From: Octopus sinensis
Taxonomy: Eukaryota
Reading direction: 5' to 3'
NCBI RefSeq assembly: GCF_006345805.1
Contig: NC_043002.1
Coordinates: forward strand, 35,340,001 to 35,404,000
Length of the DNA stretch: 64,000 nucleotides
Shown here one piece after another: positions 1-64,000 of this stretch (its first letter is position 1; the number at the start of each line of letters is the position of its first letter). A program made the position numbers and the translations under genes. The notes beneath the pieces are model-generated. The model was given only the letters and a program-made list of their open reading frames with translations, did not search any database and was not told the DNA's origin.

Positions 1-129
1 AACTTTGCCTTTCATCCTTTCGGGGTCGATAAATTAAGTACCAGTTATGCACTGGGGTCGATGTAATCGACTTAATCCGTTTGTCTGTCCCCTCTGTGTT
101 TAGCCCCTTGTGGGTAGTAAAGAAATAGA
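1..129 (+). mobile_element. tRNA-derived SINE, family A, 3' portion
   Basis: Reverse complement of the 3' part of the full copy at 38283-38512. Confidence 0.85.
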
Positions 130-2922
130 TATTGTAAGATTGGTGTGAGAGGCCAGACACAGCCAGTTTGAACGTAAAACAGGTAGAATATTTTGGCCAG
201 GTATGGCTGCTTTAAATGCAAAAGGGTTAAGGAAGAAGACAAGATTATTTCCTTGATATATGTAGCAATTGTATTTTTATGCTATTGAAGAAAACAAGAC
301 TGGCATAACTCTAACAGAAAATGCTTTTGGTCCATGAAGACATACATTTAGCATGGTGTCAAAGTTGCATATGGCTGTATGAGAGGACAGTATGCAGATC
401 ATTGACAGAAGTGTGTGTGTGGAGAATAAAACTAAACTTTGGGACACATCAGGGTTGACAGAGAGAGCTCCATTCACATAGATCACCACAGTGCAATCCA
501 ATAGAAAACCTATGATCCAAGGCATTAGCAGTGGATAGAGCCCATAGGCTTTAGTTTAGTTTGGAGAATTGCATACCAGACAGTCAAATGCAATTAGTTT
601 ATCAAGCCAAGATATCATTGATAAACAATCAGAAAAACTACATCTGCCTCAAGCAAAAGATTCAGGAGCGGGCATGCTCAGTATATTCGCCCACTGAAAT
701 TTAGAAATTCCATAAAACTAACACTGCATAACACTAAGCTGAGGAAATGAGCACCAACAATACTGAAATACTCTGGTCTGCTGTCTAAACTAAATACTCC
801 TCTAGATCAAAAGGATACTTTCACTGAAGAATAATATAACACCCTTTTAAGATGAGATACTTTAAACATGACAGCCAACAGATGGAAATGAATAAATCGC
901 TTTATCACATACCTGTTCATCACTTATGCCACTATTACCCATGCCTTTACCTGTCATATTTATGCCCCTATTGCTCATCTTAATCTCCCTACACTATGCT
1001 GCCAATATGACAAAGGATATTTTCTATTTACTGAACAAGATGTGATCCTCTGACACACTTAGTAGCAGCAACAACTCAGCCAACCCATGCCAGCATAGGA
1101 ATACATCTATATTGTCCTTTCACCAACATCACACTTTCCTTTCATCCTTATCACCCTTGCTCTCTTACCTAACTTGAGGCATGGGCTTAAAGGCCTTCAT
1201 CAGATAGGCAGGTACTTCAGCTATTCAACAGTCTCCCACTGTCCATTTGGTTTCAACATCCATCATCCAACCCCACCTCTTGCTATCCATCATATTCTTA
1301 CTCCTCTCTAGAGCTGGTACCATGATAAAATGAACTCAGTACACTGTTAAATGTGATGTCAGGTGTCCCATTAGTCTTGAAGATGTAGACAACCTCCTTA
1401 GTGCTGATGCCATGAATAAAATACCCAGTACACTCAGTACAGTGGTTGGTAGTAGAGAGGGCATTCAACCATAGAAACCAAGCCAAAAATAAAACTTTGG
1501 GCCTCTGACCCATCTGAAAGCAAATATAAAATGACAATTTCCTCCATACCTTAATAGTTTGTATTTCAGATTAGTTTATTGTCATTATAAGCCATAAACT
1601 CACTGGAAACTGGAGGTGTTTGAAATTGAAATGTAAACCCTTGAACAGTTAAAATAGTTTCTTTTAGTAAGTTACTTGACTATTAACTGGTGTCATTGAA
1701 ACATCAATATTACAAAGCCAGATGACTGGTGCTTCTCCTTTTAGTTTCAAGTTGTGACATTGTATTGTTGAGGATTGAAGTACACTGAATTTGAATCATG
1801 TTACTAATGTCTTTTCAAATTGGGATATTATTTGTATGGAAGTTCTTGACAGGCAAGTTATTAAAGTATACAGCAACTTAATCTTTGGCAGTGTCACTCT
1901 TTAGAGTAAGTGGTGCTCATTCTTATATTAATGTTTTAGTAATCTTTTAGGAAATTCAAGTAAACTTCCTCTATCATTTTTATTATAATCAAAGTGATTC
2001 TCAAGTTGGTCAATATGATTTTCACTTGGATTAATATCTGTATTTTGAAGCAAGAGATTTCTAAAAAAAAAGTTTTTACAATACCATTGTTTACTCAACA
2101 CTCATGCTCTGATGATGCAGGGTTTGATGTGCACACTTCAAGCATGTTTGAATTTCAATTATAGATGTTCTACAGAAAATTGCTAGAAATGTCCCAACAA
2201 AAGTAGGCCATAGATTACTTCAGCACTTCTGATATAATGAAGTGTCTAGAGAGGTGCATCAAATACACACACGTGTTTGAGTACTTTTGTCATATTATTC
2301 ATATATATTCATCATATATGGTGGAGCTTGAAATAAATATTGGAGGAGGCTTGTATATTATTCTTTTGAAAAACTTGATGAAGTTCTGTCTTCATTACAA
2401 TTAGAAAATTCAACAAAGATAATGTAACTAGTTTGTGATAAACATGGTATACATGTTTTCAATTATATGCAAATAGCAAATGATATTATAAAACTAGTTA
2501 CTCTATATCATGACATATACCAATTTTATCGATATGCATCAAAAAGTTTTTTAATGATATTTCTATCCCATTTACTGCTCACAAAAATAAACTTATAATT
2601 TAAAATATCAAATCTTAGTATTTGGCGTTTTTCATGCATATAACGAAGTGGTAGTTGTTTTTTATGCATATAACAGAGATGTCTAAAGACAACAGACTCA
2701 TAAACATGTCTTGCACCTTCCAAATGAGCTTATTAACCAACTTAAAAGTATTTAATTACTCTTGGCACATATTTCAACAGCTACTAAGCAGCCAGAAACT
2801 GCCAGACTCAGTGCATGATCAATTAGTTACAAATAAAGATCAGCGCAAAACAGTTTTGTGTTGACTGATTTGAATTTATCAGATTTGTATACCAGGGAAT
2901 AGGTCAGAGTATGTTACTGAGT

Positions 2923-3250
2923 TGTCTTGGGGAAATTTCGAACTTGGGTTCTCATTCCTAAGGTATTTTTTGATGTTATTATTATTATTCAGATCACTGC
3001 CTGGAATTGAACTTGGAATCTTAGGGTTAGTAGGCACACTCTTAACCCCAAGATTCCGAGTTCTATTCCAGGCAGTGACCTGAATAATAATAATAATAAT
3101 AACAACAATAATATCGAAAAATACCTTAAGAATGAGAACCCAGGTTCAAAATTTCCCCAAGACACCTGATGAAGGCTGGAGGGTATATCAGCTGAAACAT
3201 GTTAACAACAAACAAGATGAGGACAAATATCTGTCAAATGTAAATAATGT
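2923..3250 (+). mobile_element. Fold-back (inverted) Penelope-like LTR element ending in a degenerate hammerhead motif
   Basis: Arms of about 110-120 bp (2923-3029 / 3043-3164) around a 13-nt loop. CTGATGA-A-GGCTG...CAGCT-GAAAC at 3166-3198. Confidence 0.6.
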
Positions 3251-3619
3251 AGTTTTCCAGATGCTTCACAGTAGATAATAATCTTCCTGTTATATCATGC
3301 TTTTTCATAAAATTTACAGCTGTTGACAGTCAGTGATGCTACTTCATAATCTTGATGTCCAATGATACCAATTAGTAGTCAAATAACTTACTAGAAGAAA
3401 CTATTTTAACTGTTCATGGGTTTATATTTCTTCTATGTCATATATCAAGACAAGTTTTATAAGGTCCTGAGTTATGTATTGGGATGTCAAATGGAATTCT
3501 CCATTTCCTTCCAATGTTATTTAAATTAACATTTAAAATATTTCTATCACAGTTTTATGGAATTTTTAGCTTTATTCTTCCCCTACAACTTTTATTTATC
3601 ATTTTTGAAATTTGAATAA

Positions 3620-3900
3620 ATTTTACTTCTTTTCAGACATGTGACAATGAAGTGTCACATAATTCAAGAGCTCAGTTGGAAAGTTCTACCATGCCTGCCA
3701 TATTCTCCTGATATAGCACCTTCAAATTATCACCTTTATCAGTTGCTATCCAACAATCTGCAAGGTGTCTCATTCAATACTGACATGAAGCTGAAATTAT
3801 GGCTCAATGAATTCTTCAAGTCAAGACTTCGTAATTTCTACCATCAAGACATTGAAAAGAACACTAGCAAGTCATGAACAATGAAGGAGAATATATTATC
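3620..3900 (+). pseudogene. Mariner transposase C-terminal fragment
   Basis: LPCLPYSPDIAPSNYHLY, matching the mariner YSPDLAPxD motif (ORF 3641-3877). Confidence 0.85.
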
Positions 3901-5369
3901 AGTTGATTTATTAAAACTGTTGATAAAAATAAGAATTAAAATGGTAAAAATATTAATTCATCTGGCAACTGAACACAATTGATGGGTTTCACTAACTTTT
4001 TCATGAAATAGATTTGTCTAAATTTGTGATTACCCCTACTTCCAAACAATTGGACCTGGTCACTTATAAGCTTTGTATGGCTGTTTATTTGGGACTTAGT
4101 GACGTCCTTTCAAAAACAACTGTTCTATATTTGAATATTTGCAGTTCCAGCATGATTTCTATCAAAGAGGGCGTTTTCCTGACTAAGCCATAAAAAAAAA
4201 TGTTTATTCTACAGCTGGTTACTTTAACCAGATGGAACATGCATTATAACTGTGTGACAGTGTATGTGCATGTGATATGCACATACATACTAATACTGAA
4301 ACTTACACATGTATAATTAAATTGATCTAGGTTTTACTATTCTGAACAAATTTCTTTGAAATTATTTAGCTAGCAAAATTTAGCTGTGAAATGATTGAGC
4401 AGAGTATCATATTCCAATTTTTTTATTCATATACTTAAAAGGATATTCTCATATTTCTCAATGCTAGAAGAAAAGGTTCTAGTTTAAACCAGTTCTTGAT
4501 ATAAAACCTTGAAGGATTTTTTTTTGCAATGTTTACAACAATGACTACTTATACTGCTTATGGTGTTCAGTGTTGCTTTTTCATGCAATTTCAATATAAA
4601 CATCAATTTTTCAACCAAAAAATGGTATTTATATTCTGTCAGGTAAAATATTTCACTATTTTTAAGGTATCATTTTCAAAATAGCAAAGACTGACAGAAA
4701 TGACTGAATTAAATTAATACTAATGAATGACAATAACATTTTAAAAACTGATTAACAAATAAAAACTATGGAAATAGTAACACACAGTGCAACTTCATAT
4801 CACTTCACTTTGGAATCACTTTAGTGGTATTGATAGAATTAAATGTTGGGCCACTCTCAGCTCATCTATGCACAATTTAAAATAGAAAACCAAATTAGGA
4901 ATGCAACTTAACAAAACATTCTTCAATTTGTTTAACAACAGTGACTATCCCAGCCTTTGGTACCTATTTATGTAAGGTAAACTGGGTCTATCATTAAATA
5001 ATGTACAAATGACATGATTGAAATACTACTTAAGCTTGCTGCTGGTTTCCAAAAGCTTATCAATCCAGCTATCTGCATATTTCTTGGATTTATTTACATC
5101 AACATCATTATCCTCCTCATGTAACACCTACTTTTTTCTGCTAACATGAGTCAGACAGAATATGTTGAAGCAGATTTTCAATGGTTGGACAACCTTCCTG
5201 TTACCAAGCTCAAACCTGTTTCGAGGGAAGGTAATATTTTCTCAGGGTCAGATATATTTTCAAAGATTGGAAATGAACACAACAACAGTAATGCTTTTTT
5301 ACAATTATTATGTGATGTCAAGACAATGTGCACACACACATGCATATATATGTATGTATATACCTACAC

Positions 5370-5520
5370 ACAACAAGTTTCTTCCATTGATCCTCTACCA
5401 AATCCACTTGTAAGGCCTTGGTCAGCCTGGGCTATAGATCTTACTCAAGATGCTTTGCAGTAAAAGTGTACTTGACACTACATGGTTGTGAAGCAAGCTT
5501 CTTAACCATACAGCCACACC
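5370..5520 (-). mobile_element. SINE family B fragment
   Basis: CTACCAAATCCACT...AAGGCCTTGGTCAGCC...GGGCTATAG motif shared with the other family B copies. Confidence 0.65.
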
Positions 5521-6999
5521 ATGAATTAAGAGAACATTTAGTTAAACGAAGTGAAACATTTCCACACTCTGGTAAATACATGAAAGTATCTTAGAAGGAT
5601 ATATCTATATCATGTAGAATGAGACTAACTCTATATTCTGCTACAGTCTATGTATGTTACACTTTAAATAAATACTATCGTAACTATATAAACAATGTTT
5701 ATTTCATTTATAAGACAAATGGCTGAAAAATATTTCAAATTAAGTGATATGTCTTTTTTGAATCCACAGCTCAAATGGAGCAACTGTTGCAATTCACTGT
5801 GACTACAGGCTCATGTTGAGCCCATTGTACTTTCCTCTGATATGAAAGTAATGATGTAGTACATGTATTAAGATTTGTTAAAGTATTACCAATGTAGTAA
5901 TACAGAATATCACTACATATAGTTTATGTCTTTTATATCACTCCATCATAAGATTGCTTAAAGTGTATGCATTATTCTTTCAACACATTTTCAATAATTT
6001 TAATAACAATCAGATTGTAAAGATGAAGAGAAGTGAACCAGCATTTTCTCAGACAGTTGTATGTAGCACTGTCTAAAGCATGTTCACTTCTTCATGTAAG
6101 ACTAAGAATACCGGACAATGACCCTCAGTGTAGAAGAAAGGACAAGTGTACAACTCCAGTTTGATTTCTCTCCTAACTACAACTTATACAGACTTTACAA
6201 CACCTCCTGAACACGTCAGTAAAAATACAATTTTAAAGAAAATTATCAATTTTATAGTTCCCTGTTGACTTGCTATAATCTCATTGTCTTCATAATTGTG
6301 GAATTTCCAGACACTGCTAGTATCTAGTAATAAAAATAAAAAAAGTAAACCAAGTCACTGCAGTAAATAGAGAATGCCAGGAAATATATGGAAAATACTA
6401 ACTTTATTATGTCACAAAAAAAAAACTAGTACCATACCGCCTGATTTTTATTGTTCAGAAAAAGTAGGATTTTCTCCACAATACTAATCACTAAATTATA
6501 TATGAGAAAAAAATATTGCACTCTTATATCTAAATTTAGCTGTCATACTCAGTGAATGTTAAGATTACTAGGTTATTATATTGTCTTAACAAGACAAATA
6601 GAAAACTATCAAAATATAATTATTGCTGTAATTCAGAGATATATCCTTTAAGATTACCTAGTTATTTTTTCCTGATCTCCACCAACTATCATGTATAATA
6701 AACTTTTTTTTAAAATAAATGTTCATTTTGTTAATTCGCTATATGTATAAACTAATCACTAAAGGATTTAATGTACTAAAACTTAACAGAATGTATATCT
6801 TTTAACATTCAAGCACCCATGTATCCTCAATTGGTCGTGGTTACCTAACTTTTGATTTATTGTTCACGTCATATGTTTTAGAGACAGCATCACAACTTTT
6901 TAACTATAATTAACCAATGGTTTATGACATACATAAAGTTTCAGCTAACCCAGGTCTATTCTATAGTTCAAGTCAGATGTTTTAAAAAATCTTTTTTAT

Positions 7000-7377
7000 T
7001 TTTTATGTTTCAGTCATTAGACTGTGGCCATGTTGAGATACCATCTTGAAGAGTTTTAGTTGAACAAATTGACACTGCTTAATTTTTTTTTTTAAAGTCT
7101 GGTACTTATTCTCTTGGTCTCTCATGCTGAAATGCTAAGTTACAGGGATGTAAACAAACCAACACCTGTTGCTAAGTGGTGATAGGGGACAAATACAAAG
7201 CCATACATAGATGCATATACATGACAGGCTTCTTTTACTTTCTATCTACCAAATACATTCACAAGGCTTTGGTCAGCCTCAGGTTTATAGTAGAAAACAT
7301 CTGCTCAAGGTGCCACTCAGTGGGAGTGAACCCAGAAACATGTGGTTGGGAAGCAAACTTCTTATCATACAGCCATT
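7000..7377 (-). mobile_element. tRNA-derived SINE, family B, diverged copy
   Basis: Colinear similarity to 52380-52772. Confidence 0.75.
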
Positions 7378-8109
7378 AAATCCTACAAAAAAAAAATGAA
7401 ATATGATATGAATAGTGTGGCTTGCAGTTGCATTTTCATGCAATAATAGAATGTTTTTAATAAATTCCTGCACTAATTAGAGGATAATAACTTCCCCCAA
7501 AGCTATATTAGTGCTGCACCACAACTTCTCTCAAAGCTATATTGGTGCTGCACAAATCAAAATACTGTTTGATAATCCCAAAGCTTGAATGCCCCATACA
7601 TGCTTTGAATTTTAAATATTTTGGCTCAAAGTTGCACAAGTTCCACGCAATGGTTTGGAAAAACTTGAAGGAACATTGCAACACAGTCATATCTTGGGGG
7701 CAGGAGTTAATGTTTTCAAAATCATAAGAATGTGATCCAATTCAGTTAAATATAAAAGACATATACACAGATGACGGGGTTGCTAGTGTTGGATGAAATG
7801 CCTTGCAACATTTGTTATGAGTCTCTGCACTCTGAGTTCGAATACCACCAAAGTAAACTTTGCTTTCCATCCTTTCAGAATCAATAAAAATAGACCAATC
7901 CACAGTGGTGGCTAGGCAGTTCTGGAAGAATGTTAGATCTTGTGTCATTTGCTCCAGTTTTTTGCATTGTGTTCAAATCCAGCCATGGCCTACTTGGATT
8001 GTAGACTGAATTTGTTACCCAGTTTAATACTACCTCCTGATCCTTGGTTATCTTTAGTTGAGTTCATTGAGTAGCCAGCATCTGGGCCAGGTCTTCAGTC
8101 TAAAGATAC

Positions 8110-9544
8110 CTCCCTCCCTCGTCTTGAAAGCCCTGTAAAGAGTCTGGGATACTGCCTTCCGACGTGACTAAAAGATAAAAAATTTTATTTTTTTAAGCGC
8201 GGTGCCACGAAAACTATAAGCTGCTCAAATGTTTATAAAATTATAGATATACATTAACAAAAATATTTAACTATGCTATTATAGTAAGCTTGTAGTAGCA
8301 AATTTTAAATTAATCTTAGTTGAAGGATATAATCTTATAAGTACATTTAACCGAATCAATAGCAAAATGTTTGGTAATTGATTACCTGTTTGAAATAAAA
8401 CCACAAACATTTACGTTATATGCATATTTTAAAATCTCTTTTTCATCCAATATATTACAACTAAAATGTTCTATTTAAGCCTTGAAATTCTTTTAAGTTG
8501 CGGATCAAGTTTGCTGTGTTATGACAGTTATTTTGAAACCGGTACGCGCTATTGATCCTCGACATTCCCGTCAATGTTACAAATCGTGTTACACACTTCA
8601 AGGTTAGGATAAGAAGATTTACGTTGTTAATTTTTAGATTGAACATAGAATTACTAATTATGTCAATTATACGACAAAGTTCGATTGATTAAAAAATAAG
8701 CAACTTTACGACCGATTTTGTTGGAAATATGCGAATGGAAAGTAATTAAAAACAATGAACGTATTTGCTTATTCGCTTCGCATAATGATGTCCCACGTTC
8801 GATCTCGAATCGACCCACGCAATGTGAGTGGAATTGGATAAACGAGAACAGCGGAAGTTTGTCGGATGAATTGTACTTTTAATTAAAAGGCCCAGCTTTT
8901 ATACAGATACTGTCATACTGAATATGTTCTTTAGTTTATTTTAACCATTTCGGCCGAGGCCATGATGGAAGAATACGTTAAAAAGAGTACAAATGTTTGA
9001 AGAATTCTCGTGCACGTATAATCCAATGAATGGGTAGTACCGTTGATCGAATGGAATACTCATCGACGAAACGGACGACGAATCAATTTACTTTTTAAAT
9101 AAAAATCAATAAAACTCCGCGATATATTACTAATTCTATGCTAAAAATGTAGATATTTTTCCAATAAATAATATTCACTTCATCGCATAAACTCAAATGG
9201 AGACTTTTACTGGTGATTATAAATCTCTTAAAAATAAAGGAAAACCATTATAAATGTTCGTCCTAAAATGAAAAACAAAACTAATTTTTCCTTGGTCCTT
9301 TCGTATTTTACTCACTTTTCAGATAATTCAGAAACGACTTCAATATTGGTAGAAGTTACGCAAACCAGGTAAGAGTTCTGAATAGGAATTAGGAAAATGT
9401 GGAGAGTGTGAGAGAGAGAAACTGAAATAGTTAAATGACAATTCGTTATCTTATGAAAGTGAAGTCAACTCAAGAGGAAGCAAGACGGTTTAATAACAGT
9501 AGCTAGGTGCCCGGCCTCGAAGTATCGCAACCGACCGTTGCCAT
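8110..9544 (-). CDS. Candidate 5' exons of a divergently transcribed gene of unknown product (MAT-NSYLVCVTSTNIEVVSELSE-NHVGRQYPRLFTGLSRRGRE)
   Basis: Exon 9377-9316 has a strong pyrimidine tract/CAG acceptor and a GTGAGT donor. Exon 8167-8110 has a TTTTAG acceptor and a GAG|GTATCT donor. The two join in frame (phase 2). A possible first exon ATG GCA ACG|GTCGGT lies at 9544-9536. The + strand of 1-8 kb is A-rich, as expected for minus-strand introns. The product is not recognised. Confidence 0.4.
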
Positions 9545-10149
9545 TGATAAAGCAAGCAGTCGGCCGACAATGTCTTCAGACAAATTAGCTGTCTTTTACT
9601 ATTGGAGAAAGAAAAAAAATTGCAAGCAGCACCATCTTTGTCGTCTTTCCACACCCTCTATTTCTGTTGATGTGTTCTTGCAACATAAATAGTAACAAGT
9701 TGTCACACAAACTGCACACGCACACACATATATACATACATACATATATATATATACACATACATATATATGGTAAGCAAAGAGCTCTTTAATTGTAAGT
9801 TGTGGGGATCTGATATAATCATGAAACCAACATTAAAATAAGTAAACGCGAAATGAAAATATATTCGGAGCAATTTTAAATCGCACACACACATATACAT
9901 ACCAATCGATATTTTTAAATATATCTTTCTATTCACACAAGTAAACTTCCATTCAAGTGCACGATTGCTGTAACTGCACGTTTTTCTCCCACCCCTCTAC
10001 TTTTGAACTGAAAAGGGATGCAAAAAAAATTGGTAAAAGAAAAAAGTTAACGGTATATAGGGAGACGACATATGCACGATTCAACTTAATCGTTATTCGC
10101 AGTATGAAATAAGTTTTAAACCAAGGTCAGAGGTGTACTGGAAAAACGA

Positions 10150-11672
10150 CTTAACACATGCGCAGAGTAAATAGAAAGCTGATCTAATACTGGGCTCTAT
10201 GCAGTTGATTGACGTCACCATCACTAGTTTTAACAAGAGAATCTTCTATTGTTTTCCATCTTAAACCATGTGTCTGCTCTCTGCTCATTCTTTCAACGCA
10301 CCTTGATAATGACAGAATGATTGCGTCTCTAACAACCTTGTACAAAACTACATGTACACATTAAAAAATATATTACGTGCAACTGGTCTTCCTGTTTGAT
10401 ATATATATATATATCCCATATTCGCGTAATTTCATTTCAGTCGTTTTTATTCCACTTCTCCTCCAATTTAAGAATCGAAAGTATATTTATTATGCCAGCA
10501 TTGTGAAATTTATCAACAAAGCCGGTTTTCAATTTAGTTGGGTTTATGCTAGATTGCCATCTAGCAAATCTTCACCAACAGCCATCACTTAATAATACCC
10601 ACGTGTCAGTCTAAAAAATCTTATTGTGAACGTAAGTGCTGTTGGTTTATTTAGTTCATGTTATTTATTTGACTGTATATTTATGTCGCAACTTTCTTTT
10701 GGCTGTTAAAACGATTTTTCTTCGCTTCTTAAAAAAAAAAAAAAATCGATATATTTCTTTACTCCCTTCTTTCCCTCAACCACCCATATTTTCAGTTTCG
10801 TGTAAATGAAAGAGAGAAAAAATGCTTTCTTGGCAGACATAAAATTTCCTACATATGAAAATTTTGCAAGTAAAGTATGGATGATTTAAAGTATATCGTT
10901 TTTATACCTCTCAACGGTCGTCCCATCTTTAGCGTAGCCAAAAACTTCTTTCGTAGTTATTGAAGACATCTTTTTATGTAATGGGGGAAAATAAAATACT
11001 AATTCATTCACTATTTTATATGGAAGGAAGAGGGGGAAATCAGGGAGGTAAGAGCCGCCTTACATTATGCTTATTGGTATGGAAGCGGGCAAGACATTCA
11101 GTCATGTGATTTAGGTCACATGACTATACTTTTTCATCTTAATCTCTAACCCTTCTTTCTAAAATCATTATTACAATAGTTGCTAATTCTTTAGAAAAAA
11201 AAAGCTTTCTGCATTTACAAATTAGACTTATTCGCTTATTTTTTTGTTTATTATTTTGCAAAAAAGGCTACATTTTAAACTGACTGGAAGTTCTCTTTTT
11301 TTTTTTCAATACTTGAAATTTGTCTCCAATATAATATAATAGTTGCATTTAAGAGGGAAGAATAAGTGCTCAATAATTTTCCGCTCTTTCTACTGCTTCT
11401 TTTTCCTAACTGCCTGCTGCCTTCCCCCTCTCTCTGTAATTTCTTACAATCCTTCTCTTGTTATATTATTAGCGAAGTAGAAGCAGTAATAGTGGTAGTA
11501 GTGGTGGTTGTAGAAGTAGTAGCAGTAGGTTCCTCTGTTTCCTACATAGCAACGTGCAGCTGCTGCGAGAAGTGGAGGGTATTATCAGATCCTCAGCTCT
11601 CACACAGACACATACTGCAGCGTTGAGCTCGTTTACAACTTAAAAGTATTTAGCGTTAGTGAAAATGGCGGC
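10150..11672 (+). promoter_or_regulatory. Probable (bidirectional) promoter region of hnRNP L
   Basis: Locally CpG-enriched. NRF1-like CATGCGCA at 10157-10164, full CRE TGACGTCA at 10210-10217, E-box CACGTG at 10600-10605, inverted M-box pair at 11100-11125, and YY1 consensus AAAATGGCGGC overlapping the ATG (11662-11672). No TSS data. Confidence 0.5.
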
Positions 11673-14600
11673 TTATGAGGGTCATGTAGCAAAGCGTCAA
11701 AAAACTGAAAATAATGGATATGGAATGAACCAAGGAGGAAAAGTAAGTGCTAGTAGTTTTCAGCTCCTTTTTTGTTATTACTACTATATATGCATTCGTA
11801 TTGTGTGCGTGATGTCTCTCAGTAGTAATTCTTTAACTAGATATATATATGATAAATCAATCAGTAATTGAATTGAAAATTACTCTTTTTCTTTGGACAA
11901 GAAAATAAACACGAAAATTTGAAATGAGGAGAAACTGAAAAATTTTAGTTTGTTTTCCTTTTTCTTGAAGAAATTTGCTAACCGGCTTATTTAGATAACC
12001 CTTTCGTTCATTCTATTTTTTAAATTGCCTGCGTATGGTTTCTTTTATTTTTTCCCTTTCTGATCTGTGGTTAAATATTATTTATCTGCCTTATGCTATA
12101 TTTTATTTAAATCTGCTTCATCATATTTCAGCACAAGTAAATTGTTTTTATATTCATAATATATAAAAAAATTTGTGTATTTTTTTGTGTTTTTTTTTTA
12201 TGACCGCATGGTCTTCGTGTGTTGGAAGAAGAAATGATGGCTACAGCTACATCATCTTTGAAATAGTGAAAGCAAGCTCTCTCGCTTATATTTCCTTTTT
12301 TTTTTCCCTTCCCTATGCATACATAAACAGTAAGAAAATATGATATGCAATACTGCATGCACGATGCTCTTCGTACTTAATTAGTGAAAGAAAAGCCACT
12401 CGTTTTTCTAACGACCTCATTATATTTCATTACAAAACAAAGACCGCTTTAAGGCTGTCATAGCTGCCCCCCCCCCTTCTTTCCTTTCTGCCGTCTTTTT
12501 CAATTTCTCTCCCTATTTGTGGCGATGACTAATATATTGCTGCTCCAAATAAAAAGAATTCATGAAGTGTTATTCATCATAATAATTGTAGAATTACTAT
12601 TTTATTTTTTGCATTTCTTATTTATTTTCCCCATTTGTAGAATTTCTTTCAAAAATGGAACTGATACACATCTTGCACTTTAATTATTGATTTTTGTGAA
12701 TTTCTTGTTATTGCATTTTTTTTGTTTAGTGAAATTATTAAGATATTGTCAAGACTACATTTTAATAATATGCTACAAACAATTAAATACATTAAATTTA
12801 TATTTTTATATTAACTACTCTTAAAAATGAAAAAAAAATTTTTTTTTTAATTCCTGGATTAATTCTGTATAGAATTGTGGCAGTTTGTATATTTTATGGT
12901 TGAATGCAAATCTGTCCACAAACGTTGTGAAAGTGGCTGGCTAAGGAAATATGGAGATGGCATTAATGATCTGGTGGCTGGCTAGCAACACATCAGTAGC
13001 CGACTACTTGCCAAAGTAGTAGCCATGTTCATTTCACTTGTAACAAAAATAAAATCGATGTGACCTTTTTATTACTCTGTCCGGCCGACAGTAGTATGGT
13101 GCTTTTCATTTTCACTTGGAAGATGGGAAGATATCCAAAAAATAGTATAAATATTATGGTATAAAAAGGAATCGGTATTTATTAAAATTTAGGATTTTCT
13201 CCAAGCGCTGTTCCTTTAGCACTGTTATATAACATTAGTCACCTTTTTATTATAAAACTAGAATATTGAGATTATTAGAACAAAAATGCTAGGAATCTGT
13301 CACTCTCTCAACACACTTGTCTCCATAATTGTTAACCATTTATTTTCTATACCCATTAAAGCGGCTTAATTTAGTATGATATAAATTTACTATATATAGC
13401 CTATCATGAAGGCGCATTTGCCGATCCTCCCACTTTGTATTTTAAAAACTGCCGGGTTTCACTTAAAGGTCAGATCGTTTATGTTTTTTTTTTATTATCA
13501 ATTCAATTAGTGCATATTCGATCATGTATAATATTAAAAAAAAAAAAAGCGTTGTTAAAAAAAGGTAAAGCTTTTTTTTCTTTTTTAAATAAAAAGAAAA
13601 TCTAGACAGTCGAACTTCATTTCATTGATATAAATACTTTGTATTTATATGAATATAAACTTTATTAGACTTGAGTATTTTAAATCTATGAAATTGGTGT
13701 CCCGTACATAGGGTTTTAACCGTCAAAACTCCCCTCGGCTACTTTTCATTCACCTAATTGGCTGTTTTCGTCGCTTCACTGTCCTACCGAACATTCAATC
13801 TTCTTCCTCGTATTACAGCAATGCGCCTGCGCAAATCTTGGCTGTATTTCCTTAACTTTTTTTTTTTACATCCTCCCGCCCATCCCCATCTTCTAAAACG
13901 TTAATGGAGGTGGGATATACTATTTATAATTTCTGATTTATTGCTACTTTCCTTTTATCCTACTTTTCATTACTTCGTTCCGATAAGAAAGAAAAATAAT
14001 GAATTTATAGTGTTTTGAGGATTTTGCTTTTATAAATTCATTGGTGAATGAATACGATAAACTGATTCTTGGTGCCAAAATATTTGGTTTGCTTCATTTT
14101 AAAATGAAAATCATTGTTCAGGTGATGGTGCGGAATCCAAATGCTACCATCGTTTGCAGAATGGTTGTTATTCTCTTGCTAAGAAACTTCAATTTGCTTC
14201 ATGTTTAAAATATATTGAATTTATCGTCACCCGTTGCAAACGTAAAAATTTATGAGAAAAACTATCTAAATGCTATCGCTAATCTGATTACCTCATATAT
14301 ATATATTATATAACCAACTACGTTGTATTCCATAAAATTTTAGATTAAATTTTTACAGATTTACTTAACGTTATGTCGATTGATTTTATAATTTTATTTA
14401 TATATCGATGGAATTTTTTTTAAACGGTTGTCTAATTAAATCGGTTAGGTTTTGATGTGAAACTCGGCTTCCTTCCAATTTATCGAATAATCAAATTTTC
14501 CAAAATTTTTGTGAACAATATACTGATATGAAGCATTTAAATATTGGACTTTTTTCTTTAATTTGACAGGATAAATTAATGGAAGATCCTCACAAACCAT

Positions 14601-17600
14601 CACCATCACCCGTGGTGCATGTCCGTGGTCTGTCTGAGACTGTGGTAGAGCAAGATTTGGTTGATACCTTGCAAAACTTCGGGTGCATTAGGTAAGTTTA
14701 TTGATATTTATGAGCCTTTCTGCTTTAAGGCTTCGCGTGTGATTGTGTTAATACTGTAAATGTTACATTCGTATACCAATCACTTCCCCCTCTCTATTAC
14801 AGTTATGTTATCATGATGCCAAAGAAAAGACAAGCTCTGGTTGAATTTGAGGTGAGTTGAGCGATTTTACTAAATCCATTGGAAATATTGAAATTTGTAT
14901 TTGTTGATTAGATGGTATTTTATCATTCATCAAATTGAGTTATATTTTTAATTTTTTTTTTTTCATATCGTGTATATTTAATTGTGAGGAAATTATTTAT
15001 TATTGTATAGGATATAGCCGGAGCGACTGAGTGTGTGAACTATGTTCAGTCCAATCAACTTTATGTTAGTGGTCACCCTGCTTTCTTTAATTTCTCTACC
15101 AGTCAGAAGATCCAGAGACCAGGGTAAGCTTTATATATATTTTAGAAAATATCGGGTCTGTTTACTGTGGGTATAATTTCATAAAGATGATTTAAGGCCA
15201 CTTAAAAGTATTGTTGTAAATAACAATGTATTTTGTTAAAAAGGGGTACAGAAAAACTACATATTTTACAAGTTTAATATATATATATATATATATATAT
15301 AATCCATCTCTTTTGTTTGTAGTGGCCCAGAAGATATGCGGACTGCAAACCATATTTTGCTCTTTACCATTTTAAATCCACAATATCCGATCACTGTGGT
15401 ATGTAACCATTTTAATATTTTCTATTCTAATTGGGCATTTGTTTAATAACCATTACAAATATCTTTGTATTTAATTTTCCAGGAAGTGATGCATACAATC
15501 AGTTCTCCATATGGGCAAGTACAAAGAATTGTTATCTTCAAAAAGAATGGTGTCCAAGCAATGGTTGAATATCCTTATTTTACAAAGTGAACATAGCTTT
15601 CAATAAATTAAAATTAACTATTGGTTGTTTGCATTCTGACTTTAAAGGCACTTAATTCTCTTTATTTACTTGCATAAAGCTAATGTTACTGTTTTCACTG
15701 GAATGAGTTTTTTCCACTGTTGTACTGTTATGATTAAATGCTTGGGGTGAATTTGTATAAATTGTTAGGTAAGATGCTTATTTGATAGGGCCATTTGTAA
15801 AATAAATATCAATTATTTTTAGAAGTTCTTTGACATTTGAGAGTTTTTACATTGTGTAATGTGTTCATATGCTGAGTGCACAGGACAAAAATATACTGAC
15901 ATTTATTAAACTCTAATAGCTGGGTATTTGCTAAGAACTCAACAATCCTGGCTGGAGGCAGGATTTCAACTCAGCCAAATCTGGTAATTTAACCCAAGAT
16001 AAAGGCAAAGTTGGCTTAGACAAGATTTAGACCCAAGTGCAGTTGGACAAAGTATTTTAGTGATCACTGTAGCAACTCTGTTAATTTGACGTTTTCTCTG
16101 TGTGTACGCATTACTGTGTTATTTAGAAATTGGAAGTCCATTTGCATGATTTCAGGTTCAATCTCAATGCATAGCACTTTGTGCAGGTCTCATTTTCTGT
16201 AGCCCTGTACTGACCAAATCCTTGTGAGTAGATTTGGTATTGCTGCAGAAATTGCAAAAAAGCCTGTTTGAGTGTAATGTTTGTCTCTGCTTCTTTTGAC
16301 ATCACTGGTAGTTATTATACAAGCAGTATTATTCATTTCCAATTTGCTGTGGAAACATGTCTGGCTACAGGAAAATATTACCGTGTTTGGAAATCAGGAA
16401 GATCATTCTGCTGTAGAAAATCAACCTCAGTAAACCGACCCATGCGGGCATAGGAAAGTATGTTAAAATAGCACAATTGTTTTATAAAATGTATATTTTG
16501 TAGTTGGTATTCCTTAACCATTCGTACATTTGAAACTGTTGATCAAGCAAAACGTGCAAAGCAGGCTCTGAATGGTGCAGACATTTACTCTGGTTGCTGT
16601 ACACTCAAGATTGAATATGCAAAGGTAAATTTTCAAGTTTTGAATTCAGTATTAGAAAATATATTCACTGTTATAGATCTTGCTTCAATTAATTCTGAAA
16701 TTTTTAATTGGTTAGCTTTTGAAAGTGAATTTAAGTTTCGATGTTTCATTTGTGGGTAAGTACCCTCATTGCAGGATTGTTTGTGTTGTGATTCATTCAA
16801 TGCTTTTGCAACTTAGGGTGATTATCAGATATGTCGTGTAAAGAATTTTGTTTTAAATATATTACGGTCTAGATTTTTGTTCTTAATAAATTCAGTTCAA
16901 TGGGTTTTTTAATTTGTTTTTTTTATCAGCCTACAAAATTGAATGTTGTCAGAAATGACAATGAAAGTTGGGACTACAGCAATCCTTCTCTCGGTAAGAT
17001 GCAATTTTAAACATTTTAAATTTGATGGACACCAGCACTCTTATTTTCCTTTCTAGAACTGGTGGTAATCCTGGTTAACATACGCACTATCCAGTTGAAA
17101 ATGACCGTAACTTGCTTAATTCTAACCTATTTAATGTTTCAATATTGCAAGCCAAAGGCATGGCTGTAGTTTTAATGTAACAATAGTTGCTACTAACATA
17201 CTCTTTCTTAAATTAGCACTAAGCAACCAAAACAATGAAATTATTTGTTATCTTGGTTCCTTAGTGATGTCTTCTGGTCTTGTTTAGAGTAATTCTGTTC
17301 TCTTGTTGCTTAATTGGAATAGTTTGCGAGTTTTTCCTTTGATTCCATAAGGGTGCTAGTGAACAACAATACCATTACATTTTGCAGAACTTAGGGAATC
17401 TGTCACCTTTGTTTAGCAGATAGCCCAGTGATGGGAAATCTGCTAGTCAAATTTCTTTAATTGGTGTAATTTTTAATGGAATGGTTTGGTTGTGGTATAC
17501 TAATAAATTATTCTAAGGTAGGTGGTTTTAAATTTGGCCATGGGCTTCTTCAGTCATTAACTTTAAATTATCTTTCTATTGTTTGTTAGTATCTTTTTGA

Positions 17601-20600
17601 GGAGTGGTTATTAGGGGAGGAAAAATGCATGCATACAAATACAAACAAGTGACCATTTCAGATAACATACAAAACATTTGTCTCAGTCATATTGAAACTA
17701 AATAAACTTTCAATTACAAAACATTTTATATCGTATCATAGACTTAACATTCCAAATTTCGTTACAAAACATGCACATTTTATGAAGCACAATCATCTGT
17801 ATTCTCAGTAAATGAATTAAAATGATCATGTGCTGGCAGGGAACTACTATTGTCTGAAAGATGGTAGTAGGTTAGTGCCCAGTGAAACCACTTGTTTGTG
17901 AAGTTATTCACTTGTTTTATTCTGCACTAGCTTTTTACATTCAGCCAAGTTGTTAAAAGTGATTTCCCCCTTATTTTTTTTATATATATATTTTGAACAT
18001 TAAAAAAATCTTGCCAGCCCTTTTTTAAACAGTTGATTATGAAGCAAGTTGTTTGCTGTCTGAGATGCCATCCTTTCCAAAATCCCCAACATGAAGACAA
18101 GTCATCCATCTTGAGAAAATCCATTTGAGAACAAACTTTAAAATCATTACACTAACATTTGGGTTTTTATTAAACCCATTAAAACAAGTCAGCCACATAC
18201 AACGTAGAAAAGAAGTGGACATGTTACCTAATATTCAGAATTTGTAAATGTTCCACCTTTCTATCCAGCAAAAATTACAAACAGAAGCTGCTATTCTACA
18301 TCTAGAACAATAGAAAAAGTTGCAGAATAAATTCAAGCACAGAAAGATATCAACATCCACATTACTCATCTGACCGTCACAGGTCACAGACTGGAGCATT
18401 CTCCACCTGCAGACAGACTTCCCATACACAGAAGAAGCACTATTCAGTCAGTCAGACAAGTACATCAACCAAACTTAAAATACAATATCATCACCACCAC
18501 CATCACTACCAAGCAGATACTCACCACCGCACAGAACAAAACATAAAGCGGCCAGGTCCACACAAGGTGTCACTATACCCTGTAAACCCATCCATCTGTC
18601 TGACTCCTACGCTTGTTTGCCTTCCTACAACCAAGTCTGGTTAGTTTACTGACCTGTGATTCTGTGTGCATTATACAGGGTGTAGGCCAGTGCAGGCTCG
18701 GCCCTCCTGCTACTACTACTACTACTGCTGGATGAGGAGGAGGAGGAGAATGTGAGCAGCATCGTGTTGATTGAACCATATCAGGCTCAACTACTTCATT
18801 GACCAACAGCTACTTCTGGCTTTAACCAAATCACCATGGCTCCTTCCATTGCTGTTATCTCACCAGAAAATCAACTGGTAGATTTTTTATTTTTCTCCTT
18901 ATTTTCCAGGATGTCTTTTATTAAAAATAATATTTATTTTTTTTAATATTTAAGTTTTCCATATATCTATTATACATTTCCTGTTTTTCCTTTTGGATTA
19001 CTAATTTTCATTCTCTGAAGCCATTTAAGATATTGGCTTGCTTTCAAAAAATTGACATTACCATCTAACATTAAAACAGAAAAGGTTAGACTATAATGAG
19101 ATATTTATTTCCTTCAATTTAATATTTTCATACATTAATCTTTTATAATGCTGGAACGTTTTAGAGCAAATGGAAGAAGTGTAGTCATCATTTGATTACC
19201 ATACGCTGACTGACTGACTGCTGCTGCTATCACCAGTTTTGTGTTTTTAACTGCAACAAGTAATAGTTTGGAAATACAAGAAAATTCAGTTTGTGTACAG
19301 AACACTGCATCTGGTTTTACTGTATTGAAAAGATAACTAAAATATTTGTACTCTAGCAAGATCTGTACATTTTCACAAACACACGTAGGCTGATTCTAAG
19401 TAGTGTAAGCAGAATAAACCCAGTGAAATGTTGAAAATTTACATTTATTACATTACATCTAAATTGCTAGTTGAAAACTATTCTAATTTAAAAATTTTTT
19501 ATGCATAGGTAATTAAGTGTAATGTGGATCAAAATAATTTAAAGTAATATATGCAGTGACTGCTCAATCATTCCCTACCTTCCCCCATACGATTACTTCG
19601 ATGCTGATCCATTGAAATCTAAATCTAATAATCTCAGGCATCTGACAAACTTTCCCTATTCCAAATATTTGGATTTAATTTTTTGTATTTTTGTAAATAT
19701 AAAAATTTCACTTGGACTTCTTCACATTCAATGGGTTTCACTTTTATTAAATGAACTATGAATTGAGAACTCCTTTCCATTTATTTTTTAAAATGTATGT
19801 ATACCAAAAAAAAAAATGCATTAGTTTATTTTGCTGGGGTGAGTTTTCCATCCACCTCATTGGTAAGTTGTGTAGAAAATTGCCAGTTATGTTTTGTTTT
19901 TGTGTGTGGGATCATGTGTTGATTTTTTTTCTTCTTCTTCCACTCCCTTTTCTGTGTCGTACATAATAGTCCAAACCACTGTAGTCAGATTCCCAGGCTG
20001 TAGTGAGTTACTTTCCTTGTACAGAATTGATATTTGCCGGATCTTGCAACTGGGCTTTTTTTTCTTCATCCACCTCTCCTCTCCCTTCACCACAGGACTT
20101 TTAAGAGAGATTACTACATTCTTGGAATGTAGATTTTCTTTCTGGAGGACACACAAAGCAAGCTGTTTTATTACATAAGTGCATGAACTGGTTAAATTTT
20201 AAAATTCCTTTGGATATATTAACATTTTTTCTTAAGGTGTAGGTGAGGTTGAAATAGTTCGATTTATGAGAATGCACAACTTGTGCTTGATTTTATATAT
20301 TCATACATTATCTCTGGTTTAGCTAATTCGCTTACTAAATCTGCAAATTAACTCTTCCCATTCATCTTAGTTTTTATGATATTAACATTTTAACGCGTTT
20401 CCTAATTTACGGGGGGTTTTAATTTCTTTTTTTTTTTTCTCTCATTTCTAATTTACACTAAAGCTTTGTTTCATAATGATTCAGATTGAGGAGTTAATTT
20501 AGTTAGATTTACATTGCCACATTTCCTGAAAGTTATTCAAATGGTTGGTAATTTATGTTGACCAATCTTGTGCCAGCCAAATTCTTAGTAATTCTTTCAG

Positions 20601-23600
20601 CTGAGAAAGTTAAAACCATAGTATACTAAAAGGCAACAGCAGTCAGTTAATCTGCGGTTTGTTTGGCAAACTAGTAACTTCACTGTCTGCCGCTTTCCTT
20701 GCTTGCTCTGAGACTTATCTCACCTGTGTCACTTTGTTTCAGGTAAGAGTCCTGTGGTTGCTAAAAATCAGCCTTTGCTGCAAGATCCGCGCTATGCACC
20801 AGGGCCCACTCCCTATGGTGAGTGTCCTCAATCACCAGGTGAAGTATTGTTCTAAAGCTCCATTTTCTTCTTAGTTGTTGTCACATCTCATAATGCTCTA
20901 GTTTTGAGTTGCATAATATTTAAAAATAGAGCTTCTCTATCTTTCTTGGTTACTAGAATTTATTTTAAGCAATACCTCTCTTTTAAACATTTCGGTGCCA
21001 GTTTTCGATAATGAAAAGTAGTGTCCTGTATAATGCAGAGTGCTACTTGGTCACAAGTGTATTGAAAGTGATTGAATATATGCGTTTTTAAAAAAAAAAT
21101 TCTTTTTTTTTTTTTAATTATCTAAAAATTGCTATATGGCAACTATTTGTGGTTATCTGTTGGTGTGAGTTGTTTACTGTGAAAATGCTTGTTGAATGGC
21201 ATGGCAGGCTGCTGTTATTTTTTCAATATATCTTGGCCTTATGGGCCGTTCTCCAGACTTCTTTCTATTAGTGCAGATATTTTCTTCAAACTGTCTGCAT
21301 CCTTAAACTATATTACAATGTAGGTTTTAACAATCATTTAGTCCCTGTGTGATATTTTTCTTCTCCATTTGTGGATTTGGTATCTCTGGTTGGTTTTCAA
21401 ACTATAAAACATACAGCCTTTATGTTGTAGCTAATTGACCTGAAATAATTTTTGGACCCCTTGTCCTGTCAAGCTTGTAATTTTCTCCCCTCCCACTTAG
21501 TCTTTTTACCTTCTATTAGAGTTAGCAAAATGTATTGAATCTTGCATTTTTTAAGATTTTTTTTTAGCAACCATTTAAGATGTTTTCTCCAAATTGAAGA
21601 AAATAAAATGTAGTTAAGGGTTAAAGTGAAACAAATTTTAGTATTCAGATTGAAAGACAAGTAATTTTGTACAAAAATGAATTATTAGCACCATTTCATA
21701 TTACATTATTTGCTTGCTGAATTTAATTTATTCACATTGTCATCCAATCATTAATTCTTATACTCTAATTTGCCATAATGTTGATTTGCTTCATTTTATT
21801 CATTTGTTTATTTTTCATATCTAAAGAAGTTGGACTCTTGGGTAATTTGCTTTTTATTTTTTTTTTTCTTCTTCCTCCATTTTGTCTTGGATGATTGCTT
21901 TTCTAGTGCTTGCTAGTCGTGTCATCTAAGATGTTGTAAAGTTACTGTTGTGCTACCTAGTATGTTTTGACTTAACTATACCTTTGGCTGGCATTAACAC
22001 TTTCAAAATCTTTCTTGGGTTGGGCAAGATATAGTTAGCATTAAAATGATAGCTTTTCTTTTTATGAGTGTCGTCTTCATTGTTTTTGTATTGTGTGTAT
22101 ATATATATATCTATATATATAAATATATTAAATGTGGCAGCTCTTGTACTGTTTGCCACCCCCTCAGCTTATTGGCTCTCTCACACCTATATTCAAATAA
22201 ATATGGTACATATTCTTTTAGATACATACATACATGCATAAAATATAAATGGAAATGGGTTTTTTTATGAATACAGCTGCTCTGGTTCTTTTATGTTTGA
22301 ACATGAAAGTGAATTCAGAGAGAAAGTTGGTATTGATATTTTAAAATGTTTGGTATCAGCTTATGAGATTGTTTTTTATATAAACAAAAAAATTACTCTT
22401 GATATTAAAACTCTTTGATTGAGTTTGCCCTCTTTTGTAGATCTATTAAGAAATGGAGTTTTTCTCTGAAGTGTTTTAAATTATTGGATTGTTACATATG
22501 TGCAAATTTTGAGTTTTACACTGTACATAGCTGAGTGAGCCTACTGTTTCTGCAAAAATTTTATTTAGTATTGGAAATGTTTTCGTATAATGGCTGATTT
22601 GGATTTTTTTTTTATTTATTTATATATATACATATATATATATATTTGAAATTGTCTACTTCTGCAAAAATAGTATAAGTGTTGAGATAAACTAATGGCT
22701 GCCTAAGCCCTGAACATAATACTTTGATAATGATTGTTAGGAATTTCCTACAATTAAATTTGGGAGATTTATGCTGTAAATAATGCTTTGATTGTTATTG
22801 TCTTGCCAATCGCTCCTTCATTTTTGATTGTTAGTTTAAACCTAATTTGCTAATACTTTTTGCATTAGTTTTCATATATTACTCTCTTGCTTTCACTCTT
22901 CATACACATTATGCCTCTAATTTTCCTTGCATGCTTTAACAAAACATTTCATTCAAAGCACTTGTATAGTGATTAGCAACTAACTATTTTCCTTTATATT
23001 TTATGAATAAATAGTATGGTTCATGCTACTTAATTAAATTTAAGGGAAAATATTGCTAGTCAGTAGCAGAATGCAAATAATTTAGGACTCTGACTTTATT
23101 ACCTGCTAAGATTATCATAAAATGGTTGCAAGTTAGTATTAACAGCACATTTAAAATATTTGGTAAAGCTGTTAAGACAGAAATTAAGTTGCAATGAATA
23201 TTTTTGCCTTGGGATGGAAACTCAATCTCAACAAAGCTACTAACCTGCGATTCCATTTGGTAAGCAGTGTAGTAAACTTGTAACTTATTACTAAACTTCT
23301 TCAAAATCTTATATCGAATAGGCAGCCTACTCATTAAGGAATATAGTCACAAAAGTGTCAACTAAAAAGTTTGGTTGTATTTTATTTTCTTAAATTTTGT
23401 AGAGCAGTAGGGGTGTTATTCATTATCATATGATTGTCAACTGGCATGCCAACAAGTACACATACTTTAATTGAAGAAATTTGAATTTTCTGTTCCTCTT
23501 TATTAGGATGATGGCTATGAAATAATTTGTAGTGTTACTTATGTGACTCATGGAAATTGTTTTTAATCATTTGAGTCTTGGATATTTTGATTTGATTGCT

Positions 23601-26600
23601 ACAGAAATTGTTCTTATCATGTAATAAAGTTTTTATTTTTGTTTATTTTATTTGAATTAGCTGTTGCAGAATTTTGGATCATAATTTAATAGAAATGTAA
23701 TTGGAATTTTTGGCTGTGGTTTTTACTGCTTTTTTTATTTTCTTGCCATGTTTTCTCATGCTATAAAGTTGGTTGTTCTGTAATTTCTACATAAATTTAT
23801 CTTCAATTATTTTACAATGGATCATTATATTGAAAGCTAATTAAGTGTAATTTGAAATAATTTTTAATATCATTAAACTACTTATTAATATGCAAGATAT
23901 ATGAAAGTAATCAATTTGATGCTATTATTTGTTTTAAATTCAAATTTTAGGGAATCATCCAGATGTGCGAAGAGGTGGTGGTGGTGGTCCTGGAATGGGT
24001 CCTCCACCTGGTGGCCATGGCGGTGGCTATGGTGGGCCAGGTCCCATGTATGACGGTGATAATTATGACAACTATTGTGGTGGCGGAGGAGGGGGCAGAG
24101 GTGGTTATGGCATGCAAACTGAGCGTTATGGACCAGGCAGCACTGGAATTCTTGTAAGCTTTCTTTACATGTTAACATTAATTTCACTTTTTTCATTTTC
24201 CCCCCCAACAGCCCACACACAAGTGCGTAGTGAATCACACATTCGCTTCCTGCTTTAAAATATTGAAAAACTGTTCAGGCAAGTTCTTAAGAGTTTAGAG
24301 CTGTTCGTGATAGATTTTATTAATAAGTTCTTATTCTCTGATTCTGTTAAGAATTTCTTGTGGTCCATTTCAGTATTTGTCCATTCAGGATAAGCATATT
24401 GGATGACCGGTATGCTTTTGTGGGTAGCTTTTCGAAAACGAATTCAAACGAGAGTACTCAGAGAGTGTAAACCTCTGCCAAAACAACACCAACATCCTTT
24501 CAATGATTAGCTACAGAAGATTTTTAAGATGGGAGTATCTGAAATAAGCTTACTCTCACAAACGAGGATAAAAATGAGCCCAACCGTGTTTAAAAAAATC
24601 CAGAACCCTTGTCTGGTTCCTGATCAATCCCAATGGTAGTCAAGAAATATGAAGATGACTGTAGAAAATTTAGTAACTATCTAACACAAGCCAGTTAACA
24701 ATTTCACCATTCAAAATAGTTACAGCCTAAAGGGAGATAATTGAGAAGGACTTGAAAGTTAATGTAAGCTCGTAATCATGTAAAGTAGATATAACATAAT
24801 CCAGAATCCTTGTCTGGTACCGGACTGATCCTGAGATTTACTTGGTTTGTGCCAGCCACGAGGCCAAACATCCCTGAAAGTGTCATCCAAATCCATCCTG
24901 CTGTTCTTGAGATATCTTGTCCGTGGACAAACAGCATGACTGAAAACAATACCTTTGCTAAGATGGAGGTAATGAACTCAAAGTTTTTTTTTTTTAATTC
25001 CTAATTGTCACCAAGCCATGATTTACAGTACTTTGTTGGATGTTATAGGTATAGTCAGTCTGCTGGAAAGATTCTTTAGTATTAATTGTGGGCATTTATG
25101 TAACTGTGCTGACTCAGTATGTTCATATTCGGTCTTCATTTTGTAGTTTTCAATGGCAACATGTTTCAAGTTATTCATTGCTTTATTGATTTGGAAGTTG
25201 TTTATGTAGGCACTTATCAAAGATGTCCCATTCTGTCTTTCTTCCCAGACATAATGGAATCTATGTGTATATCACAGGATAGAGGGTTTTCTATTCTGTA
25301 TATAAAAAAGTTTGGCTACTTTTTCTGGCAGGTCATGTAACACATACAGGCTCTGTTGTTGGTCAGTCTCAGTAATGATTTAGCTGTTATTTAGCCTCGA
25401 ATCCACCCTAATACAGCAAACCCATTATCAGACAATCCAGCCTTCAGCAAACCGTCTTTTTAGGGATAATCTAGGACATTACATGCTATGGGCGTGTGAT
25501 GTCGTTAGGGGGTTACTTTGGTTGCTATTTTTAGTGTGTCGATCAACCAGGTAGAGGCTCCTTCATTGGTTTGTTTGTGTGATGAAATTTTTTTTACACG
25601 TGTAATGTATATATCATTGGCAGAATTTAGTTAGTCAAGAGCTGAAAGTTTCATGTATTGGCACTTACCAAACACGAATTTGGCTGTTGTTACTCTGTGA
25701 CTTCTGCCTATTATTAATGTGTGTGCATGTATGGATATATTTATATAGATAGGCACAGTCTCATATATGTTGCTATAAAAGCATCTCTGGTTATTAAAGA
25801 AGGGTTCTGTTGATTCATTTTGTCAATGGACCCAGAAGTTGTTCGCAAATAGTGACAGTAACTTTCTTCAGCTGAATACATCATCGTTTAACGTCCGCTT
25901 TCCATGGACGGTTCAACTGGGGTCTGGGAAGCCTGAAGGCTGCACCAGGCCAGTCAGATCTGGCAGTGTTTCTAAAGCTGGATGCCCTTCCTAACGCCAA
26001 CCACTCTGAGAGTGTAGTGGGTGATTTTATGTACCACCGACACAGGTGCCAGACGAGGCTGGCGAACGGCCACGATCGTATGGTGTTTATGTGCCATTGA
26101 TTGGTTAAAATTACCCAAATACAACTTTGACACGAATTAACTTCTAAGATACAAAAATTGTTTTTAGAGAAAATCTTAGATAAGCTGTGTCAATTCTTGT
26201 TACAGGTTCCTTGTGCATTCTTATTACAGTATGAGGGGGTTTTTTTAGTCTGTGTATGAACAACTCAGAACTTATTTAGTTCTTTTTACTGTTTCCAATT
26301 TAACTAAGTTTATGGGTAAACTGCATTTGGAAAGAGCAATTGTCGTTAATCTGATTCAGTTGCACACCTTAAGTTTACTTATTGATTAATCAGGTTCTGT
26401 GGCTGCAGGTAGATTGAGTTTGAGAAAGTGCTAGCATTTGACATTTTTTGTGTTGAAAGGTTTTAAAAGTTTTGAGTTTGTTCTTTAAAGTATATACTTT
26501 TTACTTCCAGGATCGCTATGGTGCTCCCCCAATGCCACCTTATGAAGATCCTAACTCACGTATGATGGGGCAACACCCAAGTGGTGGTGGAGGTGGTGGT

Positions 26601-29456
26601 CCTCAACAAGGAGCAGTACTTATGGCTTATGGCCTTAATATGGATAAAATTAACTGTGATTCAATTTTCAATTTGTTCTGCCTTTATGGTAATGTTGTAC
26701 GGGTAAGTTATGGTTGTTTTTGTTTTGTTATTCTTTCACTAGAAGAAATTTTTCTTAAACTACAAATTGTTTGCTTGAGATAACTTTTTCTTTTTTCTTT
26801 TATAATTAGATTAAGTTCTTAAAGAGCAAAGAAGGGTCAGCAATGGTCCAGATGGGGGATAATCAAGCAGTGGACAGAGTCATTCAGAATCTCAATAACT
26901 GCTACTTTGTTGGTAAAAAGATACAACTGGGGTTAGTATTTTTCATTCACTTAATACATTCTTTTTGGCTACTGCTTCTATAAAGGTAGCATATTTTGCC
27001 AGCTATGTTTTGTCTAAATTTGGTTTAAGTGTCTTGCTGCATATAATGATTCTTCAGTAAATCAAATTATTTGTCAAATGATTATCTTTGCCACAGTTTT
27101 ATTAGTGGGAAAATAGTTTGTTTTTTTTTCTTCTTCGGAAAAATTGGCAATTATCTTCATGTATATTTTTCTTTCTAATACAGATATTCTAAGCAGGCTT
27201 TTCTGCAAGATGTTCCTAATCCACATACTCTTCCAGATGGATCTCCATCATTCAAAGATTTCATGGGTAGCCGAAACAACCGTTTCACTAACCCAGAAGC
27301 TGCAAGCAAGAATCATATCCTTTTTTAATTAATCTTACATCATTAGATAACTTATATGCATTGTGTTAATATTCGATGTATATAGTAACTCATTTTAAAC
27401 AATTCAAAATTTGGGTGGGGGTGCATTTAACTTTCTATTACTAAAACAGGATGGAAATTTAGAATAAATTCAGTATAACAGAAACAGATAACTATTTGTC
27501 GAATTATGTTTTCTTGTAAATTGTACAAATGTTCACAGCTTTAATTTTTGAGTTTTGCTTGGAATCCTTAACATACATCAAGTATTCAAGGGCCTGCTAA
27601 AGTACTACACTATTTCAATGCTCCACCCAATATAACAGAGGATGAAATCTGTCAGGTTGGTTATAATTATTTGTTTTTAGTCTTTGCTGTAAGAGAATGT
27701 TAAGTTCTTCAATAAATTCCCATTCTATTTTGTACTAACTGTGCATATTTTTTATACCAGGTGTTTACAGATGCTGGAGCAAAGAGTCCTGTAAGGATTA
27801 AACAGTTTCCTTCCCGTAGTAAGTATTTACTTTGTCTTTGTGTTTTCTCTCAGCTCAGCTGTGGTGCCAGGTTTAGGCTTATTGTCTCTCTCTGACCAGG
27901 TGTTTTTTATTATAGCCCCAGGCCAACCTAAGTCTTGTTAGTGGATTTGGTAGATGGAAATTGAAGGCCATTGTGTGCATATCTTTGTGTTTTCTCCCTC
28001 ACTTAATAACCAGTGATGGTTTGTTTGCAGCACCATAACTTAGAGGTTCATATAAAACTGATAGAAAGTGCTAAGCTTTAAAGAATAGTATGTGGGTATT
28101 TTTTTTTTTTTGTTTTTTATATATATATATATATATAAAAAAAATTTATATATATATATATATATATTAAAGACCCTTCAGGTTAGTGTACTAGCATGGC
28201 CATGGTCCAGTGACTGAAACTAGTAAAAGATAGGGTCGGGAAGTTTAAGTGCAGTTTTCTTTACAGTGTTTGGTTTAATTTGCATCAATGTTAGCTGAAT
28301 ATTTTTCTTAATAGTTTTAATTTGTGTTTCAGCGGAAAGAAGTTCTACTGGGCTGGTTGAGTTTGAAACTAAAGCCGATGCTATTGAAGGCCTTGTGGCT
28401 TGTAACCATCAAAGTATTCCCAATCCTAGTAAGTTCAGTTTTCATGAATTTTTTTCAGTTTACACATAAATAGCACCCTTGCTTATTGTGTTTTATATAC
28501 AGTGGTGAAGTAATGAACAGAGTACTATACACCAAGGGCCTCGTTCTATGGTATTTGTGAATTTAGACTGGTTTCATAAAGTAAGACATCAGCATAAGAA
28601 ATTGTTAGATAAGGAGTTATACAATAAAATTTTAATATTGAAGGGTTGTGCAAATTCCTGGTTTTCTTTTAACTTAATATACATTAAACAGAATAAAATA
28701 CTGGAATGTAAATCAAATTTACATGCACAGGATTTCTAGCTTCTGAACATATATGGAATGCCACCTTTTCTTCTGCATAAGGTTTCATTTTTACAGAAAT
28801 CACTCCAAAGGAAAATGTAAAAAGAAATTAATCTAATGGTTTTGTTTCCTTGAGAGGACTGTAGCCAAATCTAACATCTTCCTTAAAGATGACTAAGAAA
28901 AGTATTTTAACTTTTACTCTATTCAGGCGTAAGTCAATGGAAAAGGTGAAAAGTCTCCAGAAGTTTGCAGCTCTCAGATATGTAAAATAGTGTAAATTTG
29001 TTTACATGGTGAAATCATGTGTTATCTCAAATGATATTTGCACTGATATTTTCCTTTTAAACACAACTAGGTTATTATAGTCATTTTTAGGCAGGTTGGC
29101 AACATTCGCTTGTGAAATTTTGAACCAGGTTAATATTTGTAATTAGTATGTGACATTGTTTACTGAGTTGCTTACAAAGGCTCAAGTGTGTAATTCTTAT
29201 AGTAGTACTCTGATATGACTAAGCTAAACATACTTTCCTGACTTTTTTTTTCTTCTCCCTACCCCTGTTAGATTATTTTGTATCTCTAGGAATTCACCAG
29301 CTGTTTGTTTTAACTTACCCACCTTGCTTTTCTTTTTTTCCTTTTATGACACAGGCTCGTTACTTCAGTGCTGTCTTTCTGTTTTTGTTCATTTCAGATG
29401 GCAAGAATCCATTTGTCTTCAAGCTGTGCTTTTCTCAGACCCCTATAATGGGTTAA
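11665..29456 (+). CDS. HNRNPL: Heterogeneous nuclear ribonucleoprotein L orthologue (4 RRMs, Gly/Tyr/Pro-rich RRM2-RRM3 linker), 17 coding exons, 564 aa
   Basis: Exons: 11665-11742, 14570-14691, 14803-14851, 15011-15123, 15323-15398, 15483-15568, 16528-16624, 16930-16993, 20743-20817, 23951-24153, 26511-26702, 26810-26931, 27184-27314, 27582-27655, 27761-27818, 28333-28428, 29398-29456. They total 1695 nt with compatible phases and no internal stop. The translation has hnRNP L hallmarks: SPVVHVRGL, MPKKRQALVEFED, IVIFKKNGVQAMVEF, ALNGADIYSGCCTLKIEYAKP, FNLFCLYGNV, RNNRF, VLHYFNAP, LKLCFS-like terminus (FKLCFS). 14 introns are GT-AG and 2 are U12-type. Confidence 0.96.
15569..16527 (+). other. 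U12-type (minor spliceosome) AT-AC intron 6 of hnRNP L
   Basis: 5' site /ATATCCTT at 15569, branch site TTCCTTAAC at 16510-16518, terminal AC at 16526-16527. Removal gives GTT GA|A TTT = the conserved VEF of RRM2 RNP1. Confidence 0.95.
18679..18751 (+). other. Candidate 73-nt poison cassette exon in hnRNP L intron 8
   Basis: Branch-like TACTGAC at 18647-18653, acceptor TACAG ending 18678, donor AAT|GTGAGC at 18752. Inclusion frameshifts to TAA at 20744-20746. It is preceded by a CA-rich tract. Confidence 0.55.
24440..24978 (-). mobile_element. Dispersed repeat, Helentron/HINE-like
   Basis: Reverse complement of 36530-36960 with an internal duplication. The classification from the TTATTAC..GTTTGTTTGTCC start is tentative. 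Confidence 0.55.
25879..26100 (-). mobile_element. RTE 3' UTR fragment, antisense in hnRNP L intron 10
   Basis: CATCATCGTTTAACGTCCGCTTTCCATG tail and body shared with 48432-48660. Confidence 0.85.
27315..27581 (+). other. U12-type intron 13 of hnRNP L with non-canonical AT-AA termini
   Basis: 5' site /ATATCCTTTT at 27315 and branch TCCTTAAC at 27565-27572. Only the AA at 27580-27581 restores the frame (AAT C|GT ATT CAA = NRIQ, as in vertebrate KNRIQHP). Confidence 0.88.
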
Positions 29457-30568
29457 GCTGGGTCTCTAAATTTAGGAGATTGCAACCATGGTTGATATAA
29501 GCTGTATACTTAACCCATATATGTCTATTTGTCTTTATTGATGATAAAATGTCTAGAATCATATGAATTAAATGGAAGCAAGAGAACTCCTCACTCAGGC
29601 ATTTTACTTCACCTCCTCATGTTCTCCAAAGCTATGTAGCTACCATTATTCATGTCTTAGTTCTTCTCATCATTCACATCATAATTAAAAAAAAAATTTA
29701 AAAAAAAGATTGACTCCAATTTTTATTTCCTCCTTTTTATTGAGAATACTTTAAATTCCTCATTTTTACATGTTTCATTACTGGGAAGTTTGACTTTGGG
29801 CTTGCTTTTGAGGTTGACAATGAACGTGGTAGCCCATTCTAATGTACTTTTCTTTTTCTTTTTTTTTAAGAATGTATCAAATATTGCTCTAGGTCCTGTC
29901 TCTGTTCCTGTCACTCATGAATTTATCATTTTAGTTACAATGTGTGTGTAATTTGTGCATGCACTGCTTCCTATTTATTGATGGCCAGCAAAATTTTACC
30001 ATTCTAATGCTTAGTTTTTAACATCATCTAAACTTAGGTTAACATTCAGTTATGCACTGACTTCATTTAGTTCTTTGCCTGCCAGTATTAAAATAATACC
30101 CTTAGAACTGACTGCTGGGCAATTCTTTGAATAAACAAATTATAATTTTTAAAGAATGCAGCTTTTTTTTTTCCTCTCCCTTTATATAATTAATTGTATC
30201 TTGGAAATACGTAAAAGACAAAAATTTAAGTTTAATTTTCATTTTTTTAAAATAAAATGTATTTATGTAGTGCATTGTTACATGTTATTTTGTTTATCAT
30301 ATTGTTATCCTTCATTGTGCAGATATATGCATACTAATTTCCACTGTAGGTAAATTTTGCATTCGTAAAACTCGTCAGATCACACGTCCATGCTGTTTGA
30401 GTTATTTTTAAAATTCTTAGTATTAACAGCTACTTACTGAGAAGGTTGTGGGTCAAGGTTGGATCCCCAATGAGTGTTATAACCTGTCTGAAATTGCTTA
30501 TTTTCTAAACAAGCAAGTTGGCCTATGAGTTTGGCATTATCTGTATTTACAGGGAGGTTGTTGAGAGG

Positions 30569-30608
<40 letters not shown>

Positions 30609-32469
30609 TGTAACACATGGGGTTGTGTTTATTTTGCTGAGGATTGGTTGTATTAAGAGACAATATAGTTATTAGCAGTAGTATGCTGTTACAATTGAAT
30701 TTATTTTGTTACATATAAGATATAATTGGAAAAAGGGTTTTTCTGAAAATTTAGTTGTGTGCATAGGGACGTTAGAAAAATAGGTTAGGTCCACAGCAAA
30801 GGTTAGTTATATGTAATGTAGTTTACTACACAATGCATTTCATCAGATATTGCGGTTTATTGGATCTGACCAATTTGAGACTGATTTTTTTTTACACAAG
30901 TCCACCATTTTGTGGTGTTCAATACATTTTCATTTGCTAAAACACAGGTGATACTTTTATTGTTTGAGGTGGGTATGATTAAGCTCATTACAATGGAAAA
31001 CAATTCACTCGCCAAGTAGCAGGTTTACCCTTTTGTTGCTGTATTTATTGTGAGATGCTCTGTTTCTTTCAATTACTTTAAATATAACAAAGAATTTAGT
31101 AAAATAACTTAGTTATCATTAAGCTAGTGTTTGGAACATAAATTGTGACTAAGGTATGGAAGATTTTATTTCAGGACTTATGGGAACAAGACATCTGTAC
31201 TTATTGCTTGGTTTCTGTTTATCAGGTGAAACTGAAGTTAGTGTGCAATCTTGACATATCCATTTACAATACAAAGAATGTAGTGTAGGAATTCTAAGAG
31301 CACTAGTAGTTACTTTTGAGAATTTGAATCCTTTGGTATGGACAATAATGTAAGAACTGGGGTCTGATATCTCAAACTATTCTACCAGTTCATTACCTCA
31401 AAACGTTCCATTGTCCTACCTCCAAAGCTTTATTTGAATAGCATGCAAATGACATGACTGCAATGAGTTATAATAGCTTTTATTGAATGGAATACTTAGT
31501 GGTTGTAGAGACAAGCATGCCTGTATCTGAGAATTTGCTTCTTTTTATAATTTTTCTCAATTATAAGTACTCCAAAGTGAAACCTGTCTAGCTGTTCAAG
31601 TAGGGACGTTGATTTTTTTAATTTAATCTTGAGTTGTATAATGAGTATACCAGTGTGAAGAATGAAAGAGTGAGACACGTGATTAGTGTTGGAGTCTACA
31701 TTCCATTTTAGTTCTGTAGTGGGTCATCTACTGACCAAGGACAAAAGTCTCGTCCTGAATAACAGACTTTTATATATATATATATAGAATAGTTTTGTCA
31801 ATGTTTCTCTTGAGATTTAGGCATGTGACTTTAAGGGCTTTAGGATAATTGTAATTTTAAGGTGTTTTTGGATTTACATTGACGAAAGCAGCAGTTGGAC
31901 AGAAAATTGTGGTTGGTATAACCGAAGACACAAAGTTATATGGTTAAACTATGTCTATTTTCATGAATATGGAGAAAGTTGGGTGTACATTGGAGCCATC
32001 TGCAGAGAAACAGCTGATCTGATCCAGTTGGTAGGAGAGGGTAATTGATACTTACGGGGGTTGTTGGTGAACTGTCTAGAGTTTTGGTTGTGATAGCTTC
32101 GTATTAATTTTGTTTAGATCTGTGGGTCCCAACCTTTTTGCTACCAGGGATCCTTTTTTAAATGAATTTTCCCATGAACCCCCAGGATTTTGAATGGTCT
32201 GACAGCTTAACATGTTTGTGGACCACTGATTTTTAGATTTGATGCCATTCACTCTCTCAGCTGGGTTAAAGCACATCTGTTACCAAAGAAAGAAAATCTT
32301 TCATGATTAGTTGACTGACTTAATTTTATCTGGGTTTCTGTTGAGATATATTGGCTTCATGTCAGTTAATTTTGAAAATATTGAATTTAGTGAAATACTT
32401 TAGTTATCAGTAAGCTGGTGTATGATCACCACATAGTACCAGACTAACAGCAGGGCTTGGTGCAGTCCA

Positions 32470-32870
32470 ATGCCACTACACTAGAATGATTGCTGCAGGT
32501 ACAGGCTGAAATAACTCAAACTTTATTGCATATCTCATTCCTTTGCTTGGAGTAATCTACAAATGGAAAACTTGAGGGTCTGGTACCTAATTTCAGCATT
32601 GAGTGTTACACAAATGCCAGAAAGGGCTGCTATTGTACCAAAAGTGCTTCAATAGTCTAGGGTTCAAAGGCTCAAGTCTTCAATACCCTGCTACATAAAT
32701 TAAGAACTGTGCATAAGGTGGAAGTCGATGTCTTCAAAAGGGAATTAGATTTCCTCCTCTCCACAATACAGGATGAACCAATAGCCCAGTGTGAGGTGCA
32801 AATGAGGGTAGCAGAATCCCTTATGGGACAAAGGCACATACAGGAGTGGGGATGTGGAACGCACCTGACT
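32470..32870 (+). pseudogene. Old CR1-like LINE 3' fragment
   Basis: FNTLLHKLRTVHKVEVDVFKRELDFLLSTIQDEP. Confidence 0.65.
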
Positions 32871-33732
32871 GAGAAGATTAAGACCATGTTGGGATGACCC
32901 TATATATATATATATATATACATACATGTATGGACCAAAGGGTCAGAAGCACCATTTGCAGTGAACACTTCGCATCATGAAGAAAGGGAAAATTAGCAAT
33001 CATCCCCTTATGATCAGACAATGAGCATTTTCTGAAATATAAATGATTCTTCATTTAGAAAGTACAAACTATTACTGAACACGGAAAAATGAAACTCCAC
33101 CCCACCAAAAGAAAAAATATGCACATATCCAAATAGAAGTGGATGACACCCACACTTATTCGATCGTTGAAGAGAATAACCCTCAGATGTACACTACAAT
33201 TTCACTAATCCCCCCCCCCCCAATGTACATGTAAACTTAAATACTGTAGTGTAGATACGTATACATATGTATGTATGTATATATAAATATACAGATGTGA
33301 ATGCATGTACAAATATGTGGGTTCATATGAACTAGAAAATGTGTGTATGTGTATGCTAGTGACACACAGAACTAAGCTTTTCTTTTTACAAAATCATTGA
33401 CTAAGTTTCTGAACGAGAAACATGCAGCAACAGTATTTTAAAGTAAAGTCTATTTGCCATGGTAAAGTCTTTAAAACAAGACAGTGCTGCCATCTCTAGC
33501 CAGGCAATTATTCTGTGCTGATGAGGTGAAACAACCCAGAAACCATTGGCACACAGATATCGCTTTGAGCTGAGTGGGGACACTAGCTTTATTGTCGATA
33601 GCCAGCTAGAGATGTTTTCCTGGGGCTAAAAAGTAGTAACATTCATCCTAATCAGAACTGCTGCTTTATGTTGGCAAATGAACTTTACTCTAAAGTACTG
33701 CTGCTGCATGTTTCTGTCTCTCTCACACACAC

Positions 33733-33765
<33 letters not shown>

Positions 33766-33931
33766 GTATGAAATAGCACAACAATGCAGAGTGGACTACA
33801 ATAACGGTTATGATTAATTTAATTATTCATAGTCTAATATGTTTCGGAATAGAAATAAATAATTGAATGGGAAAAGGTAATACTAAATTGAATTTTTCCT
33901 TGTAAGTTTGGAGTTATACTCCCTAATATTG

Positions 33932-34202
33932 TCATCATCATCGTTTAACGTCTGTTTTCCGCGCTAGCACGGGTTGGACGGTTCGACCTGGGTCTGGGAA
34001 GCCAGGGGCTGCTCCAGTCTGATCTGGCAGAATTTCTACAGCTGGATGCCCTTCCTAATGCCAACTACTCCGCGAGTGTAGTGGGTGCTTTTTACGTGCC
34101 ACCTGCACAGGTGCCAGGGGGTGTCCGGCATCGGCCACGATCGGTTGGTGCTTTTTACATGCCAGCCAAGGCAGTGCTGGCATCGGATTATATATGTATG
34201 TG

Positions 34203-34238
<36 letters not shown>

Positions 34239-34440
34239 GTATATATATATAGAGGGAGAATTTATGAAAAAAACAAGATGAAGACAGGTGGTGTAGAAAA
34301 CAAACAGATGTATTGATATAATGCTTAGGAATTGAAAAAATCTTGATGCCAGGCCCGCTTAATTGGTTCCTGTGCTGGTAGCATGTAAAAAGCATCCACT
34401 ACACACTTGGAGTGGTTGGCATTAGGAAGGGCATCCATAT
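33932..34440. mobile_element. RTE 3' UTR fragments in both orientations
   Basis: Same 3' UTR family as 47160-47843. Confidence 0.75.
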
Positions 34441-34444
34441 ATGG

Positions 34445-34940
34445 TAATAAGAACGTAACACCCTGTTTGTAAAGGTAGAAACTCTGGGTTGATGTGAAAT
34501 ATTTTATATAATATATATAAATAAATGGACTTACAGGTGTTCAAATTCTTTTACTTCTGACACATGTTTCGAAGGCTAGGTTGGTATTATTCCAAAGAAA
34601 TAAAATGGTATAAAACAATGTAATCTCATCAGAGAAATAAATAAACCAAATTCATCGATAAGACATTTTAACAGAATGTGATGGATGTCTATAATGATGA
34701 ATGGAACGCTATTAAGTTTTTTTTTTTAAAAACCATTAGATGATATACTGTCAAAGTCACCTCTAGAAAACTAATAAATAAGAAATATAGAGCGATATGT
34801 GAATTAAATAGAAGCTTAAAGGCTTGGAAAAAGATATATCTAGTGGAAGGGAAATGTAAGAAGAAAATCAATGTTTAAATTATATATAATGGTAGATATC
34901 ACTTATATGAGCTAAAAGTGTTTTTGCCAATGCTTACATC
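34445..34940 (-). mobile_element. Second copy of the same repeat, hammerhead relic at 34554-34637
   Basis: Similar to 43740-44290. CUGAUGA, GAAA and GUC are retained but stem II is degenerate. Confidence 0.55.
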
Positions 34941-35169
34941 GATAAGCACACTTCTATAATTGTGTTTACAAATGGATTCTGAGAAAAAAGAATAGAAAAT
35001 AGTTCAGTATTACAGAGTTTGCGTTTGTCATATGGGAATGAAATAGAGAGAATCAACCAATCTAAATTAAATTGTTTATCATGGTCTTTTAGATACCCAA
35101 TTAATTTACTAAGCACTGTACTGTTGCGTTTATTACTATCCCTAAATGTAGAGTAATGATTGGAAATTC

Positions 35170-35480
35170 TTTTAGATAACTTGATGCCAAATTTAGGTAC
35201 TAGCCCTTCCAGTATTTTCCCTGTGTAAATTAGTACATATCTCTCATGTCTGCACTCTAGGGAGTAGAGTCATAGTTCTATCAGCCTCTCCCTGTAGTTC
35301 ACCTGTTGGACTGTAGCAATCTTTTAAGTGATGCTGGATTGCTTCAAGCTCCATTGTTAGCTTGACACTGTGGTGACCACAGCTGAGAGCAGTAGTCTAG
35401 GCGGCTGAGGACAAAGGTCTTCCATAGAGTTAACATGATTCTTACTCTCTTGTCCTGAATGTCCTTAGTATGGACCCCAC
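35170..35480 (-). pseudogene. Old CR1-like LINE fragment
   Basis: Decayed LWSP...LEAIQ...Y..R motif order on the minus strand. Confidence 0.55.
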
Positions 35481-35508
35481 CAGTTGTCTGCACTTATCTC
35501 TCTCTCCC

Positions 35509-35576
<68 letters not shown>

Positions 35577-35589
35577 TATACATATATAT

Positions 35590-36060
35590 ATGAGGAGACC
35601 TTTTGAGTCAAGTACATTCAAATCAAATCACAATCAAATAGAAATTGTAGTTGTGGTCCCTGTGTTGGCACGTAAAAAGCACCATCCGATCATGGTCGAC
35701 GCCAGCTTCCTCTGGCCTCTGTGCTGATGGCACGTAAAAAAAAAGCACCCACTACATTCTTGGAGTGGTTGGCAATAGGAAGGGTATCCAGCTGTAGAAA
35801 CACTGCCAGATCAGATTGGAGCCTGATGCAGCCTTCTGATCTGGCAGAGTTTCTACAGCTGGATACCCTTTCTAACGCCAACCACTCTGAGAGTGTAGTG
35901 GGTGTTTTTACGTGCCACTGGCACCAGGGCCAGTCAGGCGGTACTGGCAATGGCCACTCAAATGGTGCTCTTTATGTGCCACCTGCACAGGAGCCAGTCC
36001 AGACGCACTGGCAACGACCTCGCTCAAATGTTTTTTTATGTGCCAGTAAGGCAGTAAAAA
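35590..36060. mobile_element. Head-to-head RTE 3' UTR fragments forming an inverted repeat
   Basis: 35725-35820 is inverted relative to 35835-35930. Confidence 0.75.
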
Positions 36061-36529
36061 CTTACGGTCAGGTCTCATTAAGGTCTCGCAAAAAAAAAAT
36101 CGGCATTTAAAAATTTTTTTAATTGAAGATTTTGTAAACCCCCAAAACACGTTTTCAAAATTTTAATTTTTCCCCTCTCCAGCCCTCTGGCAAAGATAAA
36201 AGTGGGGTGGAGAGGGGGAAAGTCATGGGAGCTGTGCTGTTTTCTGACTTTGTAGGTATGCTCACATGTGCAGATTCGGAATCTCTGCAATCGAAAAGGT
36301 GGGTTTCTGCAGAAAAACCATTCCCCCAAAAGCAGGTGTGGTCCATGTCTTTTACCTCTGCCTTAAAACCTCCAAGCTTCCTGAAATATACCTACACTAC
36401 ACCTGATATCCTTCCCTCCATATGCATGCATACATGTACATCATGACTCATACACTGTTCACTTTGCTGGCTTTTGTACATAATTCTATATACTGTAGGT
36501 GCACCTGAGCACTATTTACAATAATTTCA

Positions 36530-36960
36530 TTATTACTTCTGCTTTCACTAAGGCTGAGGTATTGTTTTCAGTCGTGTTTGTTTGTTTGTCCGTGGACAAG
36601 ATATCACAAGAACTGCTGGATGGATTTGGATGAAAGTTTCAGAGATGTTTGGCCTTGGGGCTGGTACAAAATGTTTTGATTTTGGGATTGATCCAGTACC
36701 GAACAAGGATTCTGTATAATTTTTCCTGTTTTTTACTTAATTTTTGTGAGAGCAGTCGAGTTTATTTCAGAAATTCTCATTTTAAAAATCATCTTTAGCT
36801 AATTGTTGAGAGGATGTTGCTGTCTCAGAGTAACAATTTGTTTCTTTGAGTTTCGTCATTTTTGACCATGGTTGGATTGATGAAGGCTGTCTCTTTGAGA
36901 CTGTCTGTTGTTGAAATTGTTTTATATCACTGTAGAAAATTATTGTTGAAGTGACTCGCA
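36530..36960 (+). mobile_element. Dispersed repeat, Helentron/HINE-like
   Basis: Second copy of 24440-24978. Confidence 0.55.
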
Positions 36961-37660
36961 CATAATTATTTTTTGTTGTTTTCTCCCCATTGTTGGGGTG
37001 AAGGGTTGGTTTTTCATTATGGAGGGCTATGCGGGGGCCGCTGCAGTGGGAGCAGCTGTGCCGTTGGAAGCGAAGCAGATAGATTTTAAAATGGAAGATA
37101 TAATGGGAAGTGGACGGTTTGTGCAAGGGAAGGGAGGTGCAGTAGGGCTGGTCCCTCCAGAAGAAGTGGTTAAGGATGGGAGGGGGTGGTCGCACATTCC
37201 ACCACTATTTTGTGCACTGACAAGGTGGCACTACTGCCCACGTGTAGGGGTGGGTGTGACGGCGGGTTCAAGTTGGAGGGTGCCACCAGAAGTGGAGACA
37301 GTGGTTGGTAGTGGTTGTTCCGGCTGCCACCAAGGGTGTCCCGAGTTGGGACTGGTGGAAGGAGCGAGCATGTTGAATTGGTGGGGATGCATTGTCAAGA
37401 TGTGACTTTTTGTCTCTTTTGAAAACATTGAGAGGATCCCCTACTAGATGGAGATTATGGGAGAGGGTTCCCTCAAAGTGGTTGTTGAGGGGTGCCAACC
37501 AGGTTGTTGCAAATGTGGGGAGAGATATAAAAATAATATGAACTTTTTAAATTATAAAAAGAGGAAACTATCCAAAATAATGTCTAAATATAACCACTCG
37601 ACTTTGGGGATCGAGTGGGTATGGCGCCTCAGTTTATTTTCATAATTTCATTCCCTGTTT
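36945..37660 (-). pseudogene. GC-rich Pro/Thr-rich decayed ORF, possibly LINE ORF1
   Basis: Compositional outlier with broken P/T/S-rich frames and no diagnostic motif. Confidence 0.3.
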
Positions 37661-38282
37661 TATTTTTTCTTCCTTGCTCGATTTCTTTTTGTATTTTTAT
37701 TTTCCCATTTATGTGTTTTGTATTGTCTTTGTAATGTATATCCTCTATTTTTGGCCACTTGTGGGTGATAAAAAAAATAAGGACGTTGGTGTTGCCTTGG
37801 TGCAGTGACCTCCGTTACAGCTGCTGCAATAGGAGGAGGAGAAAAAAGCTAATGAGTTGTGTGTGCACACAGACAAGAACAAGCGCGCACACATACACAC
37901 ACAACTCATTAGCTTTATTCTCCTTCCGTTTCAGCAACTGTCACGAAGACATCCGAAGTGAATCGTCGAGTTGTCACGCAAACAGTCGAATGTTTATTTT
38001 AGTTTTGTCGAGTTAAATCGAACGAACGCCAAAAAAAAAAAAATTTTTTTAATAAATAAATAAATAAAGGGAGATAACTAATTACTGAATTGCATTGTAT
38101 GAACTCGTGCAAAAAGGAAACAAGCAAAGCTTCCGAAGTTCCGAATTGACGACTATGCATCAAAGCTGCCGATTTCCATGGAATTTTGTAGAAGCCAAAC
38201 GTCACATATTTTGGTGTATTTAGTTATGTCCCTTTACTTTTTTTTTTACACACGTAAACTAAACAATTACAATATATATATT

Positions 38283-38512
38283 ATTTCTTTACTACCCACA
38301 AGGGGCTAAACACAGAGGGGACAAACAAGGACAGACAAACGGATTAAGTCGATTACATCGACCCCAGTGGGTAACTGGTACTTATTTAATCGACCCCGAA
38401 AGGATGAAAGGCAAAGTCGACCTCGGCGGAATTTGAACTCGGGACGTAACGGCAGACGAAATACGGCTACGCATTTCGACCGACGTGCTAACGTTTCTGC
38501 CAGCTCGCCGCC
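38283..38512 (-). mobile_element. tRNA-derived SINE, family A, full length
   Basis: Head GGCGGCGAGCTGGCAGAAACG (A box) and GAGTTCAAATTCC (B box). The body is shared with 1-129. Confidence 0.85.
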
Positions 38513-38589
38513 TTATTACAATATATATATGTTAGAAGTATTGGAGTGATGTACAGATTTAATACATATGAAAGAAAAACACCTTTTTC

Positions 38590-38625
<36 letters not shown>

Positions 38626-38866
38626 AAAAATGGGGAAGGCCGGTTTATGGGATTACCTTAAGCTTCTAGTCCATAAGGGGTTTAACTTTATGGCGTATCG
38701 TCAGATCTCCAAAAACCCTTTATGGACGGGTAACCTAAGGTACATCCCATAAACCGGTCTTCCCCATTTTTAATTCATACTGCTCTACATCTTGCAGTGT
38801 GCTTCTTCTTTCGGATATATGTTTTTTACAAACGATATATATTAAAAATGGGAAAGGCCGGTTTAT

Positions 38867-38927
38867 GGGATTACCTTATGTTTCCCGTCCATAAAGGGTT
38901 TAGCTTTATGGGGTATCGTCAGATCCC
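38867..38927 (-). ncRNA. Type I hammerhead motif in a Penelope-like repeat
   Basis: Stem I GGGAU/AUCCC, CUGACGA, stem II CCAUAAAG/CUUUAUGG, GAAAC, GUA. Degenerate siblings at about 38650-38710 and 49359-49419. Confidence 0.65.
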
Positions 38928-39139
38928 AAAACTCTCTTCGCTCGTGACCTCTTAAAAATATGGAGTGGAAGTGCCTCATTACACAGAGGTAACAATTGGG
39001 GATTATCTCCCGTTGCCAATGGTTATCGACTTCCGGCTGTACCGCCATCTTGCGGGCTCCACTTGCTAGCAGGAACATCCTGGAGTATAGGCATGGCCTG
39101 AAAATTTCCGTTCTGGTGTTAAAGATGTCCCCTTGTTTG

Positions 39140-39330
39140 AATGAGTGTTTTAAGATTCTTGCGTGTTCAGCTATATATATATATAACAGTCTGGAAAATT
39201 GTGAAGAAATTTCAGGAGACTGGTTCCACCGCTGATCGACTGAAAAAGAAGGGTGTGGACTCAGCTTGTCAACAGTACCAGAGAAAAGATAAGCGAAATC
39301 CTCGTTGTTCCGTCAGAAAACTGTAAGCCG
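39140..39330 (+). pseudogene. Tc1/mariner-superfamily transposase N-terminal HTH fragment
   Basis: TVWKIVKKFQETGSTADR...RNPRCSVRKL. Confidence 0.65.
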
Positions 39331-39357
39331 AACACCGATGTATATTTACACACACAC

Positions 39358-40455
39358 TTTGGGTCATCCCATAAATGCAGATTTTTTTATACTTCTTTTA
39401 TTTTCAAAATTATGATAAAGTTCTTATTTAATCTAGAATATACTCCCATTCATTTTCTACAATGCTCTTCCATCTATCTGGTAGGCTTGCAAGTCCCCTC
39501 TTCCAAAATTCACTTGTCCGTGACGAAAAATACTCCTCTAGTACAGTTCTGACCTCGTCTACGGAATTCAAATTTTTTCTATCTAAATGATTTTGAAGAC
39601 TGTAGAATAAATGATAATCAGATGGGCAATGTCCGGCGAATATGGTGGGTGGGGCATCGTTTCTCATTCAAACTGCTTCATCTTTTAGAATGTCATCCTC
39701 GCTGTATGTGGCTGAGCCTTATTCTGATGGTAGAACACCTTTTGTCTTGAATCCTAAGACGGTCGCTTTTCTTCTAGCGCTGACTTAAGCCGCTCAATCT
39801 ACTCACAATAGATCTCCTTTGTTATCGTTTAGTTTAGGTTTAAAAGTTCAAAGTGGATTAATCTTTCATTATCCCACCAAACAGATAACAACACCTTACG
39901 TAGGTGAAGATCTTCTTTAACCTGGGGTACTGGTGTTTCTCCTTTTCCTGCCCACTATTTTCAATGCTTGTCATTTTTATTGAGAATCCATTTCTCGTCA
40001 CCAGTCACTATTCAGTCCAAAAAAGGTTCATTCATGAGACGTGACAGCAAATAAGCGAACACATTTACTCTCTGCGCGCAATTAGACTCGGAAAGTTTGT
40101 AAGGAAACCATTAACCCAATTTGCTGTCTTTTCCAATGGCACATAGGTGCCGATGAATGGTCGAACGACCAAATCCAAACCCCTCTGCTAGTTCCTCAAC
40201 AGTTACGATGGGATTTTGTTTCACGAGGGTATTCACGATGTCCTCGTCGAGCTCTACAAATCTTTCAGGATGAGGCTCACTTTCTAGGCTGTAGTTTCCG
40301 ACTCGGAATTTCTGAAACTACTGTTGACAAGGGCTTATACTTATTGTCCAATCTGCCTATACTGCATTAATATCCCTCGCACTTTCCATTGCGTTGTTGT
40401 CTTTATTGAACTCATAAAGCAAAATATGCCGAATATGCCCCTTTATCACTTTCAT
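39358..40455 (-). pseudogene. Decayed near-full-length mariner (DD34D) transposase with one TIR remnant
   Basis: HIRHILLYEFNK start, IVTGDEKW, KVLLSVWW, PSDYHLFYSLQNHL, LPDRWKSIVENEWEY end, with several stops and frameshifts. TIR-like TGGGTCATCCCATAAAT at about 39360. Confidence 0.88.
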
Positions 40456-41707
40456 TATAGCTTTGAAAAAAATAACTGTTAAAAATCGAATTACACTCTT
40501 CAAAACTTCCACTAAGTATGAATTGATTATTTTTATTGCCCACAAGGGACCAACATAGATGGGACAACACAAAGACATGTGGGGACATATAACACAACTT
40601 AAAATAAAATTATAAAAATGATAATATGAAATGAAAATGAAATGTGAAAATGGAAATGAGCTGCTGCCCCATCACAAGCAGCATCACTTATTCCATTGGA
40701 GTCCTTTCTTCACGTCGATCCCATATTTTTGCAACAGATCCTCACATTCAATATTGTCCGATATGTTTTTTAATGTCCTCATGTATTCTCCACATCTTCA
40801 CACCCTTTTTATACTTTTTAATTTCTTCCATTTGTGCTTCTGAGATCAATACACACAACACAAGTGCCACCCTAGATTTTCATGATATTTTTCAGTATTC
40901 ACAAATCTTGCTTGTTTTCCAGCTTGTTACTTTTTGAATTAGTTCCGTATTTTCTCTGTTTGTCGATATGTAAACGTAATTCACTTCTTGGGGAGATCTC
41001 TTTGTTCTTTCTTGTGTATGTGTTTCTTTTTTCTTTTTTGCAAGTGTAGGAGGGGGAAGGGTGGGTCGCAGAGGTTATGAGTGGGGTGGGAAAGGTTTGG
41101 GTGCGCCCGCATACCCGCGTGCGTGTTCCTAAAAGTATACATTCATCCACCCTCACTTGAAAACGTACACATCCTCACTCTCATCCTTAACCAAATGTAT
41201 ATGTATATACATACAAACCCCCACACACGCACCATAAATCTTCAGACGCACGTCTATATACGCACAAGCACAAGGTAACAATACAGAAAAAAGGCACAAG
41301 GGAGTATACAAAGAGTAAACCACGTCTGTATACTCATATACCCTAATGCACGCACACACACACGCCTATATACACATACCCGCACACATCTATATACACA
41401 CACACACACGCACGCACAAAAAGGATCACACATACGTCTATATACCCATACCCACACACGCGGGCACAAAAGATTCCATATACATGTCTATATACGCACA
41501 GGGAAAAATGCAGGGTGGAAGGTAGAATACAGAAAAAATATGTGTAAAAAATATATAAGCAATAAACCTACAAACCAATATCTATAAATATGTAAGAAAT
41601 ATATGTATAAAAAATATAAATAAAAAAAAATATATATATAAGAAATATAAATAAAAGGTATAAAGAGATAGAAAGCTTGTGCGTGGACACAATATAGAAA
41701 GCAAGTT

Positions 41708-42319
41708 CTATCTATAGTCTCGGGGGACCAAAAACGTAACATATTTGGCCACGTATGGGCATGAACCGAAAAGTTCAGATCTTGAATTCAGACATGTAGC
41801 TGGGTCTAAGCTGCTTTTCCAGATGAGCCATCTTTCCATATCACATAGACCGTACTTTCCACTGCTGTTGGTGTAGGGCTTGCGCTTAGCTAAAATCTTC
41901 CAATGGATGTTGTAACTGACACCTTTATCTTTTAATGACCATATGTGACTGGATAATTTGGTTGTTTTCCTTTTATCCCAGTGCCTAAAGCTCAAGGTGT
42001 GATTATTGAACCTGGCCTTGAAATTACCCTCTGTAAGGCCCACATATTTCTTCATGGGTTTAGAGTCCATGGTGGCTTCGTAAATGATGGTCTCGGACAT
42101 GCAAGCTCCATTTAGCAGGCACAAATTTTTATCCCTGCATGAACTGCTGGTTTCGTATTGTGGTTTTTGTGTGTTGTGTGCGATTATATTTTTAAAATTG
42201 GTAGTTGAGCTGAAACTGATTTTTAAGTTGTGTCTATTGAAGAACTTCCTTTTAGTGTGGTTGACTGGAAAATGTCTATCTATAAGTGCTAAGAAATACT
42301 TGCCTTTATTGACGGTCAC
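41708..42319 (-). mobile_element. Penelope-like element GIY-YIG endonuclease C-terminal fragment
   Basis: Open 203-aa frame with CRDKNLCLLNGAC...IIYEA...KYVGLTEGNFKARFNNH...LSSHIWSLK...W.IL.KRKPY...LC...LNSRSEL. Flanked by about 95-bp inverted repeats (41136-41232 / 42320-42418). Confidence 0.88.
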
Positions 42320-42604
42320 CGTGCGTGCGTATGTGTGGGTTTGTATGTATATACATATACATTTAGCGAAGGATGAGAGTGAGGATATGTGTTTTCAAGT
42401 GAGGGTGGATGAATGTATATGTGGGTATGCAGGCACACATGTGTAGGTATGAACAGGCATGCTTACGCGAATACTATGAACTTTTTTACTCCCTCTCCAT
42501 ACTTAGCGGTCATTCGAATAGCTCTTTTGCCTTAATAATGGTCAATCACACAGTAATTTCCCTTTGTATAACGGTCATTTCTCATAGCATTTTTCCAATG
42601 GCCG

Positions 42605-42665
42605 GATAACTGAAGAGATGGCAGCGTGGATTTCCACCTCGGCATCCGAAACTCGGAGTTTTATC
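42605..42665 (+). ncRNA. Type I hammerhead motif beside the Penelope GIY-YIG fragment
   Basis: Stem I GAUAA/UUAUC, CUGAAGA, GAAA, stem III ACU-CGG-AGU, GUU. Stem II is partly mutated. Confidence 0.6.
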
Positions 42666-42769
42666 ATGGCTACTGAATAATTGTCACATATTATATTTAC
42701 AGATAAATTCCTCTATTTACATAATATTGAGGTCTCTTTCTTTCTTTTGTTGTCTTACCATTTTTATCA

Positions 42770-42800
<31 letters not shown>

Positions 42801-43003
42801 GATATATCTTCATATATATATATATAAAATTACAAATTGAGATAGGGGTTGTGAGTGTAACCCACCATGGGATAACATGTATCCAATATACTGCTAGTAA
42901 AGCACCAAAAAAAGTTAATACATAAATGTTAAGAATTGCGATGCAATTAATTCATTCACTGTATTATATGGGCAAAGGTAAAATGTTTTACCACAAATTA
43001 ATA

Positions 43004-43433
43004 ATACAAAATAAGGAAATGGAGAAATACATCTTAATCAACTACCAGATAGTACCCAATCACATAATTTATTAAACCACTACCAGATAGTACCCAATCA
43101 CATAATTTATTAAACCACTACATATGAACATTAAGGTCAAACATAATAATATAGAACAAAACAATGTACATCAATGAGTAATAAGATATAATAAGTACTG
43201 TATGTATAAGTGAATATAAATAAATACAAATAAAAATATATTATTTGTATTTATTTATATTCACTTATACATACTGTACTTATTATATCTTATTACTCAT
43301 TGATGTACATTGTTTTGTTCTATATTATTATGTTTGAGCTTAATGTTCATATGTAGTGGTTAATAAATTATGTGATTGGGTATTATCTGGGAGTTGATTA
43401 TTGATTAAGATGTATTTCTCCATTTCCTTATTT

Positions 43434-43438
<5 letters not shown>
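43004..43438. repeat. About 435-bp AT-rich near-perfect palindrome
   Basis: Arms 43004-43233 and 43241-43438 with a 7-nt spacer. The left arm carries a 38-bp tandem duplication. Confidence 0.92.
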
Positions 43439-43510
<72 letters not shown>

Positions 43511-43661
43511 ATATATCTTCATATATATATATATATATATATTATCTTCATATATATATATATATATATATATATCTTCATATATATATTATATATATAT
43601 ATCTTCATATATATATATATATATATATATATCTTCATATATATATATATATAGATATATC

Positions 43662-43718
<57 letters not shown>

Positions 43719-43725
43719 ATTTATA
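43435..43725. repeat. Compound (AT)n microsatellite punctuated by ATCTTC
   Basis: Read directly from the sequence. Confidence 0.95.
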
Positions 43726-43739
43726 TATAGATATATCTT

Positions 43740-44290
43740 CATTTATATAAAAAGGGTGTAACACCTTGTTTTTAAAGGTAGAAACTCTGGGTTTATGTGA
43801 AATATTTTGTATAATATATATAAATAAATAAATGATGTTAAACGCAGGTGTTATTAAAATTCTTTTACTTCCAACATGTTTCAAAGATATCATTAGTATT
43901 ATTCCACAGGAATAAAATGGTGTAAAACAATGTAATCTCTTCAGGGAAATGAAGAAATAAAACTCATCAATAAGACATTTTAACAGAATATGATGGATAT
44001 GTATAGTAATGAACTGAATGCTGTTAAGTTTTTTTTTAAAATGTTAGAGGATATAATGTCAAAGGTAGCCTATAGAAAGAGGTGTAAAGGAAAGAAAAAA
44101 TCAGAAACCAAATGAATGAGAAATATAGAATGATATGTGAATTAAATAAAACCCTAAAGTCTTGGGAAAAGATATATCTAGTGGAAGTGAAGTGTAAGAA
44201 GAAAATCAATGTTTAAATTACATAGAATTGTAGATATCATTTATATAAACTAAAGGTGTGTTTCTGCCAGTGTTTACATCGATAAGCATG
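43740..44290 (-). mobile_element. About 500-bp Penelope-LTR-like repeat with hammerhead motif (43869-43948)
   Basis: Colinear with 34445-34940. Minus-strand UUCC-CUGAAGA...GAAACAUGU-U-GGAA. Confidence 0.55.
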
Positions 44291-44349
44291 CTCTATAACC
44301 GTGTTTACATATATGTATATATACACATATATATGTGTGTATAAATATA

Positions 44350-44383
<34 letters not shown>

Positions 44384-45199
44384 ATGTATATATGCATATA
44401 GATATATATACATACATATATATATATATACACACACATACATATATGTATACAGACACACATTCACATACACACACACATATATAGATATACATTTATG
44501 TATACATATATATATAAACATATACATATACATACACATTTATATACACACAGACAGACACATATATGGCAAATTATTTTATTTGCTAAAAAAGTCAGAA
44601 GCCATGGTCCAGTAAATAGATGGTAGATGTATTTATTTTTCATTCCCTTTGAGAATTTATCCTTAATTAGTGGTTTGGACTTTAGCTGTTCCTTCTAACA
44701 TAAGGGAGTCCTATGATGGATACCTCTTAATGTGATTAAATGTATACTGTATTTTATAAGAATAATATAAAGTCTATTGAATAATTTTTCTATATGCTAG
44801 GCCACTGGTAGTAAAAATTTCTAAAATCTTTATTACCCTGATATTATGTATAATGATTTCTGGAAAATTTGTTGGAAGAAATTGCCAGCATTTTTTTGCT
44901 GCCAACAAAAAACTGCGCTTTTGCGGTGGATTTGAAAAAATTAAAATGTACAAGCAAGAGACACATACTGGATTGGCCTCATGTTTATATGTTTAATCTT
45001 GGCGTACCTGTTGACAAAGACTTCACCTGGCAAATTATTTTATTTGCTAAAAAAAGTCAGAAACCATGGTCCAGTAAATAGATGAATTTTTCTTTCAAAC
45101 AATGAAAGACACAAATGAAGAGATTTACTTACTCCAGTAAATCAAAACAATTGTAAATACCACCAACGTGCTTAATTAAATGAGAGCAAAGACCAAAGT

Positions 45200-46476
45200 T
45201 ATAGTAAGTAGGAAGGCAAACTCATCACACACCCCTCAGGTAGGTGGCCCTGCTCGATCTGTAGAAAAGGTGTAGGTAGAAACTCCATAAGATGTACCCA
45301 GTGTAAGCTATGGATGCATAAGAGGTACAGCAACATCAAAGGAAAATTAACCAAGAAGATAGCTTCCGTGTGCGGCAGATGCACAGGGGCAATAGACACC
45401 ACAGGTGCTCAGAAAACGGATTCCATCACACTCCAGCGGGAGAAACTAGAAGTAGTTGATAGTTTCCACTACCTAGGTGACCAAGTTAGTAGTGGAGGTG
45501 GATGCTCAGAGAGTGTCACCACTTGAATACGAATAGCCTGGGCAAAGTTTAGAAAGCTTCTACCCCTACTGGTGATAAAGGGTCTCTTGGTCAGAGTGAA
45601 AGGTAGATTGTATGATGCGTGTGTGTGAACTGCCATGCTTCACAGTAGTGAAACATGGGCTGTGACTGCAGAGGACATGCGTAGGCTTGAAAGAAATGAA
45701 GCTAGCATGATCCGCTGGATGTGTAATGTTAGTGTGTACACACGACAAAGTGTAAGTATCCTGAGAAAAATACTGGACATAAGCATCAGATGTGGCATGC
45801 AAGAGAGACATTTGTGCTGGTATGGTCATGTACTACGGATGGATGAGGAGAGATGTATGAAGAAGTGCCGCTCCCAAACAGTTGAAGGAATCCTGGGTAG
45901 AGGTAGACCCAGGAAGACATTTGATGAGGTAGTCAAGCATGGCCTTCGAATGTTGGGCCTCACAGAGGCAATGATGAAAGACAGATCTCTGTTGATATGC
46001 TGTGACTTCGAGGACCTGACAAATAAAGTGAGTTCATGGCTGTTTCTAGCACCAGCTTCACATAGCAATCCCAGCCCATCCAAAGTACCTTGGGTCGCAG
46101 GATAGCCTACTGTACTTACCTTGGATCGTAGGATGATCTGCTGTGCTTGAGGAGACCTATTGAGTCAAGTACATCAACATAAAAATCAAAAAATCAAATG
46201 GAAATTGTAGTTGTGATACCTGTACTGGTAGCACGTAAAAAGCACCATTCGAACGTGGCCAATGCCAGCGCTGCCTTGACTGGCTTCTGTGCTGGTGGCA
46301 CATAAAAGCACCCACTACAGTCACGGAGTGGTTGGCATTAGGAAGGGCATCCAACCGTAGAGACACTGCCAGATCAGACTAGAGCTTGGTGCAACCTCCT
46401 GGCTTCCCAGACCCCGGTCGAATCGTCCAACCTGTGCTAGCATGAAAAACAGACATTGAACGATGATGGTGATGTA
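45200..46476 (+). mobile_element. 5'-truncated RTE-clade LINE (RT C-terminus, 3' UTR, GAT tail)
   Basis: LEVVDSFHYLGDQVSSGGG, RIAWAKFR, MLHSSETW, IRWMCNV, RGRPRKT, with in-frame stops, ending in AACGATGATGGTGAT. Confidence 0.9.
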
Positions 46477-46672
46477 ACCCGCACCTAAATAATACTCACC
46501 TCGCCCTAATTACCCAATGAAACTAACCAATCTGCCGCAAGCAAACCTCTACCCAGTGAATTTACCAGTGCAAGAACAAAATTTCAATGTAAGAATTACC
46601 ACTTTATTTACATTACCATCACAAATGTATCAATCATTTTCGCATCCTAACTGATGCATCTATCTGTACTCA

Positions 46673-46721
46673 CATTCTGAAGAGATTTACTTACTCCAGT
46701 AAATCGAAACAATTGTAAATG
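46673..46721 (+). ncRNA. Minimal type I hammerhead ribozyme, intact core
   Basis: Stem I CAUU/AAUG, CUGAAGA (46677-46683), 7-bp stem II GAUUUAC/GUAAAUC, GAAA, palindromic stem III ACAAUUGU, cleavage triplet GUA (46715-46717). Confidence 0.85.
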
Positions 46722-46964
46722 CCACCATCATCTCTGCTTCTTACCTCTTTGTTACCTATTTAATTAAAGACATGCCAGCATAAACCACGAGTTTCCCATT
46801 GTTATTATATTCATTTTCTTCTCTTATATAACCTAAACTCCAGTTTACCAACCGAACCACTTGCTACTGTACAGTCTTACAAGAGACTGTACCTACCCAG
46901 CTAATAGCCAGGAGTGACTCTGGATTTAATTATCCCTTAGAGGTATTAAACCCTGTAACTTTAT

Positions 46965-47130
46965 ACATATATACGACGGGCTTCTTTCAGTTTCTGTTTG
47001 CCAAATCCACTCACAAGGGTTTGGTTGGCCTGAGGCTATAGTAGAAGAAGAAGACACTTGCCGAAGGTGCCATGCAGTGGGACTGAACCTGGAACCATGT
47101 GGTTGGTAAGCAAACTACTTTCGACACAGC
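46965..47130 (-). mobile_element. SINE family B 5' half
   Basis: Matches 52620-52772. Confidence 0.75.
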
Positions 47131-47159
47131 CTCTTCTCCACCTTTATATATATATATAT

Positions 47160-47842
47160 ATGACTAGAGACCGAGACCTATGGAAGTATGCTGTGCGTGA
47201 GAAGACCCGACAAGACTAGTGAAGCCATAACCCATGGCCCCTACATGGGACGTAGTCAGTCCACCTGTGCATACCTTCCTCCTTGTGACACTTGTGAAGA
47301 CCTGTTGAGGCAAGTGAAAATCCAAATCAAAATCAAAATCAAAATCAAATCAAATCAAATCAAACCAAATAAAAATAGATGAACATCAATGGAATCTGTA
47401 TCCTTGTGGGTGGCACATAAGAAAACCATCCGAACGTGACCGTAGCCAGTACCGCATCAACTGGCCTCCGTGCTGTGGGCACGTAACAAACACCATCTGA
47501 GGGTGGCCGTTCGCCAGCCTCGTCTGGCACCTGTGTCGGTGGCACATAAGAAAACACCATCCGAGCGTGGCCGTCTGCCAGCCTCGTCTGGCACCTGTGT
47601 CGGTGGCACATAAAAACACCATCCGAGCGTGGCCGTCTGCCAGCCTCGTCTGGCACCTGTGTCGGTGGCACATAAAATCACCCACTACACTCTCGGAGTG
47701 GTTGGCGTTAGGAAGGGCATCCAGCTGTAGAAACACTGCCAGATCTGACTGGCCTGGTGCAGCCTTCGAGCTTGCCAGACCCCAGTTGAACCGTCCAACC
47801 CATGCTAGCATGGAAAGCAGACGTTAAACGATGATGATGATG

Positions 47843-47843
<1 letters not shown>
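47160..47843 (+). mobile_element. RTE LINE 3' end with 62-bp internal tandem repeats
   Basis: RDRDLWKYAVREKT terminus, shared 3' UTR and (GAT)n tail. Confidence 0.85.
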
Positions 47844-47874
<31 letters not shown>

Positions 47875-48431
47875 ATATGTATGTATGTATACATGTATGT
47901 ATGTATACATATATGTATGTATGTATGTATACATATATGTATGTATACATGTATGTATGTATACATATATGTATGTATACATATATGTATGTATGTATGT
48001 ATACATATATGTATGTATGTATACATATATATATATATGTGTATGTATACATATATATATATATATGTATGTATACATATATGTGTATGTATACATATAT
48101 ATATATATATGTATGTATACATATATGTGTATGTATACATATATATATATATATGTATGTATACATATATGTATGTATGTATACATATATATATATATGT
48201 ATGTATACATATATATATGTATGTATACATATATATATGTATGTATGTATACATATACTTGTATTCCACCTGCCTTCGTCTTTTGTTTATTTCCATAAAC
48301 CTGCCTTCGTCTTTTGTCTATTTTCATAAAGCTTCCCGTTATATGTATGTATACATATATATATATATATGTATGTATACATATATAAATATATGTTATG
48401 TATACATACATATATGTATATTTATACATAT
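47844..48431. repeat. Compound (AT)n/(ATGT)n microsatellite
   Basis: Read directly from the sequence. It is the source of the spurious YI/HT-rich ORFs. Confidence 0.95.
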
Positions 48432-49230
48432 ATCATCAGCATCATCATCATCATTTAACGTCCGCTTTCCATGCTAGCATGGGTTGGACGGTTCAACTGG
48501 GGTCTGGGGAGCCCGAAAGCTGCACCAGTCCAGTCAGATCTGGCAGTGTTTCTACAGCTGGATGCCCTTCCTAACGCCAACCACTCCGAGAGTGTAGTGG
48601 GTGATTTTATGTGCCACCGACACAGGTCCCAGACGAGGCTGGCAAACGGCCACGCTCGGATGGTGTTTTTATGTGCCACCGACACAGGTGCCAGACGAGG
48701 CTGGCAGACGGCCACGCTCGGATGGTGTTTTTATGTGCCACCGACACAGGTGCCAGATGAGGCTGGCAAACGGCCACGATCGGATGGTGCTTGTTACGTG
48801 CCCACAGCACGGAGGCCAGTCGATGCGGTACTGGCTACGGCCACGTTCGGATGGTTTTATTGTGTGCCACGTGCCACCGGCACTGGTACCACAAGATACA
48901 AATTCCATTGATGTTCATCTATTTTGATTTGTTTTGATTTGATTTTCACTTGCCTCAACAGGTCTTCACAAGTGTCACAAGAAGGAAGGTATGCACAGGT
49001 GGACTGACTACGTCCCAGGTAGGGGCCATGGGTTATGGCCTGACTAGTCTTGCCGGGTCTTCGGATGGTGTTTTTATGTGCCACCGACACAGGTGCTAGA
49101 TGAGGCTGGCGAACGGCCACGATCGGATGGTGTTTGTTACGTGCCCACAGCACGGAGGCCGGTCGATGCGGAACTGGCTACGGCCACGTTCGGATGGTTC
49201 TCATGTGTGCCACCGGCACTGGTACCACAA
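48432..49230 (-). mobile_element. RTE LINE 3' end, inverted relative to 47160-47843
   Basis: Reverse complement of 47195-47843 plus an extra repeat unit. Confidence 0.85.
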
Positions 49231-49272
49231 ACACATATATATATACACGCATGTATAGATATTCATATGTTA

Positions 49273-49311
<39 letters not shown>

Positions 49312-49711
49312 TACATACATATATAAAAATATATTCACACATGATAAGGCCGATTTATGGGATTATCCTGGCTTTCACGCCCATAAAACACTTAGCTTTA
49401 TGGCATATCATCAGATCCCAAAACCTGTTCGCTTAAGGCCACCTTAGAATGTGGAAGACGAAGGAGGAAAGACCTCGCTACTGTCAACAACAGCGGATTA
49501 CCTCCCTTTGACTATCGATCGCAAGTGACTTGTCTTGTGGGTTCCAAATAGGCCAGCAGGAATGTGTGTACGAGTGGATGTCTGTATATGTGTGAGTATA
49601 TGCACGTGTCGCTATGTATATATATATATATATATATGGACGTGCACATACATATATGTATGTGTGTGTATAAATATATGTATATATATGTGTGTGTGTG
49701 TGTGTGTGTAT

Positions 49712-51468
49712 ATATCATCATCATCATTTAGCGTCCGTTTTCCATGCTAGCATGGGTTGGACGGTTCAACTGGGGTCTGTGAAGCCGGAAGGCTGCATCA
49801 GGCCCAGTCAGATCTGGCAGTGTTTCTACGGCTGGACGCCCTTCCTAACGCCAACCACTCCGTGAGTGTAGTGGGTGCTTTTTACGTGCCAGACGGAGCT
49901 GGCAAACGGCCACGAACGGATGGTGCTTTTACGTGCCACCAGCACGGGGGCCAGGTGAGGCTGGCAACGGACACGAACCGATGGTGCTTTTACATGCCAC
50001 CGGCACGGGGGCCAGGGGAGGCTGGCAACGGACACGAACGGATGGTGCTTTTACATGCCACCGGCACGGGGGCCAGGCAAGGCTGGCAGCGGGCACTAGC
50101 GGATGGTGCTTTTACGTGCCACCGGTACGGGGGCCAGGGGAGGCTGGCAACGGATACGAACGGATGGTGCTTTTACGTGCCACCGGCACGGAGGCCAGAC
50201 GGGGCGGCGCCGGCAACGGCCACGATCGGATGGTTCGCTTAACCACAGCTGCAACTTCCACTGATGTTGATCGACCTCAATTTTGGTTCTGCTTTCTGAT
50301 ATCTGATTTGATTTGGTTTGATTTTGATTTTGACTGTTCTCACTGGTCTTGCCGGGTCTTCTCACGCACAGCATACTTCCATAGGTCTCGGTCTCTAGTC
50401 ATTTCGGTTAATATAGGGCGTAACAAATATCAGAAAATCAAAAAAGTGTGTGTTCTTGATACTCGTTTAGAACAAGTAGTTTTACACCAATTACACTATT
50501 TTTTCTTAGTTTAAAGGCCGTGGACTGAAGATGTGAAATTTCCGAAGCCTCTCCCCCACCCCCCTTTCGCGAGCGCGCATTTTTTTCATGATAGTCGTTT
50601 AGAGCAAGTTGTTTTACACCTATTACGCTGTTTTTGTTTTTGTTTTTGTGCCCGGTTCAGACGCTTTCGGAAATTCCCGATATAAATATTCCGAGGCCTC
50701 TCCCCCACCCCTCTTTCGCGAGAGCGCATTTTTTTTGTCATATTCGTTTAGAGCAAGTTGTTTTACACATATTACACTATTTTTTTATTGTTTTGGTGCC
50801 CGGGTCAGCTCCTCAGATGCTTTCGGAACTTCCCGATGTGAATTTTCCGAGGCCTCTCCCCCATCCCCCTTTCGCGTGCGCGAATTTTTTTTTTTCATAT
50901 TCGTTCATAGGAAGTTGTTTTACACCTATTACACACATTTTTTTTTTGATTTTCTGATATTTGTTACGCCCTATATTAACCGCCATTTCCTTGGTGAGAC
51001 CTAAAGTTCGAAGGTCGTGCTTCACCACCTCATTTTTCTGGGTCTACCTCTTCCACAGGTCCCCTCAACTGCCAAAGTGTGGCACTTTTTCACACACCTA
51101 TCTTCATCCATTCTCACCACATGACCATACCAGCGCAATCGTCTCTCTTGCACACAACAACTGATGCTTCTTAGGTCCAACTTTTCTCTCAAGGTACTTA
51201 CACTCTGTCGATTATGAACACTGACATTACACATCCATCGGAGCATACTAGCTTCATTTCTTGCGAGCTTACGCAAATCCTCAGCAGTCACAGCCCAAGT
51301 TTCACTACCATGTAGCATGGCTGTACGTACACATGCACCATACAGTCTGCCTTTTACTTTGAGCGAGAGGCCTTTTGCCCAGGCTATTCTTACTCTAGCA
51401 GTTACACTTTCAGCACACCCGCCCCCGCTACTGACTTGGTCAGCTAGGTAGCGGAAGCTATCAACTAC

Positions 51469-51472
<4 letters not shown>
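49712..51472 (-). mobile_element. RTE LINE 3' portion interrupted by a Merlin-type MITE
   Basis: EVVDSFRYLADQVSSGGGC...MLHGSETW...LRWYGHV (ORF 51022-51588). The 3' UTR is continuous across the insertion at 50406-50981. Confidence 0.88.
50406..50981. mobile_element. Non-autonomous TIR element (Merlin-like MITE)
   Basis: Perfect 40-bp TIRs GGTTAATATAGGGCGTAACAAATATCAGAAAATCAAAAAA (50406-50445 / 50942-50981). 8-bp TSD GTCATTTC/GCCATTTC with one mismatch. Three internal tandem units of about 150 bp. Confidence 0.8.
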
Positions 51473-51519
<47 letters not shown>

Positions 51520-51931
51520 TACATGTGCGTACTTGCATATCCACACATTTTGATAACTTTCTTTATACCTTATAAACGAATATTCCATTCTTTTATCAAC
51601 TATAAACTTACCTTATTTATATTTAAATTTCCTCTATCATCTCTATTTAATTTATTCTAATTCTATTTATCTACTCTCTTATCTCCAATCAACCTGTAAA
51701 CGCCACACACAAACATATAACAATGCAAATCATAAACTGTATCATGAATCCATAAACACGTAAAATATCCATGGGTATATCTTTTTCCCTCTGCAGATAT
51801 TATAAATATATTTAATATTTACTGAGTATTAATTGAAACCGCTGTAAGGGATGATGATTGATTTGCTGTTAATAATAAACAATTATTAAATTTCCAATCT
51901 CCATTTGCTTTTTCTTATACATATATATATG

Positions 51932-52314
51932 GGTGGAAGCACTCCGTTGGTTACGACGACGAGGGTTCCGGTTGATCCGAATCAACGGAACAGCCTGCTC
52001 GTGAAATTAACATGTAAGTGGCTGAGCACTCCACAGACACGTGTACCCTTAACGTAGTTCTCGGGGATATTCAACGTGACACAGAGATTGACAAGGCCGG
52101 CCATTTGAAATACAGGTACAACGGAAACAGGAAGTAAGAGTGAGAGAAAGTTGTGGTGAAAGAGTACAGCAGGGATCACCACCATCCCTGCCGGAGCCTC
52201 GTGGAGCTTTTAGGTGTTTTCGCTCAATAAACACTCACAACGCCCGGTCTGGGAATCGAAACCGCGATCCTATGACCGCGAGTCCGCTGCTCTAACCACT
52301 GGGCCATTGCGCCT

Positions 52315-52316
<2 letters not shown>
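51932..52316 (-). mobile_element. tRNA-derived SINE, family C
   Basis: Head GGCGCAATGGCCCAGTGGTTAGAGCAGCGG with A box TGGCCCAGTGG and B box GGTTTCGATTCC, followed by a non-tRNA body. Confidence 0.8.
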
Positions 52317-52371
<55 letters not shown>

Positions 52372-52379
52372 CACTCTCT

Positions 52380-52772
52380 TTTACATATTTCAGTCATTTG
52401 ACTGTGGGCATGTTGGAGCACTGCCTTTAGTCGAGCAAATCGACCCCAGGACTTATTCTTTGTAAGCCTAGTACTTATTCTATCGGTCTCATTTGCCAAA
52501 CTGCTTAGTTACGGAGACGTAAACACACCAGCATTGGTTGTCAAGCAATGTTGGGGAGACAAACACAGACACACAAACATATACACACACAAGCACATAT
52601 ATATATATACATATATACAACGGGGTTCTTTCAGTTTCCATCTACCAAATCTACTCACAAGGCTTTGGTCGGCTCGAAGCTCTAGTAGAAGACACCCAAG
52701 GTGCCACGCAGTGGGACCGAACCCAGAACCATGTGGTTGGTAAGCAAGCTACTTACCACACAGTCACTCCTA
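52380..52772 (-). mobile_element. tRNA-derived SINE, family B, near full length
   Basis: A-box-like TGACTGTGTGG and B-box-like GGTTCGGTCCC. Related copies at 7000-7377, 5370-5520, 46965-47130 (all minus) and 27850-27970 (+). Confidence 0.8.
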
Positions 52773-52944
52773 CACACACACACACACGCATAGCCACATA
52801 AGAAGTGTAGTGGTATCACAGGAAGGTTAATAGAGAAAATAGTTTTTTGTGTGGCAAATATGTGCATAAAATAGGTACTAAAAATATGCAGCAAATAGAC
52901 TTCCTCTAAAACTTGGGGTGGTTGGGTGTCCTTAGAAGTATTAG

Positions 52945-53285
52945 GTAGCTTCTGTTACCTAGGTGATGAAGTTAGCAGTGGAGAAGGAAGTTCTGAAAGC
53001 ATAGCTGATTAGAACTGGCTGGGCAAAGTTCAGAGAGTTTCTACCTTTGTTGATAACTAAGGGCCTCTCCCTTTGAGTGGAAGGCTGATTATATGACGCA
53101 TGTCTATGTACAGCTATGCTATAGGGCAGTGAGACATGGGCTATGACTACAGAGGACTTGCAAAGGTTTGAAAAAAATGAAGCCAGCATGCTCTTCTGGA
53201 TTGGTAATGTTGGTGTGCACATATGAGAAAATAAGTTAAGAAAACTGGGTATAAGAGACATCAGATGTTTTGTGCAAGAAAGGCA
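52945..53285 (+). pseudogene. Degenerate RTE RT C-terminal fragment
   Basis: YLGDEVSSG...MLxGSETWAMTTEDL. Confidence 0.7.
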
Positions 53286-53429
53286 TCATATGTTTACTAA
53301 CTAATTAAATTAGGATAATTACTTGCTTCTTGACCTGTTTAATATCTAATTCCTCGTTTCTCTAATTTAATATCTCATCGGCCATGAACACTATGAATGT
53401 ATTCTATACTAAACACTCCTATGCGATAG

Positions 53430-54720
53430 AGTGCTTAAGCTCAGGCTAGTCCTGCAGAACAGCACAGCTACAATTATCTCTGCCTATGCCCCACAAGCGG
53501 GCCTACCAAATGATCAGAAGGACCATTTTTATGATACCCTTCTACAGGCTACTTCTAAGAAGAGTGGCAATGACCTTATCTTTGCAGCTGGAGATTTTAA
53601 TGGGCATGTTGGACGACAATCCGGTATCTTCACTGGTGTACGCGGGGGTCATAGTATTGGTTCCCGAAACGATGAGGGAATTAGCCTACTAGAGTTCTGT
53701 CATGCTCGTAACCTTTTAATCTGCAACACTAACTTCAGGAAACCAGACATCCATCTGATAACCTATCAATCAGGTGACTCTGCTAGCCAGATTGATTTCA
53801 TCCTCACCAGACAGCAGGACGCAGGGTTGCTCTTAAATACAAAGACCCTCCCAGGTGTGTGAGAGAAAATTGTGATGTCACAGGAGAGAAATGTGTCCAC
53901 ATGGATGATGGTGCACTTGCTTTTAATGATTTTGAAAAGAAAGGCTGGAGAAGACACTATAAAATACTACTGAATTTGGAGAATAAATAGGAGGAGGAGA
54001 GCCTGCCAGATGTTGACTCAGTAGAGGGACCAGCTATCTGAATAGACTGCTCCCTGGTGGATAAAGCAATTAAGGGTATGAAGCCAGGAAAAGCCCCCGG
54101 CCCATCAGGAATCACTGCTGAGATGCTTAAAATATCTGGTGGTGTGGGCTATGGTTTAGTCACCTGCATTGTAAACCATGTAGTTCATGATGGAGTCATA
54201 CCCAATGACTGGCATAGCAGCACCATAGCCAACTGCTACAAGGGTAAAAGCGATGCTCTAGACAGAAATAACTACAGGGGTATCAAACTGCTGGATCAGG
54301 TGAAGGTCATGGAGAGTGTCATAACCCATCTCATTAGGGAGAGAATCTGATTAGATGAGATGCAGTTCGGTTTTTGTGCCAGGTAGAAGCACTACTGATG
54401 CTATATTCCTGGTTTGACAACTGCAGGAGAAATACCTAGCTAAAGATAAACCCCTATACTTAACTTTTGTGGACTTGGCGAAAGCCTTTGACAGGGTCCC
54501 CCGATCCCTTATTTGGTGGCAATGCAGAAACTGGGAATAGACGAATGGTTAATAAGGGCTGTACAGGCCCTATACAGAGAGGCCAATAGTAAGGTTAGGA
54601 TCGGCAATGAGTATAGTGAAGAATTCCAGGTAGAAGTAGGGGTCCACCAAGGATCAGCCCTCAGTCTCCTTTTATTCATCATAGCCCTCCAGGCAATAAC
54701 AGAGGAATTCAAGACAGGTT
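53430..54720 (+). pseudogene. RTE LINE fragment: APE endonuclease plus RT domains 0-4, internally deleted
   Basis: IISAYAPQ, AGDFNGHVG, QIDFIL; MKPGKAPGPSGI, NYRGIKLL, FVDLAKAFDRVP, GVHQGSALS. Confidence 0.9.
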
Positions 54721-55269
54721 GAATTCCTTAATTTATTGGATGTTAAGCGATGATGATGATATAGATATATATATATATACATACACAAACACACACACAA
54801 AAATATAATGTAAAAATAAATAACAAAGCATAAAGAAAATTCCATATACACAGTGCAAGCATGTGTAAGAGATCCACATCATTATTGATAAGGCTGTGAA
54901 GAACTGTGGTTCACTAATGAATCAATTTATTAATGAACTAATATCTAGCTAATTAACAATAAAACTAATATAAATTACTACTATTATGTGTATGTGTGTG
55001 TGTGTTTTACTTAGCTGCATGACTGATACAAAGAATAACATGTTACAACATGATTCCACATCCAAACTAACAAGACTTATGACAGATAGATAGATGGATG
55101 GCTGAGTTTGTTTACTCATAGTTATCGAAAACTGCTGACTGATATGTATGATTGCAAGGAGAAAGATGCAGACACATTTGGTACAGATGACAACTGATAA
55201 TTTCTTCTAAATAACCTGTTCAGGACTACAGATCAGACATGCAGCTAGTTTCCTAAGACACCATATCAC

Positions 55270-55960
55270 AGAGTGAGGCATTTTGTCAAAGGCTTTCTTC
55301 AGATCAACAAATGCTAAGTACAACAGATTATTCTTGGCTAAATACTTCTCTTTCAGTTGTCGCTTCTCCCCAGCTCAAAACCAAACTGCATTTCATCTAG
55401 CTTAATTCCATTCCTAATTAATTGGGCTACAACTCTCTCCATAACTTTCATTACCTGGTCCAGCCTCTATAATTACTTCTATCTAAGATATCTCTTTTAG
55501 CCTTGTTACAGCTGATTATGATGCTGTTACATCACATTTCTGCAGATTACACCTTCCTGAATAATCTGAATAATTATACAGGTGACTAGACTGTATCCTA
55601 TTCTACCAGATACTTTAAGTATCTCAGCAGAGTCTCTTGATGAACCAGGAGATGTCTCCATCTTTATATCATTAATTGCCTTATCTATCATACTACTGTC
55701 AACTAGAATAGCTGATTCCAATGTTTGGTTCACAAGGGGGATTTCTTTCATTCATTTAATAGCTTTACATAAAAACTCATAGACACCTCTTTCTTTTCAG
55801 GATCACAGTGAAAGCATACCATTATCCATCCATATACACTTCTCTCCCTTATCATCTCAATTCTCTCGGACACACTGTCAAGTAATCTAGAGCACTTCAA
55901 GTCTCTGACCTTCACACTGTTAGACATTGGCAAACCTCTTCCTCTTTGCATTTGCCATGA
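55270..55960 (-). pseudogene. Degenerate RTE RT fragment
   Basis: KAINDIKMETSPGSSRDSAEILKVSG, similar to 54057-54350. Confidence 0.65.
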
Positions 55961-57106
55961 CTAGATAAACCTGAAGCCTAGCTTCACTTTATAAATACAT
56001 ATGTGTATTATATATATGGAGAGAAGTGTATTCCTATGCAAGAAAGAATATAGAATTTAGTTGGGGGTTTGAAAATGCATCTGAATCTCAATCAATTTAT
56101 TCAGTACTAAAAAAACCGGTTCTGACAATTTTTTCGTTTGTCATTGGTAGAAAAACAAATAGGAAAAAGGCTTAGAAGAATTTAAAGTTACAGGGAAAAA
56201 TTTGGAAAAACCTGTTTAAACAATCAACTGTTCATAGAAATTGAGTGTCACGGAGATAGACAGTAATATAAGTTGAAATGTTTGGTGAAGTTCATAAAGG
56301 TCATACATAATTGTAAGTTCAGTAATATTGAGTTTTATCAATGATAAAGTTTTTTTTTAAAAATGGCGAGGAAGAAAAAGAGTTTTTTTTCATAATTTCT
56401 ATCATAGTGTATGAAGGAGGGTTCTTTATTGCTGGTTTTACTGATGAGAGTTTGAAATGTTTTAAGTTAAAATTGCTTTATGTATGTATGTATGTACTGG
56501 TTCAGTTAGCTGAGTATTTATTTGTTTTTTTTTCCTGAGGGTGCAGTTTTGACCAGAAAACAATCTTATTGGTTCAATCTAGGGTGATGTCAGTAGCAAC
56601 TGGTGTTTGAGAAGGTGTAAGTAGTTTGGAGTTAGGGTTTTGAATCCCTGAGGTAACCTGTTAGTTAAACTTTTGATTTATATCTGTTGTCTCTGGTCAT
56701 TTTTTCATAAAATTGAATTTTTTCATTATGATGTATTAAGATAGAGTATAGAGTTGTGGTTTATCTTTTTTAATAAACATATTTTTTCTTATTTAATCAG
56801 AATTGGGCTGAAGTGTTTCCAGTGCATTGATAGAGATGGAAAATCTGATATTATGGGTTTTTGTTTGTGAGGCACAGGCTGTTTGTGATGCACAGGTGAA
56901 ATGATTTTTTTATGGTGAATATTTGATCTGACTTGAAGTCATGTTAAACCTTCCATAAGGTTGATCTAGGGCCCGCAGTTACAGCAGTTACATTTTTTGA
57001 CTGGTGGGCTCGTATTTTTGGTGGGTAGTTTGATGCTAGTAAGTAACCTTTTTAGGGATTTAGGTTGTCTTTTACTTTTAATAATTTATTCATCTGAAGG
57101 GGTATA

Positions 57107-57957
57107 ATAATAATAATAATAATAATAATTGTGTACAGTGCTCAGGTGCACTACAACTCATCTAAAGTGTATATATAATCAGGTGTAGTTTCGGCGGATT
57201 TCGGAAAGCATGAGGGCCTTAAAAGATGCAGTGTCATGGCAGTCAACAACTGACGCAGGCAGTTTATTCCATGCTTCAGCAACTCTTAGCGTGAAAAAAT
57301 GTTTCCGAAAGTCATGGGAGCTGTATTGTTTTCTGACTTTGTAGGCATGTCCACGTGTGTTAGACACATGGAGATCAAAAAGGTGTTCAGTGTTGTTGTT
57401 GGTGAGGTGGTTGATAACTTCGTGGGTGTTTACCAAGTCCGTCGCCAAACGCCGGAGCTTCAGTGAATCCATGCCCAGGGAAACAAGGCGCTCAGAATAT
57501 GGTAGGTGTCTGATGGAGGGTATGCGTTTGGTTGCACGTCTCTGGACAGATTCCAGGAGGTCAATGTTCTGTGCAAGATAGGGGTTCCAAACTGATGATG
57601 CGAATTCCAAGTGTGGTCGTACCATAGCTGTATACAGTTTTAAATAGATGGCTGGAGAGCGGCTAACAAAAGACCTGCTGAGTGATGCCAAGACACCCTC
57701 GGCCTTCCTGACAATCTTAGAGATATGCTTTGACCAACGCAAATCACTGCTGACAGTGATGCCTAGGTCACGCTCGCAAGAGGATTTCTTGATATCAGTG
57801 TTGTGGAGGGAGTATGTGAACGCAGGGTTTTTTCTCCCAAAATGCATGGTGGTACACTTGTCCACAGCCAGTTTCAGTTGCCAGTCTGTGATCCATTGCT
57901 GCATTGTGTCTAGGTCTGATTGCATTGTGTCTGATTGCATTGTGTCTAGGTCTGATT
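57107..57957 (-). mobile_element. Young 5'-truncated CR1-clade LINE with TSD
   Basis: Uninterrupted 253-aa frame (WQLKLAVDKC, ERDLGI, VRPHLEFASSVWNPY, LESVQRRATK, WNKLP). (ATT)n tail. 19-bp TSD ATTCATCTGAAGGGGTATA at 57088-57106 and 57955-57973. Confidence 0.93.
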
Positions 57958-58648
57958 CATCTGAAGGGGTATATTCTGATGAATGATGTTGTATGCTTCA
58001 ATATTACTTGGATTGTGCGTTGATACATAAGATAAAGTTTTAAGTGTGCCAGGGGGTTTTCTTGTTTTTTGTAACTCTTGGAAAAGGACATGGAATCATA
58101 CAAATTTTTTTTTACATAATTGTATGAATTTCATGTACAGAACACAAATTCTCAAAAATTTCCTACGAATTCCTTCCAAATCAAAAAAAAGTTATGAGGA
58201 CTTATATGGGGTGCTTAAACCAGAACTTCACCCTTCATATACCTATCTTTATATGTAAAATTATCTTTTTCTACTTCTTTAAGGGGCTCTCCTCATCTCT
58301 ATGTATAGCTATGTAGGCAATCCTGTGTCCACTCCACCGATTTTGTTTCCTCATAACTTCCAGAAAAATACATAATTTTCTACAAATACACTTCTGATTG
58401 TATAGATTCCTATTCTATCGAAATTTGTTGTGAAAAAAAATTTTCTGTGGGTGGGAAGAGGGATTTCGGAAAATTTACACGAGTTGGCTTTGTTTCCTCA
58501 TGACTTTCAGAAAAATGGGTATTTTTGAATGAAATTGTAAGATTAGGGTTAGGGTTTTCAGTTTAGAGAAGAAAACAAAGTAAATAAATATTAAGAGGGA
58601 GATAAGTAATAAAAGAAGCAAAGGGACATAACTAAGTTCTCATTCTTT

Positions 58649-59047
58649 ATGAAGAAGACCAGCGGCACCACAATTCATTTTTCCTGAACTCGAAATCCTC
58701 AAACGTGAAGGAATATCACTCAGCCGAGTCACAAAACAAGATTCTTCAGTGGTTGGCCAGCGTCGACTAATTATGAATATGTACACTTGCGAAAATTGTA
58801 ATTCACCGTGTGGCCTTACTACACGTGGTGTCGCTATTGATGGGAAAATGTACTGCAAGGATCTGTAAAAAGAGGAAATCAGTTCGTCACCGTTCATTCT
58901 TCGAAAAAAAGCCTTATTTCACTGTACAATATCATTTTGAACATTTATTGTTGGTCACGCGATATGTTGCAAGACGATATTATGCATGAGTCTTCCATAA
59001 ACAGTCGGACTACAGCCATAGATTGGAGTAATTTCTGCCGTAGGTAA
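58649..59047 (+). pseudogene. Merlin (IS1016/IS1595-like) transposase N-terminal fragment
   Basis: CENC...DGKMYC..CKKRKSVRHRSFFE and IYCWSRDMLQDDIMHESSINSRTTAIDWSNFCR, with frameshifts. Confidence 0.7.
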
Positions 59048-59239
59048 TTGTTCAGTTTAGGGATATTAAAAAAGAAAATAAAAGTTTTTATTTTTCCGCT
59101 AAATAAAATAGTCAGAAAATGTTATTGCCTTCACAGCGTTTTACAAAATCAAACTAGAAACTGGATAAAACAGAGAACACAATTGAAAAAAATTTAAAAC
59201 GAAAGCAATTCACCATCTTGGGTTGAAAAGTTGGGAGCG

Positions 59240-60962
59240 CTGGGAAACCTCTCTAATAGCTATTGAGGCACGCTTGCAGCATTGCCGCGGGTGATGGCGA
59301 GGCTGATGCGCCCTCATGAGCCTCACCAGTTACCTCTGCAAGGCGAGTTGCCAGTGAAGACAGGAATCTCGCAGTTAGCGGTCCGACCACATCAAAATGT
59401 CTCGAACGTCACAGGATGGAAAATGTAATTGGCCGACAGATCGCGGTATTTCAGGATTTTCTTCCGCTCAGGCGCAGAAGCTGTGGATCTCGCCCTGTTG
59501 GCAGCATCCAGGATGTGAGAAGAAGCAAAGGAATCACTAACTGTGACATCCAGACAAAGCATCTACCTTGCGACCTGATGCCCATCACATCTGGACTACC
59601 CAGATGGTTCCAGGATGGAGGGGATCTTTGTCCGGGTCAAGCTCCTCTTGAGCATCAGGTTGAAGTCCGTATGACGCGCGAAGCGACCAGCATTCAGGTA
59701 GCAAGAAAGGCCGTGGAGGCCTGTGGAATCAAGGAGCCTGCTACAACGACAGATCAAACCCGTGCATATGTTAGCTCCCACTCTGAGGGCAATGGAGACA
59801 CGAAGTTCGTCCAAGCTGAGTAGGCCACGGGGATGGCAACACTCCAGTCACCCGAGTATTTGGCGCTAGCAGACAGTAAGCAGCACCTTGAAAACTGGTC
59901 CGACTGGATGAAGAGGAAGTCGAAGGTGGCCTTCGATTCCCAAGCTCTCTGACTCCGACAGTCCTCCACCTTCTCAGGAGCAGACAAGCTCAATTCTCTC
60001 CAGTGTTGGAGAGCTTCATACAACTCCCTGTTGGAACTGGTCCATGTTGAAGAGGAGAGAATGTTACTCACCAGGGTGGAGTAGGCGTGGGTGGAGGAAA
60101 GGAAACAAGGGAGAGAGAGGGAGAAACACGAAGACCAAGACCTCCAAATCACTTGGGCAATGCAGCCTGATCGCTGGACGTTGGAGAGAGTCCGACATTG
60201 ACGAAGCATTCGAGTCTCTCAAAGATTAAGTTATCGAAGCACTGGAGGCACGATGGGAATCGGTAAAATGAGCTGACTCTGAGTAAATACAGAAGATAGG
60301 GATCGAGAGGTAATTCCTAAGTATGAAAAAACCTTGATGGGGTTCGATAGCTTCAATATTTTTCAGCAATTGCTTCCACTGGAAGATGGACTCATAGGCA
60401 AGGTCAGTGATTAGGGCACCTAGAGAACACCAAGCCGATGTGGAGGGACCGCAATGGAAGGGAAGGACTCTGCACAAAGGTCAATAGTTGGTTGATGTTG
60501 AGAAGCCGGGTGGTTGAGGATCCGGAGCTCACATTTGAAGCTGTTTATTTGGAGATCCCGGCGACCAAGCTCTCTAACTATCATGTTTGCAATGGCGAGA
60601 ACCTTGTCCAAGGTGCCCCCCCCCCCACACACACAAGCCTCGTCGAGATACTAGACGTTGGGGTCTAGCTCGACGCCCATCTTGGTGATGTCTTCAATGC
60701 CCAGAGCGAGCCCGAGTGGTTCGCCCTGTTGAACTTCTGAGGCGGAGGTGATGATTTGGTCATTGAAAAAGAGATAGGAGGGCTCCCGATAAGCCTAACC
60801 TGCAAGGCGATAGAGTTGTGGGACCTCTCTTACTGAGCTGAGGACAGCATTGCGGCTGATGGAGTTGAAGGCATTCTTCAGGTCAAGTTTGAGGATGACC
60901 TTGGGTGACAAAGGTTGCAAGTTGGCATAGGCTCTGGTAGCGTGGGCAGCAGCTTCACATCC
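59240..60962 (-). pseudogene. Decayed CRE-clade non-LTR retrotransposon (RT plus CCHC/restriction-like endonuclease)
   Basis: GCEAAAHATRAY, LKLDLKNAFNSISR, VQQGEPLG, YLDE, LRVSIALRVG..CRC..LHGLSC..RHTDFN, EPSG, LDVTVSD, ISLAITRGNAASV. Confidence 0.82.
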
Positions 60963-61415
60963 TAATTTTAAGTTTCATTTTGTAGATATATGTGACGTGG
61001 GTCAGTATGTATGTGTACGAGTCCGCCAATTTTTTTTTTTTCATATTAAATTACGATATAATCGTAATCTACGCGCTCTAAAAGGTATTTATGAAACATT
61101 TCATAAAAAATTACCCATTTTTGTGAATGTTATAAGTAAAGCTGGCAAGTGAATTTTCCGAAACTCCTTGCCTCCATCCTCGGAAATGTTTTTCACAACA
61201 CACATACTCCGATATAATGAGAATCTACACAATCGAAAGCGTATTTATAGAAAATCTCATTAAATGATATCCATTTTTCTGGATGTTATGAGGCAACAAA
61301 TTCGTGGGGAGGGTTTACACACGTGTAGGAATTCTCTGAAGACCTTTTGACCAGCTGACAGTACTATTTTCCATCTCCATGAGATGAAAAGTTAAATTTG
61401 TCTTTGTATGTAGTC

Positions 61416-61480
61416 TTGTAGTCTGATGAGCTGTCCACAAAGCTGCGGCTTTTGTGGATGCGAAATCATTGGTCACTCAA
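61416..61480 (+). ncRNA. Type I hammerhead ribozyme, intact core, long stem II
   Basis: CUGAUGA at 61423-61429, 13-bp bulged stem II closed by G-C, GAAA at 61462-61465, GUC at 61472-61474, stem I AGU/ACU extendable across a bulge. Confidence 0.75.
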
Positions 61481-61547
61481 TGACCAGACATTAACTTTAT
61501 TGCTTTAATATGTATATTAAAAGTAATTGGGTCCATGTCCGGTCATG

Positions 61548-61607
61548 GAGTGACCGATGTTTCGCATCCTCAAAAGGTCTAGACTTGTGGACGTTTCGTC
61601 AGACTGT
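61548..61607 (-). ncRNA. Type I hammerhead motif, inverted partner of 61416-61480
   Basis: CUGACGA, GAAA, GUC and stem I AGU/ACU are present. The 10.1-11.1 pair is mismatched. Confidence 0.6.
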
Positions 61608-61632
61608 AAAGCCAAAGGCATATACATATACG

Positions 61633-61664
<32 letters not shown>

Positions 61665-61986
61665 AGAGAAATAACCTCTATTAAGTAATTCAATTGATAA
61701 TGAAAGATATTATCTATATTAAATCAAATCGATAATATTAAAATTAATTCGATTTAAAAATATAGCCACTCTTCAGGTCTTGATAAATTTCTTAGTAACG
61801 CTAGGTTCTGAGTTTAACGTTTAAAATTTCAGTTAACCGGTATTCTTCATTAAGATAAGTTATGATTTTATGTTTCATTAATATTGTTACATTTTATTCG
61901 ATTATTTATTGTTACGATACGTGTATTTCTATATATATTTCTTAATTATTATATGTTAAGATAAATACATTTATTTTATTATTTTA

Positions 61987-62066
61987 GACCTGAAGAGTGG
62001 CTATATTTTTAAATCGAATTAATTTTAATATTGATTTAAAGATATAGTCACGAAACGCGGGTAGTC
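61987..62066 (+). ncRNA. Type I hammerhead ribozyme with about 19-bp stem II
   Basis: GAC-CUGAAGA (61990-61996)-GUGGCUAUAU...AUAUAGUCAC-GAAA-CGCGG-GUA (62061-62063)-GUC. All core nucleotides are present. Confidence 0.78.
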
Positions 62067-63134
62067 AATTTATTGCTTATTTTATTTAGTGATTTTTAGA
62101 TTAATATTTATTATAATATATTAAAATTTTTTCTATATGATTTAATATAGATAATATCTTTCACTATCAATTAAATTACTAAATAGAGGTTATTTCTCTT
62201 AATTATATACATATATATTGTGAAATTGGATTTAGTATTGCTAAATTGAATTTTTCCCTGTAAGTTTGGAATTTTATATTCCCTACTATTATTTATAATT
62301 ATAAATAAATAAATAAATAAGTGTGTGTATCATTTCTAAATCTCTCAGAGAGAGTTATGCAGTAACAGCACGATAAAGTGATGTGTTGTTGCCAACTTAA
62401 TTTGGCAGTCCCAGGAAAGGGAAGAATGCTACTGCTATTTAACCACAAGAAACACCGTTTCTAGTTGGCTACGTGACACAAGCGTTCTGTGTTTTCAAAC
62501 AGGGGAGATAAGCACCTCCACTCAACAAAGCTAGCATTCAGAGACTAGTTTCAAGGTAATTGCTCTTCATTAGTCTGGAGTAGCTTGGCCTTGCTAGATG
62601 TCATACACACACACACACACACACACACACATATTAGGAAATTAGAGGTTATGGCCGGTCAGAGAGTGACCATTGGTGTGAACCTATAAAGCACTTAGCA
62701 ATATAGGCGATTTATCAAACTCAAATGACTTTTAAAAAATACATTACTACTCTAATGCTTTAGAGCAGGGGTTCTCAAACATTTTTATCTATGGACCCCT
62801 TTAATTACTAATTTGTTCTGGTGGACCTCCAGAGCCATTCGATGTTTAAAAAAACTAGTTTTATAGGTACTTGTTTCAAAATTCCTATTTAGTTTTCAAC
62901 ACATTAACATGTATAGGTTGAACTATGTAAAACATTAGGGAAAGGAACCTGGCTGTTTCTTTATACGAAAAAGAGAACAAAATTTTGGAAATTTATGATT
63001 TTCTTTTTCCCTCCCGCCACCCCTCACTACCCCAGTTCGGACCGGTTTTGACCAATTTAAAAAAAATTTCACAATGCACTTTACCCGCGAGAAAAACGTT
63101 TTCGGTGAAGAGAAAAAAATTTGTTAAATGTGTG

Positions 63135-63690
63135 ATTTCAGGGAGATCTGGCTGTTGTCTCTAGCACACCCCAAGACCTCACTCGGTTTTTCTCAATCTC
63201 ACGTCTATTGATGTTTTTCAATATTTTTCTCCCCATAAACATTATATTGGAATGATAATGCCAAAGTAACACACGCGTAATCCATTGCTGGGACAAAGAA
63301 AAAAAATGGTAATTTAAATTTTTACTCGCACCCCAACCGAGTGAGTGTATGTGTGTAAGAAAATTTAATTTCAAACAGATAATTAAGCTATCAAAATAAA
63401 TCATCTTTTGCATACCTTTTATTAAAATCACTCTGTATAAATCCCAGCAATAATGTTTTCAGGCTCTCCAATATCAATATTTTAGAGTTATATAAATAGA
63501 AACAATCGGGACCAGGGAGTAGGGCTAAAAGAATCACACATTTTAAGATTTTCCTTTTTTATATAGCATAAATGTGTTTATGGAGGAAAATAGGGAAAAA
63601 CATCAATACATATTTGAGTGAGGAAAAAAAAAAAGGCGAGTGGTCTTGCGGTGTGCTAGAAACAACAGCCAAATCTCCATTAAATCACAC
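63135..63690. mobile_element. Old MITE-like element with about 110-bp imperfect inverted arms
   Basis: 63135-63245 is approximately the reverse complement of 63575-63685. Confidence 0.55.
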
Positions 63691-64000
63691 TTTTTCCTTG
63701 TTCTCTTCCGAAAAATTTTGCCTAACAAATTTCTGTGTAATCGTGATCTATGCCGTTTGAAAGGTATTCTTATAAAATTTCATTAAAAAATACCTATTTT
63801 CCTGAAAGTTATGAGAGGTAAAAAATGTCGGGTAGTCTGAATTTTCCGAAACTGCTCTCCTCAACCCTTTAGAAAAATTTTTTCCAACAAGTCTTTACAT
63901 AAACTCACTCTTCAGGATCTAAGCGATTATTTGTTGGAGGCAACAAAATAAGCGGAGGTGTGGGTATACATATATATATATATATCAAATAGGATAAGTT

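What the first reader, a model, noticed from the sequence alone, without database searches (positions are those of the whole stretch)
17620..18760. Candidate hnRNP L autoregulatory circuit: CA-rich cluster plus 73-nt poison exon in the intron matching vertebrate intron 6
Seen: intron 8 is U-rich except about 17620-18600, which switches to C/A-rich sequence dense in ACAT/CACA/TACA. It is followed by branch TACTGAC (18647), acceptor 18678 and donor AAT|GTGAGC (18752). Inclusion adds GCRPVQARPSCYYYYYCWMRRRRRM and then hits TAA at 20744-20746, far upstream of the last junction, so it would be an NMD target. Known: hnRNP L binds CA-rich RNA and in mammals activates its own roughly 70-nt poison exon 6A via an intronic CA cluster (Rossbach et al. 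2009). Inferred: this intron follows the same WDYxNPxL-coding exon (numbering from memory), so the feedback loop may be ancestral to bilaterians or convergently rebuilt in a mollusc. I know of no description in cephalopods.
Basis: partly seen in the sequence, partly recalled or inferred. Interest (0 to 1): 0.85.

Follow-up and report, generated by a model that had tools for sequence, protein, structure and literature searches.

The report
Conserved octopus hnRNP L poison-exon module
An intron of the octopus hnRNP L gene holds a CA-rich stretch followed by a small exon-like element, better preserved between octopus and cuttlefish than the gene's protein-coding exons and lying where vertebrates keep the self-limiting "poison exon" of the same gene, so this feedback switch is probably very old, although no transcript was found that shows the exon in use.

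Summary
The window is the Octopus sinensis hnRNP L locus. It is 100% identical to GCA_006345805.1 over the stretch compared.

**Splice signals.** On their own they are ordinary. The acceptor ranks 17 of 189 AGs in the intron, and the donor 17 of 195 GTs.

**Conservation.** This is what sets the element apart.
- Window 18183-18922 is the only purely intronic segment of the gene that aligns with cuttlefish.
- It is also the highest-scoring aligned segment of the whole gene.
- Its core, 18503-18927, is 83-96% identical, against 80-92% for coding exons 7 and 8.
- Identity peaks at 96-100% over the branch point, the acceptor and the start of the exon.
- CA-richness is kept in cuttlefish, and CA positions are conserved preferentially (p = 0.008).

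**Position.** The intron and its phase match those of vertebrate exon 6A.

**Other animals.** In limpets, oyster, scallop, amphioxus and alligator, the CA-densest stretch of the gene also lies in this intron. Limpets have their own conserved frame-shifting mini-exon directly after it.

**Caveats.**
- I found no transcript evidence.
- The 73-nt boundaries are not secure. The cuttlefish equivalent is 81 nt and in frame. A second conserved donor at 18878 gives a 180-215-nt exon with stop codons in all four species.
- There is no detectable sequence homology to the non-cephalopod elements.

**Verdict.** It is probably a real member of the known hnRNP L autoregulatory kind, found in a new lineage.

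The parts
16930..16993 (+). hnRNP L coding exon 8 (...PTKLNVVRNDNESWDYSNPSL + G). Its donor is TCG|GTAAGA, phase 1.
   Evidence: Spliced alignment of P0245 to the window. tblastn in all loci.
17620..17800 (+). Distal A/CA-rich segment (ACAT and TACA dense). It is conserved only among octopods (Argonauta), not in cuttlefish.
18061..18600 (+). Core CA-rich cluster (A 39%, C 26%; 14.3 CA per 100 nt). It is the presumed hnRNP L binding platform upstream of the weak 3' splice site.
   Evidence: CA positions are conserved preferentially, and cuttlefish insertions are A/C-rich.
18503..18927 (.). Highly conserved core, 83-96% identical between octopus and cuttlefish. It lies within the 740-nt block 18183-18922, the only purely intronic conserved element of the gene.
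18647..18678 (+). 3' splice-site unit: branch point TACTGAC (18647-18653), a UG-interrupted pyrimidine tract with no internal AG, and AG at 18677-18678. It is invariant in all four cephalopods.
   Evidence: Matrix score 4.3, rank 17 of 189.
18679..18751 (+). Short form of the candidate poison exon (73 nt; 70 in O. bimaculoides, 55 in Argonauta, 81 in cuttlefish). The first ~40 nt are nearly invariant. The 3' part is a length-variable (TAC)n/(GAG)n microsatellite. Donor AAT|GTGAGC at 18752.
18679..18877 (+). Long form of the candidate poison exon (199 nt; 196, 180 and 215 in the other species). It ends at the conserved donor-like CTG|GTAGAT (18878) and has an in-frame TGA at 18753-18755. In-frame stops are present in all four species.
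18878..18909 (+). GTAGA followed by a U-rich tract and CAG, perfectly conserved. The AG at 18908-18909 is the best-scoring acceptor-like site of the whole intron. Its role is unresolved: a U-rich enhancer of the 18878 donor, a protein-binding site, or a second 3' splice site.
20743..20817 (+). Exon 9, a 75-nt in-frame alternative cassette (alternative donor at 20838). It starts with GTAAGAG, which supplies the premature TAA (20744-20746) when the 73-nt exon shifts the frame.

Best explanation
Intron 8 of the Octopus sinensis hnRNP L gene carries a conserved autoregulatory alternative-splicing/NMD module of the kind described for human HNRNPL exon 6A.

**Proposed mechanism.**
1. A sense-strand CA-rich cluster (about 18061-18600) lies 80-600 nt upstream of a deliberately weak 3' splice site. 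That site has a perfect branch point but a G-interrupted pyrimidine tract.
2. When hnRNP L protein is abundant, it binds the CA cluster and promotes use of the acceptor at 18678.
3. The resulting cassette exon runs from 18679 to a donor at 18752 or 18878.
4. The short form shifts the frame into TAA at 20744. The long form runs into TGA at 18753.
5. Either way the mRNA encodes only RRM1-2 plus a 25-residue tail. It has more than nine downstream junctions and a very long 3' region, so it should be degraded by NMD.
6. That lowers productive mRNA and closes a negative feedback loop.

**Shown.** The anatomy, the frame consequences, the positional and phase homology to the vertebrate intron, the very strong conservation across coleoid cephalopods centred on the 3' splice site, and the retention of CA-richness.

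**Inferred.** That the exon is actually spliced in, which donor is used, that hnRNP L binds the cluster and activates rather than represses, and that the product is an NMD substrate.
For: **Host gene and position.**
- The gene is the hnRNP L orthologue.
- Vertebrate truncated isoforms break exactly after the same exon, for example ...NLSGQG|NPAGRF....
- The alligator poison exon sits in the same intron and the same phase 1.

**CA cluster.**
- It is in the top 0.12% of windows of its size and is the densest in the gene.
- It is retained in cuttlefish (15.9 CA per 100 nt against an intron mean of 6.5) and in Argonauta.
- CA positions are 79% conserved against 63% for other positions (Fisher p = 0.008).
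- Cuttlefish-specific insertions are 65% A+C.

**Conservation.**
- 18183-18922 is the only intronic element shared with cuttlefish and the highest-scoring segment of the gene, at 532 bits.
- Identity is 83-96% across 18503-18927 and 96-100% over branch point, tract, AG and the first 40 nt of the exon. Exons 7 and 8 are 80-92% identical.

**Frame.**
- Microsatellite length changes among octopods keep the short exon at 3n+1 (73, 70 and 55 nt).
- The long form has in-frame stops in all four species.

**Alternatives excluded.**
- Not coding: every frame of both strands has several stops.
- No Rfam family match.
- No other copy of the block within the 64-kb window.

**Cross-phylum pattern.**
- In 9 of 9 species sampled, the CA-densest 300-nt sense window of the gene lies in the homologous intron, once one scallop satellite array is set aside.
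- The only intronic element conserved between Lottia and Patella is a 38/37-nt frame-shifting mini-exon candidate directly after their CA/A-rich stretch.

**Known system.** In human HNRNPL, protein binding just upstream of the conserved exon 6A (70 nt) activates its inclusion (PMC7547044; PMC8652244; PMC6547761).
Against: - **No transcript evidence.** The search with the exon-included N-terminal protein returned no cephalopod truncated form. The junction-peptide profile gave no hit. Seven exact look-ups of predicted inclusion or retention products were absent from the collection. Vertebrate exon-6A-type truncated products are present there (P0003 with 17 members, P0012 with 27). The power of this null is low, because NMD targets are rare and cephalopod RNA data are sparse.
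- **Ordinary splice sites.** Scores are within the normal range and rank about 17th among decoys.
- **Short-form donor is not preserved in quality.** It is GTGAGC, GTGTGC and GTGACC in the three lineages. The cuttlefish short exon is 81 nt, in frame and stop-free.
- **Conservation extends beyond the 73-nt exon.** It runs 175 nt further and includes a stronger acceptor-like site at 18909 whose role is unexplained.
- **Direction of the effect is uncertain.** The general hnRNP L RNA map quoted in PMC7547044 associates upstream binding with repression, so the sign cannot be read from geometry.
- **No sequence homology** to the alligator, limpet, scallop or oyster elements.
Confidence: 0.6

Rival explanations
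1. The conserved block is an intronic splicing regulator, not an exon. It would control the downstream in-frame alternative exons: exon 9 (75 or 96 nt) and the 15-nt microexon. It would act through CA-rich and U-rich protein-binding sites, with no NMD step.
For: Exon 9 really is alternative. It is skipped in cuttlefish isoform P0255 and in all four decapod transcript-derived proteins (P0122, P0258-60), and it has 88-100% conserved flanks. Its acceptor is recursive-site-like, CAG|GTAAGA. CA-rich elements are known distal splicing regulators (PMC7547044).
Against: The block lies 1.8-2.5 kb upstream of exon 9. Conservation peaks precisely on a complete branch point, tract and AG unit with a clean AG-exclusion zone, and continues through donor-like sites. 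That is more than a protein-binding platform needs. The vertebrate precedent at the same position is an exon.
Confidence: 0.15
2. The acceptor at 18678 or 18909 leads into a regulated exon or a terminal exon whose control is not by hnRNP L itself. Candidates are PTB, TIA or ELAV-type factors on the U-rich tract, or intronic polyadenylation. The CA-richness would then be incidental or serve another factor.
For: The U-rich GTAGA...CCAG element is perfectly conserved and contains the best acceptor-like site of the intron. Several invertebrate gene models end just after this exon by reading into the intron, namely Tegillarca P0001 and Paralvinella P0014 and P0018. ATTAAA follows at about 18920 in octopus.
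Against: The hexamer is not conserved in cuttlefish or Argonauta. CA dinucleotides are preferentially conserved, and CA-richness recurs in the same intron across phyla in the very gene whose product binds CA-rich RNA.
Confidence: 0.12
3. The block is a DNA-level element, such as a transcriptional enhancer or other conserved non-coding element, or an unrelated or antisense non-coding RNA that happens to sit in this intron.
For: Long conserved non-coding elements in introns of regulatory genes are often enhancers. A good donor-like site exists on the minus strand: CTG|GTGAGA, read from 18860-18868.
Against: The composition is strongly strand-asymmetric, and the splice signals are on the sense strand and in order. 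There is no Rfam match. Predicted structure is no more stable than shuffled sequence (z = -1.06) and has no real covariation, with 1 of 115 predicted pairs changed on both sides. The position matches a known RNA-level element in vertebrates.
Confidence: 0.08
4. It is an ordinary in-frame alternative coding exon that adds a short Cys/Tyr/Arg-rich peptide between RRM2 and the linker.
For: The cuttlefish short form is 81 nt, in frame and free of stops.
Against: In three of four species the short form shifts the frame. The encoded part is a length-variable microsatellite. No annotated or transcript-derived protein carries the insertion. Conservation is highest in the non-coding flank and shows no codon pattern.
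Confidence: 0.03

Closest known systems
Human/vertebrate HNRNPL exon 6A autoregulatory poison exon with intronic CA cluster (Rossbach et al. 2009; cross-regulates HNRNPLL)
   Same: The gene is orthologous. The intron is the same one, directly after the WDYxNPxL exon, and has the same phase 1 in a Gly codon. A CA-rich cluster lies upstream of a small cassette in the middle of a ~3-4 kb intron: 70 nt in human, about 65 nt in alligator, 55-81 nt here. A premature stop follows inclusion. The region is more conserved than neighbouring sequence.
   Different: There is no detectable sequence similarity to the alligator element. The stop lies in the next exon rather than inside the cassette for the short form. 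The 3' half is a variable microsatellite. There are two candidate donors and an extra strong acceptor-like site. Usage, hnRNP L binding and NMD are untested here.
Ultraconserved poison exons of splicing regulators (SR and hnRNP genes; Lareau 2007, Ni 2007)
   Same: It is a non-coding cassette region in an RNA-binding-protein gene that is conserved better than the coding exons over hundreds of millions of years. The splice sites are weak and the outcome is a premature stop.
   Different: Those elements were defined in vertebrates with transcript and NMD evidence. This one is a cephalopod element known only from genome comparison.
Patellogastropod candidate mini-exon in the same intron (Lottia L008 7379-7416; Patella L009 12369-12405)
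   Same: The intron and phase are the same. A CA/A-rich stretch comes immediately upstream. The length shifts the frame (38 and 37 nt). It is the only conserved intronic element between the two limpets.
   Different: The sequences are unrelated by statistical test. The best profile hit does land in register on the Argonauta exon, but at E = 0.59-5.2, and the reverse search fails. It is much shorter, and the conservation is far less extensive.

Membership tests
hnRNP L exon-6A-type autoregulatory AS-NMD module | The host gene is an hnRNP L/LL orthologue. | tested here: met
   tblastn with human hnRNP L. The best database hits are Octopus hnRNP L isoforms. The window is identical to the O. sinensis locus.
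hnRNP L exon-6A-type autoregulatory AS-NMD module | The element lies in the intron that follows the WDYxNPxL exon, in the same intron phase. | tested here: met
   Vertebrate truncated isoforms diverge right after ...NPNLSGQG. The alligator poison exon lies in that intron, phase 1. The octopus intron is also phase 1 in a Gly codon.
hnRNP L exon-6A-type autoregulatory AS-NMD module | A CA-rich cluster lies in the intron upstream of the cassette. | tested here: met
   14.3 CA per 100 nt against 7.5 for the intron. Top 0.12% of windows, densest of the gene, and kept in cuttlefish and Argonauta.
hnRNP L exon-6A-type autoregulatory AS-NMD module | The cassette exon is actually included in a fraction of transcripts. 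| tested here: inconclusive
   No truncated or junction-bearing product was found in the protein collection. These searches have low power, and RNA-seq reads cannot be examined with these tools.
hnRNP L exon-6A-type autoregulatory AS-NMD module | Inclusion creates a premature termination codon. | tested here: met
   Short form: TAA at 20744 in both Octopus species and, by the same shared GTAAGA exon-9 start, in Argonauta. Long form: in-frame stops in all four species. Exception: the cuttlefish short form is 81 nt and in frame.
hnRNP L exon-6A-type autoregulatory AS-NMD module | The cassette region is highly conserved in evolution. | tested here: met
   83-100% identity between octopus, Argonauta and cuttlefish across 18503-18927. 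It is the only intronic conserved element of the gene.
hnRNP L exon-6A-type autoregulatory AS-NMD module | hnRNP L protein binds the cluster and activates inclusion, and the product is NMD-sensitive. | not testable with these tools
   This needs CLIP or EMSA, minigene or knock-down experiments, and NMD inhibition.
Orthology of the exon itself to vertebrate exon 6A (common descent of the sequence) | There is detectable sequence similarity between the cassettes or their flanks. | tested here: not met
   Only a 53-nt, 72% match to a different part of the alligator intron was found, at E = 0.004 in a 19-kb search with permissive scoring. There is no match to the scallop or limpet introns. Profile searches are not significant.
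Transposable-element-derived or repeated sequence | Other copies exist, or element-encoded reading frames are present. | tested here: not met
   No other copy in the 64-kb window beyond low-complexity matches. No long open frame on either strand. A genome-wide copy number could not be tested.
Known structured RNA family (Rfam) | A match to a covariance model, or a stable conserved fold. | tested here: not met
   Only a chance-level hit elsewhere in the intron. Fold z-score -1.06, and 1 of 115 predicted pairs changed on both sides.

The most novel reading that the evidence does not exclude
The CA-cluster-plus-poison-cassette feedback module in the intron after the WDYxNPxL exon was already present in the hnRNP L gene of the last common ancestor of bilaterians. 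It has been kept at the same intron and phase for over half a billion years, while the cassette sequence itself turned over in each lineage: vertebrates, coleoid cephalopods, limpets, and possibly bivalves and amphioxus. That would make it one of the oldest positionally conserved autoregulatory splicing circuits known for an hnRNP.
Probability: 0.35. Interest if true: 0.8.

Novelty: new member of a known kind. Interest (0 to 1): 0.68.

Why it matters
Autoregulation of splicing factors through poison exons is well documented in vertebrates. How old the individual circuits are, and whether they are inherited or reinvented, is still debated.

This locus offers a concrete test case with four useful properties:
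- A cephalopod intronic element is conserved better than the coding exons across the octopus-cuttlefish split. From memory, that split is roughly 250-300 million years old.
- It lies at exactly the intron and phase of the human HNRNPL exon 6A.
- It is preceded by the type of RNA sequence that the gene's own protein binds.
- Matching CA clusters lie in the same intron in three further phyla or classes.

If transcripts confirm inclusion, two things follow. hnRNP L homeostasis by AS-NMD would extend to lophotrochozoans. It would also give a defined pair of elements, the CA cluster and a weak 3' splice site, for testing whether the binding logic is conserved while the exon sequence drifts.

I found no description of this in the searchable literature.

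Tried and rejected
- **Transposable element or repeat.** Self-comparison of 17600-18950 against the window gave only low-complexity matches. No open reading frames typical of such elements were found.
- **Known RNA family.** Nothing was found in the block. One sub-threshold bacterial leader hit elsewhere in the intron is chance.
- **Conserved RNA structure.** RNAalifold proposed a stem pairing the region upstream of the acceptor with the start of the exon. Only 1 of 115 predicted pairs is changed on both sides, and the single-sequence fold is no better than shuffles (z = -1.06). I dropped this idea.
- **Protein-coding exon on either strand.** All six frames carry 3-14 stops in each species. 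The net indel between octopus and cuttlefish in the microsatellite is not a multiple of three.
- **Transcript evidence through the protein collection.** All three attempts were negative.
- **Sequence homology to non-cephalopods.** blastn and nhmmer profiles run in both directions were not significant. The limpet profile's best hit lands in register on the Argonauta exon, but at E = 0.59-5.2, and it is not reciprocated.
- **A primate locus for comparison.** P0092 turned out to be an intronless retrocopy, so I used the alligator locus instead.
- **The original Rossbach 2009 paper.** It is not held in the library. Its content is cited through PMC6547761, PMC7547044 and PMC8652244.
- **Candidate cassettes after the CA clusters of scallop, oyster and amphioxus.** I identified these only by eye and do not claim them.
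Full report
**Identity of the locus**

Database searches return Octopus hnRNP L isoforms as the best hits. The stretch of the window compared (16900-20850) is 100% identical to the O. sinensis assembly locus L001, GCA_006345805.1.

An exact spliced alignment of isoform X1 (P0245) gives 18 coding exons. Exon 8 is 16930-16993 and ends with ...WDYSNPSL plus the first base of a Gly codon. Intron 8 is 16994-20742. Exon 9 starts at 20743.

**Check of the observation**

Reading the sequence confirms each of these:
- TACTGAC at 18647-18653
- AG at 18677-18678
- a 73-nt interval, 18679-18751
- AAT|GTGAGC at 18752
- the added peptide GCRPVQARPSCYYYYYCWMRRRRRM
- the TAA at 20744-20746

If the donor at 18752 is skipped, an in-frame TGA follows at once (18753-18755).

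The composition switch is real but not continuous. Positions 18061-18600 are A 39% and C 26%, with 14.3 CA per 100 nt against 7.5 for the intron. Positions 17620-17800 are A-rich with many ACAT and TACA. The stretch between them, 17801-18060, is T-rich.

The core block is in the top 0.12% of sense-strand windows of its size in the 64 kb (z = 4.1). Only windows holding (CA)n microsatellites rival it. It is the CA-densest part of the gene.

The splice signals alone do not exceed chance. A crude matrix trained on the gene's own sites scores the acceptor 4.3 (rank 17 of 189 intronic AGs) and the donor 5.3 (rank 17 of 195 GTs). Both are within the range of real sites but are not distinctive.

**Conservation**

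I fetched the orthologous loci of O. bimaculoides (L002), Argonauta hians (L003) and the cuttlefish Acanthosepion pharaonis (L004). I located the same two exons in each.

- Against cuttlefish, the only part of intron 8 that aligns is 18183-18922, at 75% over 847 columns.
- Over the whole gene, it is the only purely intronic conserved segment and has the highest score of any segment, exons included.
- In 50-nt windows, octopus-cuttlefish identity is 83-96% from 18503 to 18927. It reaches 96-100% across branch point, pyrimidine tract, AG and the first ~40 nt of the exon. Coding exons 7 and 8 are 80-92% identical, and most of the remaining intron is 20-50%.
- CA-richness is kept: 15.9 CA per 100 nt in the 540 nt upstream of the cuttlefish acceptor, against an intron mean of 6.5.
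- In the less conserved part of the cluster, CA positions are 79% identical against 63% for other positions (Fisher p = 0.008). Cuttlefish-specific insertions are 65% A+C.

The block is not coding in any frame. It matches no Rfam family. It has no supported RNA fold. It has no other copy in the window.

**Anatomy of the candidate exon**

The 5' 40 nt are nearly invariant. The 3' part is a (TAC)n/(GAG)n microsatellite that varies in length.

| Species | Short form (nt) | Frame | Short-form donor | Long form to CTG\|GTAGA(T/A) (nt) |
|---|---|---|---|---|
| O. sinensis | 73 | 3n+1 | AAT\|GTGAGC | 199 |
| O. bimaculoides | 70 | 3n+1 | AAT\|GTGAGC | 196 |
| Argonauta | 55 | 3n+1 | AAT\|GTGTGC | 180 |
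| Cuttlefish | 81 | 3n, no stop | CAT\|GTGACC | 215 |

The short-form donor therefore weakens outside Octopus.

The second donor-like site, at window 18878, is perfectly conserved. It yields the long form, which carries in-frame stops in all four species.

It is followed by an invariant U-rich tract ending in CAG at 18909. This is the best acceptor-like site of the whole intron, with a score of 12.7 that exceeds every real acceptor of the gene. Conservation stops about 20 nt after it.

The module is therefore real. Its exact exon boundaries cannot be fixed from sequence.

**Search for transcripts**

- A search with the N-terminal half plus the cassette peptide returned many vertebrate truncated products that end in exon-6A-type tails, but no cephalopod one.
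- A profile of the exon 8/cassette junction peptides of the four species found nothing.
- Seven exact look-ups of predicted inclusion, retention or in-frame products were absent.
- Annotated and transcript-derived cephalopod proteins show only the productive forms.

This null is weak evidence. NMD substrates are scarce and cephalopod RNA data are limited.

**Comparison with vertebrates**

Human exon 6A is 70 nt (chr19:39332253-39332322, hg19; PMC6547761). It is highly conserved, and hnRNP L binding just upstream activates it (PMC7547044; PMC8652244).

Truncated vertebrate products diverge immediately after ...WDYTNPNLSGQG. In the alligator locus (L006):
- The cassette begins at 11128 in the intron after that exon, also phase 1 in a Gly codon.
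- It carries an internal stop.
- CA-rich clusters lie 230-950 nt upstream.

Position, phase, size class and geometry therefore match. Sequence does not. The only match is a 53-nt, 72% stretch elsewhere in the alligator intron, at a permissive E of 0.004.

**Other invertebrates**

The same intron, in the same phase, exists in scallop, oyster, two limpets and amphioxus.

None of them shares sequence with the cephalopod block.

In every species sampled, however, the CA-densest 300-nt sense window of the gene lies in this intron. The intron makes up only 8-43% of each gene. The one exception is scallop, where a 31-nt satellite array near the 3' end outranks it, and the intron holds the next-best window. 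My rough product of the intron fractions, treating lineages as independent, puts this at about 1 in 1000 by chance.

Between Lottia and Patella, the only conserved intronic element (E = 1e-6) is a 38/37-nt frame-shifting interval. It is flanked by CAG| and |GTGAAG or |GTGGAG and lies directly after their CA/A-rich stretch.

This pattern favours an old module whose cassette sequence turns over. It does not exclude repeated invention.

**Mechanism proposed**

hnRNP L binds the CA cluster upstream of a weak 3' splice site and promotes inclusion of a cassette that ends the reading frame after RRM2. The mRNA is then removed by NMD, or at least encodes a non-functional product, giving negative feedback.

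The anatomy, frame, homology of position and conservation are shown. Binding, the direction of the effect, donor choice and decay are inferred. I put this at about 0.6.

The main rivals are:
- a distal regulator of the truly alternative exon 9 and the microexon (0.15)
- a regulated or terminal exon controlled by other factors (0.12)
- a DNA-level or unrelated RNA element (0.08)
- an in-frame coding cassette (0.03)

**Novelty**

Searches of the held literature found no description of an hnRNP L poison exon in cephalopods or other invertebrates. I class it as a new member of a known kind.

Noticed in passing
window 20672-20892 (exon 9 = 20743-20817, alternative donor 20838): Exon 9 is an in-frame alternative cassette. 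It is skipped in cuttlefish isoform P0255 and in all four decapod transcript-derived proteins. Its flanks are 88-100% identical to cuttlefish. Its acceptor reads tttgtttcag|GTAAGAG, the classic recursive-splice-site motif, which would regenerate the exon 8 donor TCG|GTAAGA after the first splice.
   Followed up: partly
window 21827-21841: A 15-nt microexon (EVGLL) is used in isoform X1. About 60 nt of flanking intron is conserved with cuttlefish.
   Followed up: no
window 15569-16527: U12-type AT-AC intron with donor ATATCCTTAT and branch TCCTTAAC. It is present at the same position in all bilaterians sampled, including alligator, and is switched to the GT-AG subtype in the two limpets. The O. 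vulgaris protein P0252 reads into it (YPYFTNWYSLTIRT), which is an annotation error.
   Followed up: partly
window 27315-27581: Second U12-type intron with donor ATATCCTTTT and branch TCCTTAAC. It ends in AA rather than AC or AG. It is present in molluscs, and amphioxus shows the matching branch site. It is absent in alligator. The cuttlefish annotated proteins lack FTNPEAASKNRIQG, probably because of it.
   Followed up: partly
window 18860-18909: TCACCAG (18860-18866) can pair with CTGGTAGA (18875-18882) and so mask the candidate donor at 18878. All species differences fall in the loop. The following U-rich tract with CAG (18909) is the top-scoring acceptor-like site of the intron.
   Followed up: partly
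window ~8665-10969 (minus strand); also L003, L008, L011: An aldose 1-epimerase gene lies head-to-head upstream of hnRNP L in Octopus, Argonauta, Lottia and amphioxus. From memory, this resembles the human GALM-HNRNPLL neighbourhood, so it may be an ancient microsynteny.
   Followed up: no
protein P0002 (O. sinensis, different chromosome): A 201-aa 'hnRNP L-like' protein, 86% identical to exons 1-7 and ending at ...CCTLKIE. It is probably a truncated retrocopy or paralogue.
   Followed up: no
L007 (Pecten maximus) ~26700-28100: A tandem array of a ~31-nt CA-rich unit (caccagtaactatagtaacaacccacacct) lies near the 3' end of the scallop hnRNP L gene.
   Followed up: no
proteins P0001, P0014, P0018, P0047: Several bivalve and annelid gene models end just after the WDY exon. 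For P0001, P0014 and P0018 the tails are consistent with reading into this intron. This hints at intron retention or split annotation at the same place.
   Followed up: no

What the first reader, a model, noticed from the sequence alone, without database searches (positions are those of the whole stretch)
27315..27582. Rare AT-AA minor intron with a frameshifting AG one base downstream
Seen: perfect U12 donor ATATCCTTTT and branch TCCTTAAC, then ATACATCAA|G. Only the AA terminus gives NRIQGPAKVLHYFNAP. The AG at 27581-27582 and the AC at 27575-27576 both frameshift to TAA at 27633-27635. Known: U12 3' sites are chosen largely by distance from the branch point, and AT-AA termini are very rare. 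Inferred: a one-nucleotide acceptor choice could act as a built-in NMD rheostat linking hnRNP L level to minor-spliceosome fidelity. Standard predictors will mis-annotate this junction.
Basis: partly seen in the sequence, partly recalled or inferred. Interest (0 to 1): 0.75.

Follow-up and report, generated by a model that had tools for sequence, protein, structure and literature searches.

The report
AT-AA minor intron in octopus hnRNP L
The octopus hnRNP L gene has a genuine minor-spliceosome (U12-type) intron ending in AA instead of AC; it is conserved in other octopods and already used in the public annotation, so it is an ordinary example of a known rare intron subtype.

Summary
Window 27315-27581 is a 267-nt U12-type intron: donor ATATCCTTTT, branch site TCCTTAAC, then 9 nt ending in AA. 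It lies in phase 1 inside the invariant Arg codon of the hnRNP L motif KNRIQ. Only junction 27314|27582 keeps the frame. The AG (exon from 27583) and the AC (exon from 27577) both run into TAA 27633-27635.

The AA is not an assembly error. Octopus bimaculoides and Argonauta hians have the same AT-AA ends. The orthologous intron is AT-AT in Sepia pharaonis, AT-AC in Pecten maximus, and U12-type GT-AG in an unidentified invertebrate contig. An 18-exon model built from the window translates 575/575 identically to RefSeq XP_029637625.1 (Octopus sinensis hnRNP L X2), so the junction is already annotated.

AT-AA is the commonest non-canonical minor-intron ending in animals, about 1.1% of conserved minor introns. 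The AG one base downstream is forced: it is the terminal A plus the obligatory G of the Arg codon.

I found no evidence for the proposed NMD rheostat, and junction reads could not be checked here. The best reading is a constitutive A-type minor intron whose last base drifted. Interest is low.

The parts
11665..29456 (+). Complete coding region of the hnRNP L gene (18 coding exons in the X2 isoform)
   Evidence: The exon model built from the window translates 575/575 identically to XP_029637625.1, Octopus sinensis hnRNP L isoform X2. Homology search.
27184..27314 (+). Upstream exon, ending ...AAG AAT C (first base of the Arg codon)
   Evidence: It encodes YSKQAFLQDVPNPHTLPDGSPSFKDFMGSRNNRFTNPEAASKN.
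27315..27581 (+). U12-type AT-AA intron, 267 nt, phase 1
   Evidence: The ends are conserved in O. bimaculoides and Argonauta hians.
27315..27324 (+). Minor-spliceosome 5' splice site ATATCCTTTT
   Evidence: The same 10 bases are present in O. bimaculoides, Argonauta, Sepia and Pecten; the unidentified contig L007 has GTATCCTTTT.
27565..27572 (+). U12 branch-site motif TCCTTAAC, with a 9-nt spacer to the 3' end of the intron
   Evidence: The same 9-nt spacer occurs in the gene's AT-AC intron and in the Argonauta and Sepia orthologous introns.
27580..27581 (+). Terminal AA, the productive 3' splice site
   Evidence: It is the only in-frame acceptor. It restores KNRI, which is invariant in 17/17 homologs, and it is the junction used in the RefSeq model.
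27581..27582 (+). AG straddling the junction; a possible out-of-frame acceptor one base downstream
   Evidence: Its G is the second base of the invariant Arg codon C|GT and is present in all species compared.
27582..27655 (+). Downstream exon (GT ATT CAA GGG ... = R-IQGPAKVLHYFNAPPNITEDEICQ)
27633..27635 (+). TAA reached in the +1 frame if the AG or the AC is used
   Evidence: It lies 20 nt before the next exon junction and 174 nt before the last one.
15569..16527 (+). Second minor intron of the same gene, canonical AT-AC (ATATCCTTAT ... TTCCTTAAC + 9 nt ... AC), joining AMVE|FETVDQ
   Evidence: It is AT-AC at the same position in O. bimaculoides, Argonauta, Sepia, Pecten, shark and alligator.

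Best explanation
This is a constitutive minor-spliceosome (U12-dependent) intron of the A-type (AT-AN) class in the octopus hnRNP L gene.

How it most likely works (inferred from established knowledge of the minor spliceosome):
- U11 and then U6atac pair with ATATCCTTTT.
- U12 pairs with TCCTTAAC.
- The 3' splice site is taken about 10 nt downstream of the branch adenosine, which here ends in AA.
- Joining 27314 to 27582 rebuilds the invariant Arg codon (C|GT) of KNRIQ.

Evolution:
- The intron occupies an old position, shared at least by cephalopods, a scallop and an annelid-like contig, and it is U12-type in all of them.
- Only its last base has changed: C in Pecten, T in Sepia, A in octopods.
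- This fits the known tolerance of a 5' A for any 3' terminal base.
- The AG one base downstream exists because a terminal A sits in front of the obligatory G of the Arg codon. It is a by-product, not a designed switch.

Any use of that AG would give a frameshifted transcript open to NMD. I expect this to be splicing noise at a low level.

Shown here: the anatomy, the frame, the conservation, and agreement with the annotated protein. Not shown: dependence on the minor spliceosome, and the low use of the AG.
For: - The donor, branch site and spacing match the U12 consensus.
- Only the AA junction is in frame.
- KNRI is invariant in 17/17 homologs.
- The 18-exon model is 575/575 identical to RefSeq XP_029637625.1.
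- The same AT-AA ends occur in O. bimaculoides (intron 82% identical to the window's) and Argonauta hians (intron 47% identical, alignable only at its ends).
- The orthologous intron is AT-AT in Sepia pharaonis, AT-AC in Pecten maximus, and U12-type GT-AG in contig JAAUYG010214965.
- The spacer after the branch motif is 9 nt in the window, O. bimaculoides, Argonauta, Sepia and the gene's own AT-AC intron, and 8 nt in Pecten.
- Transcript-derived decapodiform proteins (P0122 cluster, Logan assemblies) carry KNRIQGPAK.
- Literature: AT-AA is the commonest non-canonical minor ending in animals (PMC10639083).
- Switching of minor-intron subtype between species is documented: MSH3 is AT-AA in human and AT-AC in mouse, and IK is AT-AT in human and AT-AA in mouse (PMC1557818).
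- AT-AN introns are treated as one functional A-type class (PMC8280824).
- The optimal branch-site to 3' splice-site distance is 11-13 nt (PMC3584512).
Against: - No RNA reads from octopus were available, so the junction rests on protein conservation and on a RefSeq model whose RNA support I could not inspect.
- The AG lies at a spacing (10-nt spacer) at least as good as that of the AA.
- AT-AG minor introns are nearly as common in nature as AT-AA ones (0.89% against 1.12%). Sequence alone therefore cannot show that the AG is ignored.
- Selection of U12 3' splice sites is described as error-prone (PMC3584512).
Confidence: 0.88

Rival explanations
1. The minor spliceosome chooses between the AA end (productive) and the AG one base downstream (frameshift, stop codon, NMD). 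The ratio would tune hnRNP L output, coupling it to minor-spliceosome activity or fidelity.
For: - The AG is within the permitted distance, with a 10-nt spacer.
- The stop codon lies 174 nt upstream of the last exon junction, so it is NMD-eligible under the exon-junction model.
- A 5' A can be joined to any 3' base (Dietrich et al. 2005, from my own knowledge; the paper is not held), and AT-AG minor introns exist.
- U12 3' splice-site choice is error-prone (PMC3584512).
- Mammalian hnRNP L does autoregulate through an NMD isoform, the poison exon 6A (PMC7547044 citing Rossbach 2009).
- The AA|G arrangement is retained in three octopods.
Against: - The AG needs no selective explanation. The G is fixed by the invariant Arg codon, so any octopod with a terminal A has it.
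- Sepia (TAT|GT) and Pecten (CAC|GT) have no such AG, so the arrangement is not a feature of the gene family.
- The CA-rich stretch ACATACATCA, a possible hnRNP L binding site, becomes TTTATATCA in Argonauta.
- No truncated octopus hnRNP L product appears as a separate cluster among the hits, and all listed RefSeq isoforms are full length. Both are weak negatives.
- AT-AG combinations are described as disfavoured (PMC3584512).
Confidence: 0.07
2. Assembly or sequencing error. The true base at 27581 is C and this is an ordinary AT-AC intron.
For: AT-AC is about 20 times more common than AT-AA. Only one base differs.
Against: Independent assemblies of two other species, O. bimaculoides (GCA_001194135.2) and Argonauta hians (GCA_054771915.1), have the same A. 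Sepia has T there, so the cephalopod lineage had already left C.
Confidence: 0.01
3. A-to-I RNA editing, which is abundant in coleoid cephalopods, converts the terminal A (27581) to inosine. The site would then be read as AG, as in the known self-editing of mammalian ADAR2 pre-mRNA that creates a 3' splice site.
For: Only background knowledge (my own) that coleoids edit heavily and that AA-to-AI can create an acceptor. The in-frame position is the one that would be edited.
Against: An A-type 5' end does not need a 3' G. AT-AA introns are spliced in mammals and plants, which lack heavy editing. Sepia has T at this position. I did not look for a double-stranded structure around the site.
Confidence: 0.02
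4. The intron is removed by the major (U2-dependent) spliceosome despite its odd ends.
For: Rare U2-type AT-AC introns exist (PMC1557818 abstract).
Against: The donor ATATCCTTTT and the branch site TCCTTAAC at 9-nt spacing match the U12 consensus and are conserved across molluscs. The rest of the intron is not conserved. There is no pyrimidine tract between the branch site and the 3' end.
Confidence: 0.02

Closest known systems
A-type (AT-AN) U12-dependent minor introns, AT-AA subtype (for example human and mouse RASGRP4 and FLJ21106, and human MSH3)
   Same: Consensus ATATCCTT donor, TCCTTAAC branch site close to the 3' end, a terminal A in place of C, and non-zero phase. The ending changes between related species (AC, AT, AA) exactly as reported for MSH3 and IK (PMC1557818; PMC10639083; PMC8280824).
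   Different: Nothing in kind. The host gene and lineage (octopod hnRNP L) are not, to my knowledge, individually described. The first exon base is G, so an AG overlaps the junction.
The conserved AT-AC minor intron of hnRNP L (window 15569-16527; also in shark and alligator HNRNPL)
   Same: Same gene, same donor motif, same branch motif, and the same 9-nt spacer in the window.
   Different: That intron is AT-AC in every species examined and is shared with vertebrates. The KN|RIQ intron is absent from the two vertebrate HNRNPL genes and the three arthropod genes examined, and its last base varies.
Mammalian hnRNP L autoregulation through poison exon 6A and NMD (Rossbach et al. 2009)
   Same: Same protein family. 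It is an unproductive splice isoform that would lower protein output (PMC7547044).
   Different: The mammalian circuit uses a cassette exon and conserved CA-rich hnRNP L binding sites in a U2-type intron. Here there is no conserved binding site, no observed isoform, and the alternative is a 1-nt shift at a U12 acceptor.
Minor-intron-linked regulation by competing splice sites (SRSF10, U11-48K and U11/U12-65K, prospero)
   Same: The idea that minor-spliceosome activity sets the ratio of productive to unproductive mRNA (PMC8329584; PMC3584512).
   Different: Those cases involve competition between the U2 and U12 machineries, or a conserved enhancer element. Nothing comparable is visible here.

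Membership tests
U12-type (minor) intron | Extended 5' splice-site consensus /RTATCCTT | tested here: met
   ATATCCTTTT at 27315-27324. The same motif is present in four other mollusc genomes.
U12-type (minor) intron | Branch-site consensus TCCTTRAY close to the 3' splice site (optimum about 11-13 nt; PMC3584512) | tested here: met
   TCCTTAAC at 27565-27572. The distance from the branch A to the last intron base is 10 nt (11 nt if the first A is the branch point).
U12-type (minor) intron | No pyrimidine tract between the branch site and the 3' end | tested here: met
   The spacer is ATACATCAA.
U12-type (minor) intron | The orthologous intron is U12-type in other species | tested here: met
   O. 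bimaculoides, Argonauta, Sepia, Pecten and contig L007 all show U12 motifs at the same codon position.
U12-type (minor) intron | Removal depends on the U11, U12, U4atac and U6atac snRNPs | not testable with these tools
   Needs snRNA knock-down or a minigene assay.
AT-AA subtype of A-type minor introns | The junction actually used has the intron starting AT and ending AA | tested here: met
   It is the only in-frame junction. The model is 575/575 identical to RefSeq XP_029637625.1. KNRI is invariant. Caveat: direct octopus junction reads were not available.
AT-AA subtype of A-type minor introns | The terminal A is a real genomic base, not an error | tested here: met
   Same base in two further octopod assemblies.
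NMD-coupled autoregulatory splicing switch | The unproductive isoform is observed | tested here: inconclusive
   No truncated octopus product appears among the clusters, and the listed RefSeq isoforms are all full length. Assembled proteins would rarely capture a minor NMD isoform.
NMD-coupled autoregulatory splicing switch | A conserved regulator-binding element at the regulated site | tested here: not met
   The CA-rich ACATACATCA of the window is ACATACGTCA in O. bimaculoides and TTTATATCA in Argonauta.
NMD-coupled autoregulatory splicing switch | The isoform ratio responds to protein level or to minor-spliceosome activity | not testable with these tools
   Needs an experiment.

The most novel reading that the evidence does not exclude
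In octopods the minor spliceosome uses the AG at 27581-27582 for a measurable, variable share of hnRNP L transcripts. This would produce a frameshifted NMD target, so hnRNP L output would depend on how accurately the minor spliceosome picks a 3' site one base apart. If so, the 1-nt slip was acquired when the last intron base changed to A in the octopod lineage.
Probability: 0.06. Interest if true: 0.5.

Novelty: new member of a known kind. Interest (0 to 1): 0.2.

Why it matters
It matters little beyond annotation. It is a clean, conserved example of the AT-AA ending. Together with its relatives it shows, at one orthologous position, four endings: AT-AC (scallop), AT-AT (cuttlefish), AT-AA (octopods) and U12-type GT-AG (an annelid-like contig). 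That illustrates the already described drift of minor-intron ends.

It also shows that gene predictors which insist on GT-AG can damage this gene: the deposited Sepia pharaonis protein lacks 14 conserved residues here.

If the 1-nt slip to AG turned out to be used and regulated, it would be a compact natural reporter of minor-spliceosome 3' site fidelity. Nothing found here points that way.

Tried and rejected
- First protein search with only the C-terminal 207 residues. It returned short fragments and arthropods, with a best hit of 75%, and wrongly suggested that no close relative was in the database. The 538-residue query fixed this.
- Arthropod loci (crab, scorpion, mayfly). They have no intron at this position. 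Crab and mayfly have a GT-AG intron 7 codons downstream, so they say nothing about the ending.
- Metagenome scaffold carrying P0014. The C-terminal half is intronless there.
- Degenerate DNA pattern scan of metagenome contigs. It gave 3 hits. Two were intronless or cDNA-like sequences in which the codons CGT ATC C mimic GTATCC. One, L007, was a true U12 GT-AG intron.
- Look-up of P0121 itself. It failed because only the longest isoform of a gene is on record. Cluster members were used instead.
- Vertebrate HNRNPL. A true HNRNPLL locus was not examined, because the shark protein named 'L-like' looks like HNRNPL.
- The papers by Dietrich 2001 and 2005 and by Levine & Durbin 2001 are not held. 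Their content is cited from memory or through reviews.
- Literature search for HNRNPL or HNRNPLL minor introns. It found only a mention that HNRNPLL has a U12 intron with a nested U2 intron (PMC8329584).
- Third protein search for the frameshift tail: not run. Any such product would share about 430 identical residues with the query and would already have ranked at the top as its own cluster.
- A possible minus-strand U12 pair (ATATCCTT at 1020-1013, TCCTTAAC at 233-226). There is no coding context, so I judged it chance.
- Rfam and tRNA scans of the window: no hits.
Full report
**1. What is in the sequence**

The exon ends ...GCA AGC AAG AAT C at 27314. ATATCCTTTT starts at 27315. TCCTTAAC lies at 27565-27572, followed by ATACATCAA (27573-27581). 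G at 27582 opens the next exon, GT ATT CAA GGG CCT....

Joining 27314 to 27582 gives ...SRNNRFTNPEAASKNRIQGPAKVLHYFNAPPNITEDEICQ. Starting the exon at 27583 (after the AG) or at 27577 (after the AC) shifts the frame, and both run into TAA at 27633-27635.

The finding's coordinates are right, except that 27582 is the first exon base. The intron is 27315-27581, 267 nt, in phase 1. No equivalent shifted pair of sites gives the same mRNA (direct reading).

**2. The gene and the organism**

A guide alignment and exon-by-exon reading gave an hnRNP L gene on the + strand. Its start codon is at 11665 and its stop codon ends at 29456.

An 18-exon model translates to a protein 575/575 identical to XP_029637625.1, hnRNP L isoform X2 of Octopus sinensis. 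The window is therefore O. sinensis or something indistinguishable from it. The public RefSeq model already uses junction 27314|27582.

All introns in this model are GT-AG except three:
- the AT-AA intron of the finding;
- a second minor intron at 15569-16527, with ATATCCTTAT ... TTCCTTAAC + 9 nt ... AC;
- the last intron of isoform X2, which ends in TG. This is an alternative 3' site 3 nt past the AG that my first model uses.

**3. Is AA the junction actually used?**

KNRI is invariant in 17 of 17 aligned homologs, and only the AA end rebuilds it.

Proteins translated from transcript assemblies (Logan) of a decapodiform cephalopod carry the same KNRIQGPAKVLHYFNAP (P0122 and cluster mates).

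I had no octopus reads. The octopus junction itself therefore rests on the reading frame, on conservation and on the RefSeq model.

**4. Is the A real?**

| Species or contig (locus) | 5' end | Branch site and 3' end | Ends |
|---|---|---|---|
| Window | ATATCCTTTT | TCCTTAACATACATCAA\|GT | AT-AA |
| O. bimaculoides (L010) | ATATCCTTTT | TCCTTAACATACGTCAA\|GT | AT-AA |
| Argonauta hians (L011) | ATATCCTTTT | GCCTTAATTTATATCAA\|GT | AT-AA |
| Sepia pharaonis (L012) | ATATCCTTTT | TTCCTTAACATTTCTTAT\|GT | AT-AT |
| Pecten maximus (L013) | ATATCCTTTT | GACCTTAACCCCTTCAC\|GT | AT-AC |
| Contig JAAUYG010214965 (L007) | GTATCCTTTT | ACCTTGACGACCATTCTCAG\|GT | GT-AG |

L007 is an unidentified contig whose protein looks annelid-like.

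The Argonauta intron is only 47% identical to the window's overall, and is alignable only at its ends. The shared ends are therefore conserved, not merely undiverged. The assembly-error explanation is rejected.

**5. How old and how widespread is the intron?**

The KN|RIQ intron is absent from crab, scorpion and mayfly hnRNP L. It is also absent from shark and alligator HNRNPL.

The other minor intron (VE|F) is AT-AC in every species that I examined for it: the four other molluscs, the shark and the alligator.

So hnRNP L carries one deeply conserved AT-AC minor intron. It carries a second minor intron that I could show only in lophotrochozoan-type genomes, and the last base of that one varies.

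**6. How it most likely works**

The donor and branch motifs are the recognition elements of U11/U6atac and U12. This is established knowledge; see PMC3584512.

The 3' site of U12 introns is set mainly by distance from the branch site, with an optimum of 11-13 nt (PMC3584512). Spacings measured here:
- The spacer after the branch motif is 9 nt in the window, O. bimaculoides, Argonauta and Sepia, and in the gene's own AT-AC intron.
- It is 8 nt in Pecten.
- The AC at 27575-27576 has a 4-nt spacer, far shorter than the 8-12 nt spacers at the junctions actually used in these introns and well inside the 11-13 nt optimum distance. I judge it too close to be used.
- The AG has a 10-nt spacer and is geometrically acceptable.

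A 5' A is reported to splice to any 3' base, with C preferred (Dietrich et al. 2005, from my own memory; the paper is not held). Reviews say non-canonical ends work, often less efficiently, and that AT-AG is disfavoured (PMC3584512).

Natural frequencies in conserved animal minor introns (PMC10639083 Table S1):

| Ends | Share | Count |
|---|---|---|
| GT-AG | 74.2% | 54,669 |
| AT-AC | 21.8% | 16,044 |
| AT-AA | 1.12% | 823 |
| AT-AT | 0.95% | 701 |
| AT-AG | 0.89% | 658 |

The octopod and Sepia endings are thus the two commonest non-canonical types.

**7. The rheostat idea**

The AG exists because the last intron base is A and the first exon base is the G of the Arg codon. With C in the upstream exon, Arg requires G there. 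Pecten (CAC|GT) and Sepia (TAT|GT) have no AG. No selection for an AG needs to be invoked.

hnRNP L binds CA-rich RNA, and in mammals it autoregulates through poison exon 6A (PMC7547044). The CA-rich run next to the octopus site is not kept in Argonauta.

If the AG were used, the stop codon would lie 174 nt before the last junction, so it would be NMD-eligible under the exon-junction model. Whether that rule holds in molluscs is unknown to me.

No truncated octopus product shows up, but this is a weak negative.

U12 3' site choice is described as error-prone (PMC3584512), so a low level of slippage is plausible. A regulated one is unsupported.

**8. Annotation**

RefSeq (O. sinensis, O. bimaculoides) and the Argonauta annotation carry the correct peptide. 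The deposited Sepia pharaonis protein CAE1231871 reads ...FMGSRNNRPAKVLHYF... and lacks FTNPEAASKNRIQG. That is what a GT-AG-only predictor would produce.

**9. Verdict**

The feature is real and correctly described. It belongs to a known and catalogued class. It is conserved in octopods, and its junction is already in the public annotation. The regulatory interpretation has no support from the sequence or from the comparison. Interest is low.

Noticed in passing
window 15569-16527 (+): A second minor intron in the same gene, canonical AT-AC (ATATCCTTAT ... TTCCTTAAC + 9 nt ... AC), joining AMVE|FETVDQ. It is AT-AC at the same position in O. bimaculoides, Argonauta, Sepia, Pecten, a shark and alligator HNRNPL, so it is an ancient bilaterian minor intron.
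   Followed up: yes
L012 (Sepia pharaonis) 30456-31042; protein P0257: The orthologous Sepia intron is AT-AT. The deposited protein CAE1231871 lacks 14 conserved residues (FTNPEAASKNRIQG) at exactly this junction, a probable mis-annotation. Transcript-derived relatives (P0122) have the residues.
   Followed up: partly
window 29398-29400 (+): RefSeq isoform X2 (PNPSKNPF, against PNPNGKNPF in my first model) is reproduced only if the last intron ends 3 nt further on, at TG instead of AG (TTTCAG ATG|GCAAG). This is a GT-TG (equally TA-GG) alternative 3' site. TG acceptors in tandem with AG have been described in U2 introns (my own recollection).
   Followed up: partly
window 20818-20838 and 21827-21841 (+): An alternative 5' site extends exon 20743-20817 by 21 nt. 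With a 15-nt microexon (AAGTTGGACTCTTGG, read), it inserts ECPQSPEVGLL in isoform X2.
   Followed up: yes
L008 1342-1384; L009 1376-1418 (-): In intronless or cDNA-like homologs the codons for Arg-Ile-Gln (CGT ATC CAG) themselves spell GTATCC, the core of a U12 GT-type donor, at exactly the position where molluscs have the minor intron. This caused false pattern hits. Whether it is more than coincidence is unknown.
   Followed up: no
window 25876-26097, 33949-34278, 35721-36110, 47386-47811 (-), 48471-48911, 49757-50514: A dispersed repeat whose chance ORFs read ...[23 protein letters not shown]...; one copy lies inside an hnRNP L intron. It was not classified, and ARAGORN and Rfam find nothing in the window.
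   Followed up: no
window 45635-46105 (+), 51022-51588 (-), 53431-53862 (+), 57179-57940 (-): ORF fragments that look like parts of non-LTR retrotransposons (endonuclease-like and reverse-transcriptase-like stretches). This is judged by eye only and was not scanned against profiles.
   Followed up: no
window about 43400-44600 and 47700-48500: Long AT-rich microsatellite-like tracts that give YIYIYI... ORFs on both strands.
   Followed up: no
L004 about 3472-3747; L006 about 48922-48973: Crab and mayfly hnRNP L have an ordinary GT-AG intron after ...RIQPPSK, 7 codons downstream of the mollusc minor-intron position. The scorpion has no intron in this stretch.
   Followed up: partly
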